Shown: positions 1 to 64,000 of the stretch, piece after piece | Layout: every line of letters starts with the position of its first letter | Numbering within the stretch: position 1 is the stretch's first letter | Assembly (NCBI GenBank): GCA_041652555.1 | Contig: JBAZHE010000001.1 | Span: 66,847-130,846 of the forward strand | Length of the DNA: 64,000 nt | DNA from: Patescibacteria group bacterium | Lineage (GTDB): Bacteria > Patescibacteriota > Patescibacteriia > Patescibacteriales > WJLG01 | Direction: 5' to 3' | Notes under the pieces: model-generated | Seen by the model: the letters and a program-made list of their open reading frames with translations, nothing else | Databases searched by the model: none | What the model was told of the DNA's origin: nothing | Made by a program: the position numbers and the translations under genes

Positions 1-1
1 T

Positions 2-517
2 AACCCGAGTGATTTGTATAAAGTCGGTGATGAAATGAAGGCTGAGATTATTAATATTAACGGCTCCAAGATTTTCCTTTCCGCCAAAAAATTACAAGAA
101 GATCCTTGGGTGGAGGTGAGTAAGAAATATATTATCGGTCAGATTGTTAAAGGCAAGATTTTAAAAGTTAACCCGTTTGGTTTATTTGTGGAATTGGACG
201 AATTAATTCATGGCTTAGCCCACATCTCTCAACTTAATTTAGCCACTGGCGTAAAAATTGAAGACCTTTATAAACCTAACACCGAAATGGATTTTGAAAT
301 TTCTTCCATTGAACCAAAAGAACATCGTCTTGGTTTAATCATCCCTGGTACTGGAAAAAATGAAGAATCCGCTGAAAAGAAAGAAGAAGTTGCTGAAAAG
401 AAATCCTCCTACGCTAAAGCTACGGAGGACAAAGAGAAGAAAGCTAAAAAAGTTAAAGAGGAAAAATCCGCCGACACTGAAGTTGCAGAGGAAAAAGAAG
501 CGGAAGTTAAAGAATAA
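2..517 (+). CDS. S1 RNA-binding domain protein, C-terminal part (5' end outside window) with K/E-rich tail
   Basis: Frame is open from base 2. Two S1-like OB repeats (GQIVKGKILKVNPFGLFVEL...GLAHISQL), then a lysine/glutamate-rich tail. Confidence 0.7.
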   Translation, partial: NPSDLYKVGDEMKAEIININGSKIFLSAKKLQEDPWVEVSKKYIIGQIVKGKILKVNPFGLFVELDELIHGLAHISQLNLATGVKIEDLYKPNTEMDFEISSIEPKEHRLGLIIPGTGKNEESAEKKEEVAEKKSSYAKATEDKEKKAKKVKEEKSADTEVAEEKEAEVKE

Positions 518-539
518 TACTTGTGATAATATAAAAAAC

Positions 540-569
540 AAGACCCGCTGTAAAGGCGGGTCTTGTTTT
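540..569 (+). terminator. Rho-independent terminator
   Basis: Stem aagacccgc / gcgggtctt, loop tgtaaag, then gtttt. Confidence 0.8.
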
Positions 570-622
570 GACAAAACCCTATATTTTGTTATAGTATTAG
601 CACATAACAATTAATCTATTTT

Positions 623-2449
623 ATGAAAAATTTAATAAAGAATTTAGTGATTTTTTTGGCTATTTTTGTGGTTTTAACAGTAATTTTTGCCGCTTTCCAG
701 TCTTTAGAAGGAAAAAACAAAGATAAGGGTATTGGTTTAGGCGATTTGGCTTGGCAAGTTAATAATAATAATACAGAATTAATTTCCGTTGAAGGTTCAA
801 AAGTTACGGTAAAGTTAAAGGGTGGCGAGGAAAAAACCGTGCTTAAAGAAGACAGTGAATCTTTAACCGAGCTGTTAAAAAATCTCGGCGTGCCAGCGGA
901 GAAAATTTCTGCGGCCAATATAAAAATTAAAGAACGTTCCGGCTCAGATTTTTTCTTAACGATAATTCTTCCAATTTTGTTGCCATTTGCACTAATTGCT
1001 CTTTTTATTTATTTTATGATGCGGTCGGTTTCCGGCGCCAACAACAAGGCGATGATGTTTGGGCAATCCGGCGCTAAGGAATTCCGCAAAGAAGGAAAAG
1101 TGAAAGTGACCTTTAATGATGTGGCCGGTTCAGAAGAGGCGAAAGAAGAATTAAAAGAGGTAGTTGATTTTTTGAAGTCTCCGAAAAAATATAGTGATAT
1201 GGGGGCGCGCATTCCGCGCGGCTTCCTTTTGTTGGGTGCGCCAGGCACGGGTAAAACTTTAATGGCTAAGGCAGTGGCTGGTGAAGCTAATGTGCCGTTT
1301 TTTCATATTTCTGGTTCGGAGTTTGTGGAAATGTTTGTCGGCGTCGGTGCTTCCCGTGTTCGCGATTTATTTGCTCGTGCCAAGAAGAGCGCTCCTTGTA
1401 TAATTTTTGTGGATGAAATTGACGCTGTCGGCCGCCGCCGCGGTGCCGGCTTGGGCGGTTCGCATGATGAGCGCGAACAGACGTTAAACCAAATTCTCGT
1501 AGAGATGGATGGCTTTGAAAGCGGTACGAATATTATTGTTATCGCCGCGACTAATCGTCCCGATGTTCTTGACCCAGCCTTGTTACGCCCTGGGCGTTTT
1601 GACCGTCAGGTGGTTTTGGAAGTGCCGGACTTGAAAGAGCGTGAAGCGATTTTAAAAGTTCATTGCGATAAAAAACCTTTGTCCGCCGAAGTTGATTTAA
1701 AAAGAGTTGCTGGGCGCACTTCCGGATTTTCCGGCGCGGAATTGTCTAATCTTCTGAACGAAGCAGCGATTGCTACAGCTAAGGCCGGTGAGAAGGAAAT
1801 AAAAATACAGACGATTTTTGATTCTATTGAAAAAGTGATGATTGGGCCAGAAAGAAAAAGCCGTGTCGTTTCTGATAAGGAGAAAAAGATTACCGCCTAT
1901 CATGAGGCCGGACATGCTGTGGTTGCGCATAATTTGAAGAATATTGATCCGGTGCAAAAAATTTCTATTATTTCTCGCGGTCGTGCCGCCGGCTATACTT
2001 TGAAAACCCCGCAAGAAGATAAGCGTCTTCATTCTAAATCTGAATTTACAGAAGAATTGGCCGTCTTAGTGGCTGGACGCTTAGCCGAGAAAATATTTTT
2101 TAACGAAATAACCACCGGCGCGTCTTCTGATTTGCGCCACGCCACAGACATTGCTCGCGCTTTAGTGACAGAATATGGAATGAGCGACAAATTACCTTTG
2201 CGTACTTATGGCAATTCTGATGAATTGGTTTTCTTGGGCCGTGAAATGCACGAGGGCCGCGATTATAGCGAACGCACCGCCGAAGCGATCGACGCCGAGG
2301 TCGGCACTTTGGTTAACGAGGCCGTAAAAATTGCCACCGAAATTATTACCACTAAAAAAGCTGACATGGAAAAAATTGTCGCCGCCTTAATGAAAAGAGA
2401 AACCATGGAAAAAGCAGAATTTGAAGAAATCCTTGGAAAGAAAGAATAA
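623..2449 (+). CDS. ftsH: ATP-dependent zinc metalloprotease FtsH
   Basis: N-terminal TM segments, Walker [12 protein letters not shown]+ core, zinc motif HEAGHA. Confidence 0.95.
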
Positions 2450-2450
2450 A

Positions 2451-3110
2451 ATGAAATTTGATGTTATTACAATTTTTCCGGAGATTTTGGACTCTTATTT
2501 TAGTGAGGGGATAGTTGGGCGTGCTTTGAAGAACAAAAAAATTAAGATTAAGGTGCATAATTTGCGAGATTGGACTACTGACAATCACAAGACAGTTGAT
2601 GATTCTCCTTATGGTGGCGGTGCGGGGATGGTTATGAAGGTTGAGCCTATTTATAAAGCTTTGAAACAGGTGGCAAAAAAGAAAAATAAAAAGCAAAAAG
2701 TTGTTTTGCTTTCCGCTAAAGGTAAGACTTGGAATCAGAAAAAGGCTAGAGAATATTCTAAATTAGATAGTATAATTTTTGTTTGCGGACGTTATGAAGG
2801 TGTTGATGAGAGAATTTTGAATTTTATTGACGAAGAGGTTTCCATTGGTGATTATGTTTTAACTGGCGGAGAATTGGGTGTAGCTGTGATGATTGATTCT
2901 ATAACTCGTTTATTACCTGGAGTATTAGGAAACGAAGAAAGCGCTATAGCCGAATCGCATTCCGAAGAAGGAGTCTTGGAATATCCACAATATACGCGAC
3001 CAGAAATTTTAAAAATTGGTGCAAAAAAATATAAAGTACCAGAAGTTCTTTTAAAAGGAAATCATAAAGAAATCAATAAATGGCGAGAAGAAAACAAGAA
3101 GAGTAGATAG
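2451..3110 (+). CDS. trmD: tRNA (guanine37-N1)-methyltransferase TrmD
   Basis: MKFDVITIFPE...DDSPYGGGAGMVM is typical of TrmD. ATG at 2451 directly follows the ftsH stop; the ORF-track start at 2421 overlaps ftsH. Confidence 0.92.
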   Translation: MKFDVITIFPEILDSYFSEGIVGRALKNKKIKIKVHNLRDWTTDNHKTVDDSPYGGGAGMVMKVEPIYKALKQVAKKKNKKQKVVLLSAKGKTWNQKKAREYSKLDSIIFVCGRYEGVDERILNFIDEEVSIGDYVLTGGELGVAVMIDSITRLLPGVLGNEESAIAESHSEEGVLEYPQYTRPEILKIGAKKYKVPEVLLKGNHKEINKWREENKKSR

Positions 3111-3123
3111 AAAGGCGGTTGTA

Positions 3124-3372
3124 ATGGAATTTAGATGTAGTTTAAAGGCTCTATTCAAAATGAGAAAGATTATGTCTCGGTTAACAGGGAAACCAGAAAA
3201 TGAAATCAAATTTCAAGATAGTTTGCCGAGAGGGATGATATTTTTCGAAATAATGGGAGAGCTTGAAGAATGTTTTAGTTGGAGTTTTAAGTACTCAAAA
3301 ATTCTCACAGAAAGGGTTATGACTGTTTCCAGCCTAATCCACTACTTAAATAGTGTCGGTTGCTCTTTTTGA
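3124..3372 (+). CDS. Small hypothetical protein, possibly carrier-protein-like (DSL motif)
   Basis: 82-aa ORF. FQDSLPRGMIFFEIMGELEECF faintly resembles the ACP Ser-attachment helix. Weak hairpin plus T-run downstream. Start uncertain. Confidence 0.3.
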   Translation: MEFRCSLKALFKMRKIMSRLTGKPENEIKFQDSLPRGMIFFEIMGELEECFSWSFKYSKILTERVMTVSSLIHYLNSVGCSF

Positions 3373-3504
3373 GGTTGTTATTCTGGGGCTGTGATTTTAT
3401 CCGGCCCTTTTTTTATTTTGTCAGGAAAAGTATTTTAAGTTAAAATTAAAAATAATGTAATTGCCTGCTGGATTGATGTTGCGAAAATATATTTTAACAG
3501 TAAT

Positions 3505-3534
3505 AGATTCCTTGTTTCGCTGCGGGATGACAAA
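3505..3534. repeat. Degenerate half-copy of the dRS3/NIME-like element
   Basis: agattccttgtttcgctgcgggatgacaaa resembles the right half ctggattcccgccttcgcggggatgacaaa at 57250..57279. Confidence 0.45.
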
Positions 3535-4530
3535 TTAGATTATTTCCCAGCCGGTTTCTGTTTTAATAATACTTCCGTTTAATCGGAAGGCGGCGGCTTT
3601 TTTGTGGCCGCCGCCACCTAGTTTTTCGGCTAAGAGGGCGACGTTGATTTCGGGGAGTTTTGATCTTAAGCTTCCACGAACCACTCCTTTTTCTTCCTCT
3701 CTTAAAAATAAAGAGCCTTTTATTCCGTCTAAGTTGGTTATAATATCAGAGATAGCATCAAAGGCGCTATCTTCACCAAATTCTTTCTTTAGCTCAACAA
3801 CTTCCTCGTAAGTGAAAACTGAGCAAACTAAGTCGTATTTTTCATTGATGTATAGTTTTTCTAAAGCACGACCGATTATTTTCATAGCAGCGACTGATTT
3901 GCCTTCGTTGTTGCGCTTAATAATTTTGGGCATAGCCGCGCCGCGTAATAAAAGAGCTGAGGAAATTTTTACAGTTTCTTCGTTGACTGAACTGAAAAGC
4001 AAATTGCCGGTGTCAGTCATTATTCCGGCCAAAAGGCAATTGGCAGCTTTTTGCCCGATTTGAATATTATTGACAGTGAAAAAAAGATAAATAATTTCTG
4101 CGGCCGAAGAATGTTGGGGCAGGCGGATTTCCAGGTCGGAATAATTATCGGTTGGCGGGTGATGGTCGAATTCTAAAATAGTCTGATTTGATTTTTTTTG
4201 GACGATTTCATCAGCCAAACCGGTGCGCGTCAGAGCGCTACAATCAACTATAATAATTAAGTCAAAAGAAAAAAAATTAAATTTTTTTTTAGAGGTTATT
4301 TTTTTAAAATTCGGCAGAAAAGAAAAATGTTCCGGTGCTTGGTCGGCACAGAAAAGGTGGTAATTTTTACCAAGCTTATCTAGTAAGAGTGACAGAGCGC
4401 ACATTGAAGCTAGCCCGTCGCCGTCCGGCCGGATATGGGTGGCGACTAGGATGTTTTTCGCACTGCGAATTTTTTCTAGCGCTTGTTGAAATTTTTTAGT
4501 TAGGATTTCTTCGTTCATTTTTTGTGTCAT
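3535..4530 (-). CDS. nrnA: DHH/DHHA1 phosphoesterase (NrnA-like oligoribonuclease/pAp phosphatase)
   Basis: DGDGLAS, EFDHHPP and GGGGHKKAAAF motifs. An alternative start (MNEEIL, ATG complement ending at 4518) would sit outside the repeat element. Confidence 0.8.
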   Translation of the reverse strand: MTQKMNEEILTKKFQQALEKIRSAKNILVATHIRPDGDGLASMCALSLLLDKLGKNYHLFCADQAPEHFSFLPNFKKITSKKKFNFFSFDLIIIVDCSALTRTGLADEIVQKKSNQTILEFDHHPPTDNYSDLEIRLPQHSSAAEIIYLFFTVNNIQIGQKAANCLLAGIMTDTGNLLFSSVNEETVKISSALLLRGAAMPKIIKRNNEGKSVAAMKIIGRALEKLYINEKYDLVCSVFTYEEVVELKKEFGEDSAFDAISDIITNLDGIKGSLFLREEEKGVVRGSLRSKLPEINVALLAEKLGGGGHKKAAAFRLNGSIIKTETGWEII

Positions 4531-4596
4531 GCTGGCGAAGGCTGGTATCCAGTTTTACATAAGGACTATGGATCCCGGCCTTCGCCAGGATGACAC
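4524..4596. repeat. dRS3/NIME-like palindromic element, divergent copy (a)
   Basis: gtgtcatGCTGGCgaagGCTGGTatccag - 17 nt - ggatCCCGGCcttcGCCAGGatgacac. The left and right halves are mutually complementary. Confidence 0.7.
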
Positions 4597-4647
4597 CGTA
4601 GTTATATATTAAATGAATTATAAAGCATTTTTGGAAATTTGAAACTA

Positions 4648-4679
4648 TTGACAAAAGATAATTTAATATGTATTATAAT
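4648..4679 (+). promoter_or_regulatory. Sigma70-like promoter
   Basis: TTGACA (4648..4653), 17 nt, TATTAT, with TATAAT overlapping. Lies upstream of the 4740 ORF, which has an AAGGAG SD. Confidence 0.55.
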
Positions 4680-4739
4680 TATGGTTGCCAAATGAGTGTT
4701 TGGTAATTTTTGTTCATTTAATCAACAAGGAGTGAGCAC

Positions 4740-5084
4740 ATGTCTTTTTCTGGAGCAACTATCTTAGAAGGATCAGCCAATCGTACTGTCAATTTTTTTT
4801 ATGGGATTCGCGAAGTAAGCGAGGTTGGTAATGGTTTAACGATTAATCAATTCAAGGTATTAGCAAAAAAGGTATTGCTCAGTAATCATGCGGAAATCAA
4901 CGTGTTGATTGCAAAAGCTGAAAGAATATTTCCCAAAGAAATGGCTGGTTTCGATAATCTTTTATATATTCTTCATTCAGTGAAACGCAATTCGGTTGGT
5001 CTGTCCGGTAGCGATTATGAAAGACTTTTAAATAGGTCTTTCCGAAGGGCTGGTGCCAAACCGCACTTACCATTTTACAATTAA
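4740..5084 (+). CDS. Hypothetical protein
   Basis: 114-aa ORF with AAGGAG SD, own promoter and terminator. No motif recognised. Confidence 0.6.
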   Translation: MSFSGATILEGSANRTVNFFYGIREVSEVGNGLTINQFKVLAKKVLLSNHAEINVLIAKAERIFPKEMAGFDNLLYILHSVKRNSVGLSGSDYERLLNRSFRRAGAKPHLPFYN

Positions 5085-5097
5085 TTCTGTCTTATAG

Positions 5098-5127
5098 AGG
5101 TCGTCTCTCGTGCGGCGACCTTTTTTC
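5098..5127 (+). terminator. Rho-independent terminator
   Basis: aggtcgtc ... ggcgacct followed by tttttt. Confidence 0.7.
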
Positions 5128-5134
5128 ATGTCAA

Positions 5135-5163
5135 AAAATCACCTTTTTAAAAAAGGTGATTTT
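5135..5163 (-). terminator. Hairpin terminator at the end of rbfA
   Basis: aaaatcaccttttt / aaaaaggtgatttt palindrome, with A/T runs on both sides. Confidence 0.6.
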
Positions 5164-5545
5164 ATTTGTATTCTACTTCTTCCAGTTTGTCTATTTCTTC
5201 ATCTAGCATGGTTTCTATTTTTTTCATTTCTTCAAAGGCCTTATTCATAACGTTCACCTTTTTTTCTGTAGAGTCAAAATTCCATAGGAGCTTTGGTACT
5301 TTGCGAAAACGCATACGGTTTTTTAGTAACTTGGCGATATCAATAGAAGAAGTGCGCAGTTTTTCTAAAGCCGAACCAACGATATTGTCTGGTAAAACAG
5401 AGATATAAATTTTGGCTGTGGAAAAATTTGGATCACAGTTTACACTGGAAACAGTAATTAAACCGTCATAAAAATCAACCACTTCTTCTATGGCCAGGGC
5501 GATTTCTTTTCGTAGAGTTTCATTTAGGCGATCGATGTTCGGCAT
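5162..5545 (-). CDS. rbfA: Ribosome-binding factor A
   Basis: RbfA-like sequence (LRKEIALAIEE...AKIYISV...RFRKVPKL) immediately downstream of infB. Confidence 0.9.
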   Translation of the reverse strand: MPNIDRLNETLRKEIALAIEEVVDFYDGLITVSSVNCDPNFSTAKIYISVLPDNIVGSALEKLRTSSIDIAKLLKNRMRFRKVPKLLWNFDSTEKKVNVMNKAFEEMKKIETMLDEEIDKLEEVEYK

Positions 5546-7533
5546 TATAGTTTTGTAGTAATTTCTTTTTCTTCGTAAAACTGAACGATATCACCGACTT
5601 CAATTATCGGCTTGCCTTCGTATTGAATACCACACTCCTGGTCTTGTTCAACTGTCGGCACATCCATTTTTCCGGCTTGCACTTTAGTGACACGGCCGAT
5701 AGCGACAAGATCTTTGTTGCGTAAAACTTCTACTGGACAGTCATTTTTTATTTGTCCGTCCAGAACTTTGCCACCGACCACTTGGCTTTTATTCTCCGTG
5801 CGAAAAATCGCCAAAACTTTCAAGCGTCCGAGGTTGATACGCTCCTTGTTTTGGGGCATTATTTTTTGCATTTCGTCCTTGACGTATTTGATGAGATCGT
5901 AAATAATGGTAAAAGTTTTTGCTTCAACTTTTCTTTCGCGTAACAATGTTTCTATTTGCGGTGAAAGCCTGATATTGAAGCCAATTAGTTTAGCATCCGA
6001 CCCTTCGGCGCGAGTAATGTCGCCCTCGGTGATATTTCCTAAGCCCTTGCTAACAATTTTAACCATCACTTCCTCGGTATTTAGTTTCATCAGCGATTCT
6101 TCAATGGCTTCAGCCGAACCTAAAACATCACTTTTGATTATCAAATTTAATTTTTTGGCATTGTCGTTTTCAGCCTCTTCGCGGGCGGCCGAAGCAAGGA
6201 TTGGGCGGGCGGCTAATTTTTCTAAACCGCCTTTTACTCTTTCGCCTTCGCCGACTTCCACGACATCGCCAACGGCTGGTGCTATTTTGATGCCTAAAAT
6301 TCTCACCGGAGTAGAGGGAGTAGCTTCTTTTATTTCTTCACCTTTATAATTTTTTAGCGAACGGGCTTTGCCGATTATTTTTCCTTGCAAAATTATTTGG
6401 TCGCCGACACGTAAGGTGCCGTTTTGTACTAAGAGAGTAGAAATCGGTCCGGAATTTTTATCAACGCGTGACTCAATGATTGTGCCGATGGCATCAGAGT
6501 TGGGGTTGGCTTTCATGTTTTTTGCTTCAGCATCAGCGGTTAAGAGGATTAAATCTAAAAGTTCGTCAATACCAGTTCCGTTTAAGGCGGAGATTGGTGC
6601 ACAAACAGCTTTTCCGCCCCAGTCTTCGGGGAGGATATTTAATTTGTTTACCAAATCTTGTTTGGCTTTATTTAAGTCGGCAGTGGGGCGGTCAACTTTA
6701 TTGATGGCGACGATAAATGGTAGTCCGGCGGCTTGGATTATTTTGTAGGCCTCAATTGTTTGTGGTTGGACGCCGTCATCGGCGGCTACAACCAAAATTG
6801 CCACATCGGCGATTTTGGCGCCGCGTGAGCGCATAGCAGTAAAGGCTTCGTGTCCGGGGGTGTCAACAAAAGTTATCGGGCGGTTTTTGCGTACGACCTG
6901 ATAGGCGCCGATATGTTGGGTGATGCCACCGGCTTCTCCAGCCACAACATCGGTTTTGCGGATAGCATCCAAGAGTTTGGTTTTGCCATGATCTACGTGG
7001 CCCATAACGACAATTACCGGAGGACGGATGGATAAATTGCCTTCATTCTCTTGGTTTAAATTTTCTTCAACCTTTTTGTCATTATGAGTTTCTTTTTCTT
7101 CGTCAAGATTTTGTTTTTCGTCTAGTTGGATGTCAAAATTTAAGCTGTCGCCGATAATGGCGGCGGTATCAAAATCAATCCTTTCATTGATAGAGGCAAA
7201 AACGCCATTTTTCATTAATTCGGCCAAAACTTTATTAATCGGCAAGTTGGCTAAAGTGGCAAAGTCGCGCACGGCTAAAAGAGAGGGGATTTTTATGATT
7301 TTTTTCTCTGGGACCGCATCTTCAATTGCAATAACTTTTTCTTTGTCTATATTTTGAAAATCAGCTTGTTGAAGTTTGCGCACCAAAAAAGGCCATTCGC
7401 GTAAAATTCTCTGTGCCATCACCAAATCAATTTTAATGGCTTTTTGCCCAATATCAAACCCCAGCTTCGGGAGTTTTTCCCGCAGGTCGTTTGGGGTGAT
7501 TTTTAGAATTCTAGCGAGTTCAGTTACATTCAT
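5545..7533 (-). CDS. infB: Translation initiation factor IF-2
   Basis: GTPase motifs [13 protein letters not shown] and NKVD, plus the conserved IF-2 C-terminal domains. Confidence 0.95.
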
Positions 7534-7785
7534 AGTTTTTGTATAAAATAAAAATCCCTTTTAAGAATTGTTTTAATCTTACCGCTTTTTTTTTATTAAG
7601 TCAAATAATGCTAAGGATTTCGTACACTTCTTTTTTATCCACAGTTGCGGGGAGCTTGAAAATTTATTATAATATAATTTTGAAAGTAATTTACTAATTT
7701 ATAAGTTTGGAGGTAATTATAAATTTTTATTTTTTATTTTGCGGAAATAGTAAATCGTTATTTATTTTCAAACAGTAAACAATTT

Positions 7786-9123
7786 ATGCATCAAAGGGGG
7801 AGAAAGTTAGTGCCTGGATTTTTATTTTTAGGCATTTTTTTGTTGACAAATTTATTTTACGGCGGTTTTGAAGTCAATGAGGCCAAGGCTGGTTTAGCTA
7901 ATCATGTGGTTATAAACGAGGTTAGTATTGACGGCGTGATCGGAACGGGTGGATCAGAAGACGATTGGGTGGAGTTGTATAATCCGACCGACGAGTCGGT
8001 TGATCTTAGTGGTTGGTCAATACAAAAAACCGCCGGCAGTGGTTCCTCGGCTTCTAAAGTGGCTTTAAGCGGAGTTATTCCGGCCAATAATTATTTTTTG
8101 ATTGTCCGTAATGGTGCCTCTACGGTAGCGTCTTTGCGTTCTATTGCCAATATTTTAGTAAGTAGCTCATTTTCTTTGTCAGCTGGAAATATTATTTATT
8201 TAGTGAATGATAATGAAAAAATTTCTAGCACCACCAATCCCTATCTTGATGAAAATATAGTGGATTTTGTCGGTTTCGGCGTAGCTTCTTTTTTTGAAGG
8301 AAATTTAGCCGCTCCGGCCATTCCTGAAGCTCAAAGTATAGCGAGAATTCCGGCCGGCGAGGATACGGATGAAAATTCCGTTGATTTTCAAATACAGAAC
8401 ATTCCTACGCCGACTAACTCTTCTTTAAGTAATGACAATAGTGATATCGGCGGCACAGTGCTTTTAACTGTTGCCTTAGAGTCTGACCCTGTGCGAAACA
8501 TTAGTACTGCCGGTGCGGAAATATTTTTTCAAGTAAACTCTATTGGTAATGCTTTGGTTTATTATGGGCTGGATGAATCCTATGGGAATTCTACTGGCTT
8601 GGAATTGGTTTCTGCTAATACTGTTGAAACCATTGCTATAGATGGCTTGACTTGCGACACAAGCTATTTTTATGCGGTTCGCGCAGAAAATTTAGACAGC
8701 ACTGAAAATGATCAAACTGAAAATTCTACTTTTACTACTTTGCCTTGCGGTATTGTTATTGATTCTTTAGTTATGACTAAAACTTCAGCCAAAGCAGATG
8801 ACCAGTACGGTGACGGTTGGCAATGGGAATTTAATATAACTATTTGGGATATGCTAGAAACTTCTTTGAAGATGAAATTTGATCAATGGACCGGCGCTGG
8901 GAGTTTAGCCGCTGGAAATAATATGCAATATTCGGTTGATGAAGGGGAGAACTGGGTGAGTATAGAAGATGATGGAGTTTATCCGGAGGTCGGCGCTGAT
9001 ATAGAAAATATTGATATGAGCACTACTGACGGTCGGCAAGTGAAAATTTTGGTTAGAATGAAAGTTCCCTTTGGCACTTCAGCCGGATATTATGACTCTA
9101 GTTATGGGATATTAACAGAATAG
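7786..9123 (+). CDS. Secreted lamin-tail-domain (LTD) protein
   Basis: Signal/TM segment, then VVINEVSIDG...DDWVELYNPTDESVDLSGWSI, typical of LTD. An alternative GTG start at 7810 follows a GGGGGAG SD. Confidence 0.8.
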   Translation: MHQRGRKLVPGFLFLGIFLLTNLFYGGFEVNEAKAGLANHVVINEVSIDGVIGTGGSEDDWVELYNPTDESVDLSGWSIQKTAGSGSSASKVALSGVIPANNYFLIVRNGASTVASLRSIANILVSSSFSLSAGNIIYLVNDNEKISSTTNPYLDENIVDFVGFGVASFFEGNLAAPAIPEAQSIARIPAGEDTDENSVDFQIQNIPTPTNSSLSNDNSDIGGTVLLTVALESDPVRNISTAGAEIFFQVNSIGNALVYYGLDESYGNSTGLELVSANTVETIAIDGLTCDTSYFYAVRAENLDSTENDQTENSTFTTLPCGIVIDSLVMTKTSAKADDQYGDGWQWEFNITIWDMLETSLKMKFDQWTGAGSLAAGNNMQYSVDEGENWVSIEDDGVYPEVGADIENIDMSTTDGRQVKILVRMKVPFGTSAGYYDSSYGILTE

Positions 9124-9124
9124 T

Positions 9125-9400
9125 ATGGCCAGATTTTTAATTATTTTATTTATAATATTTCTTTTTCCTGTGCAGATTCGGGCGTCAGAGATTACCGGAA
9201 GAATAAGCACAAATCCGAAAAAAAGTGATTTTGTCAGTTCCAATTTTAATAATGCTGGGAATGAGAGTGGTACAAAAGAAGTTAAGGGAATAAAAATAAC
9301 AAACGAAGCAAAAAGGAATATTTGGCAAAATATTTATTCTCTCCTTGTAAGGTTTGTGAAGTTTATTATAGGTATTGTTGCTTTGCCTTGGCGGATTTGA
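9125..9400 (+). CDS. Small secreted/membrane hypothetical protein
   Basis: 91-aa ORF with a signal-like N-terminus (LIILFIIFLFPVQIRA), tightly following the LTD gene. Confidence 0.45.
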   Translation: MARFLIILFIIFLFPVQIRASEITGRISTNPKKSDFVSSNFNNAGNESGTKEVKGIKITNEAKRNIWQNIYSLLVRFVKFIIGIVALPWRI

Positions 9401-9455
9401 TAGAAAAGAGTTTAATAAAAAAAGAGAATGGTTTAATCCGTTCTCTTTTTGTAAT

Positions 9456-10094
9456 TTAAAAATATTTTAGTAATATTGTTACTGGTTTAAAAGTCTTTCG
9501 GTGAATTTCGCAGGGGCCGAATTGTTTTAAGGCTTCCATGTGAAATTTTGTTCCATAGCCGGCGTGTTTAGCGAAACCGTATTGCGGATATTTTTTGTCG
9601 TATTCATCCATAAGGCGGTCGCGCGTTACCTTGGCAACAATAGAAGCGGCGGCAATAGAAAAAATCAGCGCGTCGCCATTAATGATCGCTTCTTGGCGTA
9701 AGCTTAAATTTGGTATAGGGAATTTTCCATCCACCAAAAGAATATCCGGTTTGGATTTTAAATTTCCCAAAGCCATTTTCATCGCCAAAAATGTCGCTTG
9801 TAAAATATTTATCCGATCAATGGTTTGATGATTAACAACGCCAACACCAATTTCAAAAAAATTTTCTTTAATAATATCAAAAAGTTCTTCGCGTTTTTTG
9901 GCGGATATTTTCTTGGAATCGTTAATACCTTTTAATTTTTCTAATTTGACAGAATCAAGAAGTATTTCCGGATTCAAAACTGCCACTGCCGCCACAACCG
10001 GCCCAGCCAAAGGTCCACGCCCAGCCTCATCTAGTCCAGCTACTAATTTAAAACCCTGCATAAAAAGTGAATTTTCTTTATTGATTTCTAGCAT
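9456..10094 (-). CDS. rnhB: Ribonuclease HII
   Basis: GLDEAGRGPLAGPVVAAA and DSKK motifs. Confidence 0.92.
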   Translation of the reverse strand: MLEINKENSLFMQGFKLVAGLDEAGRGPLAGPVVAAVAVLNPEILLDSVKLEKLKGINDSKKISAKKREELFDIIKENFFEIGVGVVNHQTIDRINILQATFLAMKMALGNLKSKPDILLVDGKFPIPNLSLRQEAIINGDALIFSIAAASIVAKVTRDRLMDEYDKKYPQYGFAKHAGYGTKFHMEALKQFGPCEIHRKTFKPVTILLKYF

Positions 10095-10103
10095 AAGCGA
10101 ATT

Positions 10104-10955
10104 TTACAATAAGTCTTTAATTTTATCAAATTGCGTGACAGCGACTTTAGTATAAATTTGGGTTGTTTCCAGGCGTTCGTGTCCGAGTAAGGATTGGATA
10201 TAGCGAATATCTAGACCACTTTCCAAGAGGTGAGTGGCGAAGCTATGTCGGAAAGAATGAGGGGAGACCGGTTTATTTAAGCCGGCTTTTTTTGTATTTT
10301 GACTGACAATCGCTTGGATTGTTCGTGTTGTTAGACTGCCTCCGCGCATTGATTCAAAAACATATTCCAGCGGTTTGAATTCAGCTAAATATTTTTCAAT
10401 ATTTCTTAAAACAACCTTAGAAATAATTGTAACTCTATCCTTGGCACCTTTTGCGCCCTTGAGGTGAATAATCTTGCGATTAAAATTGATGTCATTAATT
10501 TTCAAGGAAACAACTTCACTGACGCGCAGGCCAGAACAGTAGAGTATTTGAATGATTAGTTTGTGCTTAATATTGTTGCAGGCATTAATAATATATAAAA
10601 TTTCTTTTTTAGAAAGCACGACTGGTAGTTTTTTGTCTTTTTTGGCACGTGGGAGGTTGAAGAAAAATTTACGATAAAGGATTTTTTCAAAATAAAATTT
10701 CAAAGCACTATAAGCGGTGTTTAAGGTGGAAGAAGAAAGTCCTTTGTCGCATAAAGATTCCAAATAATTTCGAATATGCCCATTTGTGATTTCTTTGGGG
10801 TTTTTACTTGCAAAATTCAATATTTCAGTGATATAATGCAGATAGGATTTGATAGTTTTTTGGCTAAATTTACGCAACTTCATTTCTTGTTTTAGCCCAA
10901 AAATCGGATCTTTGCTTAAATATTGATAGTTTTCTTGTAAAAAGTTTCCATTCAT
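10104..10955 (-). CDS. Tyrosine site-specific recombinase (Xer-like, SAM-like N-terminal domain); candidate cassette recombinase
   Basis: Catalytic set: R in SGLRVSE, K in KGAKDR, HSFRH, LGH, Y in QIYTKV. 283 aa. About 58 residues lie between the KDR and HSFRH boxes, so there is no IntI-type insertion. Confidence 0.9.
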   Translation of the reverse strand: MNGNFLQENYQYLSKDPIFGLKQEMKLRKFSQKTIKSYLHYITEILNFASKNPKEITNGHIRNYLESLCDKGLSSSTLNTAYSALKFYFEKILYRKFFFNLPRAKKDKKLPVVLSKKEILYIINACNNIKHKLIIQILYCSGLRVSEVVSLKINDINFNRKIIHLKGAKGAKDRVTIISKVVLRNIEKYLAEFKPLEYVFESMRGGSLTTRTIQAIVSQNTKKAGLNKPVSPHSFRHSFATHLLESGLDIRYIQSLLGHERLETTQIYTKVAVTQFDKIKDLL

Positions 10956-11008
10956 ATCTTTATTATGATTAGAAAATTATATTAATATTTTAACTAATTT
11001 AAAATAAA
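10921..11008. repeat. Direct repeat copy 1 (recombinase 5' codons plus upstream region)
   Basis: tattgatagttttcttgtaaaaagtttccattcat...ttttaactaatttaaaataaa recurs at 11694..11781, roughly 80 percent identical by eye. Confidence 0.8.
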
Positions 11009-11054
11009 GCGACAATCATTTTGTATCAAGATTTGTATGGTCTCTCCGTGTCTC

Positions 11055-11086
11055 TTGACAGTAGTATCGTGATACGATATTATAAT
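11055..11086 (+). promoter_or_regulatory. Putative higBA promoter with palindromic operator
   Basis: TTGACA (11055..11060) and TATAAT (11081..11086). The spacer is long (20 nt) and contains the inverted repeat GTATC-GT-GATAC. Confidence 0.45.
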
Positions 11087-11094
11087 TGTAGGTT

Positions 11095-11376
11095 ATGATA
11101 AAAAGTTTTAAATCCAAAGAGGCGGAGAAGATTTTTAACCGAGGATATTCTTTAAAACTTCCGTCCGATATTCAAAGAACGGCCCTACGCAAATTATCAA
11201 TGATTCAAGCGGCTATCGCTATTAATGATTTACGGATACCGCCAGCTAACCATTTAGAGCTATTAAAAGGCGATAAGTGTGGTCGGTACAGCATTAGAAT
11301 TAATGATCAATGGAGAATTTGCTTTGTTTGGCAATCGGGGGATGCCTATGAAGTTGAAATAGAAGATTATCATTAA
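11095..11376 (+). CDS. higB: HigB toxin (RelE/ParE superfamily, plasmid maintenance system killer)
   Basis: 93 aa with the typical HigB pattern (FKSKEAEKIF...HLELLKGDKCGRYSIRINDQWRICF). Toxin-first order, with HigA downstream. Confidence 0.88.
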   Translation: MIKSFKSKEAEKIFNRGYSLKLPSDIQRTALRKLSMIQAAIAINDLRIPPANHLELLKGDKCGRYSIRINDQWRICFVWQSGDAYEVEIEDYH

Positions 11377-11390
11377 AAAATTACAACAAT

Positions 11391-11693
11391 ATGATAAAGA
11401 AAATACAGCCAATTCATCCAGGTGAAATTTTGCAAGAGGAGTTTTTACTACCTTTTAAGCTTAGCCAGTATCGCCTGGCTAAGGATATTGCCGTGGCTCC
11501 AATCAGAATTAGTGAAATAATCCGCGGTTCGCGTGCCATCAGTGCTGATACTGCGTTGCGTTTGGGAAAATACTTTAATGTTTCGCCGGAATTTTGGCTA
11601 AATTTGCAGTCGCACTATGAGCTAGCTGTGGAAAGTGAGGAGTTAAGTGGAGTTCTAAAAAATAAAGTTAAGGTTTTTGAATTCGCTGTTTAG
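11391..11693 (+). CDS. higA: HigA antitoxin (XRE-type HTH)
   Basis: HPGEILQEEFL...LAKDIAVAPIRISEIIRG...TALRLGKYF, a HigA-family HTH. Confidence 0.88.
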   Translation: MIKKIQPIHPGEILQEEFLLPFKLSQYRLAKDIAVAPIRISEIIRGSRAISADTALRLGKYFNVSPEFWLNLQSHYELAVESEELSGVLKNKVKVFEFAV

Positions 11694-11781
11694 TATTGAT
11701 GGTTTATTGTAAAAAAATTTCCATTCATACTCCAGTATGATTAGAAGTTTGTATAATAATTTTAACTAATTTTAAAATAAA
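11694..11781. repeat. Direct repeat copy 2, including a 12-codon remnant of the recombinase 5' end
   Basis: The minus strand reads ATGAATGGAAATTTTTTT... (MNGNFF..., stop after 12 codons). Starts right at the higA stop codon. Confidence 0.8.
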
Positions 11782-11790
11782 TAACAACAA

Positions 11791-11829
11791 CTTCGCATAT
11801 ACCTTGTTCTACGAAATAAATTTTTTATC
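11791..11829 (+). other. Array-proximal junction: solo right arm (L'-like plus GTT box plus extended arm) of an attC-like site
   Basis: cttcgcatatacctt-GTTCTACG-aaataaattttttatc. The outer 24 nt match the reverse complement of 12587..12610 at 22/24 positions. Confidence 0.65.
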
Positions 11830-11962
11830 TAGTCGGTAATTTTAAGCTTAGTGATTTGAATGGTGACAGAAATTTTAATTTTTTTTATTAATTCAATAGG
11901 GGAAATAAGGAGTTTTTTCTGCTCTCGGAAGTCGCAGAAAAAATAAGTTATCAAAATTATTT

Positions 11963-12100
11963 ATGAATAAAACGTGGCATTTAAAAAATAAAATTCCAGC
12001 CAAAGCAACATTGGAGCAACGAATAGATTGGCACAAAAATCATCAAAAGTATTGTGCGTGCCGAGAGGTGCCGAAAAGTTTATTAAAATATTTTAAATAA
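11963..12100 (+). CDS. Small Cys-containing protein (45 aa), below the ORF-track cutoff
   Basis: MNKTWHLKNKIPAKATLEQRIDWHKNHQKYCACREVPKSLLKYFK, preceded by AAGGAG plus a hairpin leader. Lies 16 nt upstream of the VOC gene. Confidence 0.5.
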   Translation: MNKTWHLKNKIPAKATLEQRIDWHKNHQKYCACREVPKSLLKYFK

Positions 12101-12116
12101 ATTAAACAACAATTTT

Positions 12117-12476
12117 ATGATTAAAGATTATGACAATTTTTTCTTGCCCGTGAATAGTCTGGATGAGGCTAAACTGTTTTACGGCCAGACACTTGGTCTT
12201 TCTGTGAAATTTGATTTTTCTGATGCGGGGATGACTGCTTTTAAAGTCGGTGACCAAGAGCCGGCAATCATCGTAAAAGATATTAAAAAATTTCCCGACG
12301 CAAAAGTAACTACATGGTTTGTGGTGGATGATGTTCTGATTGAGTACAAAAATCTTAAAGAGAAAGGAGTTTCTTTTTTATCAGAACCATTTGAAATTTA
12401 TACTGGTTTGGCTGCGGAATTTGAAGATCCATTTGGCAATAGATTGGGAATTACCGACTATTCAAAGAAAAAATAA
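12117..12476 (+). CDS. VOC/glyoxalase-bleomycin-resistance family protein
   Basis: 119 aa with the single beta-alpha-beta-beta-beta module pattern (FYGQTLGL...FEDPFGNRLGI). Confidence 0.8.
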   Translation: MIKDYDNFFLPVNSLDEAKLFYGQTLGLSVKFDFSDAGMTAFKVGDQEPAIIVKDIKKFPDAKVTTWFVVDDVLIEYKNLKEKGVSFLSEPFEIYTGLAAEFEDPFGNRLGITDYSKKK

Positions 12477-12482
12477 TAAGGA

Positions 12483-12533
12483 GTTTTGAAAAAATGGAAT
12501 TCACCCCTAACCCCTCTTCCATTTTTTTAAAAC
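12483..12533. repeat. Cassette 3' hairpin (GTTTTGA...TCAAAAC stem, conserved 17-nt loop)
   Basis: gttttgaaaaaatggaa / ttccatttttttaaaac around the loop ttcacccctaacccctc. Confidence 0.75.
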
Positions 12534-12586
12534 AAAAAATTAAATTTTCTTAGATGCAGTCTCAAATTTAGTTTAACAAAAATCGA

Positions 12587-12748
12587 GATAAAAAATTTAC
12601 ATCGTAGAACAAGGAATATCTGGTTCAATAATTTTTCAATATAGATTACAATAAGGAATAAAAAATTATTTCACCCATATTTTTGCTCCGCTAACGCTGC
12701 GCAAAAACATCAGATATTCCTAATAGTTGTCTGAAATATTTTTTTGTC
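12587..12748 (+). repeat. attC-like site J2 (162 bp)
   Basis: R''-like cgtagAAC (AAC 12608..12610), inner arm aaggaatatctg, loop of about 88 nt, cagatattcct, then GTTgtctg (GTT 12726..12728). Confidence 0.7.
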
Positions 12749-12832
12749 TTTAGCGGTAATTTAAAATTTTGGTGCATTGAACAAAGACGAAAATTTGATT
12801 TTTAATTTATTTAAAGAGGGGTAAAAAGGAAT

Positions 12833-13417
12833 ATGTTTCAATATATAGTTTTAATCGGAGCGGTCGTGCAGTTGGTTGGTGTATTTGTTTATATTCGAGC
12901 AACTGTTCGTGGCGAAACAAAACCGAATAGAGTCACTTGGTTAATGTGGTCTGTGGCGCCATTGATTGGATCTGTTGCAGCTTTTTCTGACGGCGTTCGT
13001 TGGGCGGTGCTTCCAGTTTTTATGTCTGGTTTTGCGCCACTGCTTGTTTTTATTGCTTCTTTTGTAAATCCCAAATCATATTGGAAGCTTGAAAAATTTG
13101 ATTATGTTTGTGGAGCTTTTTCAATTTTGGCATTAGTACTTTGGGGGATTACAAAAGAACCATTGATTGCGATTATTTTTTCAATCGCCAGTGATGGATT
13201 TGCGGCAGTGCCAACTATTATTAAATCTTGGAAACATCCAGATTCTGAATCCGTCGAAGCTTACACTACTGGGTTGTTCAACTCATTAACAAGCTTTTTT
13301 GCACTGAGAACATTTGGTATTTCAGAATTGGCCTTTCCAATATATTTAGTTTTGGTAAATTCGTCATTGATTGCCGCTGTTTATAAAGGGCGATTGAAAA
13401 AAATAATCGCAAAATAA
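12833..13417 (+). CDS. Multi-pass membrane protein, unknown function (cassette ORF)
   Basis: 194 aa with about 6 hydrophobic helices and an AAAGGA SD. Confidence 0.7.
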   Translation: MFQYIVLIGAVVQLVGVFVYIRATVRGETKPNRVTWLMWSVAPLIGSVAAFSDGVRWAVLPVFMSGFAPLLVFIASFVNPKSYWKLEKFDYVCGAFSILALVLWGITKEPLIAIIFSIASDGFAAVPTIIKSWKHPDSESVEAYTTGLFNSLTSFFALRTFGISELAFPIYLVLVNSSLIAAVYKGRLKKIIAK

Positions 13418-13420
13418 GGA

Positions 13421-13471
13421 GTTTTGAATTTTTGGCATTCACCCCTGACCCCTCTGCCAAAAATCCAAAAC
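13421..13471. repeat. Cassette 3' hairpin, second copy
   Basis: gttttgaatttttggca / tgccaaaaatccaaaac around the loop ttcacccctgacccctc. The stem sequence covaries relative to the other copies. Confidence 0.75.
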
Positions 13472-13523
13472 AAAAATCAAATTTTCTTTTAGAATAACCA
13501 AAGTTTGTGCCAATAAAATAGAA

Positions 13524-13743
13524 GACAAAAAAATACATCAGACAACACGGCACATGCGGTTCAGAAATTTTGCGCAATTATAATTCAAGGTATGCAAAAT
13601 TTCTTCTCCCAAATTGCGCTGACGATATGGCAAATTTGGTGATATAATCAAGTAAAGCGATAATTAACAAGTTCAATCAATAATCCACGGCGCAACTTCG
13701 CATGTGCCGAAACGTTATACGCAATTCAAAAAATATTTTTCTG
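13524..13743 (+). repeat. attC-like site J3 (220 bp)
   Basis: cagacAAC (13544..13546), inner arm cggcacatgcgg, loop of about 130 nt containing TGaTATAAT, then cgcatgtgccg and GTTatacg (13714..13716). Confidence 0.7.
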
Positions 13744-13865
13744 ATAATAAGGAGTTTTGATAGGCAAAAAATAAGAATAAATTTGTTTTTTATTTAATTT
13801 AACAGGGGAACAAGGTGTTTTCTCCGCTCCGCCACAAAAACGATTTATTAATTTACATTTGAAAT

Positions 13866-14507
13866 ATGGCGTCAGAAAATTTTGAATTGAACCAAAAACC
13901 GGAAGTAAGCATTAATTTAATAGAGAGAATCGAAAAATTAGAAAAGATTAAAACTCCAGAAGAATTATTGTCGTTCATGAAAAAGAATATAAATTATGGT
14001 TTTATTGGTAAAGACGACGATAAAGTATATTCTCCTCGGCAAGAAGGCTGGGGTGTAGGAAAACAACCGGAAGCAAGATTACAAAGTCCTGAAGAACTTC
14101 TGAAAAGTGGTTATGGGGCTTGTTGGGAACAGACGGATTTTGAAAAACAATGGTTTGCGAAAAATAATTTTGAGTTTAAAACCCTCCTTTTGATGTTTGG
14201 AAAAGATATCAGTCAAAAAAATCCAGCCCATACGTTGTTAGCATATAAAAAAGACGATAAATGGCACTGGTTTGAAAACACACTCGATAAATATAGCGGA
14301 ATTTATGAATTTGATGATTTAGAGGATTTAATTGAGTATGCCAAAACAGTACTTATAAATAATGCTTTTAATAATGGGGCTACAGAAAACGATATTAAAG
14401 AATATAAATTGTACGACTATGATATGCCAGCATATGGCTGTAGCACTGATGAATTCATTGGGAAAATAAAATTAAATTCTAGAAATCAGGAAAGAAAAGG
14501 AAAATAA
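13866..14507 (+). CDS. Hypothetical protein with a possible transglutaminase/papain-like Cys-His core
   Basis: GYGACWEQTDF ... HTLLAYKKDDKWHWFENT. The C/H/polar spacing resembles a transglutaminase-like fold, but the assignment is weak. Confidence 0.6.
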   Translation: MASENFELNQKPEVSINLIERIEKLEKIKTPEELLSFMKKNINYGFIGKDDDKVYSPRQEGWGVGKQPEARLQSPEELLKSGYGACWEQTDFEKQWFAKNNFEFKTLLLMFGKDISQKNPAHTLLAYKKDDKWHWFENTLDKYSGIYEFDDLEDLIEYAKTVLINNAFNNGATENDIKEYKLYDYDMPAYGCSTDEFIGKIKLNSRNQERKGK

Positions 14508-14600
14508 AGGAGTTTTGGAAAAAAGGAATCCGTTATTGTATTTTTCGAAAGATCGAAATCATGATAAAATATAGATAAAGTCGAACTAATCTCAATATTC

Positions 14601-15434
14601 ATGACAAAGAAACAAAAAATAAAAGTTGAAGGTATTGAAATAGTCACTTTTACCAAAGATAATAGCGATTATATTTCTTTAACCGATATTGCAAAACATA
14701 AAAATTCAGAGGCCGGCTTGGTTATTTCCCATTGGCTAAGCACTCGTTTTGCCATTGAATTCATGGGGATATGGGAAAAAATGAATAATCCCAATTTTAA
14801 AGTTACTGAATTCAGTAACTTTAAAAATCAAAGCGGCGCCAATGGTTTTGTATTGTCTGTCCAGCAATGGGTCAATAAAACTAGCGCTATTGGAATTTTT
14901 GCCACAAGAGGGCGCTATAATAGCGGTACTTTCGCTCACAAGGACATTGCCTTTGAATTTGCTTCTTGGATTTCAGCGGAATTTAAGTTTTATCTCATCA
15001 AAGAATTTCAGCGATTAAAGGAAGATGAAAATAACAGGCAAAAGTTAGAATGGAATCTCCAGCGAACACTGGCAAAAATCAACTACAAAATTCATACCGA
15101 TGCCATAAAGGAGAAATTAATCCCCCTTGAATTAACCAAGGAACAGATTAATATGGAATATGCCAGTGAAGCGGATTTGCTCAATGTTGCATTATTCGGA
15201 ATAACCGCAAAAACGTGGCGAGATCAAAATAAAGAATTAGATGGAAACATTCGAGATTATGCCTCAATTGAACAGTTAGTGGTTCTGTCTAATCTTGAAA
15301 GTATAAACGCATTGTTAATTCGCGAAGGATTTTCCACTGAAGATCGGATTCAAAAATTAAATAGCACCGCGATAATTCAGATGAAATCGCTTTTAATAAA
15401 CACTGAAATAAAAAAATTGGAATCGCCAAAATAA
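14601..15434 (+). CDS. KilA-N domain-containing protein
   Basis: The N-terminal 130 aa match the KilA-N pattern (YISLTDIAK...W...FAHKDIAFEFASWIS), followed by a coiled C-terminal half. Confidence 0.8.
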   Translation: MTKKQKIKVEGIEIVTFTKDNSDYISLTDIAKHKNSEAGLVISHWLSTRFAIEFMGIWEKMNNPNFKVTEFSNFKNQSGANGFVLSVQQWVNKTSAIGIFATRGRYNSGTFAHKDIAFEFASWISAEFKFYLIKEFQRLKEDENNRQKLEWNLQRTLAKINYKIHTDAIKEKLIPLELTKEQINMEYASEADLLNVALFGITAKTWRDQNKELDGNIRDYASIEQLVVLSNLESINALLIREGFSTEDRIQKLNSTAIIQMKSLLINTEIKKLESPK

Positions 15435-15446
15435 AAACAATAAGGA

Positions 15447-15497
15447 GTTTTGAAAAAACGTAATTCACCCCTAACCCCTCTTCCGTTTTTTCAAAAC
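15447..15497. repeat. Cassette 3' hairpin, third copy
   Basis: gttttgaaaaaacgtaa / ttccgttttttcaaaac around the loop ttcacccctaacccctc. Confidence 0.75.
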
Positions 15498-15550
15498 AAA
15501 AAAATCAAATTTTCTTATACGTAAAGCAACGCCAGCTCAATAAAAACCAA

Positions 15551-15711
15551 GATAAAAAATTTACATCGTACAACAAGGAATATCTGGTTCAATAATTTTT
15601 CAATATTATTTATAATAAGGAACAAAAAATTATTTCACCCATATTTTTGCTCCGCTATCGCTGCGCAAAAACATCAGATATTCCTGACTGTTAGGCGTAA
15701 TTTTCACTTTT
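15551..15711 (+). repeat. attC-like site J5 (161 bp) ending in the canonical core GTTAGGC
   Basis: 15551..15685 differs from 12587..12721 at about 7 of 135 positions. Identity stops just before GTTAGGC (15690..15696). Confidence 0.75.
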
Positions 15712-15736
15712 AAGAAGTCGCCTTTAATAAATACAT

Positions 15737-16405
15737 ATGATTTACTTAAAACAATTAATCATCATTATTCCCGCCTTTGCTGTTCTATTGTATCTAACAA
15801 CTGGATACAAGATACTTAGGCCATTTCGTAAAAACCAAATGAAAGAATTGGCGGAAAAGCTAAATCTTGAATTTGTTGGAAATGAAAAACGCAGTTGGAA
15901 AGAACGATTTTTTAGCTATTCTGTTAAAAAAAATATTATTCGTGGAGAATACAACAATAAAAAAATTGAAATTTTTGACTTTGATTCAATATTGAAAAAT
16001 GCTGTAAATCCGATTACCAACGCTGTAATGACCTATTATTATGGGAAAAATCCAGTCCATATCACCTATATAAATGGGAAAATATATAAAGATAAATATT
16101 TACCATACCTTAACATTAATAAAATTGAAAAATTGATAAAAGATGAAATTTCGTTAACCGAATATGATAAAATATTTTTTAACAAAGGTGTATTTCTGCT
16201 GACTTTATTAACATCACTTTGTATAACTTCAGTAATTGGATATTATTTTTATGCGTTTTATTCGGTTAGTCTAACAAAAATTTTAATTTTTTTAGTGCCA
16301 ATTAGCTTAATAGTTGCATATTTCTGCTACAGAATAGCTAAAAAATCTGGATACAAGGTTTTAATAAAAAATGATCCAAGAGAAGTGGCGACTTCTAAAA
16401 AGTGA
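15737..16405 (+). CDS. Membrane hypothetical protein (cassette ORF)
   Basis: 222 aa with an N-terminal TM and two C-terminal TM helices. No motif recognised. Confidence 0.6.
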   Translation: MIYLKQLIIIIPAFAVLLYLTTGYKILRPFRKNQMKELAEKLNLEFVGNEKRSWKERFFSYSVKKNIIRGEYNNKKIEIFDFDSILKNAVNPITNAVMTYYYGKNPVHITYINGKIYKDKYLPYLNINKIEKLIKDEISLTEYDKIFFNKGVFLLTLLTSLCITSVIGYYFYAFYSVSLTKILIFLVPISLIVAYFCYRIAKKSGYKVLIKNDPREVATSKK

Positions 16406-16492
16406 AAACTTGCTCCGCTATCGCTCCGCACCCCGCCGCGCTCTCGTTCCGCTACGCTCCACTCGGGACGCCTAACACCGAATATGAGGTTC
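16397..16492 (+). repeat. Left arm of the last attC-like site (J6), with canonical GCCTAAC and a 58-nt GC-rich insert
   Basis: aaaagtgaaaac + insert + acGCCTAAC (16470..16476) + accgaatatgaggttc. Complementary to 15690..15711. No matching right arm found downstream. Confidence 0.6.
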
Positions 16493-16646
16493 AAAAATTT
16501 GCCTTAACGAAATATAATAATGAACGCAAATTTTTTCATCCAAATCTAATTATGACGCAAAACAATGAGTTCATTCCATTCTGGAATATGCTGTCCGTGA
16601 TGATTAAGGCATTAGATTGTTTAAAAACTAAGTTAAATATACAATT

Positions 16647-16701
16647 TTGACCAAATTCCTTAATATGGTATTATGTAAATAATTAACTAAACCATATTAA
16701 G
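16647..16701 (+). promoter_or_regulatory. fic promoter (TTGACC-16-TGgTATTAT) overlapped by an 11-bp inverted repeat
   Basis: TTGACC 16647..16652, TATTAT 16669..16674. Inverted repeat cttaatatggt (16659..16669) / accatattaag (16691..16701). Confidence 0.55.
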
Positions 16702-16708
16702 CATTTTT

Positions 16709-17671
16709 ATGACTTACTTATCATTAATTGTAAAAAATCGTTTGGAAGAAAAATTGTCTAAACTTAACAAACTTCGTCCATTACCGAAATCAGCAGTGCA
16801 AAAACTTCGGGAAAAATTTCAAATTGAGATGACCTACAATTCAAACGCCATTGAAGGAAACTCTTTAACCTTAAAAGAGACCTTTTTGGTTATAAATGAG
16901 GGTATAACAGTGAAAGGAAAACCTTTAAAAGACCACTTGGAAGCAAAAGATCACCATGCCGCACTAGAATATTTATATGATTTGATAGATAACGACAAGA
17001 AGCACACCGTTTCCGAAATGCTTATTAAAAACTTACACCAAATTATTTTGCAGGAAACAGACAAGGAGTGGGCCGGCCGATATAGAAACGCCAATGTAAT
17101 TATTGGCGGCGCCGATCATACTCCACCGGATGCGTTACAGGTACCGAATAAAATGAGGGACTTAGTTGCTTGGCTAAATTCACAAAAAAGCAAGCTGAAT
17201 ATTGTTGAGCTTTCCGCCTTGTTGCATCATAAATTAGTTCACATTCATCCTTTTTTTGACGGCAATGGCAGAACAGCACGTTTGACAATGAATTTGTTTC
17301 TAATGCAAGCCGGATACCCGCTGGTGGTAATTATGAAAACCGATCGAAAAAAATATTATGATGTGCTGGATAAAGCAGATAAGGGCAAATATGAACCGCT
17401 GATAAAATTCATTGCTCAATCTGTTGAGCGTTCCTTGGACATTTATCTAAAAACATTAACGCCGGTAACACAAAAACAGGAGAAATTTTTGACGCTTGCG
17501 GAAATAGCTAAAACCACCCCTTTTTCCGCGAAATATTTAAACTTACTATCTAGACAAGGTAAATTAGAAGCATACAAAGAGGGCAGAGATTGGTTAACCT
17601 CAAAAGAGGCTATTGAAAGGTATTTGAAGAACAGAATACGGCAAAGAAAAAATAAAATCGCCAAAAAATAA
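16709..17671 (+). CDS. Fic family protein (AMPylase-type motif) with C-terminal HTH
   Basis: Fic motif HPFFDGNGRTAR. The C-terminal LTLAEIAK...YLNLLSRQGKLEAYKEGRDWLT looks like an excisionase/MerR-type HTH. Confidence 0.9.
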   Translation: MTYLSLIVKNRLEEKLSKLNKLRPLPKSAVQKLREKFQIEMTYNSNAIEGNSLTLKETFLVINEGITVKGKPLKDHLEAKDHHAALEYLYDLIDNDKKHTVSEMLIKNLHQIILQETDKEWAGRYRNANVIIGGADHTPPDALQVPNKMRDLVAWLNSQKSKLNIVELSALLHHKLVHIHPFFDGNGRTARLTMNLFLMQAGYPLVVIMKTDRKKYYDVLDKADKGKYEPLIKFIAQSVERSLDIYLKTLTPVTQKQEKFLTLAEIAKTTPFSAKYLNLLSRQGKLEAYKEGRDWLTSKEAIERYLKNRIRQRKNKIAKK

Positions 17672-17706
17672 AAAACACTAGCTCATTGGGTTGGCCGGTG
17701 TTTTTT
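17670..17706. terminator. Bidirectional terminator between fic and trxB
   Basis: aaaaaacac...ggccggtgtttttt hairpin flanked by A and T runs. Confidence 0.6.
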
Positions 17707-17715
17707 ATTAAATTT

Positions 17716-18651
17716 TTATTTTATCAGTTTTGCCAGATTGCCTTCTTTGGTTTGGATATAGCGATAAGCGCCCAGAGCGGCGACCGTGCCGGCTCCGGCC
17801 GCGACCGTGATTTGTTTGTATGGATTAGTTGTCGCGTCGCCGGCGGCGAAAAGTCCAGACATGGAAGTTTCGCCATGTTCATCTATGATTATTTCTTTGC
17901 GACCGTTTAATTTTATTAAGCCTGCAACTAAATCAGTTTTTACTTCAAAGCCGATTTCAACAAATATTCCGTTAAGATTAATTTCGGAAGATTCACTTGT
18001 CTTCTGATTTTTTATTTTTATTTTTTCTACTTTATTACTTCCTAAAATTTCTTCCACCTTGTTTTCCAAAATTATTTCAATATTTGGCGTGGCGCGAACT
18101 TTTTTTTCTAAAGCCTCAAAAGCTTGAAAGACTTCAAATTGATGAATAAGATAAACTTTGCTGGCGATTTTAGAAAGCATTTCTGCGGAATCTAGCGCGC
18201 TATTCCCGCCACCGACAACCGCGACAATTTTGTTGCGGAAAAGCGGGCCGTCGCAATTGGCGCAGTAAGCCACGCCTAAGCCGGCAAAATCATTTTCACC
18301 CGGCACGCCAAGCTTGCGTCGATCACAACCTAGGGCGGCGATGACAGTTTTAGCTTGGAAAGTTTCTTCGCCCAAGGTGATGGAAAAATTTTTATCAGCA
18401 TTTTTTTCTAATTTTTCCACTAAGCCTAGTTTTATTTCCACGCCCAAAGATTTCACCTGCTCTTCCATTTTGGCGATTAATTCTAAAGCAGTTATTTCTT
18501 TGAAGGCCGGATAATTTTCAATTGTGGAAGCCCAGATCATTTGTCCGCCAACATGACGGGTGATGAGTAAAGTTTTCATTTCGCGTCGTGCGGCATAAAT
18601 GGCTGCTGTGAGACCAGCTGGTCCGCCACCGATTATGATAGTATCGTACAT
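17716..18651 (-). CDS. trxB: Thioredoxin-disulfide reductase
   Basis: IIGGGPAGLTAA FAD motif, redox CANCDG, GGGNSA NADPH motif. Confidence 0.93.
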   Translation of the reverse strand: MYDTIIIGGGPAGLTAAIYAARREMKTLLITRHVGGQMIWASTIENYPAFKEITALELIAKMEEQVKSLGVEIKLGLVEKLEKNADKNFSITLGEETFQAKTVIAALGCDRRKLGVPGENDFAGLGVAYCANCDGPLFRNKIVAVVGGGNSALDSAEMLSKIASKVYLIHQFEVFQAFEALEKKVRATPNIEIILENKVEEILGSNKVEKIKIKNQKTSESSEINLNGIFVEIGFEVKTDLVAGLIKLNGRKEIIIDEHGETSMSGLFAAGDATTNPYKQITVAAGAGTVAALGAYRYIQTKEGNLAKLIK

Positions 18652-18656
18652 AAAAC

Positions 18657-18684
18657 AATTATAAATTATAAATTATAAGTTATA
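18657..18684. repeat. Tandem heptamer (AATTATA)x3-4, which reads (TATAATT)n in the trxB sense direction
   Basis: aattataaattataaattataagttata lies immediately upstream of the trxB start. Confidence 0.8.
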
Positions 18685-18837
18685 GATTACTCTTTTATAT
18701 TATTATACTTTATATAGGATAATCAGCAACTTGACAGTAATAGTAAAAAAAGTTTTTTTAAAAAAAGGCTTTGACTGCCTAATTATTTTTTGCTAAGATT
18801 GTATTACTTAATTATTAAAATTTAAATTTAAAAAATT

Positions 18838-19803
18838 ATGAAAAAAATGATTGTTTTGGCGCTGGCTTTGGCCTTAATCACGACCGGCTGTGCCCTAAAG
18901 ACTGACCAAGCCGGGAAAGTTAAGAATTTAACCTCAGAAGAAGTGAAAACAAAAACTTTAGAGTATATTAATACTCAACTTTTAGCCGGTTCGGAAAATA
19001 AAGCGACGATTGAAGGGGTGATTGAAGATAATGGACTTTATAAATTATCTTTAACTGTTGCCGGCAAGCAATATGATTCTTATGCTAGCAAGGATGGTAG
19101 CAAATTTTTTGTAGAAGCTATGGATATGGATGCTAAACCGGCAGTAGAAGCTGATGCGACCGCGGCAACCGTGCAGACAGTTAGCACTAAACAAGCGAAA
19201 CCAACTGTAGAAGTTTTTGTTATGAGTCATTGTCCTTATGGCACTCAAATTGAAAAGGGGATTATTCCTGTCATTAAAACTTTGGGCGATAAGGCTGATA
19301 TTAAAATTAAATTTTGCGATTACGCCATGCATGACGAGAAGGAACTAGACGAACAAATGAATCAGTACTGCATTCAGCAAGAAGATTCCGGTAAATACAT
19401 TGCTTATCTGGAATGTTTTTTAGGTGATGGTGATACGGCCACTTGTCTGAAAGAGTCTGGCGTTAATCAATCTAAGGTTAAGTCTTGCGTTACGGCTACA
19501 GAGAAAAAGTATAATATAAAGAAAGATTATGCTGATAAAACTACTTGGGTTAATGGTACCTATCCAAAATTTGTTATTTATCAGGCAGAAGTTGACAAAT
19601 ATAATGTTGGTGGCTCCCCAACATTAGTGATTAATGGTGAAACAATTAGTTCAGCACGCGACTCTGCCAGTTTATTAGCAACTATTTGCTCCGGTTTTGA
19701 AAATCAGCCGAGCGAATGTCAAAAGCAGTTATCTTCAGAATCTCCTTCTGCTGGTTTTGGTTATAATGCTAGCGGTGCAACTACTGACGCAACTTGTAAC
19801 TAG
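18838..19803 (+). CDS. Lipoprotein with thioredoxin-fold domain (DsbA-like, CPYG motif)
   Basis: Lipobox LITTGC. VFVMSHCPYGTQ has a single Cys in the place of CxxC. Several other Cys residues are present. Confidence 0.65.
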   Translation: MKKMIVLALALALITTGCALKTDQAGKVKNLTSEEVKTKTLEYINTQLLAGSENKATIEGVIEDNGLYKLSLTVAGKQYDSYASKDGSKFFVEAMDMDAKPAVEADATAATVQTVSTKQAKPTVEVFVMSHCPYGTQIEKGIIPVIKTLGDKADIKIKFCDYAMHDEKELDEQMNQYCIQQEDSGKYIAYLECFLGDGDTATCLKESGVNQSKVKSCVTATEKKYNIKKDYADKTTWVNGTYPKFVIYQAEVDKYNVGGSPTLVINGETISSARDSASLLATICSGFENQPSECQKQLSSESPSAGFGYNASGATTDATCN

Positions 19804-20019
19804 GCTTTACAAACAGAGAAAATAATGTTAAGATAATTTCAGTTATTATTTAATTTTAAAGAAATATTTTGTTTTCAGGTGTTTTTTAGCTAATTTTGGA
19901 TTAAAATGAAACTTCATATAGGTCGTAAAAAAGAATTAACTTAAGAAAACGATAATCGTCGTTCAAGTTTTTATTTAAATTTCCATCTAAAAAGACCCTG
20001 AAAGCAGAAGCGTAAATTT

Positions 20020-21543
20020 ATGCAGATTTTGTTTTATGTTGTAACTGCGCTATTGCTTATAGGGTCTTTTTGTTTGGGTTATTTGACTCGCCGTTTTAAA
20101 GCACGTCGTCAGACGGAAAAGGCTGGTGATAAAGCCGAAAAAATTCTCAATGAGGCTAAAAGTAAGGAGAAAGATATTCTTCTTAAAGCGCAAGACAAGG
20201 CTTTCAAAATGATTGAAGAGTCAAAGGAGGATGAACGAAAAAGAAGGGCGGAGTTGGCTGGTTTGCAAGATCGTCTAGAACAAAGAGAGGGGACTTTTTC
20301 AAAAAAACTTCTAGAGCTACAAGACAAGCAACAAGAACTCTATGATCGTGTTAATAAAGTAGAGGAGGCGAAAGAAAAAATTCGCCAAATCAAAGAAGAG
20401 CAATTAGAAAAATTAAAAACAATTTCCGAAATGACTCGCGACGAAGCGCGTGAAGTTTTATTTAAGAATGTGGAAATTGAAGCCAAAGATGACTTGGTTG
20501 CTAGGATGAGAAAAGCGGAATATGAAAATGATGATATCATAGAAAATAAAGCTAAAGAATTGATAGCTTCTTCTATGCAAAGAGTTGTTTCTACTTATAC
20601 GCCGGAAATTTCTACAACCAATGTTGATTTGCCGAGCGATGAAATGAAGGGTCGTGTTATTGGTCGCGAAGGACGCAATATTAAAGTTATAGAACAATTA
20701 ACCGGTGTAGAAATTATTGTTGATGATACTCCAAACACTATCACTATTTCCGCTTTTTCTCCAATTAGACGTCATATTGCTAAACGCGCCTTAGACTCTT
20801 TGATTAAAGATGGTCGTATTCATCCAACCAAGATTGAAGAGGCAATTGAAAAAGCTAAAAAAGAATTAGCTTTAGATATCAAGAAAGCTGGTGAGGAAGC
20901 GATTTATGAAGTTGGTGTAGCTGGTTTTGATCCTAAATTAGTTTCTATTTTGGGTCGTTTAAAGTACCGCACTAGTTATGGACAAAACGCTTTGCGTCAT
21001 TCTGTTGAAGTGGCAGTTTTATCTGGATTATTGGCTGAAGAACTTGGTGTTGATGCCCCATTAGCAAAGAAAGCAGGTCTTTTGCATGATATTGGTAAGG
21101 CCGTTGATCACGAAGTTCAAGGAACACATCCAGAAATAGGTCGTGACATTGCTAAGAAATTTAATATTCCTCAAGAAGTAATTGACCCGATTGAAACTCA
21201 TCATGATGATCACCCACGTGGAATTATCGCCGTGGTTGTGAAGGTGGCAGATGCTATTTCCGCTTCTCGCCCTGGTGTTCGTAGTGATACTTTTGAACGC
21301 TATATTCAGCGCTTGGAAGAATTAGAAGGTTTGGCTACTTCATTTGAAGGTGTTGAAAAAGTTTACGCTTTGCAAGCCGGTCGTGAGGTGCGCGTATTTG
21401 TAACCGCGGAAAAACTTGATGATCTGGCCAGTGCTAAATTGGCGCGCGACATCGCGAAAAAGATTGAAGAAGAATTAAAATATCCAGGAGAAATTAAAGT
21501 TAATGTGATTCGCGAAACCAGAATTATTGAATACGCTAGATAA
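20020..21543 (+). CDS. rny: Ribonuclease Y
   Basis: N-terminal TM, coiled coil, KH domain (GRVIGREGRNIK), HD domain (HSVEVA...LHDIGK). Confidence 0.95.
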   Translation: MQILFYVVTALLLIGSFCLGYLTRRFKARRQTEKAGDKAEKILNEAKSKEKDILLKAQDKAFKMIEESKEDERKRRAELAGLQDRLEQREGTFSKKLLELQDKQQELYDRVNKVEEAKEKIRQIKEEQLEKLKTISEMTRDEAREVLFKNVEIEAKDDLVARMRKAEYENDDIIENKAKELIASSMQRVVSTYTPEISTTNVDLPSDEMKGRVIGREGRNIKVIEQLTGVEIIVDDTPNTITISAFSPIRRHIAKRALDSLIKDGRIHPTKIEEAIEKAKKELALDIKKAGEEAIYEVGVAGFDPKLVSILGRLKYRTSYGQNALRHSVEVAVLSGLLAEELGVDAPLAKKAGLLHDIGKAVDHEVQGTHPEIGRDIAKKFNIPQEVIDPIETHHDDHPRGIIAVVVKVADAISASRPGVRSDTFERYIQRLEELEGLATSFEGVEKVYALQAGREVRVFVTAEKLDDLASAKLARDIAKKIEEELKYPGEIKVNVIRETRIIEYAR

Positions 21544-21558
21544 AATTTTATTATAAAC

Positions 21559-21587
21559 AAAAGACCGCTATTAAAGCGGTTTTTTTG
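21559..21587 (+). terminator. Rho-independent terminator
   Basis: accgc tattaaa gcggt followed by ttttttt. Confidence 0.75.
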
Positions 21588-21670
21588 TTTTATTTTTTAG
21601 AACTTGCCAAATTTTTTAAGTTTGTTATAATATTAGCAAATATAACTTTTAAATTTTAAAAACTAACGCT

Positions 21671-21976
21671 ATGAACAAGGCAACTTTAATAGAGCGGATC
21701 GCCGAGAAGACCGGCGCCGGCAAAAAACTAGCTGAAGCCATGTTAAATTCTTTTGTGGATGTCACTATTGAAGAATTAAAAAAAGGTGGCGATGTGAGTA
21801 TTACTGGTTTCGGAACTTTTGAAACCATGACTCGTTATTCGCGCGGTGGTGTTAATCCGCAGAAGCCTACCGAGCGTATCCAAATTCCGGCCGTGACCGT
21901 GGCGAAATTTCGCACCGGTAAGCGCCTGAAAGATTCTTTGAAAGACATTAAGAAAGAAGCCCCGCCTAAAGTTTAG
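21671..21976 (+). CDS. hup: DNA-binding protein HU
   Basis: MNKATLIERIA...GFGTFE...R.GVNPQKP, the HU/IHF signature. Confidence 0.92.
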   Translation: MNKATLIERIAEKTGAGKKLAEAMLNSFVDVTIEELKKGGDVSITGFGTFETMTRYSRGGVNPQKPTERIQIPAVTVAKFRTGKRLKDSLKDIKKEAPPKV

Positions 21977-22095
21977 ATTCATTTTTTGATTAATTGGATA
22001 GAGGGGTGGTTTTTCCGCCTCTCTTGTGTTTTTTGGTGGAGTTGATAAAAATAAGGTTTTGTGTTAAGTTTATTTTAGCTTATTTAACGTAGATT

Positions 22096-22169
22096 GCGCC
22101 CGTAGCTCAACTGGATAGAGCGTCTGGCTTCGGACCAGAAGGTTGCGGGTTCAAGTCCTGCCGAGCGCA
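22096..22169 (+). tRNA. tRNA-Arg (anticodon TCG)
   Basis: Manual cloverleaf: acceptor gcgcccg/cgagcgc, anticodon loop cttcgga, T-loop ttcaagt. Confidence 0.85.
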
Positions 22170-22179
22170 CAGTTCAGAG

Positions 22180-22255
22180 TTCGAATTTCGAAGTGCGAGT
22201 TTCGAATTAAATTTATAAATTAGATAATTCGCACTTCGCACTTCGAAATTCGAAA
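22180..22255. repeat. Long hairpin in tRNA spacer 1 (TTCGAA-rich)
   Basis: ttcgaatttcgaagtgcga...tcgcacttcgaaattcgaa, with at least 19 contiguous complementary nt. Confidence 0.75.
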
Positions 22256-22264
22256 GTTGAAAGG

Positions 22265-22338
22265 GGCTGGGTAGCTCAGCTGGTTAGAGCACGGCACTCA
22301 TAACGCCGAGGTCGAGGGTTCAAGTCCCTCCCCCGCCA
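22265..22338 (+). tRNA. tRNA-Met (anticodon CAT; elongator-like, but Ile2 cannot be excluded)
   Basis: Manual cloverleaf: anticodon loop ctcataa, T-arm gaggg ttcaagt ccctc. One acceptor-stem mismatch. Confidence 0.8.
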
Positions 22339-22347
22339 CAATGAAAA

Positions 22348-22439
22348 GTTCGAATTACGAAATGCGAAGTTCGAATTGATTTTTTAAGAAATATTTAGTA
22401 GTATTATAATTCGCACTTCGAACTTTGTAATTCGAAATT
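22348..22439. repeat. Long hairpin in tRNA spacer 2, related to spacer 1
   Basis: agttcgaattacgaaatgcgaagttcgaatt ... aattcgcacttcgaactttgtaattcgaaatt. Confidence 0.7.
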
Positions 22440-22446
22440 TTAAATG

Positions 22447-22519
22447 GCGCTCATAGCTCAGTTGGTAGAGCAACTCCCTCTTAAGGAGATGGTCGTGGGT
22501 TCAAATCCCTCTGAGCGCA
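22447..22519 (+). tRNA. tRNA-Lys (anticodon CTT)
   Basis: Manual cloverleaf: acceptor gcgctca/tgagcgc, anticodon loop ctcttaa, T-loop ttcaaat. Confidence 0.8.
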
Positions 22520-22681
22520 CACTTCGACAAATTCAGTGCAGGCAAAGATAAAAATCGTCCAGTCGGGTGATTTTTTGATTTATTATTAAGTAGAGGATAT
22601 AATAAAATAAAATTTTGGTGTTTTCATGAGCTTTAAGGGATTTCTCTCTGCGTTTCGCTTCGTTCTAAATGACGATTTTTT

Positions 22682-25147
22682 ATGGTATTTAACGAGGAAC
22701 AGCAAGAAATAATTAATAATATTTTTGGCGCTTGCCTTATTTCCGCGCCGGTCGGTACTGGCAAGACGACAATTTTGACCGAGCGGGTGGCCAAAGCAAT
22801 TGAAGTGGGTGTTAAACCGGTGGAAATTTTGTGTTTGACTTTCACCAATCGCGCCGCCGAGGAAATGTCTGCGCGCATCAAAGAGCGGATTAATAAGAAG
22901 GAAATTTATGACGAGATAACCATAAAAACTTTCCACGGCTGGTGCGCTTATTTTATTAAGAGTGAGGCCAAGCAGATTGGCTTGCCACGCGATTTTGCGA
23001 TTTTTGAAGAAGAGGAACAGCGCGAAGTGATGGAAAAAATTTTAGAAAAACATCCAGAGATAAGAATTAATCAAGAATATGCTAAGCGTGAAATTGCCGG
23101 CTTAATAGAGCGCGCTTATGACGCTCGTTTGAATAAGCTTTTACGTGAGATTGGCTGTAAGCTGGAGGAATTAAAAGACGACCCGGCGATGGAAAAAGTC
23201 GCCGAGGAATATCGCCAAGCTATGATTGACCAGAATGCTCTGGATTTTAATGAGTTGGTTCTTTTGACTTTGCGCACTCTTTTCTTGGACGAAAAAATCC
23301 GCGTTAAATGGTCAAATCAATATCACTTTATTCAACTAGACGAATTTCAAGATACGCATTTGTCGGAATATTTAGTAGTGAAAGAATTAGCCAGAGTGCA
23401 TAAAAATGTTTCTTTTATCGGTGATCTTGATCAAACAATTTATTCTTGGCGTGGCTCGCGACCTTTCTTTTTGAGAAAATTAATCAAGAATCATTTCCCG
23501 AAGGTGAAAGAATTAAGCCTCTCCACGAATTATCGTTTTAACCCAAACGTACTCGTGGCTGTGAAATCTTTTTTAAGCAGTTTTGTAAATCCGGAAACTA
23601 AGACTTTAAATACTTTAAAAATTAACAATAGTGAAGAAAAGGCGGTTAATGTTTTTGCCGGCCATAATTTTAATGAAGAGATTTCTTGGGTGATTGAAAA
23701 AATAAAAACCTTACACGATATTTCGCCTGACGATAGAATCGCCGTTATTGCTCGGACTAATAATCTAATCAGCAAGACCGCGGAGATTTTTGCCGAAAAA
23801 GGTGTAGCGCATATTACGGTTGATAAATATGAATTTTTCCGTCGCCAGGAAGTTAAGGATGTTTACGCTTATTTAAAAATAATTTTTAACCGTTTTGACC
23901 TGGAGGCCGCTTATCGCCTCGTAAAGCGTCCGCCGCGCAATATCGGACCGGCAACGATTAAAGCGATTTTGGAAGCAGGGGAAAGCGCGGGAATTAAGGT
24001 TTCCGATTTTCTTAATTTTAAAAACTATAATTACCCTGAGCCGTTTTTTGATTTATTAAAACGCCACGAGCGCGGACGTTTGGTAGTTTTAGATACGGAA
24101 ACTACCGGCACGGATGTTTTGGCTGATGATATTATTCAGATTTTTGCCATTGAAGTTGTTAATGGCCGGGTTGGGAAAGAATTCCATTGTTATGTAAAAA
24201 ATAATATTCCGGTTGGTTTTTCTGAAACAGTTCACGGCTTGTCGGACAAATTTTTAGAAGAGAATGGTGAAGATCCGAAAAAGGCGCTACAAAATTTAAA
24301 AGATTTTATCGGTTCAGATGTGTCGGTTGGGCATAATGTTAATTTTGATTTAACTATGCTTTTGGAAAATGGCAAACGTCGCGGTGTAGCCTTTGAATTT
24401 AAAGAATATTATGACACTTTGGATTTGGCTAAAAGAATGGTGGATGCGCCGAATTATCGTCTAACAACCTTGGCAGAGCTGCTCGGCTTGGCAACGGCTA
24501 CACATGATGCTCGCGATGATGTTATGGCCACGGTTGGTTTATTAGCCGTTTTAGTGGAGAAATTAAAAAAAGGCGCCGGCAAGAGAGTGGAATTGTGGCA
24601 GGAATATTCGGCTAAGTTTTTGAAAATTGCCAGTTTGATTGATTCTTGGCAAAGAATGGTTTTGGAAAATCGTCCGGCGGAAATTCTAGAAAAAGTTTGG
24701 CAAGAATCCGGTCTGGCTGAATATTATGAGAAAGATGATAATGATCAAGAACGACTAAAATCGATTCAAGAATTAAAAAATATTTTTCAAGAAAAAGATA
24801 ATCCGGACAAACGGCCGGAAGTGTCTTTGCGCGAACTGATTCATTACGCCGCGCTAGTGAAAGACATAAATTTTCTCGGCTTGGAAAAAGGCAAAGTGCC
24901 AATTGTTACCGCTCATCAAGTTAAAGGCCTGGAGTTTGATTACGTTTTTATTATTGGTCTAAATGAATATATTTTTCCTATTGCCAAATCAGATTTAGAA
25001 GAGGAAAAGCGCCTTTTTTATGTGGCGATGACACGAGCAAAAAAGAAAATCTTCCTATCGTATAGCCGTTTTCGCGATAATAATTTTCCAGCCACCAAGA
25101 GCCGCTTTGTGGACTTTATTGATGAAAAACTGGTTGATTTTGAATGA
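22682..25147 (+). CDS. UvrD/PcrA-family helicase with an embedded DnaQ-like DEDDh 3'-5' exonuclease domain
   Basis: Helicase motifs APVGTGKT, DEFQDT, GDLDQTIYSWRG, KGLEFD, YVAMTRAK. Between them lie VVLDTETTG ... GHNVNFDL ... HDARDD. Confidence 0.88.
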   Translation: MVFNEEQQEIINNIFGACLISAPVGTGKTTILTERVAKAIEVGVKPVEILCLTFTNRAAEEMSARIKERINKKEIYDEITIKTFHGWCAYFIKSEAKQIGLPRDFAIFEEEEQREVMEKILEKHPEIRINQEYAKREIAGLIERAYDARLNKLLREIGCKLEELKDDPAMEKVAEEYRQAMIDQNALDFNELVLLTLRTLFLDEKIRVKWSNQYHFIQLDEFQDTHLSEYLVVKELARVHKNVSFIGDLDQTIYSWRGSRPFFLRKLIKNHFPKVKELSLSTNYRFNPNVLVAVKSFLSSFVNPETKTLNTLKINNSEEKAVNVFAGHNFNEEISWVIEKIKTLHDISPDDRIAVIARTNNLISKTAEIFAEKGVAHITVDKYEFFRRQEVKDVYAYLKIIFNRFDLEAAYRLVKRPPRNIGPATIKAILEAGESAGIKVSDFLNFKNYNYPEPFFDLLKRHERGRLVVLDTETTGTDVLADDIIQIFAIEVVNGRVGKEFHCYVKNNIPVGFSETVHGLSDKFLEENGEDPKKALQNLKDFIGSDVSVGHNVNFDLTMLLENGKRRGVAFEFKEYYDTLDLAKRMVDAPNYRLTTLAELLGLATATHDARDDVMATVGLLAVLVEKLKKGAGKRVELWQEYSAKFLKIASLIDSWQRMVLENRPAEILEKVWQESGLAEYYEKDDNDQERLKSIQELKNIFQEKDNPDKRPEVSLRELIHYAALVKDINFLGLEKGKVPIVTAHQVKGLEFDYVFIIGLNEYIFPIAKSDLEEEKRLFYVAMTRAKKKIFLSYSRFRDNNFPATKSRFVDFIDEKLVDFE

Positions 25148-25160
25148 ATTCACCCTTCTA

Positions 25161-25189
25161 TTGACTTTTTTATAAAAGTGTGATATGGT
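25161..25189 (+). promoter_or_regulatory. Promoter TTGACT-17-TATGGT with TG extension
   Basis: ctaTTGACTttttt...gtgTGaTATGGT. Near-duplicate of the promoter at 26229. Confidence 0.55.
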
Positions 25190-25250
25190 TTACTGTTTAG
25201 AGCAGTACCTTAAAATTAGAAAATCAACAATAACAATGAGGAGTTCTCTT

Positions 25251-26174
25251 ATGAAAAAGGCCTTTGAGTTTATCTGTTTAATGGGTATTTTTATCCCATT
25301 AATTTTTCTTCTTTCCGGCTCTGAAAAGGAGAAGGAAAAGAAGCCGATGTCATCGGCTGTTGTCTCTAGAAAAGAGAAAACAGAAAAAAAACCTTCCCAC
25401 CATTTCGGGGAGGCTTACGCAGATATTCCAAAAGCCTCCCCACCACTGTTTATATCACAGCCCCCAGTAAAAATTGAATCTTCTTTAGATTCAGTTGTTC
25501 GCCTCACCCTTACTGCAAAAGCGCGAAGAAAGCCACCTATAATACCAGGGAAAGCTAAAGCTAATAAGAAGACGGCTATAAAATATAGGCTATCTTTCGG
25601 ACAGAGAAAGTTTTTATTTAGGGACGTTTTTGGTACTACTTTAGCAGAACGTTGTTTGGAAGAAGGTTTGGATACCGCAAAATATTTTAATCTTTTAGTA
25701 TCCAAATCTGTGCAGGAGTCTGGCGCAAGGCCTTATTTAAAGAACGACAGTTCTTCTGCTAGGGGTCTTTTTCAAACAATTAATGCTACAGGGATTAGCT
25801 TGTGTCGTGAGCTTGGAATAGATCCAGCGCACTATGACCCATATAACCCTTATCAGAGCATTTTTCTGGGGGTGCGGTATTTTAAAAATAATCTAAAAAT
25901 CTTTAATGGAAATTTAGATTGGGCGATTTTAGCTCACTATACCGGACCGGGAGCGGCTAGGGATACAGTTGCTATTTATGGTGGAGTAGAAAAAACTCCT
26001 TTTGTAAGGGCTGTAAGGAATATAATGAGACAGCCTTATGAGGAACCTCCGTCAGGAGCAATTAATGAATGGCGCACATACCTTGCTTATAGATGCGAGG
26101 AATGTACCAAGAAATTAGAAGCTTATAAGGCTCCTAGTGCTGACGTACCGGTAGCTATTCGTGAAACATTTTGA
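25251..26174 (+). CDS. Membrane-anchored lytic transglycosylase (SLT domain) protein
   Basis: The start was chosen after a GAGGAG SD (MKKAFEF...). SLT-like QESG...ARGLFQ...Y motif. Confidence 0.7.
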   Translation: MKKAFEFICLMGIFIPLIFLLSGSEKEKEKKPMSSAVVSRKEKTEKKPSHHFGEAYADIPKASPPLFISQPPVKIESSLDSVVRLTLTAKARRKPPIIPGKAKANKKTAIKYRLSFGQRKFLFRDVFGTTLAERCLEEGLDTAKYFNLLVSKSVQESGARPYLKNDSSSARGLFQTINATGISLCRELGIDPAHYDPYNPYQSIFLGVRYFKNNLKIFNGNLDWAILAHYTGPGAARDTVAIYGGVEKTPFVRAVRNIMRQPYEEPPSGAINEWRTYLAYRCEECTKKLEAYKAPSADVPVAIRETF

Positions 26175-26182
26175 ACATTTTC

Positions 26183-26219
26183 AGCCCTGGACTACAACGT
26201 TCAGGGCTTTATTTTTTTA
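26183..26219 (+). terminator. Rho-independent terminator
   Basis: agccctg ... cagggct followed by ttattttttt. Confidence 0.75.
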
Positions 26220-26228
26220 TCAGTGCTA

Positions 26229-26257
26229 TTGACTTTTTTGTTGAAATGTGCTATGCT
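26229..26257 (+). promoter_or_regulatory. Promoter TTGACT-17-TATGCT with TG extension
   Basis: ctaTTGACTttttt...gTGcTATGCT. Confidence 0.55.
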
Positions 26258-26325
26258 TTTATGATAGTTAAAATTAGTACATTACAATAATTTTTGGCTG
26301 AAATCAGCCTAGAAAAGAGGATATC

Positions 26326-27093
26326 ATGAAAGGTATTATTGAATTTCCATTTCGGTTTATCAGTCGTTTTTTTAGAGGCATAGGTTTAATATTTAAATCT
26401 GTATTCCAATCTATACCTCAAAATGTCTCTGGGTTTTTGGCGTTCGTCATTATCATGCTCGCAGTCCTGTGTGTGATAGTGATTACTTTGCCGGACAAAA
26501 ATCGAGTTCCCGAAGGGGAATTTGTATTGGCTAAGGACATTAATTGGGAAGTCATAAAAGACTTCCTAAAAGATGATGCCCCCGTTATCGCTACTGTTCT
26601 TGCCGAGAAAATAGGAAAAAAGGATTGGGAGGCTCACGCTAAAAAAATGGGGCTTGATAAGCTCTATTATAAAATGGATTCTTTGTATGGCGACTTCGTG
26701 CGCGAACGTTGCATTTTTCATGGTTTTGTTCCATGGCAAGAAGTGCTTTGCGTTATTTGCAAAGAGTCTTCCGGAAAGCCTAATGCTGTTTCACCAAAAG
26801 GGGCAATCGGATTGATGGGCGTAATGCCAGTTACCGGACGGGAGCATGGAATTAAAGACTCCAGTGATTTATTTCAACCATATATCAATATTGATGTTGG
26901 TATACGGGAATTGGTCAAATTGAAAAAAAATAATTTGAGCCATTCGGAAGTTTTTTTAAAGTATAATCATGGCTCGGAAGGATCTAAAAAAGTTATTGGT
27001 CAAGAAAATCGTTCTGGGTATTACAGCGGTATTCTCGGCATCCTTGCGGCCGCCAACAAGTATCAGCCAATCGAAAAAGTGGCCAAGAATTGA
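26326..27093 (+). CDS. Membrane-anchored lytic transglycosylase (SLT domain) protein
   Basis: CKESSGKPNAVSPKGAIGLMGVM matches the ES...GLMQ SLT signature. One TM segment. Confidence 0.75.
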   Translation: MKGIIEFPFRFISRFFRGIGLIFKSVFQSIPQNVSGFLAFVIIMLAVLCVIVITLPDKNRVPEGEFVLAKDINWEVIKDFLKDDAPVIATVLAEKIGKKDWEAHAKKMGLDKLYYKMDSLYGDFVRERCIFHGFVPWQEVLCVICKESSGKPNAVSPKGAIGLMGVMPVTGREHGIKDSSDLFQPYINIDVGIRELVKLKKNNLSHSEVFLKYNHGSEGSKKVIGQENRSGYYSGILGILAAANKYQPIEKVAKN

Positions 27094-27158
27094 TTCATCC
27101 CTCTGTCTGTGCATTTTGCAGGCAGGGGGATTTTTTTTATTTGCCAAAAGGCTTTTTT

Positions 27159-27190
27159 TAAGCTAGTATTTTAAGTGAAATACTAGCTTA
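27159..27190 (+). promoter_or_regulatory. Hairpin plus T-run 17 nt upstream of the alaS start (leader structure)
   Basis: taagctagtat / atactagctta followed by ttatttttttattttt. Confidence 0.4.
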
Positions 27191-27206
27191 TTATTTTTTT
27201 ATTTTT

Positions 27207-29039
27207 ATGCTTACAGCTCAAGAAATACGCGCTAAATTTTTTTCCTTTTTTCAATCTAAAGGCCATGCCTTGATGAAAAGCGCTTCTTTGATTCCGGAAA
27301 ATGATCCGACGGTTTTGTTTACCACTGCCGGCATGCATCCTTTAGTACCTTATCTGATGGGCGAAAAACATCCGGCTGGCAATCGTTTGGTTGATGTGCA
27401 GAAATGCGTTCGGACTGATGATATTGATGAAGTTGGTGATAATCGTCATTTAGTATTCTTTGAAATGCTTGGTAATTGGTCTTTGGGCGACTACTTTAAG
27501 CAAGAGGCGATTGAATGGAGTTTTGAATTTTTGACATCTAAAGAATGGCTAGGCTTGGACATTAATCGTCTGGCAGTTTCGGTTTTTGCCGGCGATGCGG
27601 ATGCGCCATTTGATGAAGAGGCTTTTAATAAGTGGAAAGAGCTCGGCATTTCAGAAGCGCGTATTGCGAAATTGCCGAAAGAGAATAATTGGTGGCCGTC
27701 TTCCGCGATGAATGGTCCATGTGGCGCTGACACCGAAATATTTTATTGGGTTGGCGATCCGGACAAAGTTCCGGAAAGTTTTAATGATGACAATGATCTT
27801 TGGGTGGAAATCTGGAATAATGTTTTTATGCAATACAATAAGAAAGCGGATGGAGCTTTTGAATTGCTAGAGAAAAAAAATGTTGATACCGGAATGGGTT
27901 TGGAAAGAATTTTAACCGCCGTGAATGGCGCCAAGACTGTTTTTGATACAGATTTATTTCAACCTTTAATTAAAAAAATAGAAGAATTATCCGGCAAAAA
28001 ATATGGCGAGAATGAAAGCGACGATAAAGCTTTTAGAGTAATCGCTGATCATCTGCGCGCCGCTACTTTTATTATCGGCGATGAACTGGGAGTACCGCCG
28101 TCTAATACCGGGGCTGGCTATATTGTTCGCCGTTTAATTCGTCGGGCTGTTATTTATGGCCGTCGTCTAAGCATTTCACAATCGCCTTGGCTACTTGATG
28201 TCGCTGTTGAAGTTATTAAAAATTATAGTGAGGCTTATCCGGAGCTTTTGGCTAATCAGGATTTTATTTTAAAAAATATTTCTGAAGAAGAATTAAAATT
28301 TGAAAAAACTTTAGAGAATGGTTTGAAAGAGTTTAGTCAGCAATGTGAGAGCTTAACTTGCAAAATGGAAGATGATGATAATATTACTATTACAATCCCC
28401 GGTGCTATAGTTTTTCAACTTTTTTCCACTTACGGCTTTCCAGTTGAATTAATTAGGGAGATTGCCAACGAGAAAAAAATGTTAGTTGACGAAGAAGGCT
28501 TTGCTGAAGAATTTAAAAAACATCAAGAATTGTCCCGTACCGCTTCGGCCGGAATGTTTAAGGGTGGTTTGGCTGATGCTGGTGAAGAAACAAAAAAATT
28601 GCATACCGCCGCGCATCTTTTGCTAGCGTCATTAAGAAAAGTTTTAGGCGATCATATTTTTCAGAAAGGCAGTAATATCACTGCCGAGCGTTTGCGTTTT
28701 GATTTTTCTCATCCGGAAAAAATGACACCGGAACAAATTGCCGAAGTGGAGAATTTGGTTAATGAAGCGATCGCCAAAAATTTTCCAATAATTTGCCAAG
28801 AAAAATCTTTAGCCGAAGCGAAAACCGAAGGCGCGATGGGTGTTTTTGAATCTAAATACGGAGAGATGGTAAAGACTTATACAATAGGAACCTCTTCGAC
28901 AAGCTCAGAGTCTCCTTTTAGTCGGGAAATTTGCGGTGGCCCGCATGCCACAACGACCGGCGAGTTGGGACATTTTAAAATAGTAAAAGAAGAGAGTTCA
29001 TCTTCCGGCGTTCGTCGTATAAAAGCAATTTTGGAATAA
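27207..29039 (+). CDS. alaS: Alanine--tRNA ligase, short form (610 aa, no C-Ala domain)
   Basis: The N-terminal FFQSKGH...FTTAGM catalytic core and the editing-domain motifs HTAAHLL and CGGPH are present. The protein ends soon after. Confidence 0.92.
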   Translation: MLTAQEIRAKFFSFFQSKGHALMKSASLIPENDPTVLFTTAGMHPLVPYLMGEKHPAGNRLVDVQKCVRTDDIDEVGDNRHLVFFEMLGNWSLGDYFKQEAIEWSFEFLTSKEWLGLDINRLAVSVFAGDADAPFDEEAFNKWKELGISEARIAKLPKENNWWPSSAMNGPCGADTEIFYWVGDPDKVPESFNDDNDLWVEIWNNVFMQYNKKADGAFELLEKKNVDTGMGLERILTAVNGAKTVFDTDLFQPLIKKIEELSGKKYGENESDDKAFRVIADHLRAATFIIGDELGVPPSNTGAGYIVRRLIRRAVIYGRRLSISQSPWLLDVAVEVIKNYSEAYPELLANQDFILKNISEEELKFEKTLENGLKEFSQQCESLTCKMEDDDNITITIPGAIVFQLFSTYGFPVELIREIANEKKMLVDEEGFAEEFKKHQELSRTASAGMFKGGLADAGEETKKLHTAAHLLLASLRKVLGDHIFQKGSNITAERLRFDFSHPEKMTPEQIAEVENLVNEAIAKNFPIICQEKSLAEAKTEGAMGVFESKYGEMVKTYTIGTSSTSSESPFSREICGGPHATTTGELGHFKIVKEESSSSGVRRIKAILE

Positions 29040-29096
29040 AAGTATAAATGGTAAAAAATATTTATTGTTATATTAATGTTTAATATTAGCAAAAAT

Positions 29097-29128
29097 AATT
29101 TATAATTTATAATTTATAATTTATAATT
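29097..29128. repeat. Tandem heptamer (AATTTAT)x4, which reads (TATAATT)n
   Basis: aatttataatttataatttataatttataatt, upstream of the infA promoter. Confidence 0.8.
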
Positions 29129-29138
29129 GAAATATCTC

Positions 29139-29167
29139 TTGACAATTTTACAGTTTGCCTATACAAT
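29139..29167 (+). promoter_or_regulatory. Promoter of the infA-rpmJ-rpsM cluster
   Basis: TTGACA, 17 nt, TACAAT. Confidence 0.6.
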
Positions 29168-29247
29168 TTGTTTATAAAACCTAAGAAATATCAATTAAGC
29201 GTAAACGTCGTTTACCAAGATATTTTGTTTGGTAATTTTTTTTGTTA

Positions 29248-29487
29248 ATGTTAAAAGAAAAAAATCAAGCTATTAACTCCAAAGATTTTATTGAGACGGA
29301 GGGGGAAGTATTAGAACTGATGCCGGCTGGAACTTTTAAGATTGTTTTGGTCAGTGAGCACGAGATTCTAGCACATCTTTCCGGTAAAATGCGGATGAAT
29401 AAAATTCGTATTTCCGTCGGTGATCGCGTTAAAGTGCAAATCAGCCCATATGATTTGACTAAGGGGCGGATCGTTTTCCGTTTATAA
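29248..29487 (+). CDS. infA: Translation initiation factor IF-1
   Basis: S1-fold IF-1 sequence (GEVLELMP...ILAHLSGKMRMNKIRISVGDRVKV..SPYDLTKGRIVFR). ATG at 29248 (the ORF-track TTG is at 29242). Confidence 0.9.
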   Translation: MLKEKNQAINSKDFIETEGEVLELMPAGTFKIVLVSEHEILAHLSGKMRMNKIRISVGDRVKVQISPYDLTKGRIVFRL

Positions 29488-29504
29488 AATATTAATTTAA
29501 TATT

Positions 29505-29618
29505 ATGAAAGTTAGAGCTAGTGTTAAGAAAATTTGCAAAGATTGTAAGGTTGTCCGACGTGAAGGTCGGGTCTGCGTTATTTGCAAAAACCCTAAGCAT
29601 AAACAAAGACAAGGTTAA
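29505..29618 (+). CDS. rpmJ: 50S ribosomal protein L36 (37 aa, below the ORF-track cutoff)
   Basis: Manual translation: [37 protein letters not shown]. Confidence 0.9.
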
Positions 29619-29684
29619 TTATTATTAGCATTTTTCGCGGTATTCGCGTAAATTCGCGGATTTGTATCATATAATCATATAATT

Positions 29685-30080
29685 ATGGCCATAGCAAGAA
29701 TAGCCGGAGTTAACATTCCGAGCGAGAAAAAAATTAAAATTTCCTTACCATATATTTACGGTGTCGGCCGTTCTAACGCTTTGGTTATATTAACTGAATC
29801 CGGCGTTGACCCGGAAAAAAGAACTAAGGATTTAACCGAAGCGGAAGTGAATAAAATTCGCGAAATTACGGAAAAAAAATATATCATAGAGGGTGATTTG
29901 CGTCGCGAGATAACTGGTAATATTAAACGTCTAAAAGAAATTGGTTGCTGGCGTGGCAATCGTCACATTAAAGGTTTGCCGACGCGCGGACAAACCACCA
30001 AGAGAAATAGTCGCACTGTTCGTGGCGGTGGTCGCAAAACCGTTGGTTCTGGACGAAAAATATCTGCACAAAAAACTTAA
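29685..30080 (+). CDS. rpsM: 30S ribosomal protein S13
   Basis: [10 protein letters not shown]...YGVG sequence is typical of S13. Confidence 0.95.
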
Positions 30081-30115
30081 TTTAGAATTTTTGAATTTAT
30101 TGGGATATAAATATT

Positions 30116-30709
30116 ATGTCTGAAGAAAAAAAAGAGCTTGATAAAAAAATAGAAACCGCTCCAGAAAAAGTAGAGCCGAAAGTTGAGGAATCAACTTCGG
30201 TTGATTTGGATAGCAATGAAGAGGAACTCAATAGTATTCTCGGCAAGGGTGATGCCAGTGAAGAACTTCCTGATGATATTAAGAAAAAACTGGAAAGTCG
30301 CAAAGAAGAAAAATCTTCCAAAAAAGTTTTTAAGAAAAAGAAAAAGCACGTTAAGGTTAAAACAGAGATTGGTAAGATTTTTATTAAAGCAACTTACAAT
30401 AATACTATCGTCACTATTACCGATTTAAATGGAAATGTTATCTCTTGGGCTTCGGCCGGAATGGCTGGCTTTAAAGGGCCGAAAAAAGCGACTTCTTATG
30501 CCGCGCAAATCATTGCCAAAATTGCCTTAATGAAAGCTAAAGAAGATTACGGCTTAAAAGAAGCTAGTGTCTATATTAATGGTGTTGGCACTGGTCGCGA
30601 ATCCGCAGTCCGCGCTATTAATGCTAACAATATAAATGTTATTGCTATTCGTGATATTACCCCAATTCCGCATAACGGCTGCCGGCCAAAAAAACCGAGA
30701 CGCGTTTAA
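30116..30709 (+). CDS. rpsK: 30S ribosomal protein S11 with an acidic/lysine-rich N-terminal extension of about 75 aa
   Basis: The S11 core starts near [18 protein letters not shown]. The preceding 75 aa are low-complexity E/K/S. Confidence 0.9.
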
Positions 30710-30776
30710 TTAATCTTATTCGTAGATTTGTCCTGAGTGCTCTCGGGATTCGCGAAATTAGTATTATAAATTATTT

Positions 30777-31409
30777 ATGAAGAATATTGATCCAAAATGT
30801 AAGCAATGTCGTCGCTTGGGCGAAAAATTAATGTTTAAAGGGGAGCGTTGTCGTTCGGCTAAATGCGCCCTTTCCCGTAGGAATTATATTCCGGGTTTCC
30901 ATGGACCAAAACAGCGCCCTAATGCTAAGAAGAGCGACTATTCTAGGCAATTGGCGGAAAAACAAAAAGCGAGAAAGCAGTATTTATTGTCTGAACGTCA
31001 ATTTAGAAATATTTTTGATGCGGCCGCCAAAAAAATTGGCAATACTGAAGAATTATTATTGAAACTTTTGGAAACTAGATTAGACAATATTGTTTATCGC
31101 TTGGGTTTTGCTTTGTCCCGTTCCGAGGCCAGACAGTTGGTTAATCATGGGCATTTTACCGTTAATAGTCATGGTGTTAATATTCCTTCTTATCGCGTAA
31201 GAGCAGGCATGGTTATCAAAATAAGAGAAGCCAGTAAGAGAAAAAAGAAGTTCGTCGGCGTGGAGGCGAGAATAAAAAATGCTGAAATTCCCTGTTGGTT
31301 GCATATGAATATGGAAGACTTAAGCGGAAAAGTTTTGCATGATCCGGCCGTTAAAGATATAAGATCTAATATTGACACTCACGTTATCGTTGAATTTTAT
31401 TCCAGATAA
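30777..31409 (+). CDS. rpsD: 30S ribosomal protein S4
   Basis: CKQCRRLGEKL zinc-ribbon-like N-terminus and an S4 domain (LDNIVYRLGFA.SR..ARQLV.HGH). Confidence 0.95.
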   Translation: MKNIDPKCKQCRRLGEKLMFKGERCRSAKCALSRRNYIPGFHGPKQRPNAKKSDYSRQLAEKQKARKQYLLSERQFRNIFDAAAKKIGNTEELLLKLLETRLDNIVYRLGFALSRSEARQLVNHGHFTVNSHGVNIPSYRVRAGMVIKIREASKRKKKFVGVEARIKNAEIPCWLHMNMEDLSGKVLHDPAVKDIRSNIDTHVIVEFYSR

Positions 31410-31454
31410 AATTAATTCCTCCAACAAGGAGGCCTAAAATAATTTTAAAATTTT

Positions 31455-32285
31455 ATGGAAACAATAGCCAAACCAAACAAAATAGAATTTTTAAAAGGCG
31501 CTTCTGCTAAAGAGGCGACTGTAGTGGTGGAGCCGTTTTATCCTGGTTATGGTATGACCGTCGGTAATTCTTTGCGTCGCGTCATGCTTTCTTCTTTGGT
31601 TGGCACAGCCGTTGTCGGAGTGAAGATTGAAGGTGTGAGTCATGAATTCAATTCTTTGTCACACGTTAAGGAAGATATTCTGGAGATTGTGATGAATATC
31701 AAAAAATTAAAAGTAAGGATTGACGGTGAAGATGAGGAAATAAAACTAGAGCTGGAAGTCCATGGCAAGAAAGAAGTGTCCGCTGCTGATATTAAAAAAG
31801 ATTCCCGCGTGGAAATTGTTAATAAGGATATGGCGATTGCCACTATCACTGATATGGCCGGATCATTAAAAATGGAAATAACTATCGGCCGTGGCCGTGG
31901 TTATCGTCCAGTGGAGGCGACCGAGAAAAAGAATAAAGAAATCGGCTATATTGAAACGGACGCAATTTTTTCTCCAGTTTTATCCGCCGGTCTAAGAGTG
32001 GAAAATGTCCGCGTTGGCAAAATGACTAATTGGGACAAATTAATGATTGATATAATTACTGATGGAACTATTACACCAGAAGAAGCTTATCGCGATTCGG
32101 TAAAAATTTTACAAGATCAGGTTGCTTCTTTGAGTGACGAAGTTGTTGTTGCGGAAGAAATTGTTTCTGAAATTGAAGAAAGGGATGCTGTGTCTGAACC
32201 TGAAGATGTTGAAGAATCCGCCTCCGCTAAAGTTGTGGAGGACAAAGGGAAAAAAATTAAGAAGGAGAAAAAACTAAATAGTTAA
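31455..32285 (+). CDS. rpoA: DNA-directed RNA polymerase alpha subunit: NTD only, with an acidic tail in place of the alpha-CTD
   Basis: The NTD motif GNSLRRVMLSS is present. The last 50 aa or so are D/E/K-rich, with no HhH alpha-CTD-like sequence. Confidence 0.88.
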   Translation: METIAKPNKIEFLKGASAKEATVVVEPFYPGYGMTVGNSLRRVMLSSLVGTAVVGVKIEGVSHEFNSLSHVKEDILEIVMNIKKLKVRIDGEDEEIKLELEVHGKKEVSAADIKKDSRVEIVNKDMAIATITDMAGSLKMEITIGRGRGYRPVEATEKKNKEIGYIETDAIFSPVLSAGLRVENVRVGKMTNWDKLMIDIITDGTITPEEAYRDSVKILQDQVASLSDEVVVAEEIVSEIEERDAVSEPEDVEESASAKVVEDKGKKIKKEKKLNS

Positions 32286-32290
32286 ATTTT

Positions 32291-32641
32291 ATGCGTCATA
32301 GAAAGAAAAAAGTAACTTTAGATAGGAAAACTGATCCGCGTGGCTTATTACTCCGCAACTTAACGGCCAGTGTTTTGATTTACGAAAAAGTGCAAACCAC
32401 CGAAGCGAAAGCTAAGGTTATCCGTAGCCGTGTAGAAAAAATGATTACTTTAGCTAAGAAAGGAGATTTATCCTCTTTGCGTGCTTTAATTGCTTACTTG
32501 CCGCAAAAAACTGCTGTTTCTAAGGCAGTTGAAGTTTTAAATAAACGCTACAAAGATCGCGTTGGCGGTTATACTAGAATTATTAAGATTGGAAATCGCC
32601 AAGGTGATGGCGCTAAAGTTTCTCAAATTGAATTAGTCTAA
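32291..32641 (+). CDS. rplQ: 50S ribosomal protein L17
   Basis: MRHRKK...LGR...HR..L.RNL is typical of L17. Confidence 0.95.
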   Translation: MRHRKKKVTLDRKTDPRGLLLRNLTASVLIYEKVQTTEAKAKVIRSRVEKMITLAKKGDLSSLRALIAYLPQKTAVSKAVEVLNKRYKDRVGGYTRIIKIGNRQGDGAKVSQIELV

Positions 32642-32652
32642 AATTATATTAT

Positions 32653-33000
32653 ATGATCAGAAAAATCCATACAATTGACGCTACAGGTCAGGCTTACGGG
32701 CGTTTAGCTTCCCGCATCGCTATTCTTTTGCGCGGAAAAAATAAAGCTACTTATACTCCACATCTTGATGAAGGTGATATTGTTCATGTTGTTAATACTG
32801 ATAAAATGACTTATACCGGCAAGAAATTAGTTCAGAAAAAATATTATCGCGTTTCTCAGTATCCGGGTGGATTAAAAACTGTTTCTTTGGGCGTGATGAA
32901 AGAAAAAGATTCAGGAGATGCTCTTACTAAGGCTGTTAAACAAATGTTGCCGGCCAATAAATTGCGCCCAGGCATGATGAAGCGCTTAATTATCAAATAA
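32653..33000 (+). CDS. rplM: 50S ribosomal protein L13 (short, 115 aa)
   Basis: GRLAS.IA..LRGK.K..YTPH.D.GD.V.V.N motif. Confidence 0.92.
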   Translation: MIRKIHTIDATGQAYGRLASRIAILLRGKNKATYTPHLDEGDIVHVVNTDKMTYTGKKLVQKKYYRVSQYPGGLKTVSLGVMKEKDSGDALTKAVKQMLPANKLRPGMMKRLIIK

Positions 33001-33002
33001 AT

Positions 33003-33494
33003 ATGGCTATTAAAGAAGAAAAAAAAGAAGTTAAACCGAAAAAAGAAGTTTCTAAAGAAGCTGTTGTTAAGAAGGAGAAAAAAGAAAAAGAAACTATTGG
33101 TTTTTCTGGAAAATATATCCAGGCTCTTGGTCGTCGCAAAACTGCGGTCGCCCAAGTTCGTTTATATGTTGAAGGCCCAGCTGTTTTCACTGCTAATGGA
33201 AAAGATTTGGAAAAATATTTCAATGAAGCAAAAGCATCAACTGCTTTGCAACCGATAAAAGCCGCTGGTTTGGAAAAGACTGCTGGTGCTTCCATTATTG
33301 TTAAGGGCGGTGGCATCAATGCCCAAGCCGAGGCGGTTCGCCACGGTTTCGCCCGCGCCTTATTATTAATGGATCCTGAATTACAAGGCGCTATGCGTGC
33401 TAAAGGTTGGCTTACTCGCGACTCTCGTAAGGTTGAAAGAAAGAAACCTGGTTTGAAAAAAGCTCGTCGCGCACCACAGTGGTCCAAACGTTAA
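33003..33494 (+). CDS. rpsI: 30S ribosomal protein S9 with a K/E-rich N-terminal extension
   Basis: The S9 core (GRRKTAVA.V.L..G...GGG...QA.A..HG.ARAL...R.VERKK.G..KARR..Q.SKR) follows about 30 low-complexity residues. Confidence 0.92.
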   Translation: MAIKEEKKEVKPKKEVSKEAVVKKEKKEKETIGFSGKYIQALGRRKTAVAQVRLYVEGPAVFTANGKDLEKYFNEAKASTALQPIKAAGLEKTAGASIIVKGGGINAQAEAVRHGFARALLLMDPELQGAMRAKGWLTRDSRKVERKKPGLKKARRAPQWSKR

Positions 33495-33500
33495 ATTTTG

Positions 33501-33529
33501 TGTCATTCCTGCGGAGGCGGGAATCCAGC
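33501..33529. repeat. Solo half of the dRS3/NIME-like element, copy (b)
   Basis: gtgtcattcctgcggaggcgggaatccag, just after the rpsI stop. Confidence 0.7.
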
Positions 33530-33564
33530 CATTATTTTTTATCGTCTATTTCGTTTATATATTC

Positions 33565-33596
33565 AAAAAACGCATTTTCTCAAGGATGCGTTTTTT
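33565..33596. terminator. Hairpin terminator
   Basis: aaaaaacgcat ... atgcgtttttt. Confidence 0.75.
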
Positions 33597-33733
33597 GGTA
33601 TTTTTTTTTTACTCCATGCTATAATTGTTATTAATGAGAATATTTAAATATAACTCTTCTAGGTCGGGCTTGTTATTTAACAAGTGAATAGGTGAAATTA
33701 AAATATTTATTCACTAATAATTAAATTTTAAGC

Positions 33734-34297
33734 ATGAAAAATATAATCACAAGAAATTTTTTCCTTTCTATTATTGCGGCAGTTTTTGTAATTGCCGCAA
33801 TAATTTCAACAACGCATAATACTCAAGCTTATTCTTATGCAGGATTTAAATGGTATAGTTATCCTGTGTCAGTAGACATGAGCGATGCTAGCTTGCCTGG
33901 CTCATGGACTACTCCAATAGCCAACGCTATGAGTGCTTGGAATGCCGCATCATCACCATTTTATTTTAACGTGGGATATTCTGGCCATTTGATAACACTA
34001 GAAAATAAAGGTGCTGGTTACGCCGCAAGATCAAGGGTTTCTGGTTCAGGTGATCAAATTACAGATATAGATTTAGTTTTTAATACATATTATTCTTGGT
34101 CAACTTCCGGTGGTGCTGGAGCATTTGATGTTCAGAATATTGCAACTCATGAGTTTGGGCATTGGTTAGCTTTAAATGATCTTAGCGGTGCTGGCAATAC
34201 TGAAAAGACTATGTATTATCAGGCGGCATATGGTGAAACTAAAAAGCGTACTTTAGAGTCGGATGATTTAAATGGCATTAATTATATTTATCCGTAA
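33734..34297 (+). CDS. Secreted matrixin-like zinc metalloprotease (M10 family)
   Basis: Signal peptide, HEFGHWLALNDL zinc motif, downstream Met-turn (KTMYY). Confidence 0.8.
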   Translation: MKNIITRNFFLSIIAAVFVIAAIISTTHNTQAYSYAGFKWYSYPVSVDMSDASLPGSWTTPIANAMSAWNAASSPFYFNVGYSGHLITLENKGAGYAARSRVSGSGDQITDIDLVFNTYYSWSTSGGAGAFDVQNIATHEFGHWLALNDLSGAGNTEKTMYYQAAYGETKKRTLESDDLNGINYIYP

Positions 34298-34323
34298 TTA
34301 CAAAAATTAATTTAACAAAAATT

Positions 34324-34926
34324 ATGAATAAAAAAATCACAACACTTATTTTAGCCCTAATAGTTATTATATCTGGGTCTGTTGTTGCGTTTAACTTTCG
34401 CCCGCATGCTGTCTCTAAAAAGATAAATACTAGAATAAGTTCAATATTGGTAAAATTATCTCCAGAAGAAATTACTAAGCAGTCGGATGTGGTAATAGTC
34501 GGAACAGTAAAAGATTTAAAGACACTCAAGACTAAATCTAATTTTTGGTCAAAAGATGATGAGGATATTGTCACCAATGCTAATGTTGAAGTGGAAAAAT
34601 ATCTTTTTAATCCGAAAAATTTATCTGGTTTGGAAATAATTGTGCAGACCATTGGTGGAACGATTGGTAATGAAACAATGTTTGCAGAAGACGAACCAAA
34701 ACTTGAAAAAGGCCAGCGTGTTATTGTCTTTTTAAGACAGGCAAAAAATGGCGCTTATATTGTTTTTGGCGGACCACAGGGTGCTTATACGATTAATGGC
34801 AATAACGTTGCTGTCGGCGAGAAAGAACAGAATGTTTTCAGTGATGTTTTTGGCAAACAAATGGCACTTGATGAACTTGAAAAACAGATTAGCACTATTG
34901 TTTCTTCTTCGGAACAGCAAAAATAA
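34324..34926 (+). CDS. Secreted/membrane-anchored hypothetical protein
   Basis: 200-aa ORF with an N-terminal hydrophobic anchor. No motif recognised. Confidence 0.6.
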   Translation: MNKKITTLILALIVIISGSVVAFNFRPHAVSKKINTRISSILVKLSPEEITKQSDVVIVGTVKDLKTLKTKSNFWSKDDEDIVTNANVEVEKYLFNPKNLSGLEIIVQTIGGTIGNETMFAEDEPKLEKGQRVIVFLRQAKNGAYIVFGGPQGAYTINGNNVAVGEKEQNVFSDVFGKQMALDELEKQISTIVSSSEQQK

Positions 34927-35033
34927 AAGTTTGGTTTTAAAACTGCCGTTTATTAATGATAAATGGCAGTTTTATTTTTTTGGAAAGGAGCCTTTTAATT
35001 TTTATAAATTTTTGCTAAGATTATCTTATATTT

Positions 35034-36122
35034 ATGGAGAATTTACTAGATAAAATTAAAGCTTTGCAAGTTCGGCTGGGTGAAATCTGGCAGGTTTTAG
35101 ATTTAGAGAAATCAAGGGCGGAATTGATTGAAAAAAGAGCCTTGATGGAGGAGGAGAATTTTTGGCAGGATCAAGAGAGCGCCGTGAAAATTAGCAAAGA
35201 AGCCGAGGATTTGGATAAAGAAATAAAAAAATGGGAAAGCGTCAAGGCGGAAATTGATGATTTTTTTGATTTGATAGGCGAGGCGATTAAAGAAAAAGAT
35301 AATACTTTAGAAAAAGAAATTATTAAAAACTTAGCTGATTTGGAAAAAAGATTTGAGGACTTGGAATTTTTTGCTTTATTCTCTGGTAAGTATGACCGCA
35401 ATAATACAATTCTTTCTATACATGCCGGTACTGGCGGTGTAGATGCGCAGGATTGGGCGGAAATGTTGGAACGGATGTATTTGCGGTTTTGCGAGAAAAA
35501 AGGTTTTAACGCTGAAATTATTGATCGTAATACTGGCAATGAAGCTGGAATAAAAAGTTCTACTATAAAAATAGACGGACTATGGGCGTTTGGAAATTTA
35601 AAATCTGAAGCCGGTGTTCATCGCCTAGTGCGCATTTCACCTTTTGATGGCGAAGCTATGCGCCAAACGTCTTTTGCTTTGGTCGATGTGGTGCCGGAAT
35701 TTAATGATGTTGATGATATTGAAATAAAAGACGCTGATATAAAATTGGAAACTTATCGTTCGTCTGGAGCTGGCGGCCAAAATGTTAATAAAGTAGAAAC
35801 AGCGGTGCGCTTAATTCATATTTCAACTGGTATAATAGTTAATTGCCAAACTCAGCGTTCTCAGTATCAAAATCGTGAACTAGCGATTAAGCTTTTAAAA
35901 TCTAAATTAAAAGAAAGACAAATTGCCGAGCAGGCAGTTGAACAAAAAGAAGCACGCGGCGAAGTTCAGCGCGCCGATTGGGGAAGGCAGATTCGTTCTT
36001 ATGTTTTGCAACCATATCAAATGATTAAGGATCATCGCACTGAAGCCGAGACTTCCGATGTTAAGCGAGTTTTGGATGGCGAGATTGATATGTTTATAGA
36101 AGCGTATTTAAAAATGAAATAA
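35034..36122 (+). CDS. prfB: Peptide chain release factor 2 (single ORF, no programmed frameshift)
   Basis: SPF tripeptide (RISPFD) and GGQ ([10 protein letters not shown]). The full N-terminus lies in the same frame. Confidence 0.93.
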
Positions 36123-36127
36123 GAAAT

Positions 36128-36228
36128 AATTTTGAATTTTCAATTTTGAAATAAATCTAAATTTTATAATTTTAAAAATTAAGAAATTAGAAAATTATTT
36201 CAAAATTGAAAATTGAAAATTCAAAATT
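36128..36228. repeat. A/T-only long inverted repeat built from TTTTGAA/TTGAAAA heptamers
   Basis: aattttgaattttcaattttgaaataa ... ttatttcaaaattgaaaattgaaaattcaaaatt. The loop carries TATAAT. Confidence 0.75.
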
Positions 36229-36229
36229 A

Positions 36230-37795
36230 ATGAAAAGGAGGTGGATAATATTTTTTTCTTGCTGGTCGTTTGCCTTGGGTATTGCTATCGCCTCATTTTT
36301 ACCGCAAAGATTTTTGCTGTTTGATATATATTTTTTTGCCATCGCTATAATTTTTGGTTTAGTCGCGTTTTTAATTCCCTCTAAAAAGAGGGGTGGCGCA
36401 GTACTCTGCGACGGGGTGTGTCGTGTTAAGAATCAAAGCAATTTCAAGCGAGTCGTTTTGTTATTGCTGGCTTTTTTGTTTTTGGGAATTTGGCGTTTAG
36501 CTATTTCTTTTCCTGATAATTCGCCAGATAAAATTTGGTATTATAACGGAGAGAATTTAGAAATTACCGGCATTGTTGCGAGTGAGCCGGTTAATAAAGA
36601 AAAAACTCAGCGTCTGGAAATAAATGTTTTAAATATTAATCCCCCTCTAGAAAGAGGGGTGCCCGTACTCGGGCGGGGTGTGTCGAGCGTTACCAACAAA
36701 GCTGTTTCAGGAAGTATTCTCGTCTCCGTGCCAATTTATCCTGAATATTTTTACAGCGATGTTATAAAATTTCAATGCGAAATAAAGTCGCCCGGCGTGA
36801 TTGAAGATTTTGATTATGGTCGTTATCTCGCAGCAAAAAATATTTACTCAGTTTGCTATAGTCCTAAATTAATTTTATCTTATAAAGAAGGGGTGGAAAA
36901 AGGCGTGGGGCTAAACATAAAAAAATCTTTACCTTTGGAGTTTATTTGGCGTCCGATATTTTCTTTGCGCAAATTTTTTCGTTCCACTATTGAATTGGGT
37001 TTAAAAGAACCCGAGGCCGGATTAGTAAAAGCTTTTATTTTAGGCGACTCCACTGCCATTCCGGACGAGCTTAATAATTCTTTCCGTCAAAGCGGTCTTT
37101 CGCATATTGTGGCGATTTCCGGAACGCATATCACTCTAATGGTTGGAATGTTTTTCTTTTTATTGTTGGGAATAAATTTAAAACGACGCCAAGCTTTTTA
37201 TTTATCAATTCCCTTAATAATTTTTTATATCACCCTGGCTGGTTCGCCAGCTTCGGCAGTGCGTTCGGGGGTGATGGGATTTTTGGTTCTTTTGGCTTTG
37301 CATGTTGGACGCCTGAATCGTTTAGATTATTCTCTAGTTTTGTCTGGCGCAGTTATGCTTTTGGTTAATCCGAAATATTTAATTGCTGATGCCGGATTCC
37401 AGCTATCATTTTTGGCAGTTTTGAGCATGGCTTATTTGTACCCATTTTTTGATAATCGTCTTAAACCTTTTTATGAAAAAGCCCCTAAGAAAATTAGGGG
37501 AGTGGTAAAAGTTATTTGTCAAGCCTTTGCCTTAACAATCGCCGCGCAAATATTTACTTTGCCGATTTTAATTTTTAGTTTTCGCCAAATTTCTTTTATC
37601 GCACCATTTTCAAATATTTTAGTTCTTTGGATTTCTCCATTTTTAATGGGTGGAGCGTTTATCGGCATCGGTTTGTCTTTACTAATTCCTGTCGTCGCTC
37701 CATTTTTCTTTCTACCGACCGGACTAGTGGCTAAATATTTAATAGCTGTAGCCGAAATTTGTGCCACACTACCTTTCGCGTATTGGAAGTTTTAG
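36230..37795 (+). CDS. comEC: ComEC/Rec2-family competence membrane protein
   Basis: Multi-TM protein with the motif QSGLSHIVAISGTHITLM. ATG at 36230 (the ORF-track TTG is at 36206). Carries two in-frame REP-like inserts. Confidence 0.85.
   Translation: MKRRWIIFFSCWSFALGIAIASFLPQRFLLFDIYFFAIAIIFGLVAFLIPSKKRGGAVLCDGVCRVKNQSNFKRVVLLLLAFLFLGIWRLAISFPDNSPDKIWYYNGENLEITGIVASEPVNKEKTQRLEINVLNINPPLERGVPVLGRGVSSVTNKAVSGSILVSVPIYPEYFYSDVIKFQCEIKSPGVIEDFDYGRYLAAKNIYSVCYSPKLILSYKEGVEKGVGLNIKKSLPLEFIWRPIFSLRKFFRSTIELGLKEPEAGLVKAFILGDSTAIPDELNNSFRQSGLSHIVAISGTHITLMVGMFFFLLLGINLKRRQAFYLSIPLIIFYITLAGSPASAVRSGVMGFLVLLALHVGRLNRLDYSLVLSGAVMLLVNPKYLIADAGFQLSFLAVLSMAYLYPFFDNRLKPFYEKAPKKIRGVVKVICQAFALTIAAQIFTLPILIFSFRQISFIAPFSNILVLWISPFLMGGAFIGIGLSLLIPVVAPFFFLPTGLVAKYLIAVAEICATLPFAYWKF
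36373..36423 (+). repeat. REP-like element R1, in-frame inside comEC
   Basis: ccctct-aaaa-agaggg, then cgcag-tact-ctgcg, then acggggtgtgtcg. Translated as PSKKRGGAVLCDGVCR. Confidence 0.75.
36638..36685 (+). repeat. REP-like element R2, in-frame inside comEC
   Basis: cccctct-agaa-agagggg, then gcccg-tact-cgggc, then ggggtgtgtcg. Translated as PPLERGVPVLGRGVS. Confidence 0.8.
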
Positions 37796-37844
37796 TAAGT
37801 TTTGTCAAATAGGCAAAAAGACATAGAAAAGGTATAATTTATAT

Positions 37845-39335
37845 ATGATTTATGTTAATAAATTTAGAATAATTTGGATAATTGCTTTAACAGCCATGGT
37901 TTTTGTTTTGGCCTGGTTAAAAATCGTTCCGACCGGTAAAATTACCTATTTTAATAATAGCGACTTTATTAGTAATTTAACGCCAGTTGAGAGAATGAAT
38001 GTTGATAAAATTATTGGTGACCCTGTTTATTTTACTTTGCGTGTGCCTCGTCGTTTTGAGAGCGCTAAGTTGACTATAAAATTTAAAAATGAAAGTGCTT
38101 TGCCAATTATAGAAGCTGGGGTTTTGATTGATAAAAAAGTTTGGAACTATGATTTAAAGCCTTTGGACAATTCTATTTTGGATAATTTGATAGGTAAATG
38201 GAATTCTGTTCGCTCTGGAGATTTGCTTTTATTGCAGAGAGAGAAAAAGTTTAAAAGTGTAGAAGAATTTTTGAAAAATCCGCCAGTGAGTGATAAAATC
38301 GCTGCTTATAATTATTCTCTAGAACAAAATTTTTTATTACCAGATTATAAAACTTCAAAAGAAGAAATGACTTTGTGTCGTCCGCTTCAGGGTGCTTATC
38401 AATTTTATACATATATTAAGGATGAAGATTTGTCGTTTGATTTTGCTTTACAGGATTTGAATAAAAATGATGACGAAGATATAGTTGACGCTTTGGTTTA
38501 TTATAAGGATCAAGAAATATACAAAGAAACCTTACCAGATAATAATAGTAATAGTAGAAATTTAAAATTATTTTTAACCAATTTGCCAGAGGGAGTTTAT
38601 AAAATAAGTTTGCGCGCCAATAATGATATTGTGACGCGCACAATAACTACGTCACAATCAAAAATTACTTTTATAAATAAAGTCGCCTTGGCTGATACGC
38701 CCGAAGTTTCGTGCGGTCGAAATTTGTTTACCAATAGCCGAGTGGCGCAATTTCAAACAATTTTATCCAATAAGCTCGGACAAATTAAAATTACCCAGGC
38801 AATTAAATCCCCTCTAGAAAGAGGGGTGCATCAGTACTCTGAGGCGGGGTGTGTCGGCGTCTGCACACAGCAAGAAGTTAATTTGAACGAAACCTATAAA
38901 CTTTTTTCTACTGGATGCCAGAACAGGGCAGTGCCCTGTTCCTACGAGACCTTACCGTCATTTTCTGAAATTATTATGCCATCTGACGGGATAACTGTAA
39001 CTGGCGACGGTTTATTTTCTTTTTCCCTTGAACAATTTTTTAATCCGGAAATAAAAAAAGTTGACGAGAATTTTGATCCTGACCGAGAAGATGTAGATTT
39101 TATTATTGCTAAATATACACCACCAACACTCGATGGTGAATGGAAGATTGCCACCGCTGATTTTGATTTAACAAACGCTTATAAAGAATTTAATAAACAT
39201 AGTTTTTTGATTTCTATTCCAGGACTCCGCGCTGAAGATGGAACTTTGGATGGAGTAGAAGTTGGAGAGGTTAAAATTGAGCTATCTGGAGTAAGTTTGT
39301 TTGATAAAATATTTAAAATGATAAATGATAAATGA
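37845..39335 (+). CDS. Membrane-anchored hypothetical protein (496 aa)
   Basis: N-terminal TM segment and a long extracytoplasmic region. Carries the in-frame REP-like insert R3. Confidence 0.65.
   Translation: MIYVNKFRIIWIIALTAMVFVLAWLKIVPTGKITYFNNSDFISNLTPVERMNVDKIIGDPVYFTLRVPRRFESAKLTIKFKNESALPIIEAGVLIDKKVWNYDLKPLDNSILDNLIGKWNSVRSGDLLLLQREKKFKSVEEFLKNPPVSDKIAAYNYSLEQNFLLPDYKTSKEEMTLCRPLQGAYQFYTYIKDEDLSFDFALQDLNKNDDEDIVDALVYYKDQEIYKETLPDNNSNSRNLKLFLTNLPEGVYKISLRANNDIVTRTITTSQSKITFINKVALADTPEVSCGRNLFTNSRVAQFQTILSNKLGQIKITQAIKSPLERGVHQYSEAGCVGVCTQQEVNLNETYKLFSTGCQNRAVPCSYETLPSFSEIIMPSDGITVTGDGLFSFSLEQFFNPEIKKVDENFDPDREDVDFIIAKYTPPTLDGEWKIATADFDLTNAYKEFNKHSFLISIPGLRAEDGTLDGVEVGEVKIELSGVSLFDKIFKMINDK
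38806..38856 (+). repeat. REP-like element R3, in-frame inside the 37845 gene
   Basis: aatcccctctagaaagaggggtgcatcagtactctgaggcggggtgtgtcg. Translated as SPLERGVHQYSEAGCV. Confidence 0.8.
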
Positions 39336-39340
39336 TAAAT
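39316..39340. repeat. Tandem heptamer (AAATGAT)x3
   Basis: aaatgataaatgataaatgataaat. Spans the stop of the 37845 gene and the ATG of the 39325 ORF. Confidence 0.8.
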
Positions 39341-39525
39341 TAGGGAGTATATTTAAAGAATTATTTTATGCTTTAACTGTTTTCTTGGTGGTTTTAGCGG
39401 TTTTAGAGTTGCTTTTTTCTCGGATGGTGTTGGCTTATATTAATTTAAGCTATTTGTTGCTCGTCTGGCTGATAATTGGTATAATTTTATTAGTAATATC
39501 AAAGAAAAAGTTGTCATCCCCGTGA
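39325..39525 (+). CDS. Small two-TM membrane protein (hypothetical)
   Basis: 66-aa ORF with two hydrophobic helices. Its last codons run into repeat element (c). Confidence 0.4.
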   Translation: MINDKLGSIFKELFYALTVFLVVLAVLELLFSRMVLAYINLSYLLLVWLIIGIILLVISKKKLSSP

Positions 39526-39594
39526 AAACGGGGATCCAGAATTTTTTACAGCAACGCTCGAACACTGGATTCCCGCCTACGCGGGAATGACACA
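39512..39594. repeat. dRS3/NIME-like element, copy (c)
   Basis: tgtcatCCCCGtgaaaaCGGGGatccag - 27 nt - ctggatTCCCGCctacGCGGGAatgaca. Confidence 0.85.
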
Positions 39595-39671
39595 AGAGAG
39601 AAAAGAAAAAATAAAAAAGCGCTGAAAACTCGGGGAGAGTTCAGCGCTAAGGGAAACTTTGAGGAGTGCCG

Positions 39672-40124
39672 TTATTTTTTATCCAATTGTCTATTGGTGT
39701 TTAAAAATTTGTATTTAATTTTTTTTCCAAGATAAACGGAAAAAAATAAGACGCAAATTAAGATTGTTAAAAAAATGCCCATTTTAATTTTTGTAGCAAA
39801 ATTATAGCATTTTTCTACAAGTAGAAAAATCGTTAAAAATGCAGCAGTATTTAAAAAAATACCTTCATTTAAAGATGGCAAGGCTTGTTCTGGAGGTTCT
39901 TTTTTTGAGCCGAAACCTAAACCACTGAGGAATAAAATAAATGCACTCCCTATTAATATAAGCATTAAAACAATAGCCTTATATTGAAGGTTGGAATGCA
40001 GAAAGTTCGTGATTTCTGGTTGAGATAGACGGACGATTGCGGAAAGAAGTAATCCTAAAATTGCACCAAACATAATCGACGCAAAGAAGTCTGCTAGATC
40101 AAATGATTTTTTTGAACTTTTCAT
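39672..40124 (-). CDS. Membrane hypothetical protein
   Basis: 150-aa ORF with 4 hydrophobic helices. Confidence 0.6.
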   Translation of the reverse strand: MKSSKKSFDLADFFASIMFGAILGLLLSAIVRLSQPEITNFLHSNLQYKAIVLMLILIGSAFILFLSGLGFGSKKEPPEQALPSLNEGIFLNTAAFLTIFLLVEKCYNFATKIKMGIFLTILICVLFFSVYLGKKIKYKFLNTNRQLDKK

Positions 40125-40203
40125 TTTTTACCTCCCTTATTTGATTGTTAAAGACCGTAAAGATACTATATTTATACCGTATTTTATTAACTTTGTCAAT
40201 ATT

Positions 40204-42171
40204 ATGTCAAAAAAAACGCTAAAAATACCCACTTTCGCTAAAGCTATGGCGGGCAAGACTAAAAAGAAGAGTGTTAATCAGGAGTTAACTGATGTTTTGT
40301 TAGCTTCTAAGAAGGTTTATAAGCCGTCTAAGAAGGTTGTGGCGGAGGCGGCGGTTAAAGACTGGGAAAAGGCTAGACGTGAGGCTGATAAAGATCCTTT
40401 GAAATATTGGGAAGAGGCAGCTCGCGATTTAGTTTGGTTTAAGCCATGGACTCAGGTTTTAGATAAATCACAAAAGCCGTTTTATAAATGGTTTATTGGT
40501 GGCAAAACAAATCTCGCCTATAATGCTGTTGACCGCTGGCTTAATACGCCGAAAGAAAATCAAGTAGCGATTATGTCTGAGGATGAAACCGGTCGCGCTC
40601 GTAAATTTACTTACAAAGAAATTTCTCGTGAAATTAATAAAACCGTTAATGCTTTAAAAAATATTGGTGTGAAAAAGGGCGACAGAGTGGCAATTTATAT
40701 GCCAAACATTCCAGAAATTGCTTTTGCGATGTTGGCTTGCGCAAAAATTGGTGCGATGCATTCTGTGGTTTATGCCGGTTATAGCGCCACCGCTTTAAAA
40801 GATAGAATTCAAGATGCTAGCGCTAAAGTTGTTTTTACTGCTGATGGTTCTTTGCGTCGCGGTAAGGTTATTAATTTGAAATCAGTTGTAGACGAAGCAG
40901 TTAAAGATTGTTCATCCGTAGAAAAAATAATTGTTGTTAAGAATAATAATCAAGAAGTAGCTTTTAATAGTAAAAAAGATATCTGGTATCACGATTTTAT
41001 CAAGGATCAATCAGATGAGGCTGTCTGCGAGGCGATGGATAGTGAGGATCCGGCTTTTGTTCTCTATACTTCTGGTACAACTTCTAAGCCAAAAGGCGTA
41101 GTGCACGTTCACGGTGGTTATCCAGTTGGAGTTTTGCGCACAATGAAATGGGTTTGGGACGTGAAAGAGACTGATATTTTTTGGTGTACGGCTGACCCTG
41201 GTTGGATTACCGGACATTCATATATTATATACGGACCATTGCTTGCTGGCGTAACTACTCTGATGTATGAAGGCACGCCGGATTTTCCAGAACAAGATCA
41301 TATTTGGAAATTAGTTGAAAAATATAAAATTACTATTCTTTATACCGCACCGACCTTGATTCGTGCGATGATGAGCATGGGCGACGAATTACCTGACAAA
41401 CATCTAATGGAAAGTTTGCGTCTTTTGGGCTCGGTTGGTGAGCCAATAAATCCTGAAGCTTGGCGCTGGTATTTTAAGCATATCGGCAAAGGACAGTGCC
41501 CAATTATGGATACTTGGTGGCAAACAGAAACAGGTTGCAATATGTTAACTCCTTTACCAAGCGCACCTTTAAAAGCTGGTTCAGCTACAAAACCATTCCC
41601 AGGAATTGAAGCCGATATCTACGGTATGAATGGCAAAAAAGTTCCTGTTGGCAAAGGCGGTTATTTAGTTATTAAAAATCCTTGGCCATCAATGATTCGC
41701 ACAGTTTTTAATGCCCCGGAAAGATATTTAAAAACTTACTGGAAACAAATTAAAGGAGTTTATTTCACCGGTGATATTGGTTTTAAGGATAAAGATGGTT
41801 ATTTCTTTATTCAAGGTCGTACTGATGATATGTTAAAAATTGCCGGACATAGAATTGGTACTGCCGAAGTTGAGTCAGCCTTCGTGGCCCATCCTTCAGT
41901 GGCTGAATGTGGTGTTATCGGCGTGCCTGATGCTATCAAAGGCGAAACCATTAAAGCTTTTTGTATTTTGAAAAAGGGGATTATCGGCAGTGATGAATTA
42001 AAAGCTGAATTAAAAATGCACGTCCGCAAAACTATCGGGCCGGTTGCAGTTATGAGCGGAATAGAATTTGTAGAAACCCTACCAAAAACCCGTTCCGGAA
42101 AAATAATGCGTCGCGTCTTAAAAGCTAAAGAATTGGGCTTGCCATTAGGAGATACCTCAGCCCTGATTTAA
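40204..42171 (+). CDS. acs: Acetyl-CoA synthetase (AMP-forming)
   Basis: YTSGTTSKPKG AMP-binding motif, WWQTETG, and C-terminal PKTRSGKIMRR with the regulatory Lys. ATG at 40204. Confidence 0.93.
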   Translation: MSKKTLKIPTFAKAMAGKTKKKSVNQELTDVLLASKKVYKPSKKVVAEAAVKDWEKARREADKDPLKYWEEAARDLVWFKPWTQVLDKSQKPFYKWFIGGKTNLAYNAVDRWLNTPKENQVAIMSEDETGRARKFTYKEISREINKTVNALKNIGVKKGDRVAIYMPNIPEIAFAMLACAKIGAMHSVVYAGYSATALKDRIQDASAKVVFTADGSLRRGKVINLKSVVDEAVKDCSSVEKIIVVKNNNQEVAFNSKKDIWYHDFIKDQSDEAVCEAMDSEDPAFVLYTSGTTSKPKGVVHVHGGYPVGVLRTMKWVWDVKETDIFWCTADPGWITGHSYIIYGPLLAGVTTLMYEGTPDFPEQDHIWKLVEKYKITILYTAPTLIRAMMSMGDELPDKHLMESLRLLGSVGEPINPEAWRWYFKHIGKGQCPIMDTWWQTETGCNMLTPLPSAPLKAGSATKPFPGIEADIYGMNGKKVPVGKGGYLVIKNPWPSMIRTVFNAPERYLKTYWKQIKGVYFTGDIGFKDKDGYFFIQGRTDDMLKIAGHRIGTAEVESAFVAHPSVAECGVIGVPDAIKGETIKAFCILKKGIIGSDELKAELKMHVRKTIGPVAVMSGIEFVETLPKTRSGKIMRRVLKAKELGLPLGDTSALI

Positions 42172-42180
42172 TAATGTATT

Positions 42181-42244
42181 AATCCCCTCTATGTGGGGGT
42201 GCCATAGTCCCTGTACTCAGGGCTGTGGCACCCAGGTGCAAGTG
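42181..42244 (+). repeat. REP-like hairpin R4, left flank of the RAYT pseudogene
   Basis: aatcccctctatgtgggggtgccatagtccctgtactcagggctgtggcaccc... Confidence 0.8.
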
Positions 42245-42258
42245 TTTAAAAAAAAGTT

Positions 42259-42804
42259 ATGCCACCACTAAGGATAAATATTGAAAACGAGAATTCTTTG
42301 CATTTTTTGACGCTGACTATTATTGAGTGGATAGATATTTTTACTAAGCCACAATATTTTGATATTATTATTGACAGTTTGAAATATTGTCGAGAAAATA
42401 AAGGCTTAAAATTATTTGAATTCGTTATTCTAGCTAATCATTTGCATTTAATTGTTAAAGCTAAAGAGGGCTATAAATTATCGCAAATAGTTAGCGATTT
42501 TAAAAAATACACTACGAGAGAAATTCTGAAAGCTTTGCAGGTGGACAATAGGAGATATATTTTAAATTTAATTAAAAATAGTTTTTCCAGAAAAAAAGAT
42601 TACGAAAATCAAATTTAGCAAAGAGAAAATTATCCAGAAATGATTAGTTCGGAAAAATTTTTGCAAGAAAAGATAAAATATATTCATAATAATCCAGTAA
42701 AGAAAAATTATGTTTGCTTGCCGGAGTATTGGTATTATTCTTCGGCTAGAAATGATATATTAAACGATAATAGTTTAATTGAGCTTGATAATCTTTGGGC
42801 GTAG
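42259..42804 (+). pseudogene. REP-associated tyrosine transposase (RAYT / IS200-like Y1 HUH transposase) with an in-frame TAG
   Basis: HUH motif NHLHLIV, FKKYTTREI, YIHNNPVKK...YWYYSSA. TAG at 42616..42618 sits where homologs have the W of xWQR. Confidence 0.8.
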
Positions 42805-42815
42805 TACTGAGATTT

Positions 42816-42866
42816 GCAAATAGGGTGCCACAGCCTTGAGTACCGGGACTATGGCACCCCCAAGTA
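42816..42866 (-). repeat. REP-like hairpin R5, right flank of the RAYT pseudogene, inverted relative to R4
   Basis: The reverse complement reads tgggggtgccatagtcccggtactcaaggctgtggcaccc. Confidence 0.8.
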
Positions 42867-42920
42867 AAGATAATTTTAATATTAGCGTTACGAATTATGC
42901 GTTGCGCGTTATAAGAATAT

Positions 42921-45614
42921 ATGGAAATGTCACATCATTTAAGCGAAAAAAGGTTGGATAAGATTTTTAATCCGCAGACTATTGCGGTTATTGGTGCTTC
43001 TGATAAACAGGGCGGAGTTGGCAATGCTTTGATGAAAAATTTGATTGGTAATAATTATCAAGGGATTGTTTATCCGGTTAATCCTAATCGTGAAAGCGTG
43101 CAGGGGATTAAAGCTTATGTGAAGGTTTCGGATATTCCGGACAAGATTGATTTGGCAATTATTTGTACTCCGGCGGTGACTGTGCCGGCGATTGTTGAGG
43201 AGTGTGGTCAGGCTGGGGTTTCCGGTTTGGTTATTATTTCTTCTGGTTTTGATGAAATTGGCGAGAAGGGCAAAAAAATGAGTGAAGAAATTTTGTCTAT
43301 CGCTAACACTTATAATATGCGCGTAGTTGGGCCGAATTGCCTTGGCTTTATTCGTCCGTCAATCAATCTTAATGCTAGCTTTGCCAACAAAATGGCTTTG
43401 CCCGGGCATATTGCTTTTATTTCTCAATCAGGGGCGCTTTGTACTTCTATTCTTGACTGGTCAGTAAAAAATAATGTTGGTTTTTCTCATTTTGTTTCAA
43501 TTGGTTCTAATATTGATATTTCTTTTCATGATTTGATTGATTATTTCGGTGATGATCCAGAGACTGATAGTATTTTGATTTATATGGAGTCTTTGAAAGA
43601 GGCGCGAAAGTTTATGAGTGCGGCGCGGGCGTTTTCTCGTAAAAAACCAATTGTAGTTTTGAAAGTTGGACGCACTGAGGCTGGTTCTCGTGCAGCTAAG
43701 TCGCATACTGGAGCGATTACTGGTAATGATTCGGTTTATGATGCGGCCTTTGAACGTGCTGGCATTATTCGTGTTGATGGTGCTTTGGAACTTTTTCATG
43801 TAGCAAAAAGTTTGGCTATGCAAAAACGCCCACTTGATAATCGTGTGGCGGTAATTACTAATGCTGGTGGTCCTGGTGTTATTGCGGCTGATCGTTTGGC
43901 CTTAAAAGGTGGGCGTTTAGCAGAGCTGTCACATAAGACAGTTGAAGCTTTAAAAAATATTTTGCCGGCATCCGCTTCCACTGTTAATCCAGTTGATATT
44001 TTGGGTGATGCTGATTCTTTGCGTTATCGTCAGGCCGTGGAATTATGCTTAGAAGACTCTGGAGTTGATGCAGCTTTGATAATTTTGACACCGCAAGAAA
44101 TGACTAGCCCGACTGATGTAGCGCGGCAAATTGTTTCGGTCCAAAACAAAAAAGGTAAAATGATTTTTGCTTCTTGGATGGGTGGCGACGATGTAGCTGA
44201 AGGGCGGGTGATTTTGGAGCAAGGAAATATTCCAATATATAGAACGCCAGAAGAGGCGGTTGATATTTTTATGTATGTTGATAGTTACCGCAAACGTTTG
44301 GAATTTTTGAAAGAAACTCCAGGGTCTATTCCACATGCTTTTAAACCAAAAACTGAGGCAAATAAAAAATTAATTGAAAAAGTTGTTGCTTCTGGGCGAA
44401 CGGTTTTGACTGAAATTGAAGCTAAAGAAATGATTGCTAATTACGGAATTCCAGTAGCAAAAAATGGTGTCGCCAATTCGGCTACCGAGGCTGGAGAGAT
44501 TGCTGAAAAAACAGGCTTCCCAGTAGTGATGAAAATTCTTTCGCCTGATATTTTACACAAGACTGACATTGGCGGTGTAAAATTAAATATTAATTCTAAA
44601 GCCGAAGCAGAAAAGGCTTACAAAGAAATAATAGCGGGCGCGAAAAAGGGCGCACCTAAGGCAAAAATCGATGGCGTATTTATTGAGGTAATGACCAAGA
44701 AGCGCTACGAGCTTTTGATTGGTTGTAAGAAGGATGAGGTTTTTGGCCCGGCGATTGTTTTTGGTATGGGTGGTGTGGCCGTGGAAGTTTTTCGTGATAC
44801 AGCGGTTGGTTTGCCACCGTTGAATATGTCTCTGGCTTTAAAAATGATTCAAGAAACAAAAATTTATAAATTATTAAAAGGTTATCGCGGAATGCCTGGA
44901 GTTGATATTCCCGCAATTCAATTTTTGCTTTATAAATTTGCTTATTTGGTAAGTGATTTTCCGGAGATAAAAGAATTAGATATTAATCCTTTTGCGGTTG
45001 ATGAAAAGGGTGGTGTGGTTTTGGATGCTAAAGTTATTTTGGATGAAAAAGTTTTAGGCGTAAAACATAAACCTTATTCACATCTGGTAATTTCTCCTTA
45101 TCCTCGCGAGTATGAGAAGAAGATTGTTCTAGAAAATAAGAAAAATATTTTAATTCGTCCGATTCGTCCAGAAGATGAAGATTTAGAAATGGAGATGATA
45201 AATAATTTTTCTGCTACCACGATGCGTGATAGGTTTTTAGGTAAAGTTAAAAAAGTTAATTTGGAAATGTTGCGTGGTTTTACGCAAATAGATTATGATC
45301 GTGAAATTGCTTTGGTTGCAGAAACAGAGGAACGCAAAAAGAAAAAATTTGTTGGTGTTGTGCGTTTGGCTATTGACCCATACAATGAATCCGCCCTGTT
45401 AACAATCGCTCTAGTTGACTCCTGGCAAGAAATGACTTTAGGCAGTGAAATGATTGATTATATGTTAGACATTGCCCGCGCTCGAGGCGTGAAAAAAGTT
45501 TGGATGGAATTTTTTCCAACTAATAAAAGAATCATAAAAATCCTAACCAAACGCAATTTTACAATGAAAGAAAAGGGGAGTATTATGGTTGGAGAGTTGG
45601 AATTAGAAGACTAA
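42921..45614 (+). CDS. Pat-type protein lysine acetyltransferase (ADP-forming acyl-CoA synthetase-like domains fused to C-terminal GNAT)
   Basis: 897 aa: CoA-binding N-terminus (IAVIGASDK), ATP-grasp middle, GNAT-like C-terminus (IRPIRPEDE...VGVVRL...). Confidence 0.85.
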   Translation: MEMSHHLSEKRLDKIFNPQTIAVIGASDKQGGVGNALMKNLIGNNYQGIVYPVNPNRESVQGIKAYVKVSDIPDKIDLAIICTPAVTVPAIVEECGQAGVSGLVIISSGFDEIGEKGKKMSEEILSIANTYNMRVVGPNCLGFIRPSINLNASFANKMALPGHIAFISQSGALCTSILDWSVKNNVGFSHFVSIGSNIDISFHDLIDYFGDDPETDSILIYMESLKEARKFMSAARAFSRKKPIVVLKVGRTEAGSRAAKSHTGAITGNDSVYDAAFERAGIIRVDGALELFHVAKSLAMQKRPLDNRVAVITNAGGPGVIAADRLALKGGRLAELSHKTVEALKNILPASASTVNPVDILGDADSLRYRQAVELCLEDSGVDAALIILTPQEMTSPTDVARQIVSVQNKKGKMIFASWMGGDDVAEGRVILEQGNIPIYRTPEEAVDIFMYVDSYRKRLEFLKETPGSIPHAFKPKTEANKKLIEKVVASGRTVLTEIEAKEMIANYGIPVAKNGVANSATEAGEIAEKTGFPVVMKILSPDILHKTDIGGVKLNINSKAEAEKAYKEIIAGAKKGAPKAKIDGVFIEVMTKKRYELLIGCKKDEVFGPAIVFGMGGVAVEVFRDTAVGLPPLNMSLALKMIQETKIYKLLKGYRGMPGVDIPAIQFLLYKFAYLVSDFPEIKELDINPFAVDEKGGVVLDAKVILDEKVLGVKHKPYSHLVISPYPREYEKKIVLENKKNILIRPIRPEDEDLEMEMINNFSATTMRDRFLGKVKKVNLEMLRGFTQIDYDREIALVAETEERKKKKFVGVVRLAIDPYNESALLTIALVDSWQEMTLGSEMIDYMLDIARARGVKKVWMEFFPTNKRIIKILTKRNFTMKEKGSIMVGELELED

Positions 45615-45616
45615 TT

Positions 45617-45691
45617 TGTCATTCCCGTAAAAACGGGAATCTAGGATTCTGCGTGATAAAGCTGGATTCCCGCCTTCGTGGGAATGACACA
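45617..45691. repeat. dRS3/NIME-like element, copy (d)
   Basis: tgtcatTCCCGtaaaaaCGGGAatctag - 19 nt - ctggatTCCCGCcttcGTGGGAatgaca. Ends 6 nt before the murJ ATG. Confidence 0.85.
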
Positions 45692-45697
45692 CTTTAA

Positions 45698-47293
45698 ATG
45701 ATTAAAAAGTTTTTTAATAAGGAAATAAATAGTATTACGATCGCGGCGGTGATAATCGCTGGGTCGTCTTTGGTTAGTCGTTTGCTTGGGGTTTTGCGCG
45801 ACCGTATTTTGGCGGGTCAATTTGGTGCCGGGCAGACTCTTGATGTTTATTATGCGGCTTTTCGTGTGCCGGATTTTATTTTTAATATTGTGGTAATGGG
45901 CGCGATTACAGCTGGGTTGGTGCCGGTTTTTACCGGTTTAATTAACGACCGTAAAGATGGCAAACAGACGCTTTTTAGTAATGACAATAAAGAGGCTTGG
46001 GCGCTTATAAACAATCTTTTAAACCTTTTGCTTTTGGCTTTGGCGGTTTTGTCAGTACTTGGGTTTATTTTTGCCGCGCCTTTGATGAAGATTTTGGCGC
46101 CAGGGTTTTCTGATGAGGCGATGAGACAGGCAACCGGATTAACTAGGATTATGTTTTTGTCGCCGATATTTTTGGGAATTTCTAGTATTTTTGGTGGTGT
46201 TTTGCAGTCGTTTAAAAGATTTTTTGCTTATTCATTTGCCCCGATACTTTATAACCTTGGTATAATTATGGGCGCTTTATTTTTTGTGCCGGTTTTGGGT
46301 ATTTATGGATTGGCCTGGGGTGTGGTTTTTGGCGCTGCTTTGCATATGGTAATTCAGATGTCTGGTGTTTTTTCTTTAAATTATAAATATAAAATATTTT
46401 TGAATTTAACCAGCAAGAATTTGCGAAAAATTCTTTCTATGATGGTGCCACGCACCTTAACCTTAGCCTCTTCGCAAATTAATTTAATGGCTATTACAGC
46501 CATTGCTTCAACTTTGGTTACTGGTTCGGTAACTATTTTTAATCTGGCTAATAATTTGCAATATTTTCCTGTTGGTATTTTTGGAATATCTTTTGCGGTG
46601 GCAGCCTTTCCGACCTTAGCTGCAGTTGCTTGGAGTAAAGATAAAACTATTAATAGTTTTTCTGGCACTTTTCGCCAAATACTTTTTTTTATAGTTCCAT
46701 CTACGGTTTTGTTTTTGACTTTGCGCGCTCAATTAACACGTTTGGTTTTGGGTTCTGGTCTTTTTGATTGGAATGCTACGGTGTTGACGATGAATGCTTT
46801 AGGGTATTTTGCTTTGAGCTTTTTTGCGCAAGCGACAATTCCATTATTAATTAGAGTTTTTTATGCGCGTCAAGATTCACGTACTCCGTTTTTGATTAGT
46901 TTAGTTTCAGTTGGCGCTAATATAGTATTATCTATAGTTTTGGGTGGACGTATGGGCGTAGTTGGTTTGGCCTTGGCTTTTTCAATTTCTAGTATTTTAA
47001 ATTTTATTTTGCTTTGGATATTTTTGCGTCATTATCTTGGCACTTTGGACGAGAGAAGAGTTATTGTGTCAGCAGCCAAATTTTCTCTCGCTTCTCTAGC
47101 GGCTGGCTTTGCTCTGCAAGCCGTTAAAGAGTTTTTGGGTGGCAAAGTTAATATGGACAAAGTCTGGGGACTTTTGGTCCAAGGCGGAACAGCAACCTTA
47201 GTTGGCATTGGCGTATATTTGTTAATTTGCTATCTTTTACGCAGCGAAGAAATGGACAGCTTCTGGCAGTCTTTTAAGTGCCGTTTTTTATAA
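45698..47293 (+). CDS. murJ: Lipid II flippase MurJ
   Basis: 14-TM MOP-family protein with N-terminal SRLLGVLRDRILAGQFGAG..LDVYYAAFRVPD. Confidence 0.92.
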   Translation: MIKKFFNKEINSITIAAVIIAGSSLVSRLLGVLRDRILAGQFGAGQTLDVYYAAFRVPDFIFNIVVMGAITAGLVPVFTGLINDRKDGKQTLFSNDNKEAWALINNLLNLLLLALAVLSVLGFIFAAPLMKILAPGFSDEAMRQATGLTRIMFLSPIFLGISSIFGGVLQSFKRFFAYSFAPILYNLGIIMGALFFVPVLGIYGLAWGVVFGAALHMVIQMSGVFSLNYKYKIFLNLTSKNLRKILSMMVPRTLTLASSQINLMAITAIASTLVTGSVTIFNLANNLQYFPVGIFGISFAVAAFPTLAAVAWSKDKTINSFSGTFRQILFFIVPSTVLFLTLRAQLTRLVLGSGLFDWNATVLTMNALGYFALSFFAQATIPLLIRVFYARQDSRTPFLISLVSVGANIVLSIVLGGRMGVVGLALAFSISSILNFILLWIFLRHYLGTLDERRVIVSAAKFSLASLAAGFALQAVKEFLGGKVNMDKVWGLLVQGGTATLVGIGVYLLICYLLRSEEMDSFWQSFKCRFL

Positions 47294-47477
47294 AATCTAG
47301 TCTGGGAAATTGATATAGTTTTACAGAGTTTATATAATTATATTGTTGTTTGTTCATTTCTAAAGAAAGGAGATTATTGGTTTTATATGAACAAACGTAT
47401 TGTTCTTTTTTTGTTTCCCTGTATTTTAAAACAGGTAAAAATTTGTTCTTTCAATCATTCTTAATAGGAGGAAAATT

Positions 47478-48122
47478 TTGAAGAATCTTGTATTAGTATG
47501 CCTCATTGTAATCACCGCCATTTATTTTAGCAGTTGTAATCGTTCCGACATTTCACCTGTAAGCACTTCAACAATTGAACCCAGCACAACCGCCGGTATA
47601 GGGGATTATAATTCTTGTCCATGGAATTGGAACATGCCTTTCATCGGAAGTGCTTATGTTACCTGCGGCTATGGTTGTGGTTATCATACAGGCAACATAT
47701 ACTATTCCATCGATCTTTCAGGTGGAGGAGCGGCAAGCGGTGAACCTGTTAAAGCGTCTGCTTCCGGATATGTGCAATATGCAGATTGGGATCCTAATGG
47801 TAATTGGGGGTATGGAAATCAGGTAATAGTGGAAGCTGGCCCAACTGGACAACCAAATGGGAACCGATATCTTTACAGAGTTGCTCATTTAAGCAGTATT
47901 TCAGTGCAAGCTGGATGGTGGGTTGAAAAAGGAACAGTGTTGGGTTATGTAGGCTCTACTGGAAATTCCACCGGTGCTCATATTCATTTTGAAATAAGAA
48001 GAGGTAGCTATGCCGGTTATGGTGGCATATATGGAGATAGCTTTCCTCCTGATTATGATACGGGTATAGATGGATATGACGGTTGCGACGATTATTGTCA
48101 GATATCTTCGGAATTTCAATGA
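47478..48122 (+). CDS. M23 family metallopeptidase lipoprotein
   Basis: TTG start after an AGGAGG SD, lipobox-like FSSC. HTGNIYYSID and GNSTGAHIHFE match the M23 HxxxD/HxH motifs. Confidence 0.85.
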   Translation: MKNLVLVCLIVITAIYFSSCNRSDISPVSTSTIEPSTTAGIGDYNSCPWNWNMPFIGSAYVTCGYGCGYHTGNIYYSIDLSGGGAASGEPVKASASGYVQYADWDPNGNWGYGNQVIVEAGPTGQPNGNRYLYRVAHLSSISVQAGWWVEKGTVLGYVGSTGNSTGAHIHFEIRRGSYAGYGGIYGDSFPPDYDTGIDGYDGCDDYCQISSEFQ

Positions 48123-48212
48123 TTTTTCGGGAGGAGAAATTTATATTCTCCTCCCAAATTTATCAATTAAGTAATTAATATATTTACGTTAGATAATTAA
48201 ATTAAAAATTAT

Positions 48213-48833
48213 ATGACAACAAACAAAAAATTTTCTAATGGCTTATTTTTCTTTTTAGCTCTTTTAACGCTAATTTCTTGCAGTTTATTAAATAGCGAAA
48301 AAACACAAAAAATGGAAAATAATTCGGAATTATCTGAAAATAATGGCAATAATTTACTTGATTATAAAAACGCAGAATATGATTTTTCTTTTAAATATCC
48401 GAAAAATTTACAAATAAAACTTGATAAAGATAACGTAGATGAATTTAGCCCTGACGAATATTGGAGAACAACTTTCGAATCTAACAATTTAAAAACAGAT
48501 AAAAGCAAAGAAGCTTTTGAAAATGTAATCTCTGGTTATAGAGCAAGCATAGACATTGATCCGAAAACAAAAATTAAAGATTTTGAAGAATTAAAAATGT
48601 TGAGCAAATTAGGATCAGGAGGAACGCCAGTTGAAAGAGAAGAATATATTAGTAAAAATGGAGTAGATTTTATAATCCAGTATCATCAAAACGATAAAAA
48701 CAAAAATGTAAGCAGAACCGTTTTTGCCTTGTTTAATGGTTTATTTTTTAGAATGAATGTTTATGGTGAATACTCAGAAAAAGACAATGTTGATAATTTT
48801 ATTAGTGATATGATAAGTAGTTTTTCTGTTTAA
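48213..48833 (+). CDS. Lipoprotein, unknown function (paralog 1)
   Basis: Lipobox LISCS. 206 aa, collinear with the next gene. Confidence 0.65.
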   Translation: MTTNKKFSNGLFFFLALLTLISCSLLNSEKTQKMENNSELSENNGNNLLDYKNAEYDFSFKYPKNLQIKLDKDNVDEFSPDEYWRTTFESNNLKTDKSKEAFENVISGYRASIDIDPKTKIKDFEELKMLSKLGSGGTPVEREEYISKNGVDFIIQYHQNDKNKNVSRTVFALFNGLFFRMNVYGEYSEKDNVDNFISDMISSFSV

Positions 48834-48859
48834 GATTGATAAGTTTAGTGTAAAATTTT

Positions 48860-49480
48860 ATGAAAAAAATTAAAAAGTTTTTTCCAGGTTTGTTATTTTT
48901 GCTATTTTTATTATCCGCTTGCAGTAATAATTCAGTTAAAAAAAATCTCAAGAAAGAATTAAACGATAAACAAGAACCGCAAGAAATAGCCTCTTCGTCA
49001 GAAAATTATTCAAAAGAGAATGATTACGAAATTTATAAAAACGAGAAATACGGCTTGAGTTTTTTCTATCCAAATTATTTGGAAATTATTTTAGACGAGG
49101 AAGAGAATGTTCCAACTAATCATCTTTGGCGTTTGATGGTGAATAGTATTTCAAACAAGGCAAGTAGTAGTAACGTTGGTTTAATTTCTAATTTTTCAAT
49201 GGATATAAACTATCCGGCCACTGCAAAAAATTTTGAAGAATTAAAATACCTAGATAGTTTGGGTTGCGGTTCTGATGCCGTTAAAGAAGGCGAAGAAGAT
49301 AAAATTTTACCCGATCAAGAATTTTTTACTCAGATTTTTAAAAAGCCTGGAGATAAAGTTTTTATAAGAGTATCAGCTTTATATGAAGGCGCTTTTGTTT
49401 TCTTTAATTTCTATGGGTCTTATTCTGAAAAAGAAAAAGTCAAAGAAGAAGCTTATAAAATAATAGAAAGTTTTAAATAA
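48860..49480 (+). CDS. Lipoprotein, unknown function (paralog 2)
   Basis: Lipobox LSACS. 206 aa. Shares the Y.N..Y.(F/L)SF.YP, F(E/D)ELK and Y(G)(E/S)YSEK(D/E) blocks with 48213. Confidence 0.65.
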   Translation: MKKIKKFFPGLLFLLFLLSACSNNSVKKNLKKELNDKQEPQEIASSSENYSKENDYEIYKNEKYGLSFFYPNYLEIILDEEENVPTNHLWRLMVNSISNKASSSNVGLISNFSMDINYPATAKNFEELKYLDSLGCGSDAVKEGEEDKILPDQEFFTQIFKKPGDKVFIRVSALYEGAFVFFNFYGSYSEKEKVKEEAYKIIESFK

Positions 49481-49591
49481 AAGTATCAAAATGAAATTTA
49501 AAGACAAACTGCTAGTGTCATAATAGGCGGTTTTTTTTGTCGGTTGACCTTTGTGAAAAAAGGCCGTAATATGTAGATATAGTGCTAATAT

Positions 49592-49667
49592 AACACACCC
49601 TGGCCTAAGTACAGGCCACCCCCGAGATTTCGGGGTTCAGAAACCCTCTTTTTAGAGGGGAGTTAAT
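49592..49667 (-). repeat. REP-like element R6 (long variant with an extra hairpin), intergenic
   Basis: The reverse complement reads attaactcccctctaaaaagagggtttctgaaccccgaaatctcgggggtggcctgtacttaggccagggtgtgt. Confidence 0.75.
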
Positions 49668-49674
49668 ATTTTGT

Positions 49675-51459
49675 ATGAAAAATATTCGCAATTTTTGTAT
49701 TATCGCTCATATTGACCATGGGAAGTCCACTCTTTCTGACCGAATGCTAGAGATTACTGGCACTATTGATAAACGCAAGATGAAAGAGCAGTTTTTGGAT
49801 AGTATGGAGCTAGAGCGAGAAAGAGGTATTACTATTAAATTAAAGCCCGTTACCATGCACTGGAAGGGGTGTATTTTGAATTTGATTGATACTCCTGGGC
49901 ATGTGGATTTTTCTTATGAGGTTTCTCGTTCTTTGGCGGCTGTAGAGGGTGCGATTCTTTTGATAGATTCTACGCAAGGAATTCAAGCGCAGACTTTGGC
50001 AAATTTATATTTAGCTTTAAAAGAAGATTTAACTATTATTCCGGTTATTAATAAAATTGATTTGCCAGCAGCTGATGTTCCTGGTACTAAAGCAGAAATT
50101 ATTAATTTGATTGGTTGCGCCGAGGAAGATATTCTCCAGGCTTCTGGAAAAACTGGCGAGGGCGTGGAAAAGATTTTAGATGAAGCTGTAAAAAGAATTC
50201 CACCGCCAGAGCCTAACGAAGGAAAACCGGCGCGTGCTTTGATTTTTGATTCTAGCTACGACGAGTATAAAGGCGTCGTGGCGCATATTCGGGTTATGGA
50301 TGGCGCTTTTAAGAAAGGTGAAAAGATAAAATTATTCGCTTCTAAAACTCAGAGTGAGGTTTTGGATATTGGAATTTTTAATCCTGGTTATCAGCCAACT
50401 GGAAATTTAGAAGCCGGGGAAGTTGGTTATATTGTTACTAATTTTAAAACTGTAGCTGAATGTGGTGTTGGTGATACGATTACGACTTTGGCTGATTATG
50501 ATAAAATTGAGCCGTTAAAAGGTTATGAGCAGGCTAAGCCGATGGTTTTTGCCGGTGTTTTCCCGCGCGAAGGTAGCGATTTTAAAGATTTGCGCGATGC
50601 AATGGATCGTTTAAAATTAAATGATTCATCTTTGATTTATGAGCCAGAGCATTCCGAGGCTTTGGGCTTTGGTTATCGTTGTGGTTTTTTAGGACTTTTG
50701 CATTTAGAAATTTTTCAAGAACGTTTGCGTCGAGAATTTAATCTGGATTTGATTGTTACTGTTCCTAGCGTGGCGTATAAAGTTTTTTCTAGAGGAGGCC
50801 AGAAAGAAGAAATTATTCGCACTCCACAAAAATTACCATCCTTGGGTGAGGTAGATAAAATTGAAGAGCCTTGGGTGACTATGGATATTGTTTTACCAAA
50901 AGAATATTTAGGCAAAGCCATGGAATTGGCCCAGGAAAAAAGAGGAATTTATAAAAATCTTGAATATTTAGACGAAAAAAGAGCGATTGTGCATTACCAG
51001 ATGCCAATGGCTTCTATCTTGACCGATTTTTATGATAAGATTAAGAGTGTCAGTTCTGGTTATGCTTCTATAAATTATGAATATTTAGATTATCGTCCGG
51101 CTAAGGTTGTGCGTTTGGATATTTTGGTGGCCGAAGAAATGGTAGAGGCTTTATCAACTATTACTTATGAAGACGATACAACTCGTCGGGGCCGTGAAAT
51201 AGTTGAGACTTTAAAAGATTCTTTGCCCCAACAAATGTTTGTGGTTAAACTTCAGGCAGCGGTTGGTGGTAAAGTTATTGCCTCAGAAAGAATAGCGGCC
51301 TTACGCAAAGATGTTACCGCTAAGCTCTATGGTGGCGACGTAACCCGTAAGCGTAAACTCTTAGACAAACAAAAAGAAGGCAAGAAAAAAATGATGAAAT
51401 CTGGAAAAGGCTCAGTAGAAATTCCACCAGAGACGTTTGTGAAAATACTTAAAAAATAA
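49675..51459 (+). CDS. lepA: Elongation factor 4 (LepA)
   Basis: IRNFCIIAHIDHGKST, DTPGH, NKID, and the conserved LepA C-terminal domain. Confidence 0.96.
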   Translation: MKNIRNFCIIAHIDHGKSTLSDRMLEITGTIDKRKMKEQFLDSMELERERGITIKLKPVTMHWKGCILNLIDTPGHVDFSYEVSRSLAAVEGAILLIDSTQGIQAQTLANLYLALKEDLTIIPVINKIDLPAADVPGTKAEIINLIGCAEEDILQASGKTGEGVEKILDEAVKRIPPPEPNEGKPARALIFDSSYDEYKGVVAHIRVMDGAFKKGEKIKLFASKTQSEVLDIGIFNPGYQPTGNLEAGEVGYIVTNFKTVAECGVGDTITTLADYDKIEPLKGYEQAKPMVFAGVFPREGSDFKDLRDAMDRLKLNDSSLIYEPEHSEALGFGYRCGFLGLLHLEIFQERLRREFNLDLIVTVPSVAYKVFSRGGQKEEIIRTPQKLPSLGEVDKIEEPWVTMDIVLPKEYLGKAMELAQEKRGIYKNLEYLDEKRAIVHYQMPMASILTDFYDKIKSVSSGYASINYEYLDYRPAKVVRLDILVAEEMVEALSTITYEDDTTRRGREIVETLKDSLPQQMFVVKLQAAVGGKVIASERIAALRKDVTAKLYGGDVTRKRKLLDKQKEGKKKMMKSGKGSVEIPPETFVKILKK

Positions 51460-51480
51460 TTTAATTTAATCATTTATTAT

Positions 51481-51579
51481 ATGAAAAGAAAAGTGATTGT
51501 AAAAATAATGTGGATATTAATTTCCGCCATAGTTATTTTCTCCATGGTAATCTGGACTTTTGGCGCATCTTTCTTTTAA
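51481..51579 (+). CDS. Possible 32-aa single-TM peptide
   Basis: Manual translation: MKRKVIVKIMWILISAIVIFSMVIWTFGASFF. The stop lies 1 nt before the recJ ATG. No further support. Confidence 0.3.
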   Translation: MKRKVIVKIMWILISAIVIFSMVIWTFGASFF

Positions 51580-51580
51580 T

Positions 51581-53308
51581 ATGAATAAGATTTGGCATAT
51601 TAAACCGAAAGCTCGTGAAGAATTTTTTGAAAAATTTCCGGAGTACGGCCGGATTTTTTCGCAACTTTTATATAATCGCGACTTAAAAGAAAAAGAAGAA
51701 GTTGAATATTTTTTGCATGCCAAGTATGAAGATAATTTTGATCCGTTCATTTTTCGTGATATGGAGGCGGCCGTTGCTTTGGCTATCAAGAAGATAAAAG
51801 AGCGTAAGAAAATTTGTATTTATGGCGACTATGATGCCGACGGGGTGACTGCGTCGGTTTTGTTGTCTGAAATTTTGACAACTATAAAAGCGGATTGTTT
51901 TGTGTATATTCCGGAGCGGGCCGGCGAAGGTTATGGCGTGAATCAAGAAGCGATAGATAAAATTTTAAATAAAGGGGCGAATTTAATGATTACGGTAGAC
52001 GGTGGAATTAGAAATAAAAAAGAAATTGAATATGCCAAAAGTAAAGGGTTAGAAATTATAATTACCGATCATCATGAGCCGCCGGATGATGAAAAAGATT
52101 TACCGCCTTGCCTTATTATTAATCCGCATAATCACGGTGAAAAATATCCTTTTAAATTTTTATCCGGGGTGTCGGTGGCGTTTAAATTCGCTCGGGCGCT
52201 CTTGGAAAGATCAACTTTAACCGCCGAGCAGAAAAAAAAGATTTTAGAAAAGGTGATGGACTTGGTGGCGATCGGCACAGTGGCGGATTGTGTTTGTTTA
52301 ACCGGAGAAAATCGTTTGTTTTTGAAAAAAGGTTTGGAGGTTTTGAATGCCGGAAAAAGAATCGGCTTAAAAGAATTAGTAAAAAAAGCCAAACTTGATG
52401 GAAAGAATTTAGAAGCTTGGAATATTGGTTTTCAAATTGCTCCTCGTTTAAATGCTTCTAGTCGTATGGGGTCAGCTAATAATGCCTTCAATCTTTTGTC
52501 CACCAAGGAAAAGGATGTAGCCGAGAAAGAGGCGGAATTTCTGGATGAACGCAATCAGAAACGACAAAAAGAAACCGAATTGATGGTTGCCGAGGTGGAG
52601 GAGCAACTAAAAAAACAATTAGCAGAAAAAATAATTATTGGCGTCTGCCCAAAAGAAAGCAAAAATTGGAATGAAGGCGTTGTTGGCTTAGTAGCCGGTA
52701 GATTGACGGAAAAATATCATAAACCTACGTTGGTTTTAACAAGAAATGAAAATGATTATAAAGGTTCCGGCCGATCAATTGACGAATTTAATTTATTTAA
52801 TGCGGTTGAAGAATGTTCTGATTTACTTTTGAAGCACGGCGGACACAAAATGGCCTGCGGGTTTTCTTTAGCAACTTCGCGCCTCGAAGAATTTTCCAAT
52901 AAGATGCGTAAAATCGCCCGCCGTGAATTAGAGAAAGCCAGCATGGAAGCAAAGATTGAGATTGATATGGAGATAAATTTGGCCGAGGCGACTCGTCTTT
53001 TGGCGCGCGAAGTTCTTGGGCTGGCGCCGTTTGGTTATTACAATTCTCAGCCGAAATTTTTGAGCCGTAATGTTTTAATCAAAGATATTATTTTTATGGG
53101 TGCGGAAAGTCAACATTTGAAATTTCGCCTTGGTTCGGCCGACAATATTGGTGCTGGAGATTTTTGGGGCTTGAGTTTTAATCGCGCAACTGAATGGGCA
53201 GATCTAAAAATCGGCGACATTGTGGATATTGTTTATCAACTGGAAGAAAATGAATTCAATGGAAAAATAAATTTACAATTAAAAATTCAAGATATTAAAT
53301 TAAGTTGA
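51581..53308 (+). CDS. recJ: Single-stranded-DNA-specific exonuclease RecJ
   Basis: DHH motifs (GDYDADGV, DHH), DHHA1 (GGH..A.G). ATG at 51581 (the ORF-track TTG is at 51560). Confidence 0.92.
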   Translation: MNKIWHIKPKAREEFFEKFPEYGRIFSQLLYNRDLKEKEEVEYFLHAKYEDNFDPFIFRDMEAAVALAIKKIKERKKICIYGDYDADGVTASVLLSEILTTIKADCFVYIPERAGEGYGVNQEAIDKILNKGANLMITVDGGIRNKKEIEYAKSKGLEIIITDHHEPPDDEKDLPPCLIINPHNHGEKYPFKFLSGVSVAFKFARALLERSTLTAEQKKKILEKVMDLVAIGTVADCVCLTGENRLFLKKGLEVLNAGKRIGLKELVKKAKLDGKNLEAWNIGFQIAPRLNASSRMGSANNAFNLLSTKEKDVAEKEAEFLDERNQKRQKETELMVAEVEEQLKKQLAEKIIIGVCPKESKNWNEGVVGLVAGRLTEKYHKPTLVLTRNENDYKGSGRSIDEFNLFNAVEECSDLLLKHGGHKMACGFSLATSRLEEFSNKMRKIARRELEKASMEAKIEIDMEINLAEATRLLAREVLGLAPFGYYNSQPKFLSRNVLIKDIIFMGAESQHLKFRLGSADNIGAGDFWGLSFNRATEWADLKIGDIVDIVYQLEENEFNGKINLQLKIQDIKLS

Positions 53309-53389
53309 TGTCATCCCCGCGAAGGCGGGAATCTAGTAAGTTTACAAAGTGCTCGCACTCTGGATTCCCGCTTTCGCGGGAATGACACA
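53309..53389. repeat. dRS3/NIME-like element, copy (e)
   Basis: tgtcatCCCCGCgaagGCGGGAatctag - 27 nt - ctggatTCCCGCtttcGCGGGAatgaca. Ends 8 nt before the rnhA ATG. Confidence 0.85.
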
Positions 53390-53397
53390 CGTGAGTT

Positions 53398-53823
53398 ATG
53401 TCAGACAAAAAATTTTTAACTATTTTTACCGACGGCGGGGCGCGGGGGAATCCAGGGCCGGCTGGAATTGGGGCGGTTTTGAAAAATGAGAAAGGGGAGA
53501 CGGTGGCTGAGGTTTCGGAATATATTGGTAAGGCAACTAATAATCAAGCCGAATACAAGGCGGTAATTGCGGCCTTGGAAAAAGCTAAGAATCTTGGGGC
53601 CGAAGACTTGGATTTTGTTTTGGATAGTGAATTAGTAGTCAAGCAAATGAAACGCGAGTATAAAGTAAAAGACAAAGATTTAGCCGTGTTGTTTATGAAA
53701 GTTTATAATGCTTGCCAAGGATTTGAAAAAGTATCTTTTCGCCATGTGCGTCGCGAATTAAACAAAGAAGCTGATGCTTTAGTTAATAAAGCAATTGATG
53801 AAGTTTTAAAAAATAAGAAGTAG
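53398..53823 (+). CDS. rnhA: Ribonuclease HI
   Basis: TDGGARGNPGPAG, NNQAEY and D..V motifs of type 1 RNase H. Confidence 0.9.
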   Translation: MSDKKFLTIFTDGGARGNPGPAGIGAVLKNEKGETVAEVSEYIGKATNNQAEYKAVIAALEKAKNLGAEDLDFVLDSELVVKQMKREYKVKDKDLAVLFMKVYNACQGFEKVSFRHVRRELNKEADALVNKAIDEVLKNKK

Positions 53824-53850
53824 AAAATCATCTCCTGAGGAGGGTATTTA

Positions 53851-53880
53851 AAAACAACGACTTTTAGGTCGTTGTTTTTT
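53851..53880. terminator. Bidirectional hairpin terminator
   Basis: aaaacaacgac ttttag gtcgttgtttttt. Confidence 0.8.
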
Positions 53881-53887
53881 CGTTTTT

Positions 53888-54838
53888 TTATTCAGCGTTT
53901 AATTTATATTTTTCAATATTCCCATCCGCTATTTTTTGTAATAATCTTATTTCTTCTTTGCCGGCTTCGCTTTTAAATAGATGTTTGAAGCGGGCTTGGG
54001 GTTTTAGGTATTCTTCTACGCTGATTTTTTCTTTTATTTTTGAAGCCTTAATAAGTTGGCCGTTTTCAAATTCTAAAAGGGGATAGAGTCCTGTTTGTGC
54101 GGCTAATTTACCAAGGCTCATTGCTGAATCAGTGGCAATGCCCCAGCCGGGAACGCAAGGTGCCATAATTTGGATATATGACGGTCCGCCTAGTTCTAGA
54201 GCGCGTTTTACTTTACGCGTAATATCTTCCGGATAGCCGGCGGTTGATTGAGCGATATATTTTAAGCCATGTGCTTGCGCGATAGCAATCATATCTTTTT
54301 TTCTTTGGGCTGAACCGATTGATTCGGCTCCGGCTGGTGTGGTAGCGGTTGAAGCACCTGGTTGAGTGGCACCTGAGGCTTGATAGCCGGTGTTGGAATA
54401 AATTTCTGTGTCATAGCAGATATAAAGAAAGTCATCACCGCGTTCCCAGGCGCCGGAAATGAGTCCAATCCCGATATCGAAAGTCGCGCCATCACCACCT
54501 TGGGCTATAACATTTATTTTTTCGGGAATTTGGCAAGTGCCGGATTTTTTATTACCAGAACATTTCTTTTTGTAATCAAGAGCCGCTCTAATACCCGAAG
54601 CCAATGATGAGGAATTTTCAAAAATGGAATGGATCCAAGGAATTTTCCAAGCTGATTCCGGATAAGGCGTAGTCGTCACTTCTAAACAGCCGGTGGCATT
54701 AGTAATAATAGTGTTTGGCCCAAAGCCACGCGAAGCGGACATAGCAGCAATCATCTGTCCACAGCCAGCGCAAGCTCTGTGTCCGGGAGCGATTAAAACA
54801 TCGCCGAGTTTTGGTTTTATAAGATTATCTGTTTTCAT
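53888..54838 (-). CDS. porB: 2-oxoacid (pyruvate):ferredoxin oxidoreductase, beta subunit (TPP-binding)
   Basis: GHRACAGCG and GDGATFDIG motifs. Confidence 0.9.
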   Translation of the reverse strand: MKTDNLIKPKLGDVLIAPGHRACAGCGQMIAAMSASRGFGPNTIITNATGCLEVTTTPYPESAWKIPWIHSIFENSSSLASGIRAALDYKKKCSGNKKSGTCQIPEKINVIAQGGDGATFDIGIGLISGAWERGDDFLYICYDTEIYSNTGYQASGATQPGASTATTPAGAESIGSAQRKKDMIAIAQAHGLKYIAQSTAGYPEDITRKVKRALELGGPSYIQIMAPCVPGWGIATDSAMSLGKLAAQTGLYPLLEFENGQLIKASKIKEKISVEEYLKPQARFKHLFKSEAGKEEIRLLQKIADGNIEKYKLNAE

Positions 54839-54846
54839 AAATTTTA

Positions 54847-56034
54847 TTAATTACAAACGTGGAAATGATTTTTTCCACCAGCATCTTCACCGGTTTCGGT
54901 TTGGTCGCATTTTATATTTTTATTATAAGTATTACAATTGCATTTATCTCCAGGATAACATTCATATAAAATATTTAGATTAGCATCTTTAAAAGTCGTA
55001 TATATTTTTTCTATAGTTTCTATATCTTCTTCTTTTTTGGAAGACATAATACCTCTTATTGGTGTAACCATATCAATGCAAGTTCCGTTTTTATGCCCTA
55101 AAGAGGAATGGTTGACTGTTGGTGGCCAAGCTTCTGTTATTTCTAATTTTATATCACCAATGTTATTATGAGCTTCTAATAATTTTTGATAAAAAGAATT
55201 TGCAACTTGGCAACTTTTTTGCGGGTATTTACAGGAGAAATTAGAAAGTAATCCAGTTATAGTTGTTGGTTCTTCACAGGCCATACAGCTTATTAAGTAA
55301 TCCGTGCAACCAGCTGGTAGTGGCGCGCAACAGCAGATAGCATCATCTTTTTTACCATCTTCAGAACATACGTCATTAATATTTTTCCATCCATCGCCGG
55401 CAGTAGCGCAAGTCTTGTCGAAGTTAGAGGATTTTGTTGTTGTTTTGGCTATATAGTCACTGTCTGTTAATGTTGTCCATTTACAAAGATGATTACTAGC
55501 ATTTTTCGCTGTTTTAACATTTGGTTTTTGAATTTTTGTTACGTTTAATTCTGTTAGTGCCGGGTTTATTTGTTGCAAGATCAGCCAGGAGGCCATTACT
55601 AAGACCAACCCTGAAAGAGAGGCGAAAATTATTTCTTTGGCTTCACCGATGGATGAGGCGTTACCGCCGGCTAAAATCCAGCGGAAGCCACCGACCATCA
55701 ACATTATGGCCGCCAATATTCCGACAATGCCAACCGCGTAATTGTAAATAGCTTTAACATAATCGGCGATTGGTTTGGTGTCGCCGGTATTAAAAGTTAC
55801 CACGCCCTCTTTTCCAAGGCCTGGAATCGGCACTTGCATTGTATAAGTAATCGGTTCGTTTTTAGCCGCATAAGCCATTTCCGGTGCACTCAAAGAAAGT
55901 CCCAGACTGAAAGCCTGCACCATCGCGATAACCGCGAAAGAGTAAGCAAAGAAGCGAGGGAAAGAAAAAAACTTTTTGTGCTTTTTTTTCTTTTTTAGAA
56001 AAGGAAAGATTTTTTTAAGTTTAAATTTTAACAT
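54847..56034 (-). CDS. Fusion protein: TrbC/VirB2-like pilin-type N-terminal domain, Cys-rich linker, and a LAS-type (M15-like) zinc peptidase motif set
   Basis: Two TM helices flank GGNASSIGEAK...QINPAL (pilin-like). The C-terminus has HKNGTCID (Hx6D) and HFH (HxH). Confidence 0.65.
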   Translation of the reverse strand: MLKFKLKKIFPFLKKKKKHKKFFSFPRFFAYSFAVIAMVQAFSLGLSLSAPEMAYAAKNEPITYTMQVPIPGLGKEGVVTFNTGDTKPIADYVKAIYNYAVGIVGILAAIMLMVGGFRWILAGGNASSIGEAKEIIFASLSGLVLVMASWLILQQINPALTELNVTKIQKPNVKTAKNASNHLCKWTTLTDSDYIAKTTTKSSNFDKTCATAGDGWKNINDVCSEDGKKDDAICCCAPLPAGCTDYLISCMACEEPTTITGLLSNFSCKYPQKSCQVANSFYQKLLEAHNNIGDIKLEITEAWPPTVNHSSLGHKNGTCIDMVTPIRGIMSSKKEEDIETIEKIYTTFKDANLNILYECYPGDKCNCNTYNKNIKCDQTETGEDAGGKNHFHVCN

Positions 56035-56038
56035 AAAC

Positions 56039-57187
56039 CTATTTTATTATTTTTCTTAAATTTTCTTTAGTAATATCTTTTCCTCCTAAACCGACAACTA
56101 CGCCGTTAATGATTGCGGTAGTTTTTCCATAAAGAGCGGATTTTACTTCAGTCTCTAATATTCCGCCAAGACCCAGGGAAATAGATTTTTCTAAAACAAT
56201 TATTTTTTTGGCATTAGTTTTTTTGATAACAGCCAAAATTTCTTCGGCCGGAAATGGTCTAAATGTTCTTAATTTTAAAACTCCTGTTTTATTTTTGAAA
56301 ACGCCGGATTTTTTATTTTCTTCATCAATAGTTTCTTTTATAGTTCCAATTACCGAGCCTAAAGAAATAACAACAGTCTTTGCTTTAGTTGGGCCGTAAT
56401 ATTCGACTAGGCCATTATCATAACTTGAAATATTTTTTTCTTGCGGATTAAATATTTTTTGTAATTTTATCCATTCTGATTTTATTAATTCTTTAGAATC
56501 TAGAATTTTTTGATTAAGCTCTAGGCGCATTTCTTGATAGTGAGTAGGTGTGACAAGTGTGCCGAGCGAGCGCGGGTTAGCCGGATCAAGATAAGTTCCG
56601 TTCTTTGGCTTATAGTCAGGCAAGAATTTTTTAATATTTTTTTCTTCAGGAATAGAAACTTCTTCGTAGGAATGTGTTAAAACAAAACCATCAACATTTA
56701 CAAAAGCCGGAACGGAAATTTTTTCGGCGATTTTGTAAGCTAGTAAGTGTTGAAAAACCGCTTCTTGATGATTCTCGGCAAAAAAAGACAACCAGCCGGC
56801 ATCGCGAACAGACATAATGTCTTGCTGGTCATTCCAAATATTTATCGGCGCGCCAATCGCGCGGTTAGCACAAGTGATAACAATCGGCAATTGCATTCCA
56901 GCGATATTATAGATAACCTCGGTCATTAATAATAATCCTTGAGAGCTAGTAGAAGTGTAGGTGCGGACGCCAGAAGCGGAAGCACCCAAAACAATAGAGG
57001 CGGCGGCAAATTCGCTTTCAGCGCGTAATAATTCATAATCAGCAATTCCTTCAGCTTTGAAACGCGCCAAATCTTCCACAATATGAGTTTGTGGCGTAAT
57101 CGGATAAGCGGAAATAACAGCCGGGCGGATATTTTTTATAGTTAAGGCAATAGCACGACTGCCTTCTAATATTTGAGGTTTAGACAT
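56039..57187 (-). CDS. porA: 2-oxoacid (pyruvate):ferredoxin oxidoreductase, alpha subunit
   Basis: MSKPQILEGSRAIA...YPITPQT. The start is set at 57187 because the 30-codon ORF-track extension is a read-through of repeat (f). Confidence 0.9.
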   Translation of the reverse strand: MSKPQILEGSRAIALTIKNIRPAVISAYPITPQTHIVEDLARFKAEGIADYELLRAESEFAAASIVLGASASGVRTYTSTSSQGLLLMTEVIYNIAGMQLPIVITCANRAIGAPINIWNDQQDIMSVRDAGWLSFFAENHQEAVFQHLLAYKIAEKISVPAFVNVDGFVLTHSYEEVSIPEEKNIKKFLPDYKPKNGTYLDPANPRSLGTLVTPTHYQEMRLELNQKILDSKELIKSEWIKLQKIFNPQEKNISSYDNGLVEYYGPTKAKTVVISLGSVIGTIKETIDEENKKSGVFKNKTGVLKLRTFRPFPAEEILAVIKKTNAKKIIVLEKSISLGLGGILETEVKSALYGKTTAIINGVVVGLGGKDITKENLRKIIK

Positions 57188-57198
57188 ATAAGAATAGG

Positions 57199-57277
57199 TG
57201 TCATCCCCGCGAAGGCAGGGATCCAGAAATTTGTTTAGTACTTGCACTCTGGATTCCCGCCTTCGCGGGGATGACAA
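57199..57277. repeat. dRS3/NIME-like element, copy (f), inside the por operon
   Basis: tgtcatCCCCGCgaagGCAGGGatccag - 24 nt - ctggatTCCCGCcttcGCGGGGatgaca. Confidence 0.85.
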
Positions 57278-57288
57278 AAATGTTTTTT

Positions 57289-57555
57289 TTATTTTTTTTC
57301 TATTTCCATTTTAATGCATTTCACTGGGCACTCGGCGGCGCAAAGTCCGCAGCCTTTGCAGAAATCGTAATCGGTTTGCGGCTTATTTTTACCCTCGGCG
57401 TTAGCTTTCATTTTTACGCAATTTTCCGGACAAACCAAAGCACAACGACTACAGCCAATGCAAACGTCTAAATCAGTTTTTGGTATATAAGTTCTCCAAT
57501 CGCCAGTTTTATTTATAATAGTAGAGCCTGGAGCAATAGTTAAGTCTAGTGTCAT
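57289..57555 (-). CDS. porD: 2-oxoacid:ferredoxin oxidoreductase, delta subunit (2x[4Fe-4S] ferredoxin)
   Basis: CIGCSRCALVCP and CKGCGLCAAECP cluster motifs. Confidence 0.9.
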   Translation of the reverse strand: MTLDLTIAPGSTIINKTGDWRTYIPKTDLDVCIGCSRCALVCPENCVKMKANAEGKNKPQTDYDFCKGCGLCAAECPVKCIKMEIEKK

Positions 57556-57582
57556 ATTTAAGTTTTCTAAATTAATTAGCTA

Positions 57583-57603
57583 AAATGATAAATGATAAAT
57601 GAT
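57583..57603. repeat. Tandem heptamer (AAATGAT)x3, same unit as at 39316
   Basis: aaatgataaatgataaatgat, between porG and porD. Confidence 0.8.
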
Positions 57604-57634
57604 GGATAAAAAAATAAATAAAATTTATCATTAA

Positions 57635-58195
57635 TCATTGTTTATAGATTTTTTCTATAGCTTGAATATTTTTATTAACTATCTCTTTACCTTTTTCTTC
57701 AAATTTTGTTTTGATGGCTTTTTTTAGGCCGTCAATGCTTATCGTGTTTCCTGTTTTAGCTAAAAGTCCCAGGATTGTGGTGTTAGCCAGATTGCGACCA
57801 AGAATTTCTATAGCGATTTTTGAAGCATCAGCGGCAAAAATATTTTTTTCCGGTATAGGCTTTTTTTCTTTTCCAAAAGTCATCTTTAAATCTTTAATTG
57901 GCTGGGAAGTGTTGACGATTACCATAATATTTTTTTCGCAATCAGCCGCTAAATTCATACCTAATAAAGTTGAGTCAAGGATTATCAAAATATCCGGACG
58001 ATAAACTTGTTCGCGGGTGCGGATTGGCTTATCGTCAATCCTCGCAAAAGCTTGAATCGGCGCGCCGGTTCTTTCCACGCCAAAAGACGGAAAAGCCTGG
58101 GCTTGTTTGCCGTCTTCATAGGCGGCGATGGCAATTAATTCGGCGGCCGTCACCACTCCTTGTCCGCCACGGCCGTGCAGTCTAATTTGTATCAT
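57635..58195 (-). CDS. porG: 2-oxoacid:ferredoxin oxidoreductase, gamma subunit
   Basis: IRLHGRGGQGVVTAA is typical of the gamma subunit. Confidence 0.9.
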   Translation of the reverse strand: MIQIRLHGRGGQGVVTAAELIAIAAYEDGKQAQAFPSFGVERTGAPIQAFARIDDKPIRTREQVYRPDILIILDSTLLGMNLAADCEKNIMVIVNTSQPIKDLKMTFGKEKKPIPEKNIFAADASKIAIEILGRNLANTTILGLLAKTGNTISIDGLKKAIKTKFEEKGKEIVNKNIQAIEKIYKQ

Positions 58196-58835
58196 ATGTT
58201 TCTAATAATTTATCAACTATTAATTTCCAATTTTCTAAAGAAATATCGCCTTTTACTATATAACTATTAACGAAAGATGTTGGCGTTCCGGAAACTTCAA
58301 GAGCAATAGCTTCATCATCATCTTTTTTGATTTGTTCTTTATAATATTCTCCTTTATAACATCGATCAAAACGCGCTTGGTCGGCGCCAATAGCGGAAAG
58401 TTGGGCGGAAAAATTAGCTACATTCACATTTTCTTGATTAAAAAATAGCTCATCATGTATTGGCCAAAATAATCCTTGTTCTCCAGCACAGCGGGCGGCT
58501 AGCGCTAAGGCATAGGAATTGTTGTGTCCAATATAATCCTTGTAAACTATTTTTAATTTTCCTGGATATAAAGCGCGCAAAGTTTCTAAAGTGGTGGCGG
58601 AATTTTTGCAATATGGACATTCAAAGTCGGAAAATTCTATAATCGTTATAGCTGGCTTGGCTGAACCGATCCAAAAATTTCCTTCAATGGAAACATCGTA
58701 TTTTCTAGCTTCTTGATTTTCGGAAATAGGAATTTTTATGAATCGTGCGACCAGGGCGCTTAGCAAAAGAACGGCGAAAAATATTATAATCACCAGTTTC
58801 TTGTGGTTGTGTTTTTCCATTGTTTCTTCGGCCAT
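58182..58835 (-). CDS. DsbA-like thiol:disulfide oxidoreductase, membrane-anchored
   Basis: TM anchor and FSDFECPYCKN CxxC motif. Confidence 0.85.
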   Translation of the reverse strand: MAEETMEKHNHKKLVIIIFFAVLLLSALVARFIKIPISENQEARKYDVSIEGNFWIGSAKPAITIIEFSDFECPYCKNSATTLETLRALYPGKLKIVYKDYIGHNNSYALALAARCAGEQGLFWPIHDELFFNQENVNVANFSAQLSAIGADQARFDRCYKGEYYKEQIKKDDDEAIALEVSGTPTSFVNSYIVKGDISLENWKLIVDKLLETYDTN

Positions 58836-58891
58836 AAAAAGATATAATAAAGATAGTTAAATTATATCATCATTAGCTAAGTTCTCCAAAT

Positions 58892-59029
58892 ATGAAAAAT
58901 AATTTAAGCGAGTGGGAAAAAAAGCTGGAAAAAAAGATGGTAGCCAGAGCCAAAAAAGGAAAACCTAAGATGAGGGTGTCAGGGGCTAGTGTTAAGGCTT
59001 TGGAAAAAATTATAAGAGGTAAGGTATAA
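58892..59029 (+). CDS. Possible 45-aa basic protein
   Basis: Manual translation: MKNNLSEWEKKLEKKMVARAKKGKPKMRVSGASVKALEKIIRGKV. Ends 3 nt before xth. Competes with a minus-strand shadow ORF. Confidence 0.35.
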   Translation: MKNNLSEWEKKLEKKMVARAKKGKPKMRVSGASVKALEKIIRGKV

Positions 59030-59032
59030 TTT

Positions 59033-59788
59033 ATGAAAATAATCTCTTGGAATGTTAATGGGATAAGGGCAGTAATCAAAAAGGGTTTTGTGAAATTTTT
59101 ACAAACAGAAAAACCTGATGTTTTGTGTTTGCAGGAAATTAAAATTTCTGACAGCGCTCGCAATCAGGAAGTTTTTGACTTTTCTGGTTACCAAGAATTT
59201 TGGCATTCCGCTGAGCGACCTGGATATAGTGGTACGATGATGTTAGTTAAGGATGGTGTAAAAGTTTTTGGAGAAGAAAAATTTCCTGATGATTCCGAGG
59301 GGCGAGTGCAGGTTTTAGAATTTTCTAAATTTTATTTGGTGAATGTTTATTTCCCTAATTCTAATCATGAATTATTACGTTTGGATTTTAAATTAAAATT
59401 TAATAATCGTTTGCAGAAATTTTTGAAAAAATTAGAAGAGGTTAAGCCAATTATAATTTGTGGAGATTTCAATGTGGCGCATGAGCCAATAGATCTTTTT
59501 CATCCAAAAGAAAATGAAGGTAGCGCTGGGTATACTCTAGAAGAGCGCACCTGGATGACAAAATTTTTAAAAGCTGGGTTTGTGGATACTTTTCGTGAAA
59601 TGTATCCGAAAAAGGTTCAATATTCTTGGTGGTCATATCGGATGGGCGCTCGTCAAAGAAATATCGGCTGGCGGATTGACTATTTCTGTGTTTCTGCTAA
59701 GATTGTTACTAATATTAGTCGTTCTTTTATAATGAATCAAATTTTCGGCTCGGATCATTGTCCAGTCGGAATAGAATTAAAAAAATAG
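59033..59788 (+). CDS. xth: Exodeoxyribonuclease III
   Basis: SWNVNG, LQE, GDFN and SDHCP motifs of the EEP AP-endonucleases. Confidence 0.93.
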   Translation: MKIISWNVNGIRAVIKKGFVKFLQTEKPDVLCLQEIKISDSARNQEVFDFSGYQEFWHSAERPGYSGTMMLVKDGVKVFGEEKFPDDSEGRVQVLEFSKFYLVNVYFPNSNHELLRLDFKLKFNNRLQKFLKKLEEVKPIIICGDFNVAHEPIDLFHPKENEGSAGYTLEERTWMTKFLKAGFVDTFREMYPKKVQYSWWSYRMGARQRNIGWRIDYFCVSAKIVTNISRSFIMNQIFGSDHCPVGIELKK

Positions 59789-59798
59789 GAGGTAGCGA

Positions 59799-59924
59799 GT
59801 GTTTGATGATTTGAGCTTCGCGGGTTTTATTATTTTTGCGGGAGTAGTAATAACAGTGGTTCCTGTTGCTATTATTCTTGTTGCTGCACCTTTTTATTCT
59901 AAAAAAAATACTGAAAAAGTGTGA
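59799..59924 (+). CDS. Possible 41-aa single-TM peptide
   Basis: GTG lies 6 nt after AGGAGG. Translation VFDDLSFAGFIIFAGVVITVVPVAIILVAAPFYSKKNTEKV. Terminator downstream. Confidence 0.4.
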   Translation: MFDDLSFAGFIIFAGVVITVVPVAIILVAAPFYSKKNTEKV

Positions 59925-59958
59925 TTTTTATTAAAAATTGATTACGGTGAACAGTTTA

Positions 59959-59987
59959 GCGGAGTGTTTTTACCCTCCGTTTTTTTA
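59959..59987 (+). terminator. Rho-independent terminator
   Basis: gcggag ... ctccg followed by tttttttt. Confidence 0.65.
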
Positions 59988-59988
59988 T

Positions 59989-60017
59989 TTGCTTTTTTGT
60001 TATTTTTGGGATAGAAT
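59989..60017 (+). promoter_or_regulatory. Putative leuS promoter
   Basis: TTGCTT, 17 nt, TAGAAT. Confidence 0.45.
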
Positions 60018-60054
60018 ATTTCTATCAACACGCTTTAATATTAGTCATAATTAT

Positions 60055-63030
60055 ATGGAAAAATATAATCACTTAGAAATAGATAAAAAATGGCAAAAGG
60101 CTTGGGAGGAAGAAGGGGTTAATAAAACCGGAGAAGATCAAGCTAAGCCAAAATATTATGTTTTAGATATGTTTCCTTATCCGTCAGGAGCTGGTTTGCA
60201 CGTTGGTCATCCTAAAGGGTATATTGCGACTGATATTTTGGCACGCTATAAAATGATGAATGGTTTTAATGTGTTGCATCCTATGGGTTGGGATGCTTTT
60301 GGTTTGCCAGCAGAAAATTATGCTTTAAAAAATAAAGTTCATCCAAAAGTTCAGACAGAAGAGAATATCGCCACTTATAAGAAGCAATTGGAAAAAATTG
60401 GTATGTCTTATGACTGGAGTAGAGAAATTAATACAACTGACCCAGAATATTATAAATGGACACAATGGACTTTTATTAAAATGTGGGAAAAAGGTCTGGC
60501 TTTTGAATCATTTGAGCCAATTATTTGGTGTCCAAAATGTCAGACTGGTTTGGCTATGGAGGACTTGGAAGATGGTAAATGTGAACGTTGTGAATCAGAA
60601 ATAGAACGCAAGCCAATGCGTCAGTGGGTAATAAAGATAACCGATTACGCTGATAGACTTTTAGCTGATTTGGATAAATTGCCGGGCTGGGAAGATTCTA
60701 TTAAAGAAATGCAACGCAATTGGATTGGAAGATCAGAAGGCGCAGAAATTAACTTTGTCATTGCGAGCGAAGCGAAGCAATCCCGAGGCGAGAGCAACGA
60801 CATTAAGGTTTTCACCACTCGTCCTGATACGCTATTCGGCTGCACCTATGTCGTTATTGCTCCCGAGAAGCTAGTAGATTTAAAATTAGAAATTAAAAAT
60901 AAAGCTGAGGTTGATGAATATATTAAAAAAACTAAGGCTAAATCTGATTTGGAGCGGACTGATTTGAATAAAGATAAAACTGGTGTGAAATTAGAAGGTG
61001 TAATGGCGATTAATCCAGCTAATGGTGAAGAAGTCCCAGTGTTTATTGCTGATTATGTTTTGGCTGGTTATGGCACCGGCGCCGTAATGGCAGTACCAGC
61101 TCATGATGAGCGCGATTTTGAATTTGCCAAAAAATATGATTTGCCAATTAAAAATGTTATTGAGCCGGAATTTGGTGAAAAAAGAGAGAATGAAGAGTTT
61201 AGGAATAGGATTGTTGCCGTGGTGTATAATCCTAAAAATAATAAAGTTTTAACTTTAAATTGGGGAGATAAGTTTGGTGGCTATTTAAATGTTGGAGGAG
61301 GAATAGAAGAAGGGGAAAGTCCTGAACAGGCGGCACGTCGAGAAATTTTAGAAGAGACAGGTTATAAAAATCTTAAATTAGTTAATCAATCAGAAAAAGT
61401 TCGTCATCATTTTATCGCTTATAATAAAGGCGTGAATCGGGGTACGGAAATTATTGGTTTATTTTTTGAATTAATTGATGAATTGGCTGACGCACAAAGT
61501 CTATCTCCTGAAGAGGAAGGAAAATTTGAGTTGGAATGGTTATTGGCTTCTGAAGTTAAAAATAAAATTATAGACCCTTGTCATAATTATTTAGTGGATA
61601 AGTTTATTAATGATGTTGCTTTTACTGGAAATGGTTTTAATGTTAATTCTGATTTTTTGAATGGTTTGTCGACTGCTGAAGCGAAGGTGAAAATAGTTGA
61701 GTGGCTAGAAAAAGAAGGTAAGGGGAAGAAAAAGGTTAATTATAAATTGAATGATTGGGTTTTTTCTCGTCAGCGTTATTGGGGTGAGCCGATTCCTTTT
61801 GTGCATTGTGAAAAATGTGGCGTTGTGCCAGTGGCGGAAAAGGATTTGCCAGTGCGTTTGCCGGATGTTGAACATTACGAGCCGTCTGGAACAGGGGAAT
61901 CACCTTTGGCAAATATTACTGATTGGGTAAATACTACTTGCCCAAAATGTGGTGGGAAGGCTAAACGCGAAACTAATACTATGCCACAATGGGCTGGTTC
62001 GTCTTGGTATTATTTGCGCTACATTGATTCAAAAAATTCTGAAAGCTTAGTTGATAAAGAAAAAGAAAAATATTGGTCGCCAGTTGATTTTTATGTTGGT
62101 GGTGCTGAGCATGCCACACGTCATTTAATTTACGCCCGTTTTTGGCATAAATTTTTATTTGATATTGGTGTAGTAAATTATGAAGAACCGTTTACTAAAT
62201 TGCAACACGTCGGTTTAATAATGGCTGAAGACGGTAGAAAAATGTCTAAACGCTGGGGTAATGTCATTAATCCTGATGACATTATCGCACAATACGGTGC
62301 CGATGCGATGCGTGTTTACGAAATGTTTATGGGCCCATTCGGTCAGTCTTGTGCTTGGAATACTAACGGTTTAGTCGGAGCACGAAAATTTTTGGATAAA
62401 ATAAATGATTATGTTGATAGTTGGAAAGTTGAATATAAAGAAGGAGAAGTTCATGAAAGCAAGGACACAGTTATTGATAAAAAAAATAGTTTAATAGAAA
62501 AAACTATAAAAAAAGTAGGCGAGGATATTGTTGAATTTAAATTTAATACCGCTATTAGTCAAATGATGATTTGTTGGAATTATATTCGTGCGGAAGAAAA
62601 GAAGAACTTGCCGAATGGAGCTGAATATTCCGAAACTTTAGAACGTATTATTACTAAAAAGCAGTTAGGAAAACTTATTCAAATTCTTGCGCCTTTTGCT
62701 CCGCATTTAGCTGAAGAAATTTGGCGTAATAAATTGGGCAACAAGCAAAGTATTTTTGTGTCAGAGTCCCCTTCGGGAGACCATAATAAGACGGTGATGT
62801 CTGTTTGGCCTGAATATGACCCAGAATTAATAAAAGATGATATAGTTAATTTGGTTGTGCAGATCAATGGTAAGCTTCGTGCTACTATTGAAGTGGCAGC
62901 AGATATTTCTGAAGAAGATGCAAAAAAATTAGCTCAAGAAAATGATAACATTAAAAAATGGTTAGAAGGAAAAGAAATTATAAAAATAATTTTCATTCCA
63001 GGCAAGCTTCTTAATATTGTAGTGAAATAA
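60055..63030 (+). CDS. leuS: Leucine--tRNA ligase with an inserted Nudix hydrolase domain
   Basis: HVGHPKGY (HIGH), KMSKR (KMSKS), CP1 editing TTRPDT...AVPAHDERDFEFA, then the Nudix box GGIEEGESPEQAARREILEETGY. ATG at 60055. Confidence 0.95.
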   Translation: MEKYNHLEIDKKWQKAWEEEGVNKTGEDQAKPKYYVLDMFPYPSGAGLHVGHPKGYIATDILARYKMMNGFNVLHPMGWDAFGLPAENYALKNKVHPKVQTEENIATYKKQLEKIGMSYDWSREINTTDPEYYKWTQWTFIKMWEKGLAFESFEPIIWCPKCQTGLAMEDLEDGKCERCESEIERKPMRQWVIKITDYADRLLADLDKLPGWEDSIKEMQRNWIGRSEGAEINFVIASEAKQSRGESNDIKVFTTRPDTLFGCTYVVIAPEKLVDLKLEIKNKAEVDEYIKKTKAKSDLERTDLNKDKTGVKLEGVMAINPANGEEVPVFIADYVLAGYGTGAVMAVPAHDERDFEFAKKYDLPIKNVIEPEFGEKRENEEFRNRIVAVVYNPKNNKVLTLNWGDKFGGYLNVGGGIEEGESPEQAARREILEETGYKNLKLVNQSEKVRHHFIAYNKGVNRGTEIIGLFFELIDELADAQSLSPEEEGKFELEWLLASEVKNKIIDPCHNYLVDKFINDVAFTGNGFNVNSDFLNGLSTAEAKVKIVEWLEKEGKGKKKVNYKLNDWVFSRQRYWGEPIPFVHCEKCGVVPVAEKDLPVRLPDVEHYEPSGTGESPLANITDWVNTTCPKCGGKAKRETNTMPQWAGSSWYYLRYIDSKNSESLVDKEKEKYWSPVDFYVGGAEHATRHLIYARFWHKFLFDIGVVNYEEPFTKLQHVGLIMAEDGRKMSKRWGNVINPDDIIAQYGADAMRVYEMFMGPFGQSCAWNTNGLVGARKFLDKINDYVDSWKVEYKEGEVHESKDTVIDKKNSLIEKTIKKVGEDIVEFKFNTAISQMMICWNYIRAEEKKNLPNGAEYSETLERIITKKQLGKLIQILAPFAPHLAEEIWRNKLGNKQSIFVSESPSGDHNKTVMSVWPEYDPELIKDDIVNLVVQINGKLRATIEVAADISEEDAKKLAQENDNIKKWLEGKEIIKIIFIPGKLLNIVVK
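60756..60801. repeat. 46-bp palindromic element in-frame within leuS
   Basis: tgtcattgcgagcgaagcgaagcaatcccgaggcgagagcaacgaca. The ends tgtcattgc/gcaacgaca are inverted. Translated as VIASEAKQSRGESND. Confidence 0.6.
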
Positions 63031-63859
63031 TGGATCTCTTAGAAAAAACTAAACAACTTTGCGCAGAAAATAATATTCGCCCGGCGCGCTCCAAAGGGCA
63101 AAATTTTTTAATTGATGAAAATATTTACGATAAAATTATTGAGGCGGCAGATTTAAAAAATACTGACACTGTTTTAGAAGTCGGTCCGGGTTTGGGATTT
63201 TTAACTGCTAAATTATCAGAGAAAGCTGGCTATGTTATCGCCGTGGAATTAGATGACAAATTAGCCGCGTATTTAAAAGAAAACTTAAAAAAAGAAAATG
63301 TTGAAATAATAAATGAAAATATTTTGGATATTATAAATTCTAAATCTCAGATCCTAAATTCTAAATATAAAGTTGTTGCTAATTTGCCATATAATATAAC
63401 CTCGGTTTTTATCCGCAAAATGTTGACTTCTGAAAATAAGCCGACGGAAATGATTTTGATGCTGCAAAAAGAAGTGGCCGAGCGCATCTGCGCCAAACCG
63501 GGAGATATGTCGCTGCTTGCTTTGTCGGTGCAATTCTTTAGTGAACCAAAATACTTTTCCAAGTTCCACGCACAGCTTTTTATCCCGCGCCGGAAGTAGA
63601 CAGTGCAGTTGTTAAATTATCAATTATCAATTATCAATTATCAATCAAAGAAAAAGAGTTTTTTCGTTTGGTCAAAATCGGCTTTTCCGCTAAGCGCAAG
63701 ATGCTTAAAAATAATTTGGCTAATGGTTTGCATATTTCTAATCAGGAGGCAGAGAAAATGCTTATTAGCACTGGGTTAGACTTAAAAATTAGAGCTGAAG
63801 ATTTAGCAATAAACGATTGGATAAAGTTGTTATCAATTTTTTCTGCAAATCAGAATTAA
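63030..63859 (+). pseudogene. rsmA: 16S rRNA (adenine1518/1519-N6)-dimethyltransferase RsmA/KsgA, reading frame broken by an apparent 1-nt loss in an A-run (or a sequencing error)
   Basis: Frame 0 gives GQNFL...VGPGLG...NLPYNI. After aaaa at 63548..63551, conserved VPRTAFYPAPEVDSAVV...FSAKRKML continues in the frame of ORF 63668. Confidence 0.8.
63615..63642. repeat. Tandem heptamer (AATTATC)x4 inside the rsmA coding sequence
   Basis: aattatcaattatcaattatcaattatc, translated as LSIINYQLSI. Confidence 0.8.
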
Positions 63860-63887
63860 AAAATTAATAGTTTTTTATATAGTTTTT

Positions 63888-63915
63888 AATCGCCTTTTGA
63901 GGCGATTTTTTTTCC
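63888..63915 (+). terminator. Rho-independent terminator
   Basis: aatcgcc ttttga ggcgatt followed by tttttttt. Confidence 0.8.
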
Positions 63916-63957
63916 TTGTTTCGTTTTGTGATTTTGTGGTATAATAAACTTGTGAAA

Positions 63958-64000
63958 ATGGAGCAGAAAATTTTTAAAAAAAACCGCCCGGAAGAAAATG
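63958..64000 (+). CDS. Start of an unidentified gene (3' end outside window)
   Basis: ATG follows a TGgTATAAT extended -10 (63937..63945). Only 14 codons are visible (MEQKIFKKNRPEEN). Confidence 0.25.
   Translation, partial: MEQKIFKKNRPEEN

Follow-up and report, generated by a model that had tools for sequence, protein, structure and literature searches.

Palindromic repeats lying in frame in genes are known from Rickettsia as the Rickettsia palindromic elements (RPE; Ogata et al., summarised in PMC3733652), and intragenic REPs have been described in Opitutus terrae, Xanthomonas, Stenotrophomonas and others (Di Nocera et al. 2013, PMC3733652). REPs of subclass 2.4 are also found in frame inside genes (PMC6006769). 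In-frame insertion of REP or RPE sequences is thus already published (PMC3733652, PMC6006769), and what is new here is an example from the Patescibacteria (CPR).

The 64-kb stretch of a Patescibacteria genome that we analysed (the window) has three in-gene copies of a 48-52 nt repeat made of two hairpins (Table 1). These copies resemble the RPE in that short palindromic repeats of a bacterium with a small genome lie in frame in genes that are intact and seem functional, add about 15-50 residues at surface-exposed positions and have other family members between genes. The parallel with the Rickettsia elements drawn in the preliminary description is apt, since in-frame insertion and intergenic copies are both found here, and it had already been generalised (PMC3733652). 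The two systems, which are set side by side by description, differ in that the host is here a member of the Patescibacteria, the element is bipartite, with one invariant and one covarying hairpin, and the family is common to many free-living phyla, where it is apparently mostly extragenic. The intragenic REPs are similar in that hairpins lie in frame in genes, as single units or dimers and sometimes twice in one gene; moreover, recB of two Xanthomonas species carries different REPs at about the same site (PMC3733652), which parallels the recurrent sites in ComEC described below. They differ from the present element, which has a GTGG or GTGC foot instead of GTAG and an extra conserved 5' hairpin. 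The intragenic REPs of O. terrae were considered as members of the same family and rejected, their peptides (VGPALAAG and GTGVPPV) being unrelated. The CGTC-1 REPs (Neisseria dRS3, Rickettsia RPE-6) also belong to a different family. Units of the CGTC-1 type, TGTC-ATTCCCGC-GAAG-GCGGGAAT-CCA, are present in the window as inverted dimers that immediately follow stop codons, with no window copy within genes, indicating that this genome also hosts classical extragenic REPs.

Table 1. Positions of the repeat copies, their host genes and the RAYT locus in the window
Feature	Position	Strand	Remarks
comEC	36206..37795	+	529 aa, DUF4131 and Competence domains; intact; hosts copies 1 and 2
Copy 1	36372..36423	+	In frame in comEC, residues about 55-72, LIPSKKRGGAVLCDGVCR; loop joining two N-terminal helices
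Copy 2	36638..36685	+	In frame in comEC, residues 145-160, NPPLERGVPVLGRGVS; loop in OB-fold part of DUF4131
Gene of 496-aa CPR-specific protein	37845..39335	+	Intact; hosts copy 3 and a second small hairpin insert
Copy 3	38805..38856	+	In frame in 496-aa gene, residues about 321-338, KSPLERGVHQYSEAGCVG
GTAG-footed perfect 9-bp hairpin	38921..38945	-	GTAG-GAACAGGGC-ACT-GCCCTGTTC; in frame in 496-aa gene
RAYT left flank	42173..42240	+	Degenerate 5' module AATCCCCTCTATGTGGGGGTG fused to long hairpin GGGTGCCATAGTCCCTGTACTCAGGGCTGTGGCACCC
RAYT (REP-associated tyrosine transposase) pseudogene	42259..42804	+	NF047646, 108.8 bits (cutoff 80); Pfam Y1_Tnp
RAYT right flank	42821..42866	-	Inverted copy of long hairpin, without CCCCTCT module
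Copy 4, diverged	49609..49664	-	Intergenic, just upstream of lepA; extra hairpin between the two modules

The copies were scored with a covariance model whose 22 training copies all come from other phyla. Copies 1, 2 and 3 scored 51.4, 54.3 and 51.6 bits, respectively, all with E-values of about 1e-15 (6e-15 for copy 1), and the sole further credible match in the 64 kb, with the filters switched off, was copy 4 (22.8 bits, E = 3e-5). The 20-nt core had no match in dinucleotide-shuffled sequences. Two hairpins form in every in-gene copy (z-scores from -3.3 to -5.0; -4.3 for copy 1 as DNA), and copy 4 folds as three (z = -4.8). The preliminary description had placed three copies in comEC and in the adjoining gene of the 496-aa membrane protein, and the model, the positions and the frame bear this out; translation of the two open reading frames likewise agrees with its in-frame reading and its peptides, which are LIPSKKRGGAVLCDGVCR, NPPLERGVPVLGRGVSS and KSPLERGVHQYSEAGCVG for copies 1-3. 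The foot at the 5' side is GTGG in copy 1, as in most copies from other phyla, and GTGC in copies 2 and 3; GTGG is among the foot variants described for REPs (PMC3733652, PMC6006769). The copies are preceded by an A/T-rich edge, (A/T)AT or AAAT; a target duplication is not visible, and this edge yields no fixed word like the tetra- or pentanucleotide 3' of which the PATE/MITE elements derived from IS200/IS605, with their distinct left and right subterminal hairpins, insert. There were no inverted dimers of the element in the window, and no exact copy of elements 1-3 in a 12.7-kb contig that overlaps the window start and extends it by about 4 kb upstream. A search of Rfam 15 found only tRNAs at the gathering score in the window, and nothing relevant at E-values up to 10 over positions 36340-36720.

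Both host genes are unbroken, as had been assumed before: they are full length and give confident AlphaFold2 (AF2) models (mean pLDDT 80.3 for ComEC and 79.5 for the 496-aa protein). ComEC has Pfam E-values of 1.4e-17 and 3.8e-50 and aligns over its full length with its homologs. The 496-aa protein, in which beta-sandwich domains come after an N-terminal helix, has no Pfam or NCBIfam match, but 293 homologs were found, and a fold search against the PDB gave only weak matches, to CBM-like proteins. Residues with a pLDDT below 50 are 61-75 and 150-162 (the inserts) together with 1-4 and 228-230 in ComEC, and 322-339 and 359-366 (the inserts) together with 36-45 and 459-466 in the 496-aa protein. 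The segment 150-162, which corresponds to copy 2, is modelled as disordered between the strands 134-145 and 170-176. These models, which are otherwise confident, thus place the inserts in predicted disordered surface loops, where they would be tolerated. The smaller insert in the 496-aa protein is separate from the bipartite element: the GTAG-footed hairpin, single-copy in the window, forms a lineage-specific insert of 10 codons (GCQNRAVPCS), which none of the 24 aligned homologs has.

As a reference for the empty sites, we used the closest syntenic relative (L002), in which clean gaps of 20, 16 and 17 codons are found at copies 1, 2 and 3, equal to net inserts of 60, 48 and 51 nt; note that the 60 nt at copy 1 include 9 nt outside the element. 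The preliminary description had proposed a comparison with orthologs, and those free of the element have gaps and no homologous residues at these positions. The three copies are insertions into intact genes, not native sequence.

The element is a cross-phylum family rather than one private to this lineage, which had been missed before. The copies outside the CPR come from anammox Planctomycetes, Glassbacteria, Cloacimonadota, Gemmatimonadales and others, and look mostly extragenic. The model gave 63 matches in 360 kb of CPR-like contigs, which were chosen for carrying a copy, and the window has 4 copies in 64 kb; in the CPR-like contigs, about a quarter are found inside genes, where they keep the frame and take either orientation. 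Most copies are intergenic. Head-to-head dimers of the REPIN/BIME-like kind occur in seven of the related contigs (L127, L128, L145, L150, L153, L154 and L157). The common architecture begins with a 5' edge that is rich in A/T and closes with (A/T)TC, followed by an invariant 7-bp hairpin, CCCCTCT-N4-AGAGGGG, and the dinucleotide TG. Next come a second hairpin, in which any stem sequence is allowed provided that pairing is kept, and the tail (C)GGGGTGTGT. Copies from other phyla have GAAG, GTAG or GCAG loops, and many family members have loops of the GCGAAGC type, GTACT being otherwise rare in the family. The GCGAAGC mini-hairpin is stable and suits folding as single-stranded DNA. No copy was found in the plasmid and phage collections, which thus point to no vector for the cross-phylum spread, and literature searches turned up nothing relevant on the core sequence or on REPs in CPR.

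It had been proposed that the second hairpin covaries and that the structure of the nucleic acid, not the peptide, is conserved, and both proposals held. Between the copies in the window, the stem changes around the TACT loop compensate each other. In the alignment of the family, helix 2 had 20 double-change cells compared with 5.2 in shuffles, and in a second alignment 51 compared with 10.5; in each case none of the 500 shuffles reached the observed value (0/500). Furthermore, the reading frame differs between sense and antisense insertions, and the resulting peptides are unrelated. The frame that would read CTC TAG or CTC TAA is used only by the copy in L164, whose loop has no stop. Finally, the 5' module is identical at 27 of 27 nt between the window and the ortholog of the 496-aa gene in L001, where flanking third codon positions are 57.7% identical and just 1.3% of the 24-nt windows of the gene are fully identical.

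Taken together, we interpret copies 1-3 as belonging to a small palindromic repeat of the REP/RPE kind that is non-autonomous, spread as DNA and was kept where it lay in frame in permissive loops, with a probability of about 0.8. Spread or exchange of the copies would have taken place at the DNA level, with an HUH/Y1 enzyme acting on single strands as the most likely route. Because CPR genomes are very compact, many insertions would land in genes. The survivors there would be those that add a multiple of three bases, offer a stop-free frame (two of three in the sense and one of three in the antisense orientation for the TAGAAAG/TAAAAAG loop variant) and land in a permissive surface loop. The element would then be transcribed and translated with the host gene, giving 16-20 disordered residues.

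The RAYT pseudogene, 3.4 kb downstream of the in-gene copies, offers a candidate for such an enzyme. It has an in-frame TAG at 42616-42618 in place of Trp120, and is 85% identical to an intact protein of 181 aa (P0241) whose residue 120 is W. The locus resembles a REP/REPIN-RAYT system (REPtron; PMC6006769) in the single-copy RAYT (NF047646) nearby with inverted flanking hairpins, in the hairpin repeats, of which copy 1 has a foot of the GT[AG]G type (GTGG) and copies 2 and 3 have GTGC, and in the head-to-head dimers of related contigs. The preliminary description had reported the same repeat family at its flanks; the RAYT and its inactivation (W120 to TAG) stand, but the flanks are a different and longer hairpin, GGTGCCATAGTCCC...GGGCTGTGGCACC. 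The arrangement that defines a REPtron, the same repeat inverted around the RAYT, is therefore not seen with the in-gene element: the flanks carry the CCATAGTCCC...GGGCTGTGG hairpin, and the covariance model scores neither of them. The RAYT here also differs from that of a REPtron in being a pseudogene and in that no RAYT was found beside the copies sampled from other phyla. As the window has no RAYT other than this inactivated one, the copies in this genome are probably now immobile.

These observations lead to a first alternative, in which the neighbouring RAYT family was not the mobiliser: its cognate repeat would be the long hairpin, and the in-gene family would have been spread by another enzyme, by recombination or by template switching. 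The long hairpin (-16.9 kcal/mol and z = -4.0 for the left flank) is kept at RAYT flanks in three CPR genomes and flanks the RAYT homologs in L160 and L162, and no copy of the in-gene element was detected by the covariance model in 37 kb of RAYT-bearing loci from other CPR genomes. We also searched about 1.3 Mb of retrieved loci by tblastn and a RAYT profile HMM. There was no homolog of the window RAYT in about 900 kb around the copies from other phyla, and the one Y1-like ORF of that sample, which lies in L045, has REPs of an unrelated kind at its flanks. The absence of RAYT homologs near 116 copies from other phyla rests on only about 8 kb sampled per copy, which tempers this argument. Whole REP superfamilies without a dedicated transposase have been described by Di Nocera et al. 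(PMC3733652). On the other hand, the GTACT loop, rare elsewhere in the family, is found both at the apex of the RAYT-flank hairpin, CCC(T)GTACTC(A)GGG, which is the same as in copy 2, and in all three in-gene copies, and the left flank, though not the right one, bears the 5' module of the element in degenerate form. We regard this alternative as a serious possibility, a little short of even odds.

A second alternative concerns the copies found at the same sites in orthologs. The same ComEC loops recur as insertion sites in CPR-like orthologs, which was not part of the preliminary description, and these copies, like those in the 496-aa gene, may be single ancient insertions that were homogenised by gene conversion and precisely deleted in some lineages, rather than the products of repeated insertion. 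In the L001 ortholog of the 496-aa protein (81% amino acid identity), an element with a compensated stem lies at the same codon as copy 3 with identical flanking ATT AAA, and at ComEC site 2 the copy or its peptide signature is found in 9 of 113 homologs, all in the closer clade. The inner-loop sequences are common to the copies of one genome and differ between genomes, as homogenisation would predict. However, the nearest relatives (P0002, P0003 and P0124) have clean empty sites, and P0123, P0013 and P0027 hold clearly different elements at the same sites. The 5' module is moreover conserved beyond what neutral sites would allow for an old passive insertion. Such conservation, which also counts against the favoured reading, would not be predicted for a decaying immobile insertion, and would call for function, gene conversion or independent insertion. 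We regard a single ancient origin for the same-site copies as a real possibility, at odds somewhat below even.

It is also conceivable, but in our view unlikely, that the element is more than selfish DNA, namely an undescribed cross-phylum structured motif of single-stranded DNA or RNA. In it, the invariant hairpin CCCCTCT/AGAGGGG, the covarying one and the GGGGTGTG tail would together be the recognition site of a conserved host or domesticated factor, and purifying selection would keep it in CPR even in coding sequence. If true, this would account for the base-perfect 5' module in diverged orthologs and for the use of the same loops across many lineages. That the inserts were kept for useful peptides, such as Cys-containing or Gly/Arg-rich extracellular loops, with the DNA similarity being secondary, is highly improbable. 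Copy 3 and its ortholog do have a C-x3-C region (GCVGVC and GCVDAC) and copy 1 has CDGVC, but these cysteines arise simply from the TGT in GGGGTGTGT; in addition, one and the same DNA yields unrelated peptides depending on frame and orientation, most copies are intergenic, the inserts are predicted to be disordered, and the stems covary at the nucleotide level. Assembly or binning artefacts with chimeric joins at repeats can be dismissed almost entirely, because, although an independent contig (L169) breaks inside copy 2 and the repeat thus does trip assemblers, separate assemblies from JGI, ENA and Logan show copies 2 and 3, together with both flanks, without a single base difference (copy 2 is identical in the independent assembly L168, and copy 3 in L167-L169), and the reading frames run on into conserved protein sequence at both sides.

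The favoured reading, a palindromic repeat that spread as DNA and persisted in permissive loops, has several consequences. The covariance model is usable for a family of many phyla that is in neither Rfam nor the REP surveys cited. Recurrent insertions in the same loops, with hairpin variants specific to each genome, provide a test case for distinguishing target preference, gene conversion and selective filtering. For the CPR themselves, part of the lineage-specific 'extra loops' of their proteins comes from the insertion of repeats and not from protein evolution, which is relevant to annotating, aligning and modelling the proteins of these uncultured bacteria.

The preliminary description had placed three copies of a hairpin element, with a second stem varying around a constant apex, in comEC and the adjacent gene of this low-GC (about 37%) Patescibacteria (CPR) contig, and all three were recovered (see table). 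Single-stranded DNA folding gives every copy a pair of neighbouring hairpins (z-scores -3.3 to -5.0). The first is CCCCTCT/AGAGGGG; the second closes a TACT loop with the stems CGCAG/CTGCG, CCCG/CGGG and TCAG/CTGA. The 20-nt core of the element occurred 0 times in dinucleotide shuffles. A covariance model scan of the window added a diverged fourth copy and no further credible match. Copies 2 and 3 recur, together with the sequence on either side, in independent JGI, ENA and Logan assemblies; one contig of an independent Logan assembly (L169) starts inside copy 2, at GGGGTGCCCG.

Features of the window (nucleotide positions unless residues are indicated)
Feature	Position	Strand	Details
Element copy 1	36372-36423	+	TAATTCCCTCTAAAAAGAGGGGTGGCGCAGTACTCTGCGACGGGGTGTGTCG
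Element copy 2	36638-36685	+	AATCCCCCTCTAGAAAGAGGGGTGCCCGTACTCGGGCGGGGTGTGTCG
Element copy 3	38805-38856	+	AAATCCCCTCTAGAAAGAGGGGTGCATCAGTACTCTGAGGCGGGGTGTGTCG
Element copy 4	49609-49664	-	diverged, intergenic
ComEC ORF	36206-37795		DUF4131 E 1.4e-17, Competence E 3.8e-50
CPR-specific 496-aa protein ORF	37845-39335		293 homologs
RAYT pseudogene ORF	42259-42804		NF047646, 108.8 bits; codon 120 TGG -> TAG
ComEC low-confidence segment	residues 61-75		pLDDT <50; loop joining two helices
ComEC low-confidence segment	residues 150-162		pLDDT <50; loop joining two strands, OB-fold part
496-aa protein low-confidence segments	residues 322-339, 359-366		pLDDT <50; inserts
GTAG-footed hairpin	38921-38945	-	GTAG-GAACAGGGC-ACT-GCCCTGTTC
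Second repeat family	4518-4595, 33494-33528, 39505-39592, 45610-45689, 53302-53387, 57192-57276		TGTC-ATTCCC(G/C)-GAAG-GCGGGAAT-CCAG
Third hairpin-like repeat	397-432, 460-495, 32210-32245, 40221-40256		AATCC-CC-ACGCTAAAG-T-GGAGGACAAAG
Repeats of 86-159 nt	12463-12728, 13401-13486, 15427-15692		contain AAGGAGTTTTGAA...ATGGAATTCACCCCTAACCCCTCT
tRNA genes	22096-22520		Arg-TCG, Met-CAT, Lys-CTT

Compared with their homologs, neither host ORF is truncated and both have full length; the 496-aa protein had no match in Pfam or NCBIfam. Copies 1, 2 and 3 encode LIPSKKRGGAVLCDGVCR, NPPLERGVPVLGRGVSS and KSPLERGVHQYSEAGCVG, copy 1 being read in another frame than the other two in the 5' half, and copy 2 in another frame than copy 3 in the 3' half. 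The closest syntenic relative (L002, GCA_964486475.1), which has the same gene order (RF1-ComEC-hypothetical) and a ComEC 69% identical by BLASTP (75% in the alignment), is shorter by 20, 16 and 17 codons at sites 1, 2 and 3, respectively, and its gap at site 2, the second ComEC site, corresponds exactly to the element. Since no ortholog without the DNA element had residues at the insert positions in the ComEC and 496-aa alignments, the refuting condition set in the preliminary description did not arise, and the three copies are insertions into the host genes. In the AlphaFold2 models, which are of good quality (mean pLDDT 80.3 and pTM 0.75 for ComEC; 79.5 and 0.72 for the 496-aa protein), segments with pLDDT <50 cover every insert; others lie at ComEC 1-4 and 228-230 and at 36-45 and 459-466 of the 496-aa protein. 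The GTAG-footed perfect 9-bp hairpin in the 496-aa gene, a single copy in the window, is also in frame, as a 10-codon insert (GCQNRAVPCS) absent from 24 of 24 aligned homologs and modelled with pLDDT <50.

The covariation noted earlier in the second hairpin was borne out: helix 2 had 20 double-change cells in the cross-phylum alignment (5.2 in shuffles) and 51 in the CPR alignment (10.5 in shuffles), the observed value being reached in 0 of 500 shuffles each time, and its pairing was lost when the partner columns were slid. Helix 1, in which no pair of the cross-phylum alignment changes at both of its positions, is scarcely informative because it is nearly invariant. The locus with an orthologous copy 3 (L001; 81% amino acid identity) has a compensated stem (CATCAG...CTGAGG in the window, GCTCGG...CCGAGA in L001); the first 27 nt of the copy are identical, flanking third codon positions are 57.7% identical, and perfect conservation is seen in only 1.3% of the gene's 24-nt windows. 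The constraint acts on the nucleic acid.

A scan of GTDB representative genomes with the exact pattern CCCTCTARAAAGAGGGGTG-N8-24-GGGGTGTG matched at least 116 stretches. Those listed include anammox Planctomycetes (Kuenenia, Scalindua, Brocadia, Anammoxibacter), Opitutae/Verrucomicrobia, Flavobacteriales, Cloacimonadota, Glassbacteria, Neomarinimicrobiota, Nitrospinota, Gemmatimonadales, Omnitrophota and others, all with an identical outer framework and a lineage-specific inner stem, often with GCGAAGC-type loops. The framework TC-CCCTCTA(A/G)AAAGAGGGG-TG-[variable hairpin]-(C)GGGGTGTG occurs in several copies per lineage in at least 10 phyla (L004-L119), and copies 1-3 score 51-54 bits with a covariance model built from 22 non-CPR copies. 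Non-CPR copies look mostly extragenic: ORFs spanning a copy in low-GC loci are almost all short, high-GC loci being ambiguous owing to long spurious ORFs. In Kuenenia, the element is one end of a composite of about 170 bp with terminal inverted repeats (CTATTCAGCGTAAT...CACACCCC / GGGGTGTGTATTACATGCTGAATAG). The element was not found in Rfam, in plasmid and phage collections, or in the literature searched for the core sequence and for REPs in CPR.

Within CPR-like loci, the covariance model found 63 copies in 360 kb, and 0 in L002, L003 and four RAYT-bearing loci. Of 67 copies assessed by an ORF criterion, 17 are in frame within long ORFs, in either orientation (for example, in tgt in L121 and in a 2.8-kb ORF in L136). 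Scanning metagenomes for the GTAC-loop subtype gave about 30 genuine copies on low-GC contigs, many being head-to-head dimers of two hairpin subtypes. Two ComEC orthologs (L164, L165) carry the family in sense at site 2 and again, antisense, in a C-terminal loop, read as THPVSRGASHPSREG; among 113 ComEC homologs, the peptide signature occurs at site 2 in 9, at the C-terminal site in 7 and at site 1 in the window only. Copies of one genome share an inner loop, GTACT in the window, CGCG(T/C)CGCGCG in L164 and GCCCCTGGC in L165, which indicates either that a genome-specific variant inserted repeatedly or that copies were homogenised within genomes. Other CPR orthologs have peptides from different GC-rich hairpins at the same loops (PLLLKEGLGVV, APFDGAQGGRGR, SPLLYKEGQGEV, PASRGASHPSQGG), so several repeat families colonise the same permissive sites.

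The window also contains a REP-associated tyrosine transposase (RAYT) pseudogene, of a family 65-85% identical across Patescibacteria and intact in the same syntenic block of one relative. The preliminary description had the same element family flanking it; the interrupted RAYT was confirmed, but what flanks it, as inverted copies, is a different, long hairpin, GG(C/T)(T/G)CCATAGTCCC-loop-GGGCTGTGG, kept at RAYT flanks in two other CPR genomes (L160, L162) and rare elsewhere. The only two links to the in-gene element are the apex of the long hairpin in this genome (CCCTGTACTCAGGG), which agrees with copy 2 in its inner hairpin (CCCGTACTCGGG), and the start of the left flank (AATCCCCTCTATGTGGGGGTG), so that statement was only partly right. 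That this RAYT clade mobilises the in-gene element is a tentative reading, with slightly less than even odds. The block of acetyl-CoA synthetase and RAYT (39672-42900) is absent from L002; the contig encoding an intact 181-aa RAYT (P0241) has it before the synthetase, and the window after it.

Other repeats were also observed. The second family consists mostly of inverted dimers directly after stop codons. With a TGTC tag, an 8-bp stem that begins with AT, a loop of 4 nt and a CCA tail, its anatomy matches that of published CGTC-1 REPs, to which Neisseria dRS3 and Rickettsia RPE-6 belong. The third is read in frame, giving SSYAKATEDK-type peptides within C-terminal tails rich in Lys/Glu, and IPTFAKAMAGK near the N-terminus of acetyl-CoA synthetase. 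The repeats of 86-159 nt, spaced 1-3 kb, look like duplicated gene starts plus ribosome-binding sites, and the tRNA gene spacers are mutually repetitive, with (TTCGAA/TTCGCA)-rich palindromes.

We propose, with a probability of about 0.8, that a REP-like element inserts and that survivors are filtered by frame, absence of stop codons and loop tolerance. The inserts are likely translated as a predicted disordered loop, and the copies may plausibly now be immobile because the RAYT is dead, unless the genome has a further RAYT. In-frame insertion of palindromic repeats is already known from Rickettsia RPEs and from REPs of O. terrae, Xanthomonas, Stenotrophomonas and others, including two Xanthomonas species whose recB genes carry different REPs at roughly one site (PMC3733652), and REPs occur inside RAYT genes (PMC6006769). 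Short-read assemblers break at the element, and CPR genes in public assemblies may be fragmented as a result. New here are the CPR as a host lineage, the specific bipartite family with its breadth across phyla, and the repeated targeting of particular loops by variants specific to each genome.

Follow-up and report, generated by a model that had tools for sequence, protein, structure and literature searches.

A REP-flanked RAYT transposase gene beside acs in a Patescibacteria genome, probably inactivated by a single recent TGG-to-TAG change

The locus described here lies in a 64-kb stretch of DNA, all of which was analysed and which we call the window, and extends from the stop codon of an acs gene (ending at 42171) to the start of the next long gene at 42921. 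Between these two points lie, in order, a left hairpin, a TGCA tetranucleotide, an open reading frame (ORF), a second TGCA and a right hairpin. The upstream gene (40204..42171, + strand) encodes an AMP-forming acetate--CoA ligase, an identity proposed in the first-pass annotation and supported by matches to TIGR02188 (881 bits, cut-off 725) and NF001208 (912 bits). Its 655-aa product is identical to a product recorded in NCBI (P0121), and its stop codon lies 25 nt upstream of the stem of the left hairpin. The downstream neighbour (42921..45614, + strand) encodes an 897-aa protein of the Pat/PatZ type (TIGR02717, 583 bits), in which an ADP-forming acyl-CoA synthetase-like N-terminal region is followed by a C-terminal GNAT domain; residues 735-879 give a weak match to 'acetyltransferase Pat', and orthologues of the protein carry the Pfam domains CoA_binding, Succ_CoA_lig, ATP-grasp_5 and Acetyltransf. 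This protein is a putative regulator of Acs, by extension from Pat of Salmonella and E. coli. A search of 41800-43200 against Rfam returned nothing relevant, and a scan for promoters and terminators near the hairpins returned nothing above background.

The ORF at 42259..42618 (+ strand) consists of codons 1-119 followed by an in-frame TAG, and contains an HUH motif (H61-L-H63) but no catalytic tyrosine. Its reading frame continues, as the first-pass annotation had described, through an untranslated remainder at 42619..42804 (+ strand; codons 121-181 and a stop), in which Y141, N145 and the YSSAR region are all intact, and closes at a natural TAG at 42802-42804, with the TAG at 42616-42618 as its sole internal stop. 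The read-through product of this frame matches NCBIfam NF047646 (REP_Tyr_transpos) at 101 bits (cut-off 80; residues 8-161 against profile positions 5-146 of 146) and Pfam Y1_Tnp at 33 bits (cut-off 23). A database search recovered 2,115 homologues at E<=1e-5; among the 120 listed, most are 181 aa long, those with a named source come mostly from Patescibacteria, and several are called RayT by JGI. No relatives of this RAYT were found in a scan of viral contigs.

An AlphaFold model of the read-through product (26 sequences; pLDDT 79, with low confidence at C-terminal residues 148-170) has the Y1/HUH fold with the C-terminal extension of a RAYT. All 30 Foldseek matches in the PDB at E<1e-3 were Y1 transposases, and the best coverage and TM-score belonged to 4er8_A, the E. 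coli TnpA_REP (169 columns, TM 0.62/0.67, 18% identity). Profile and fold matches together thus bear out the original assignment of the gene to the RAYT-type Y1/HUH transposases. RAYTs (REP-associated tyrosine transposases; NF047646 / COG1943) are nucleases/transferases of the HUH/Y1 class that act on single-strand DNA. In the structure of TnpA_REP, Y115 is the catalytic residue, H59 and H61 are the HUH histidines, and N119, H123 and E161 are further metal ligands (PMC3479197). The HUH motif of the window protein, N60-H61-L62-H63, was correctly located within NHLHLIV at the outset: H61 and H63 align with H59 and H61 of 4ER8 and are invariant in an alignment of 25 homologues (59-85% identical). 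The tyrosine region had been placed at FKKYTTREI, and this assignment we revise, since most of the 25 homologues have another residue in place of its Y84 (His in 15, Phe in 4, Tyr in only 6). The catalytic residue is Y141 in KYIHNNPV, where Y141 is aligned with Y115 of TnpA_REP and N145 with N119.

The premature TAG (42616..42618, + strand) replaces Trp120 (TGG) of the segment IWQRENYPE, a position that is tryptophan in 25 of 25 homologues and that aligns with W94 in the IWQ motif of 4ER8. The stop therefore falls at the family tryptophan, as had been supposed, and in this genome one G-to-A transition has turned TGG into TAG. The resulting 119-aa product keeps the HUH motif and lacks Y141, the metal ligand N145 and the C-terminal region; the catalytic tyrosine that a RAYT carries in its Y-I-x-x-N-P motif on helix alpha-D is missing from the translated product, as Y141 comes after codon 120. 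Such a product could not form the covalent 5'-phosphotyrosine intermediate, from which we infer that the gene is a null allele. Judged by its sequence, the gene is a member of the RAYT family by descent, and its 119-aa product is predicted not to be a functional one. An intact enzyme, by analogy with E. coli TnpA_REP, would bind an imperfect hairpin through its mismatch and bulge, together with a tetranucleotide, on single-stranded DNA; it would cleave by means of the tyrosine on helix alpha-D, with a metal ion held by the HUH histidines, and would thereby move REPs or REP doublets. From the same analogy we infer a cleavage chemistry, an active strand and a role for TGCA in the unit of the window.

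TAG is read as a stop in this DNA. Among the 40 window ORFs of at least 200 codons, 26 end in TAA, 7 in TGA and 7 in TAG; the TAG of a comEC-like ORF coincides with the end of its orthologue at locus L018, and the natural TAG of the RAYT frame lies at the position of the homologues' C-termini. Reassignment of TAG is ruled out by this stop-codon usage. The three tRNAs detected in the 64-kb window are Arg-TCG, Met-CAT and Lys-CTT, with no suppressor tRNA among them. A related proposal is that a suppressor tRNA or a leaky context allows decoding or read-through of the TAG, which would yield some active RAYT of full length and make the stop a throttle on transposase dosage. Such read-through would be in keeping with the perfect preservation of the post-stop sequence, in which Y141, N145 and the YSSAR region are all retained, and with the CAA that follows the stop directly, UAG-CAA being a leaky context in some eukaryotic viral systems. 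It is opposed by the 7 of 40 long ORFs that end in TAG, the RAYT's own natural end included, by the lack of a tRNA-CUA in the window and by the homologues, none of which (0/25 aligned) has a stop at position 120; we also know of no bacterial precedent for RAYT read-through. We consider this proposal extremely improbable. An in-frame stop at a family-conserved residue, in a window where TAG is read as a stop, is instead what a recent nonsense pseudogene would present.

The exact 119-aa product is recorded in NCBI (MFA5247737.1, 'transposase'), JGI ('RayT'), Logan and ENA, on contigs of four length classes. The locus is in this respect a known kind of system, already labelled as 'transposase' by NCBI or 'RayT' by JGI. 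Contigs from Logan (SRR18595300, 4,434 bp) and from ENA (ERZ27247350, 1,646 bp; named k141_ in the style of MEGAHIT) match the window with 100% identity, TAG included, along 4.4 and 1.6 kb respectively, and because the TAG is shared by contigs from other pipelines, a substitution error common to all of them is unlikely. These records bear on the possibility that the gene is intact in the organism, the TAG being either an assembly or consensus artefact or one allele in a population that also carries TGG. An intact gene would explain why the 61 codons after the stop lack relaxed constraint and why there is a single lesion only; the source is moreover a metagenome-assembled genome, hence a population consensus, and assemblies that agree may stem from the same or sibling read sets. 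Against it stand the recovery of the same product on contigs of four length classes and the identity of the Logan and ENA contigs through the TAG, and we regard an intact gene as unlikely.

The remainder of the frame carries no sign of decay. All invariant and near-invariant columns after the stop in the 25-homologue alignment are kept in the window protein, and its ratio of C-terminal to N-terminal identity, each averaged over comparisons with the other 25 sequences, is 0.92. Among the 26 ratios calculated in this way it ranks 21st, which places it among the better-conserved C-termini. No second lesion was found in the RAYT frame, and the flanking REPs are 95% identical to each other. The retention of conserved residues after the stop, the lack of a second lesion and the near-identity of the REPs together suggest that inactivation was very recent, and the simplest reading of the undecayed post-stop sequence would be a very recent nonsense mutation. 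It is quite likely, in our assessment, that the locus is a REP-RAYT unit carrying a TGG-to-TAG null allele and inactivated very recently.

The left REP hairpin (42195..42233, + strand; stem 42197-42233) folds as single-stranded DNA at -16.9 kcal/mol (z -3.8). Its 10-bp lower stem, GGTGCCATAG/CTGTGGCACC, contains a T.G mismatch and is followed by a bulged T at 42208, an upper stem of CCCTG/CAGGG and a TACT loop. The right REP hairpin (42823..42861, - strand) is an inverted copy of the left, identical at 37 of 39 positions: the sequence GGGGTGCCATAGTCCCTGTACTCAGGGCTGTGGCACCC at 42196-42233 (+) occurs again with 2 mismatches at 42823-42860 (-), and yielded 0 matches in 100 shuffles. The right hairpin has a weaker fold (-10 to -11 kcal/mol as single-stranded DNA) because both of its substitutions break pairs of the upper stem. 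A REP in the metagenome contig L013 matches it almost exactly, in the flanks as well. Two TGCA tags face the gene, one at 42237..42240, 3 nt inside the foot of the left hairpin, and the other at 42815..42818, 4 nt inside the foot of the right. The hairpin of about 40 nt and its inverted copy that the first-pass annotation saw bracketing the gene are thus both present, and the gene has the flanking inverted REP hairpins, at least two in number, that characterize a RAYT, an arrangement repeated at six other loci. We also considered a longer inverted repeat of 62 nt; beyond the hairpins only 14 of 24 positions match, in AT-rich sequence, and we do not find it convincing.

Intact homologues in six other genomes (L003, L005/L006, L008, L015, L022 and L023; 59-81% protein identity) are flanked by the same class of hairpin, likewise inverted and in some cases present as doublets or small arrays. 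Across 19 REP instances from 11 loci, the window counted, the common lower stem is GGYKCCATAG/CTGTGGMRCC, of 10 bp; pair 8 is always a T.G mismatch, a T is always bulged after pair 10, and three further pairs covary (C-G, T-A, G-C). These instances were collected with a regular expression in which the outer seven positions were fixed and pairs 3 and 4 had to be complementary, so that free observations are confined to the inner positions. Farther along, the upper stem and loop differ among instances (GAA, GGA, GTTA and long GC-rich extensions), so the GTACT loop of the window is not a family signature. The GTACT core had been put forward as one, and it is the lower stem and the TGCA tag that are conserved instead; GTACT itself recurs in one L013 REP, there also with the flanks TTTGCAAATAG and CCCCCAA. 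TGCA, always on the gene-proximal side and separated from the hairpin foot by 3-5 nt (an offset of 4-6 when counted from the last base matched), is found in 17 of 27 regex matches, compared with a chance expectation of about 1% per site, and the remaining matches carry TGCT, TGCC, TGTT or TGTA at the tag position. On these comparisons, the flanking hairpins are the predicted cognate REPs of this RAYT clade.

We found no third copy of this REP in the 64-kb window by exact or near-exact search, by blastn-short or with the class regex, and a permissive CCATAGT...CTGTGG scan of the window gave fewer matches than did shuffled sequence. The short elements that the first-pass annotation had likened to the REPs lie at 36370-36423, about 36635-36690 and 38803-38856 and have in common a CCCTCT..GGGGTG motif and a TACT loop. 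Each is a double hairpin composed of CCCCTCT-AGAA-AGAGGGG, a covarying stem with a TACT loop, and then GGGGTGTGTCG. All three fall inside ORFs of two unrelated proteins, the comEC-like one and one of 496 aa, and the residues to which the element at 38803 corresponds are missing from both orthologues. None has the CCATAG/CTGTGG stem or the TGCA tag; the suggestion that they share a GGGGTGC...GTACT core with the REPs holds for a partial motif and the TACT loop and fails for the lower stem of the class. The abundant REPIN-like family of the window is a different one, made up of TGTCATTCCCGC...GCGGGAATC doublets. We also observed that the outer flank of the left REP, CCCTCTATGTGGGGGTG, resembles the first hairpin of the three elements; because the flank pattern was designed after the match had been seen, a link between the left REP and the short elements is unproven.

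Elsewhere, the stem variant of the window gave 2 matches in a search of one genome per species, both in the same Patescibacteria single-cell genome but on different contigs. Judging by the ORFs listed, these two REPs appear to be intergenic, and neither contig yielded a RAYT. The same variant occurs on five contigs from JGI metagenomes: L013, L014 and L017 carry REP doublets without a gene, with tags facing inward and a spacer of 40-50 nt, which is the REPIN architecture; L015 carries an uninterrupted RAYT that is 81% identical; and L016 carries a single REP. These matches indicate that the REP class is mobile or dispersed somewhere in Patescibacteria. Within the 64-kb window the count of further copies is 0, and a role of the window RAYT in moving dispersed REPs in this genome is accordingly hypothetical. 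A non-autonomous reading of the REP family, as in the first-pass annotation, presupposes a dispersed REP population, of which the 64-kb window shows no sign.

Relatives with an acs 83-87% identical to that of the window (L018, L019 and L021) have a Ser_hydrolase gene downstream of acs, followed directly by pat in L018, by a cupin gene and then pat in L019, and by unrelated genes without pat in L021. No REP or RAYT was found within ~5 kb either side of acs in these three, and neither a clean empty site nor a target duplication was reconstructed from them. Of the original description of a unit inserted between acs and its putative regulator, the two neighbours stand, acs by its profile matches and the other by its Pat/PatZ architecture, whereas insertion did not receive the support of a clean empty site. 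In another genome the closest intact RAYT among those listed (P0001, 85%) is located upstream of acs, and the gap between acs and pat there is 262 bp. Since the contents of the spacer vary among relatives and the RAYT unit occurs at different sites, the acs-pat junction is a variable spot, and the presence of the unit at different sites in different genomes fits mobility. L005 and L006 have an identical RAYT and a shared upstream flank and diverge 3 nt outside the foot of the right REP, a hint that REP edges may act as breakpoints.

An alternative is that the locus is an autonomous insertion sequence of the IS200/IS605 type, a gene moving with its end hairpins, and not a domesticated single-copy RAYT. 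The occurrence of only two flanking hairpins in 64 kb would suit such an element, as would the unrelated neighbourhoods of the homologues in every genome examined, the position of the closest listed intact homologue on the other side of acs and the point at which L005 and L006 part. The read-through product, however, scores 25.9 bits against the IS200/IS605 transposase profile NF033573, below its cut-off of 55, while it passes the RAYT equivalog; the hairpins are inverted copies of one sequence, where such an element would have left and right ends that differ on the same strand; there is no tnpB, nor any ORF of tnpB size between acs and pat; and REP doublets of this class also occur without a gene, as REPINs mobilised in trans would. 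We judge an autonomous insertion sequence to be very unlikely and retain the reading of the locus as a recently inactivated REP-RAYT unit.

A wider reading would have this RAYT clade, together with its TGCA-tagged hairpins bearing the T.G mismatch and bulged T, constitute an undescribed Patescibacteria-specific REP/REPIN system, low in copy number and still mobile, with the present allele marking a lineage in which it has just been switched off. Continued mobility would be suggested by the occurrence of the RAYT on different sides of acs, by the breakpoint at a REP edge and by the gene-less REPINs. The in-frame double hairpins within the comEC-like and 496-aa genes of the window might then derive from this system too. 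We view this wider reading as unlikely.

It has been argued that RAYT-REPIN systems persist over long periods in bacterial genomes, as partners passed on by vertical inheritance, and loss of a RAYT is predicted to lead to decay of its REP population. A RAYT that has just been inactivated, with its REPs intact and no secondary lesions, would let this prediction be followed from time zero in a genome that is ultra-small and streamlined. Comparison across loci has further yielded a workable definition of the REPs that accompany a widespread Patescibacteria RAYT clade; in the literature searched we found no report linking RAYTs or REPINs to Patescibacteria genomes. The analysis adds the corrected catalytic tyrosine, this definition and the evidence that the hairpins are cognate; knowledge of how RAYTs work is unchanged by these results.

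Among known systems, the IS200/IS605 transposases TnpA (IS608, ISDra2, IS200) resemble the window protein in their HUH/Y1 fold (Foldseek E about 1e-6) and in their recognition of imperfect subterminal hairpins. The gene nonetheless falls outside that family, differing from it in a score below the NCBIfam cut-off, a longer C-terminal region, flanking hairpins that are inverted copies of one another and the lack of a tnpB. The E. coli TnpA_REP (RayT/YafM, 4ER8) is similar in its HUH motif, in the tyrosine of its Y-I-x-x-N-P helix and in an aligned IWQ motif, and its REP/BIME elements are likewise inverted imperfect hairpins with a conserved mismatch and a conserved tetranucleotide near the foot (PMC3479197). 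Conserved stem irregularities and a nearby tetranucleotide are needed by E. coli TnpA_REP for binding and cleavage (PMC3479197). In contrast to TnpA_REP, to which it is 18% identical, the window protein is truncated before the catalytic tyrosine; its REPs carry TGCA 3-5 nt from the foot, whereas those of E. coli carry GTAG directly at the foot; and unlike the hundreds of REPs dispersed in E. coli, none occurs elsewhere in the 64-kb window. Two classes of tagged palindrome, GTAG and CGTC, are described in the survey of Di Nocera et al. (2013), where TGCA goes unmentioned; the window class, whose tag is TGCA (variants TGCT, TGCC, TGTT), belongs to neither. With the REPIN-RAYT systems of Pseudomonas and Enterobacteria (Bertels & Rainey; Groups 2 and 3), the unit shares a REP-flanked RAYT and, in L013, L014 and L017, inverted gene-less doublets. 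Occurrences of flanking 16-mers number roughly 12-14 in RAYT Groups 1 and 4 and 57-140 in Groups 2 and 3 (PMC5581495), and judged by copy number alone, which appears low, the REPs of the window are closer to those of Groups 1 and 4 than to those of Groups 2 and 3.

The closest intact homologue of the window's RAYT (P0001, 85% identity) lies in another genome, on a 127,314-bp contig of JGI 3300075153, where it is found upstream of acs, with a 524-aa gene on its other side. There, acs has as its neighbour pat, the Pat/PatZ-type gene that follows acs in the window, with 262 bp between the two. The P0001 RAYT unit therefore occupies the opposite side of acs from the unit in the window.

REPs of the same class as those bracketing the RAYT also occur as doublets (REPINs) without a transposase gene in three metagenome contigs (L013, 2287-2400; L014, 812-930; L017, 1067-1204), each with a spacer of 40-50 nt and inward-facing TGCA tags. 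One L013 REP matches the window's right REP with near identity that extends into the flanks. Another RAYT protein, P0030, is identical in two assemblies (L005, 1826-1880, and L006, 1856-1910) that share the upstream flank. On the downstream side, both sequence and genes differ from a point 3 nt beyond the foot of the right REP, indicating a rearrangement breakpoint at the REP edge.

The abundant REPIN-like family of the window is unrelated to the RAYT's REPs. Its members in the 64 kb are five doublets and a singlet (4518-4595, 33494-33528, 39505-39592, 45610-45689, 53302-53387 and 57192-57276). The hairpins of a doublet, TGTCATyCCCGyGAAGGCGGGAATCyAG and CTGGATTCCCGC..GCGGGAATGACA, are in inverted orientation and stand 10-20 nt apart. 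No cognate transposase for this family was seen within the window.

Palindromic, TTCGAA-rich repeated blocks of 58-79 nt lie in the spacers of the tRNA-Arg/Met/Lys cluster (22140-22466), and longer repeated blocks of 86-159 nt (12463-12728, 13401-13486 and 15427-15692), in each of which a hairpin is built on a CACCCCTAACCCCTC core (GTTTTGAAAAAA.. / ..TTTTTTCAAAAC), stand just 5' of three plus-strand ORFs (12815-13417, 13863-14507 and 15731-16405). A 36-56-nt repeat, AATCCGCC.CGCTAAAGnTncGGAGGACAAAG, occurs four times (397-520, 32210-32270 and 40221-40256), and one copy lies at the 5' end of the acs coding sequence, among its first codons, where it codes for PTFAKAMAGK. Yet another hairpin family was found in L019, a locus from a relative, where four hairpins (GGCAGAGTC..GACTCTGCC and CGCAGTC..GACTGCG) fill the spacer between acs and the Ser_hydrolase gene (6940-7160); similar hairpins adjoin the REPIN in L014.

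Repeats were also found inside coding sequence. Three copies of a double-hairpin element of about 55 nt (36370-36423, 36635-36690 and 38803-38856) lie in frame within two unrelated genes, a comEC-like ORF of 534 aa and an ORF of 496 aa. In order, the element consists of AATCCCCTCT-AGAA-AGAGGGG, a stem that covaries and carries a TACT loop, and GGGGTGTGTCG. The residues encoded by the copy at 38803, KSPLERGVHQYSEAGCVG, are missing from both orthologues. The arrangement is similar to that of the Rickettsia palindromic elements, which are found inserted within coding sequence.

What the first reader, a model, noticed from the sequence alone, without database searches (positions are those of the whole stretch)
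53888..58195. Pilin-like / LAS-peptidase fusion gene wedged inside the porGDAB operon
The minus-strand operon runs porG (57635..58195), porD (57289..57555), porA (56039..57187), an extra 395-aa gene (54847..56034), then porB (53888..54838). The extra gene is separated from its neighbours by only 4 and 8 nt, which suggests co-transcription or translational coupling. Its N-terminal 170 aa resemble the TrbC/VirB2-type pilin domain common in CPR genomes. These comprise a basic leader, a hydrophobic helix, then GILAAIMLMVGGFRWILAGGNASSIGEAKEIIFASLSGLVLVMASWLILQQINPAL. A Cys-rich linker follows, and the C-terminal domain carries HKNGTCID (Hx6D) and a terminal HFH. That is the zinc ligand pattern of LAS/M15 cell-wall peptidases. 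A surface or cell-wall-active protein embedded between the catalytic subunits of a central metabolic enzyme is unexpected.
Basis: partly seen in the sequence, partly recalled or inferred. Interest (0 to 1): 0.55.

Follow-up and report, generated by a model that had tools for sequence, protein, structure and literature searches.

The report
Wall-cutting "pilin" inside a metabolic operon
A gene lying between two subunits of a pyruvate-oxidising enzyme in an ultra-small (Patescibacteria) bacterium encodes an exported membrane protein that joins a secretion-pilus-like anchor to a zinc peptidase domain resembling the animal Hedgehog signalling domain; this odd placement is ancient and shared by dozens of related species, and it hints at how these bacteria cut cell walls.

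Summary
On the minus strand lie dsbA-like (58182-58835), porG, porD, porA, a 395-aa gene (54847-56034) and porB, with gaps of 4 and 8 nt around the extra gene.

- Residues 89-154 match Pfam T4SS_pilin above the curated cut-off.
- The C-terminal domain is a LAS zinc-peptidase fold. A family profile hits Sonic hedgehog N-domain (E 1e-9). An AlphaFold model (pLDDT 85) has 34 Hedgehog N-domains as its top PDB matches, followed by MepA, VanY-type and L-Ala-D-Glu peptidases.
- H314-x6-D321, E358 and H390-F-H392 are present.

The gene is not a recent insertion. In 54 of 55 species-representative loci holding both porA and porB, one to three pilin-like genes lie between them, and a DsbA gene lies upstream. 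Six loci lack por genes but keep dsbA plus the pilin array.

Across these arrays the same N-terminal module carries interchangeable peptidoglycan-hydrolase domains: NlpC/P60, SLT, 3D, VanY, M15, lysozyme, amidase and Hedgehog-like.

Best reading: a Sec-exported, disulfide-rich, surface-displayed peptidoglycan peptidase on a VirB2-like carrier, co-transcribed with por. I found no description of this in the literature searched.

The parts
58861..58888 (-). Best promoter-like site upstream of dsbA (TGGAGA, 16 nt, TG-TATAAT); candidate start of the whole transcription unit
   Evidence: 10 of 12 consensus matches with an extended -10 TG, ending 26 nt before the dsbA ATG. This is a consensus match only. 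The total number of promoter-like sites in the region (20) is not above the shuffled expectation (15.6 +/- 4.5).
58182..58835 (-). DsbA-like, membrane-anchored thiol:disulfide oxidoreductase (217 aa, N-terminal TM helix, FECPYCK active site); its stop overlaps the porG start by 14 nt
   Evidence: Thioredoxin_4 1.9e-24, DSBA 1e-17. Sequence. A DsbA gene lies upstream in most related loci, including six that lack por genes.
57635..58195 (-). porG/porC, gamma subunit of a four-subunit 2-oxoacid (pyruvate-type):ferredoxin oxidoreductase
   Evidence: PF01558 7.7e-38; TIGR02175 182 bits (cut-off 81).
57289..57555 (-). porD, delta subunit (2x[4Fe-4S] ferredoxin-like)
   Evidence: Fer4_21; TIGR02179 PorD_KorD 85 bits (cut-off 60).
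57200..57280 (.). Palindromic dispersed repeat (two ~25-nt inverted arms, GTCATCCCCGCGAAGGCGGGAATCC / GGATCCCTGCCTTCGCGGGGATGAC) in the porD-porA gap; a passenger element, possibly an mRNA hairpin
   Evidence: Sequence; 9 copies of the core in the window against 0.11 expected, all of them outside the ORFs of at least 200 aa listed (7 of the 9 abut the end of such an ORF).
56039..57187 (-). porA, alpha subunit
   Evidence: POR_N 2.2e-66, PFOR_II 4.2e-22; best NCBIfam hit PorA_Arch 2.8e-122.
54847..56034 (-). The extra gene: 395-aa VirB2-like / Hedgehog-type LAS peptidase fusion protein
   Evidence: An identical protein is deposited at NCBI as 'MAG: pilin [Patescibacteria group bacterium]'.
55867..56034 (-). 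Residues 1-56: basic leader (KKKKKHKK), hydrophobic h-region (28-51) and a predicted signal-peptidase I site P51-x-x-A54-Y-A56 | A57
   Evidence: hydropathy. A56 is invariant, and P51 and A54 are conserved in at least 90% of 13 homologues. Cleavage itself is inferred.
55534..55776 (-). Residues 87-167: T4SS_pilin (VirB2-like) module, a hairpin of two hydrophobic helices (93-124, 134-156) joined by the loop RWILAGGNASSIGEAK
   Evidence: PF18895, 37.5 bits. (own profile, 145 bits). (helices 87-121 and 126-156; hydropathy).
55210..55494 (-). Residues 181-275: Cys-rich region (11 Cys, including CCC 234-236) that packs onto the peptidase core
   Evidence: Cys positions. (pLDDT 68-94 in this region of the domain model). 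(several Cys conserved across the family).
54850..55209 (-). Residues 276-395: Hedgehog/DD-peptidase-type LAS zinc peptidase core. Motifs: TEAWPP 300-305, H309, H314-x6-D321 (codons 55093-55095 and 55072-55074), E358 (54961-54963), H390-F-H392 (54859-54867). A ~30-residue Cys-containing insert lies between E358 and HFH.
   Evidence: profile against PDB: Shh E 1.3e-9. (hhalign 95.9%). (AF2 pLDDT 85, top 34 Foldseek hits are Hedgehog N-domains, then MepA and VanY-type enzymes). (in 72 family members: D321 72/72, E358 72/72, H314 71/72, H309 69/72).
53888..54838 (-). porB, beta (TPP / Fe-S) subunit
   Evidence: TPP_enzyme_C 8.7e-15; best NCBIfam hit PorB 1.2e-94.
53850..53879 (.). 13-bp hairpin flanked by A/T runs between the convergent genes porB and rnhA; likely bidirectional terminator ending the unit
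   Evidence: reported on the + strand; the stem is flanked by T runs in both orientations.

Best explanation
The 395-aa gene encodes a modular envelope protein.

1. Export (inferred): a basic leader with an A-x-A site sends it through Sec.
2. Anchoring (inferred): a VirB2-like hairpin of two hydrophobic helices holds it in the membrane with the C-terminus outside. Alternatively the hairpin hands it to a T4SS-type assembly machine.
3. Folding (inferred from conserved linkage): the 215-residue C-terminal region is extracytoplasmic and folds with disulfides, probably made by the DsbA encoded at the head of the same gene string.
4. Catalysis (fold and residues shown; chemistry inferred from homology): the C-terminal core is a Hedgehog/DD-peptidase-type LAS zinc enzyme. 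H314, D321 and H392 would bind zinc, E358 would act as general base and H309 would assist. It would cut a peptide bond in peptidoglycan stems or cross-links.
5. Family (shown): it is one allele of a polymorphic family. A constant VirB2-like module carries interchangeable wall-hydrolase domains.
6. Role (inferred): the enzyme most likely opens peptidoglycan at the cell surface or at the contact site with another cell. This could be the bacterium's own wall, for envelope machines, or the wall of a host bacterium. I lean towards outward use.
7. Expression (inferred): the gene is read with dsbA-porGDA and porB as one transcript. That position is an ancestral, fixed feature of a Falkowbacteria-level clade, not a functional part of the oxidoreductase.
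For: Identity of the two modules:
- PF18895 matches above its cut-off.
- The profile of the C-terminal domain hits only Hedgehog N-domains in PDB (25 hits, best E 1.3e-9). hhalign gives 95.9%.
- The domain model has pLDDT 85.1 and pTM 0.81. Its top 34 Foldseek hits are Hedgehog N-domains with probability 1.00, followed by MepA, VldE, RB49 L-Ala-D-Glu peptidase, LdcB/VanY, VanXYc, ChiX and Ply500.
- Catalytic residues are conserved in 72 relatives.

Topology: all 17 Cys lie after the hairpin. A DsbA gene with a CPYC motif overlaps porG and is kept next to the pilin arrays even in six loci without por genes.

Polymorphic hydrolase family: 118 of 119 array proteins carry T4SS_pilin. Their C-terminal domains include NLPC_P60 (7), SLT_3 (6), 3D (6), SLT (5), VanY (3), Phage_lysozyme (2), Peptidase_M15 (2), Amidase_5 (2), M15_4 (1) and Amidase_2 (1), plus Hedgehog-like domains in about 15 loci. 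In an exhaustive search, 127 of 145 new top hits to the Hedgehog-like profile also carry the pilin module.

Same domain type in a wall-piercing context: a phage protein with TEAWPP...H-x6-D...DHLH lies directly upstream of baseplate wedge genes.

Ancient placement: 54 of 55 loci with porA and porB have 1-3 pilin genes between them. PorA is only 51-76% identical to the window's PorA across these loci.

Co-transcription: gaps of 4 and 8 nt, and no promoter or terminator signal above background.

Own wall present: MurJ is encoded in the window.
Against: - No enzymatic, localisation or transcript data exist.
- 'T4SS pilin' is a predicted function of the Pfam family. A profile of 119 array proteins finds no solved pilin. 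The mature protein (~340 aa) is far larger than any characterised VirB2. No T4SS genes were found among the 23 window ORFs of at least 200 aa scanned outside the operon; the other ORFs of that size were not scanned.
- The third zinc ligand (HFH) was not aligned to Shh H181/H183 by HMMER or hhalign, because of the ~30-residue insert. Its assignment rests on relatives without the insert (E-G-N/D-H-I-H) and on the fold match.
- Some relatives have lost ligands (for example P0007, with Q for H314 and HFS), so binding-only roles occur in the family.
- No immunity-like gene follows the gene here, which weakens a toxin reading.
- The synteny survey is biased. Loci were fetched by similarity to this pilin module, so the counts describe this orthologous group, not all Patescibacteria.
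Confidence: 0.65

Rival explanations
1. Housekeeping autolysin. The VirB2-like hairpin is only a membrane anchor, and the peptidase trims or opens the bacterium's own wall (growth, division, insertion of pili or secretion machines). It would have no role in interactions with other cells and no pilus.
For: The organism makes its own wall (MurJ). No adjacent immunity gene and no T4SS genes among the window ORFs scanned. Monoderm T4SS wall hydrolases such as PrgK and TraG are likewise membrane-anchored (background summarised in PMC12102498). The gene sits in a housekeeping operon.
Against: Orthologous positions carry many different hydrolase chemistries, and copy number varies from 1 to 4. That turnover is more typical of interaction genes than of a fixed housekeeping enzyme. 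The same domain subtype occurs in a phage baseplate-adjacent protein that acts from outside. VirB2-like arrays are essential for epibiotic growth in Saccharibacteria (PMC10633639).
Confidence: 0.3
2. Structural pilin or adhesin. The protein polymerises into, or caps, a T4SS-type pilus, and the Hedgehog-like domain binds a glycan or peptide ligand on the partner cell without catalysis (a pseudo-enzyme), as is argued for some Hedgehog proteins.
For: PF18895 membership. VirB2-like arrays are proposed to form pili in Patescibacteria (PMC12857230). Some family members have lost zinc ligands (Ser at position 390 in 21 of 72 and at 392 in 15 of 72). Modular type IV pilins that carry functional domains are known (PMC8179133).
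Against: The window protein retains every catalytic residue, and D321 and E358 are invariant in 72 relatives. Sister array members carry unmistakable catalytic hydrolase domains. A 240-residue appendage on every subunit is hard to fit into a VirB2-type helical filament. No T4SS genes were found among the window ORFs scanned.
Confidence: 0.12
3. Functional partner of the oxidoreductase. The membrane protein tethers or regulates POR, or links it to a redox process through its many cysteines, which would explain why it sits between the alpha and beta subunits.
For: Tight spacing (4 and 8 nt) and conserved position between porA and porB in 54 of 55 loci.
Against: Six related loci have lost all por genes but keep dsbA plus the pilin array (L055, L057, L071, L075, L081, L082). 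One locus has porA and porB adjacent with the Hedgehog-like pilin gene after porB (L015). The C-terminal domains are swapped among unrelated wall hydrolases. The Cys-rich domain is predicted to be outside the cell, whereas POR is cytoplasmic. Other passengers (23S_rRNA_IVP, PDDEXK_3, small toxin-antitoxin-like pairs, a repeat element) also accumulate in gaps of this operon.
Confidence: 0.04
4. Recent strain-specific insertion of a mobile or foreign gene with its own promoter.
For: The GC content dips to 0.32 around the 3' end of the gene. A dispersed repeat element lies nearby.
Against: The arrangement is shared by dozens of species whose PorA is only 51-76% identical to the window's. Similar GC dips occur inside porA and porG. 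No integrase, repeat flanks or separate promoter or terminator bracket the gene.
Confidence: 0.02

Closest known systems
VirB2/TrbC-type T4SS pilins, specifically the Pfam PF18895 'T4SS_pilin' proteins and VirB2-like pilin arrays of Patescibacteria (Quinonero-Coronel et al. 2025, PMC12102498; Wang et al. 2023, PMC10633639)
   Same: It matches PF18895 above the cut-off. It has a long leader with an A-x-A site, then two hydrophobic helices joined by a short loop. In relatives the genes occur as tandem arrays of divergent paralogues, as described for Patescibacteria.
   Different: The mature protein is about three times larger, because a 240-residue enzyme region is fused to the C-terminus. It is not next to virB4 or any other T4SS gene among the window ORFs scanned, but lies inside a por operon. 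No similarity to solved pilins is detectable by sequence. The papers read do not mention hydrolase fusions or a por location.
Hedgehog N-terminal signalling domain / 'Hh/DD-peptidase' family, MEROPS M15A-like (Roelink 2018, PMC6027127); LAS enzymes (lysostaphin, D-Ala-D-Ala carboxypeptidase, Sonic hedgehog)
   Same: H-x6-D and H-x-H zinc motifs. The catalytic Glu corresponds to Shh E177, and the His to Shh H135. The TE(G/A)W strand is shared. The predicted fold superposes on ShhN, IhhN and DhhN (TM 0.45-0.53 normalised to the target, rmsd about 3 A over 110-152 columns).
   Different: Only about 20% identical to Shh, whereas the 'bacHh' proteins of Roelink are over 50% identical. The Ca2+-binding Asp residues of Shh (D130, D132) are Pro and Thr here. 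A ~30-residue Cys-containing insert separates the Glu from HFH. A Cys replaces Ala in H-x2-G-x-(A/C)-x-D. An extra Cys-rich N-terminal sub-domain is present. There is no Hint/autoprocessing domain. Pfam HH_signal does not detect the window protein.
T4SS-associated peptidoglycan hydrolases: VirB1 of diderms; PrgK, TraG(pIP501) and TcpG of monoderm conjugation systems
   Same: Envelope-located, often membrane-anchored wall hydrolases that open peptidoglycan for a secretion or pilus apparatus. Several catalytic types (SLT, CHAP/NlpC-P60, M23) are used.
   Different: Those enzymes are not fused to the pilin, and they are encoded in the T4SS cluster. Here the hydrolase is fused to the VirB2-like module. 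This may explain the statement in PMC12102498 that most Patescibacteria with VirB2 homologues lack a recognisable VirB1.
Modular pilins of type IV pili (e.g. PilB of Streptococcus sanguinis, PMC8179133) and polymorphic toxin/effector systems (constant N-terminal delivery module plus variable C-terminal domain; T6SS Tae/Tge wall-degrading effectors)
   Same: A constant N-terminal trafficking or assembly module carries swappable C-terminal functional domains. Diversity is concentrated in the C-terminus, and the genes form tandem arrays of variants.
   Different: The carrier is VirB2-like, not a class III-signal type IV pilin or a T6/T7/CDI delivery domain. No cognate immunity gene is present in this window. 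Delivery into another cell is not shown.
Four-subunit pyruvate:ferredoxin oxidoreductase operons (porGDAB) of archaea, Thermotogae and others
   Same: The four subunits are present and intact, in the canonical order gamma-delta-alpha-beta.
   Different: The alpha and beta genes are separated by one (elsewhere up to three or more) unrelated envelope-protein genes. A dsbA gene heads the string.

Membership tests
LAS / M15-type zinc peptidases | H-x(6)-D zinc-binding motif | tested here: met
   H314-KNGTCI-D321. Aligned to Shh H141...D148 by HMMER and hhalign. H is present in 71/72 and D in 72/72 relatives.
LAS / M15-type zinc peptidases | Third zinc ligand from an H-x-H (or E-x-x-H) motif near the C-terminus | tested here: met
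   H390-F-H392 is present. In 72 relatives, position 392 is His in 57 and Ser in 15, and position 390 is His in 49, Ser in 21 and Ala in 2. Equivalence to Shh H181-I-H183 is inferred from insert-less relatives with E-G-(N/D)-H-I-H. The profile alignments stopped before the insert.
LAS / M15-type zinc peptidases | Catalytic glutamate (Shh E177 / VanX E181 equivalent) | tested here: met
   E358 is aligned to Shh E177 and is invariant in 72 of 72 relatives.
LAS / M15-type zinc peptidases | LAS fold (central antiparallel sheet packed by helices, ligands converging on one cleft) | tested here: met
   AF2 domain model with pLDDT 85.1 and pTM 0.81. Foldseek against PDB: 34 Hedgehog N-domains with probability 1.00, then MepA (probability 0.90), VldE, RB49 peptidase, LdcB, VanXYc, ChiX and Ply500. 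Ligand geometry in the model was not measured.
LAS / M15-type zinc peptidases | Zinc binding and peptidoglycan peptidase activity | not testable with these tools
   Needs purified protein and muropeptide analysis.
LAS / M15-type zinc peptidases | Match to a curated M15 sequence model | tested here: not met
   No Pfam or NCBIfam M15 hit for the window protein. Only one homologue (P0019) matches Peptidase_M15_3 (7.4e-7).
Hedgehog N-terminal signalling domain (Pfam HH_signal) / Hh-DD-peptidase subgroup | Match to the HH_signal model at the curated threshold | tested here: not met
   No hit for the window protein. Two of 13 homologues give weak hits (best E 0.039). Similarity appears only with a family profile or by fold.
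Hedgehog N-terminal signalling domain (Pfam HH_signal) / Hh-DD-peptidase subgroup | Two-calcium site (Shh E90, E91, D96, E127, D130, D132) | tested here: not met
   In the hhalign alignment, TEAWPPTVNH pairs with TEGWDEDGHH. Only the E127 equivalent (E301) is kept; D130 and D132 correspond to P304 and T306.
Hedgehog N-terminal signalling domain (Pfam HH_signal) / Hh-DD-peptidase subgroup | C-terminal Hint autoprocessing domain and lipid modification (animal Hedgehogs) | tested here: not met
   The protein ends 3 residues after HFH.
VirB2/TrbC-type T4SS pilin | Sequence membership in a pilin family model | tested here: met
   PF18895 T4SS_pilin at 37.5 bits against a cut-off of 26.6. 118 of 119 array proteins match. 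TrbC (PF04956) matches only weakly, in one homologue (E 0.43). NCBIfam Mbov_0395 pilin-like gives E 0.017, below its cut-off.
VirB2/TrbC-type T4SS pilin | Cleavable leader followed by two hydrophobic helices with a short connecting loop | tested here: met
   Hydropathy and predicted helices. Conserved P-x-x-A-x-A site. Cleavage itself was not tested.
VirB2/TrbC-type T4SS pilin | Small mature subunit (about 70-120 residues) able to pack into a helical pilus | tested here: not met
   The mature protein is about 339 residues with a globular 215-residue C-terminal region.
VirB2/TrbC-type T4SS pilin | Encoded with VirB4 and other T4SS components | tested here: not met
   The 23 window ORFs of at least 200 aa scanned outside the operon are housekeeping or other non-T4SS genes (22 have Pfam hits; one 496-aa ORF has none), and only one pilin-like ORF exists in 64 kb. 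The other ORFs of that size and the rest of the genome were not available or not scanned.
VirB2/TrbC-type T4SS pilin | Similarity to a solved conjugative pilin; polymerisation into a pilus | tested here: inconclusive
   The profile of 119 proteins finds nothing in PDB at E <= 1. A helical hairpin is too simple for fold search to discriminate. Polymerisation is not testable here.
Polymorphic toxin/effector systems | Constant N-terminal module with variable C-terminal catalytic domains among paralogues and orthologues | tested here: met
   One search finds ten Pfam hydrolase families behind one N-terminal module. One search adds the Hedgehog-like type. In one search, 127 of 145 Hedgehog-like proteins carry the module, and others are large proteins (up to 1622 aa) with the domain at the C-terminal end.
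Polymorphic toxin/effector systems | Cognate immunity gene immediately downstream | tested here: not met
   porB starts 8 nt after the stop. Small downstream ORFs occur in some related loci, but several look like unrelated toxin-antitoxin pairs.
Four-subunit pyruvate/2-oxoacid:ferredoxin oxidoreductase | Gamma, delta, alpha and beta subunits with TPP and Fe-S motifs | tested here: met
   Scores are below the NCBIfam equivalog cut-offs, so substrate (pyruvate or another 2-oxoacid) is not settled. The subfamily models PorC_KorC and PorD_KorD are passed.

The most novel reading that the evidence does not exclude
The VirB2-like 'pilin arrays' of Patescibacteria, whose role is described as unknown, would be carriers of a polymorphic arsenal of cell-wall hydrolases. 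The pilin-like module would deliver or display the enzyme on a T4SS-dependent filament or at the contact site, to breach the wall of the host bacterium. In the Falkowbacteria lineage this arsenal would be wired, together with its own disulfide-forming enzyme, into the pyruvate-fermentation operon, so that attack and feeding are expressed together. A corollary is that this large bacterial family (about 1000 clusters at 50% identity) is a previously unrecognised deep branch of the Hedgehog/DD-peptidase lineage.
Probability: 0.25. Interest if true: 0.8.

Novelty: new variant of a known kind. Interest (0 to 1): 0.6.

Why it matters
Patescibacteria are a large share of bacterial diversity and most appear to live attached to other microbes. 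How they breach and exploit their hosts is largely unknown. Their T4SS and VirB2-like pilin arrays are essential in the one species tested, but their function is called 'completely unknown' (PMC11665869).

A natural fusion of the pilin-like module to at least eleven kinds of peptidoglycan hydrolase is a Rosetta-stone-type clue. It suggests that these modules work with, or deliver, wall-cutting enzymes. It may also explain why most of these genomes seem to lack VirB1.

The fusion gives concrete, testable proteins: a compact, well-predicted domain with clear active-site residues.

The Hedgehog-like domain adds a large, divergent bacterial branch to the family from which the animal morphogen domain derives.

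The stable embedding of envelope genes between subunits of a central metabolic enzyme is an unusual example of operon architecture in reduced genomes, although it may simply reflect hitch-hiking on a well-expressed transcript.

Tried and rejected
- Homologue search with the C-terminal 163 residues alone returned nothing, not even the identical database protein. This looks like a limitation of the word index. The exhaustive profile search replaced it.
- Single-sequence search of PDB with the full protein gave only a chance hit to a phage tail protein (E 0.77).
- Fold search with the full-length model (pLDDT 66.6) was dominated by spurious histidine-kinase matches to the hairpin plus alpha/beta arrangement. 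M15 enzymes appeared only weakly. A domain-only model with a 72-sequence alignment was needed.
- A profile of 119 array proteins found no solved relative of the N-terminal module.
A narrower alignment worked, but one of the three hits (L094) is a false positive in a ParB-like region. PHROGs has no family for the window protein or for the phage protein.
- I first read the 897-aa ORF at 42921-45614 as an ADP-forming acetyl-CoA synthetase completing a pyruvate-to-acetate pathway. Its C-terminal GNAT domain and its position next to Acs fit a Pat-type acetyltransferase better, so I do not use it as evidence for the pathway.
- The idea that POR needs the protein was rejected because related loci have lost por genes but kept the array.
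- Record titles such as 'uncultured Gammaproteobacteria', 'Thermoplasmatales' or 'Saccharimonadales' for some loci conflict with their gene content and synteny. I treated them as mislabelled.

Full report
**1. The observation**

The ORF list and the sequence show, on the minus strand:
- a 186-aa ORF (57635-58195);
- an 88-aa ORF (57289-57555);
- a 382-aa ORF from the ATG at 57187 to 56039;
- a 395-aa ORF (54847-56034);
- a 316-aa ORF (53888-54838).

Pfam and NCBIfam identify four of these as the gamma, delta, alpha and beta subunits of a four-subunit pyruvate-type 2-oxoacid:ferredoxin oxidoreductase. The 395-aa gene lies 4 nt after the porA stop, and its own stop lies 8 nt before the porB start.

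Two things were not in the finding. The upstream gene (58182-58835) is a membrane-anchored DsbA-like oxidoreductase with a CPYC site, and its stop overlaps the porG start by 14 nt. The 101-nt porD-porA gap holds a palindromic repeat.

The promoter and terminator scan finds a good promoter-like site just upstream of dsbA (58861-58888). It also finds a strong hairpin after porB (53850-53879). Nothing between them rises above the shuffled background. The string dsbA-porG-porD-porA-X-porB therefore looks like one transcription unit. This is inferred, not shown.

**2. What the extra protein is**

Residues 89-154 match Pfam PF18895 (T4SS_pilin) at 37.5 bits against a cut-off of 26.6. Hydropathy and the structure predictions show three elements:
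- a basic leader;
- a hydrophobic segment (28-51) ending in a conserved P-x-x-A-x-A site (A56 is invariant in 13 homologues);
- a hairpin of two long hydrophobic helices (93-124 and 134-156).

All 17 cysteines lie after the hairpin, at positions 184-394.

No curated model recognises the C-terminal part. A 12-sequence profile of it, however, hits only Hedgehog N-terminal domains among all PDB sequences: 25 hits, best Sonic hedgehog at E 1.3e-9. hhalign against ShhN gives 95.9% probability. That alignment pairs TEAWPPTVNH...GHKNGTCID...LYE with TEGWDEDGHH...LHYEGRAVD...YYE. The resulting equivalences are:
- H314 and D321 correspond to the Shh zinc ligands H141 and D148;
- E358 corresponds to the catalytic E177;
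- H309 corresponds to H135.

The third ligand motif is the C-terminal H390-F-H392. In this subfamily it is separated from E358 by a ~30-residue Cys-containing insert. Relatives without the insert read E-G-(N/D)-H-I-H, which is essentially the Shh spacing.

A domain-only AlphaFold model (residues 181-395, 72-sequence alignment) has pLDDT 85.1 and pTM 0.81. Its 34 best Foldseek matches in the PDB are all Hedgehog N-domains (probability 1.00, rmsd about 3 A). These are followed by the bacterial and phage LAS enzymes MepA, VldE, RB49 L-Ala-D-Glu peptidase, LdcB/VanY, VanXYc, ChiX and Ply500.

Conservation in the 72 relatives is: D321 and E358 invariant, H314 in 71, H309 in 69. The Shh calcium-binding aspartates are not conserved.

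The precise description is a divergent Hedgehog/DD-peptidase-type domain with an added Cys-rich sub-domain.

**3. How common the architecture is**

An exhaustive profile search of 1.84 billion representative proteins finds 998 clusters with this domain at E <= 1e-3, and 222 at E <= 1e-10. Of the 145 new proteins among the best 150, 127 also carry the pilin-like module. A few others are very large proteins with the domain at the extreme C-terminus.

One phage contig encodes a 462-aa protein ending in the same domain subtype (TEAWPP...HFTGNAID...DHLH). It lies directly upstream of baseplate wedge genes, which is the position of a virion wall-piercing enzyme.

**4. Surroundings in related genomes**

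Homologues of the protein are all from Patescibacteria. Seven genomic contexts fetched by exact protein suggested that the position between porA and porB is conserved. I then scanned one genome per species. I annotated the 80 best loci with the window's own proteins and with my own profiles of the pilin module and the Hedgehog-like domain.

Results for the 80 loci:
- 55 loci hold both porA and porB. Of these, 54 have one (36 loci) or two (18 loci) pilin-like genes between them, and 17 have a further one after porB. One locus (L015) has porA and porB adjacent, with the Hedgehog-like pilin gene after porB.
- 10 loci end after porA followed by a pilin gene.
- 7 show pilin gene(s) followed by porB.
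- 6 have no por genes but keep dsbA followed by one to four pilin-like genes. In L071 this lies between the same flanking genes, exo and rnhA-recJ.
- 2 short loci have neither por genes nor dsbA.

The wider block exo | dsbA porGDA [pilins] porB | rnhA recJ is syntenic throughout. PorA is 51-76% identical to the window's (median 59%) and DsbA 28-58%. Many records are named Candidatus Falkowbacteria.

The arrangement is therefore old and fixed, and the array content turns over in place.

One caveat applies. The loci were retrieved through the pilin module, so these numbers describe this orthologous group, not Patescibacteria as a whole.

**5. The array proteins are a polymorphic set of wall hydrolases**

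Pfam on 119 array proteins gives T4SS_pilin in 118. Behind it are NLPC_P60 (7), SLT_3 (6), 3D (6), SLT (5), VanY (3), Phage_lysozyme (2), Peptidase_M15 (2), Amidase_5 (2), Peptidase_M15_4 (1) and Amidase_2 (1). The Hedgehog-like type occurs in about 15 loci. All array proteins are 197-500 aa, so none is a bare pilin.

This is the strongest argument that the C-terminal domain of the window protein acts on peptidoglycan. It also suggests that the N-terminal module is a common carrier or anchor.

**6. Mechanism proposed, with status of each step**

- Co-transcription with dsbA and por: inferred from spacing and the absence of signals.
- Sec export and leader cleavage: inferred from conserved sequence features.
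- Hairpin in the membrane with the C-terminal region outside: inferred from VirB2 topology, from the exclusive location of Cys residues, and from the linked DsbA.
- Oxidative folding by the co-encoded DsbA: inferred from linkage that survives loss of por.
- Zinc-dependent peptidase chemistry: fold and residues shown, activity inferred.
- Target is peptidoglycan: inferred from the sister domains and the phage homologue.
- Own wall or host wall, and any involvement of a T4SS or pilus: open.

The window encodes MurJ, so the cell has its own wall. No T4SS genes were found among the 23 window ORFs of at least 200 aa scanned outside the operon, and the other ORFs of that size were not scanned. The window holds only this one pilin-like ORF.

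**7. Why inside the por operon?**

The evidence argues against a functional partnership with the enzyme:
- por genes can be lost while the array and dsbA remain;
- the C-terminal domains are interchangeable;
- the protein's active part is outside the cell;
- other passengers (23S_rRNA_IVP, PDDEXK_3, small toxin-antitoxin-like pairs, a repeat element) also settle in gaps of this operon.

The simplest reading is an ancestral insertion or rearrangement that became fixed. Expression from a strong, constitutive metabolic transcript would be harmless or useful. A regulatory link between feeding state and envelope attack is possible but untested.

**8. Comparison with what is known**

VirB2-like pilin arrays in Patescibacteria are published: 441 arrays in 383 assemblies (PMC12102498). 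They are essential in Southlakia epibionticum (PMC10633639) and are discussed as potential pili in a monoderm (PMC12857230). The role of the T4SS is called completely unknown (PMC11665869).

The papers read do not mention C-terminal hydrolase fusions or a por location. [quoted passage not shown] The fusions found here link these observations.

The Hedgehog/DD-peptidase family, including bacterial members, is described by Roelink (PMC6027127). Those bacterial proteins are over 50% identical to Shh and keep the calcium site. The family here is about 20% identical and lacks that site. Full-text searches for Hedgehog with candidate phyla radiation, and for Falkowbacteria with pilin, found nothing relevant.

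NCBI already labels the identical protein 'pilin'. Pfam's SLT_3 family co-occurs with T4SS_pilin in some of the array proteins scanned here.

**9. Verdict**

The protein is a new variant of known kinds: a VirB2-like module, a LAS peptidase and a modular or polymorphic effector architecture. It sits in a conserved and apparently undescribed genomic setting.

It is of moderate-to-good interest. It offers a concrete hypothesis for the function of Patescibacteria pilin arrays, and it adds a large divergent branch to the Hedgehog/DD-peptidase family. Every functional step beyond fold and residues remains inferred.

Noticed in passing
window 4575-4590, 33506-33521, 39517-39587, 45669-45684, 53314-53382, 57204-57271: A dispersed REP/MITE-like palindromic element (core TCCCCGCGAAGGCGGG, usually as two inverted arms about 50 nt apart). 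It has 9 matches against 0.11 expected by chance, all outside the ORFs of at least 200 aa. The sites include the recJ-rnhA and porD-porA gaps.
   Followed up: partly
window 59938-63030 (+): The leucyl-tRNA synthetase ORF (1030 aa) carries a complete NUDIX hydrolase domain inserted at residues 422-552, directly after the editing domain (Pfam NUDIX 1.1e-14). It also has a short 'ASEAKQSRG' stretch that looks repeat-derived.
   Followed up: partly
window 22682-25147 (+): A UvrD/PcrA-type helicase (821 aa) has an RNase_T (DEDD 3'-5' exonuclease) domain inserted at residues 468-620, inside the UvrD_C domain.
   Followed up: no
window 40141-42171 (+) and 42921-45614 (+): An AMP-forming acetyl-CoA synthetase lies next to an 897-aa protein with CoA_binding, Succ_CoA_lig, ATP-grasp_5 and a C-terminal GNAT domain. 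This is the architecture of Pat-type protein acetyltransferases that regulate Acs, unexpected regulatory complexity for a reduced genome.
   Followed up: no
L003 4175-4522, L007 3400-3759, L010 7652-8038, L004 2306-2698, L004 7064-7494, L010 7080-7616, L008 9455-9969: In related genomes the gaps of the dsbA-por-pilin operon collect small passenger genes. These are 23S_rRNA_IVP four-helix-bundle proteins, a PDDEXK_3 nuclease and pairs of ~71-aa proteins. From memory only (not scanned), the pairs resemble DUF4258/DUF2283 toxin-antitoxin pairs.
   Followed up: partly
L005 7138-7566, L007 7139-7570, L008 8828-9436: A conserved 142-202-aa protein with an N-terminal TM helix and a C-terminal '...GINFGLSFCPNGKPF' motif follows the pilin-SLT_3 genes in several arrays. 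It could be an accessory or immunity factor. No Pfam family matches, and it is absent from the window.
   Followed up: no
L092 3909-5297 (IMG/VR contig IMGVR_UViG_3300023296_000874, 257 kb): A high-GC jumbo-phage protein (462 aa) ends in the same TEAWPP-type Hedgehog-like LAS domain. It sits immediately upstream of baseplate wedge genes, so it is a likely virion-associated wall-piercing enzyme. No PHROG family matches it.
   Followed up: partly
window 25185-26174 (+) and 18838-19803 (+), 17716-18651 (-): A second envelope hydrolase candidate (329 aa, SLT domain at 176-269) has no detectable pilin module. A second Thioredoxin_4 protein lies next to a thioredoxin-reductase-like flavoprotein.
   Followed up: no
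window 37845-39335 (+): A 496-aa ORF directly downstream of ComEC has no Pfam match at E <= 1e-3.
   Followed up: no
L011-L090 record titles: Many of the syntenic Patescibacteria loci come from third-party MAG records titled 'uncultured Gammaproteobacteria bacterium' (one 'Thermoplasmatales archaeon', one 'Saccharimonadales'). These titles conflict with gene content and look like systematic mislabelling in the public records.
   Followed up: no
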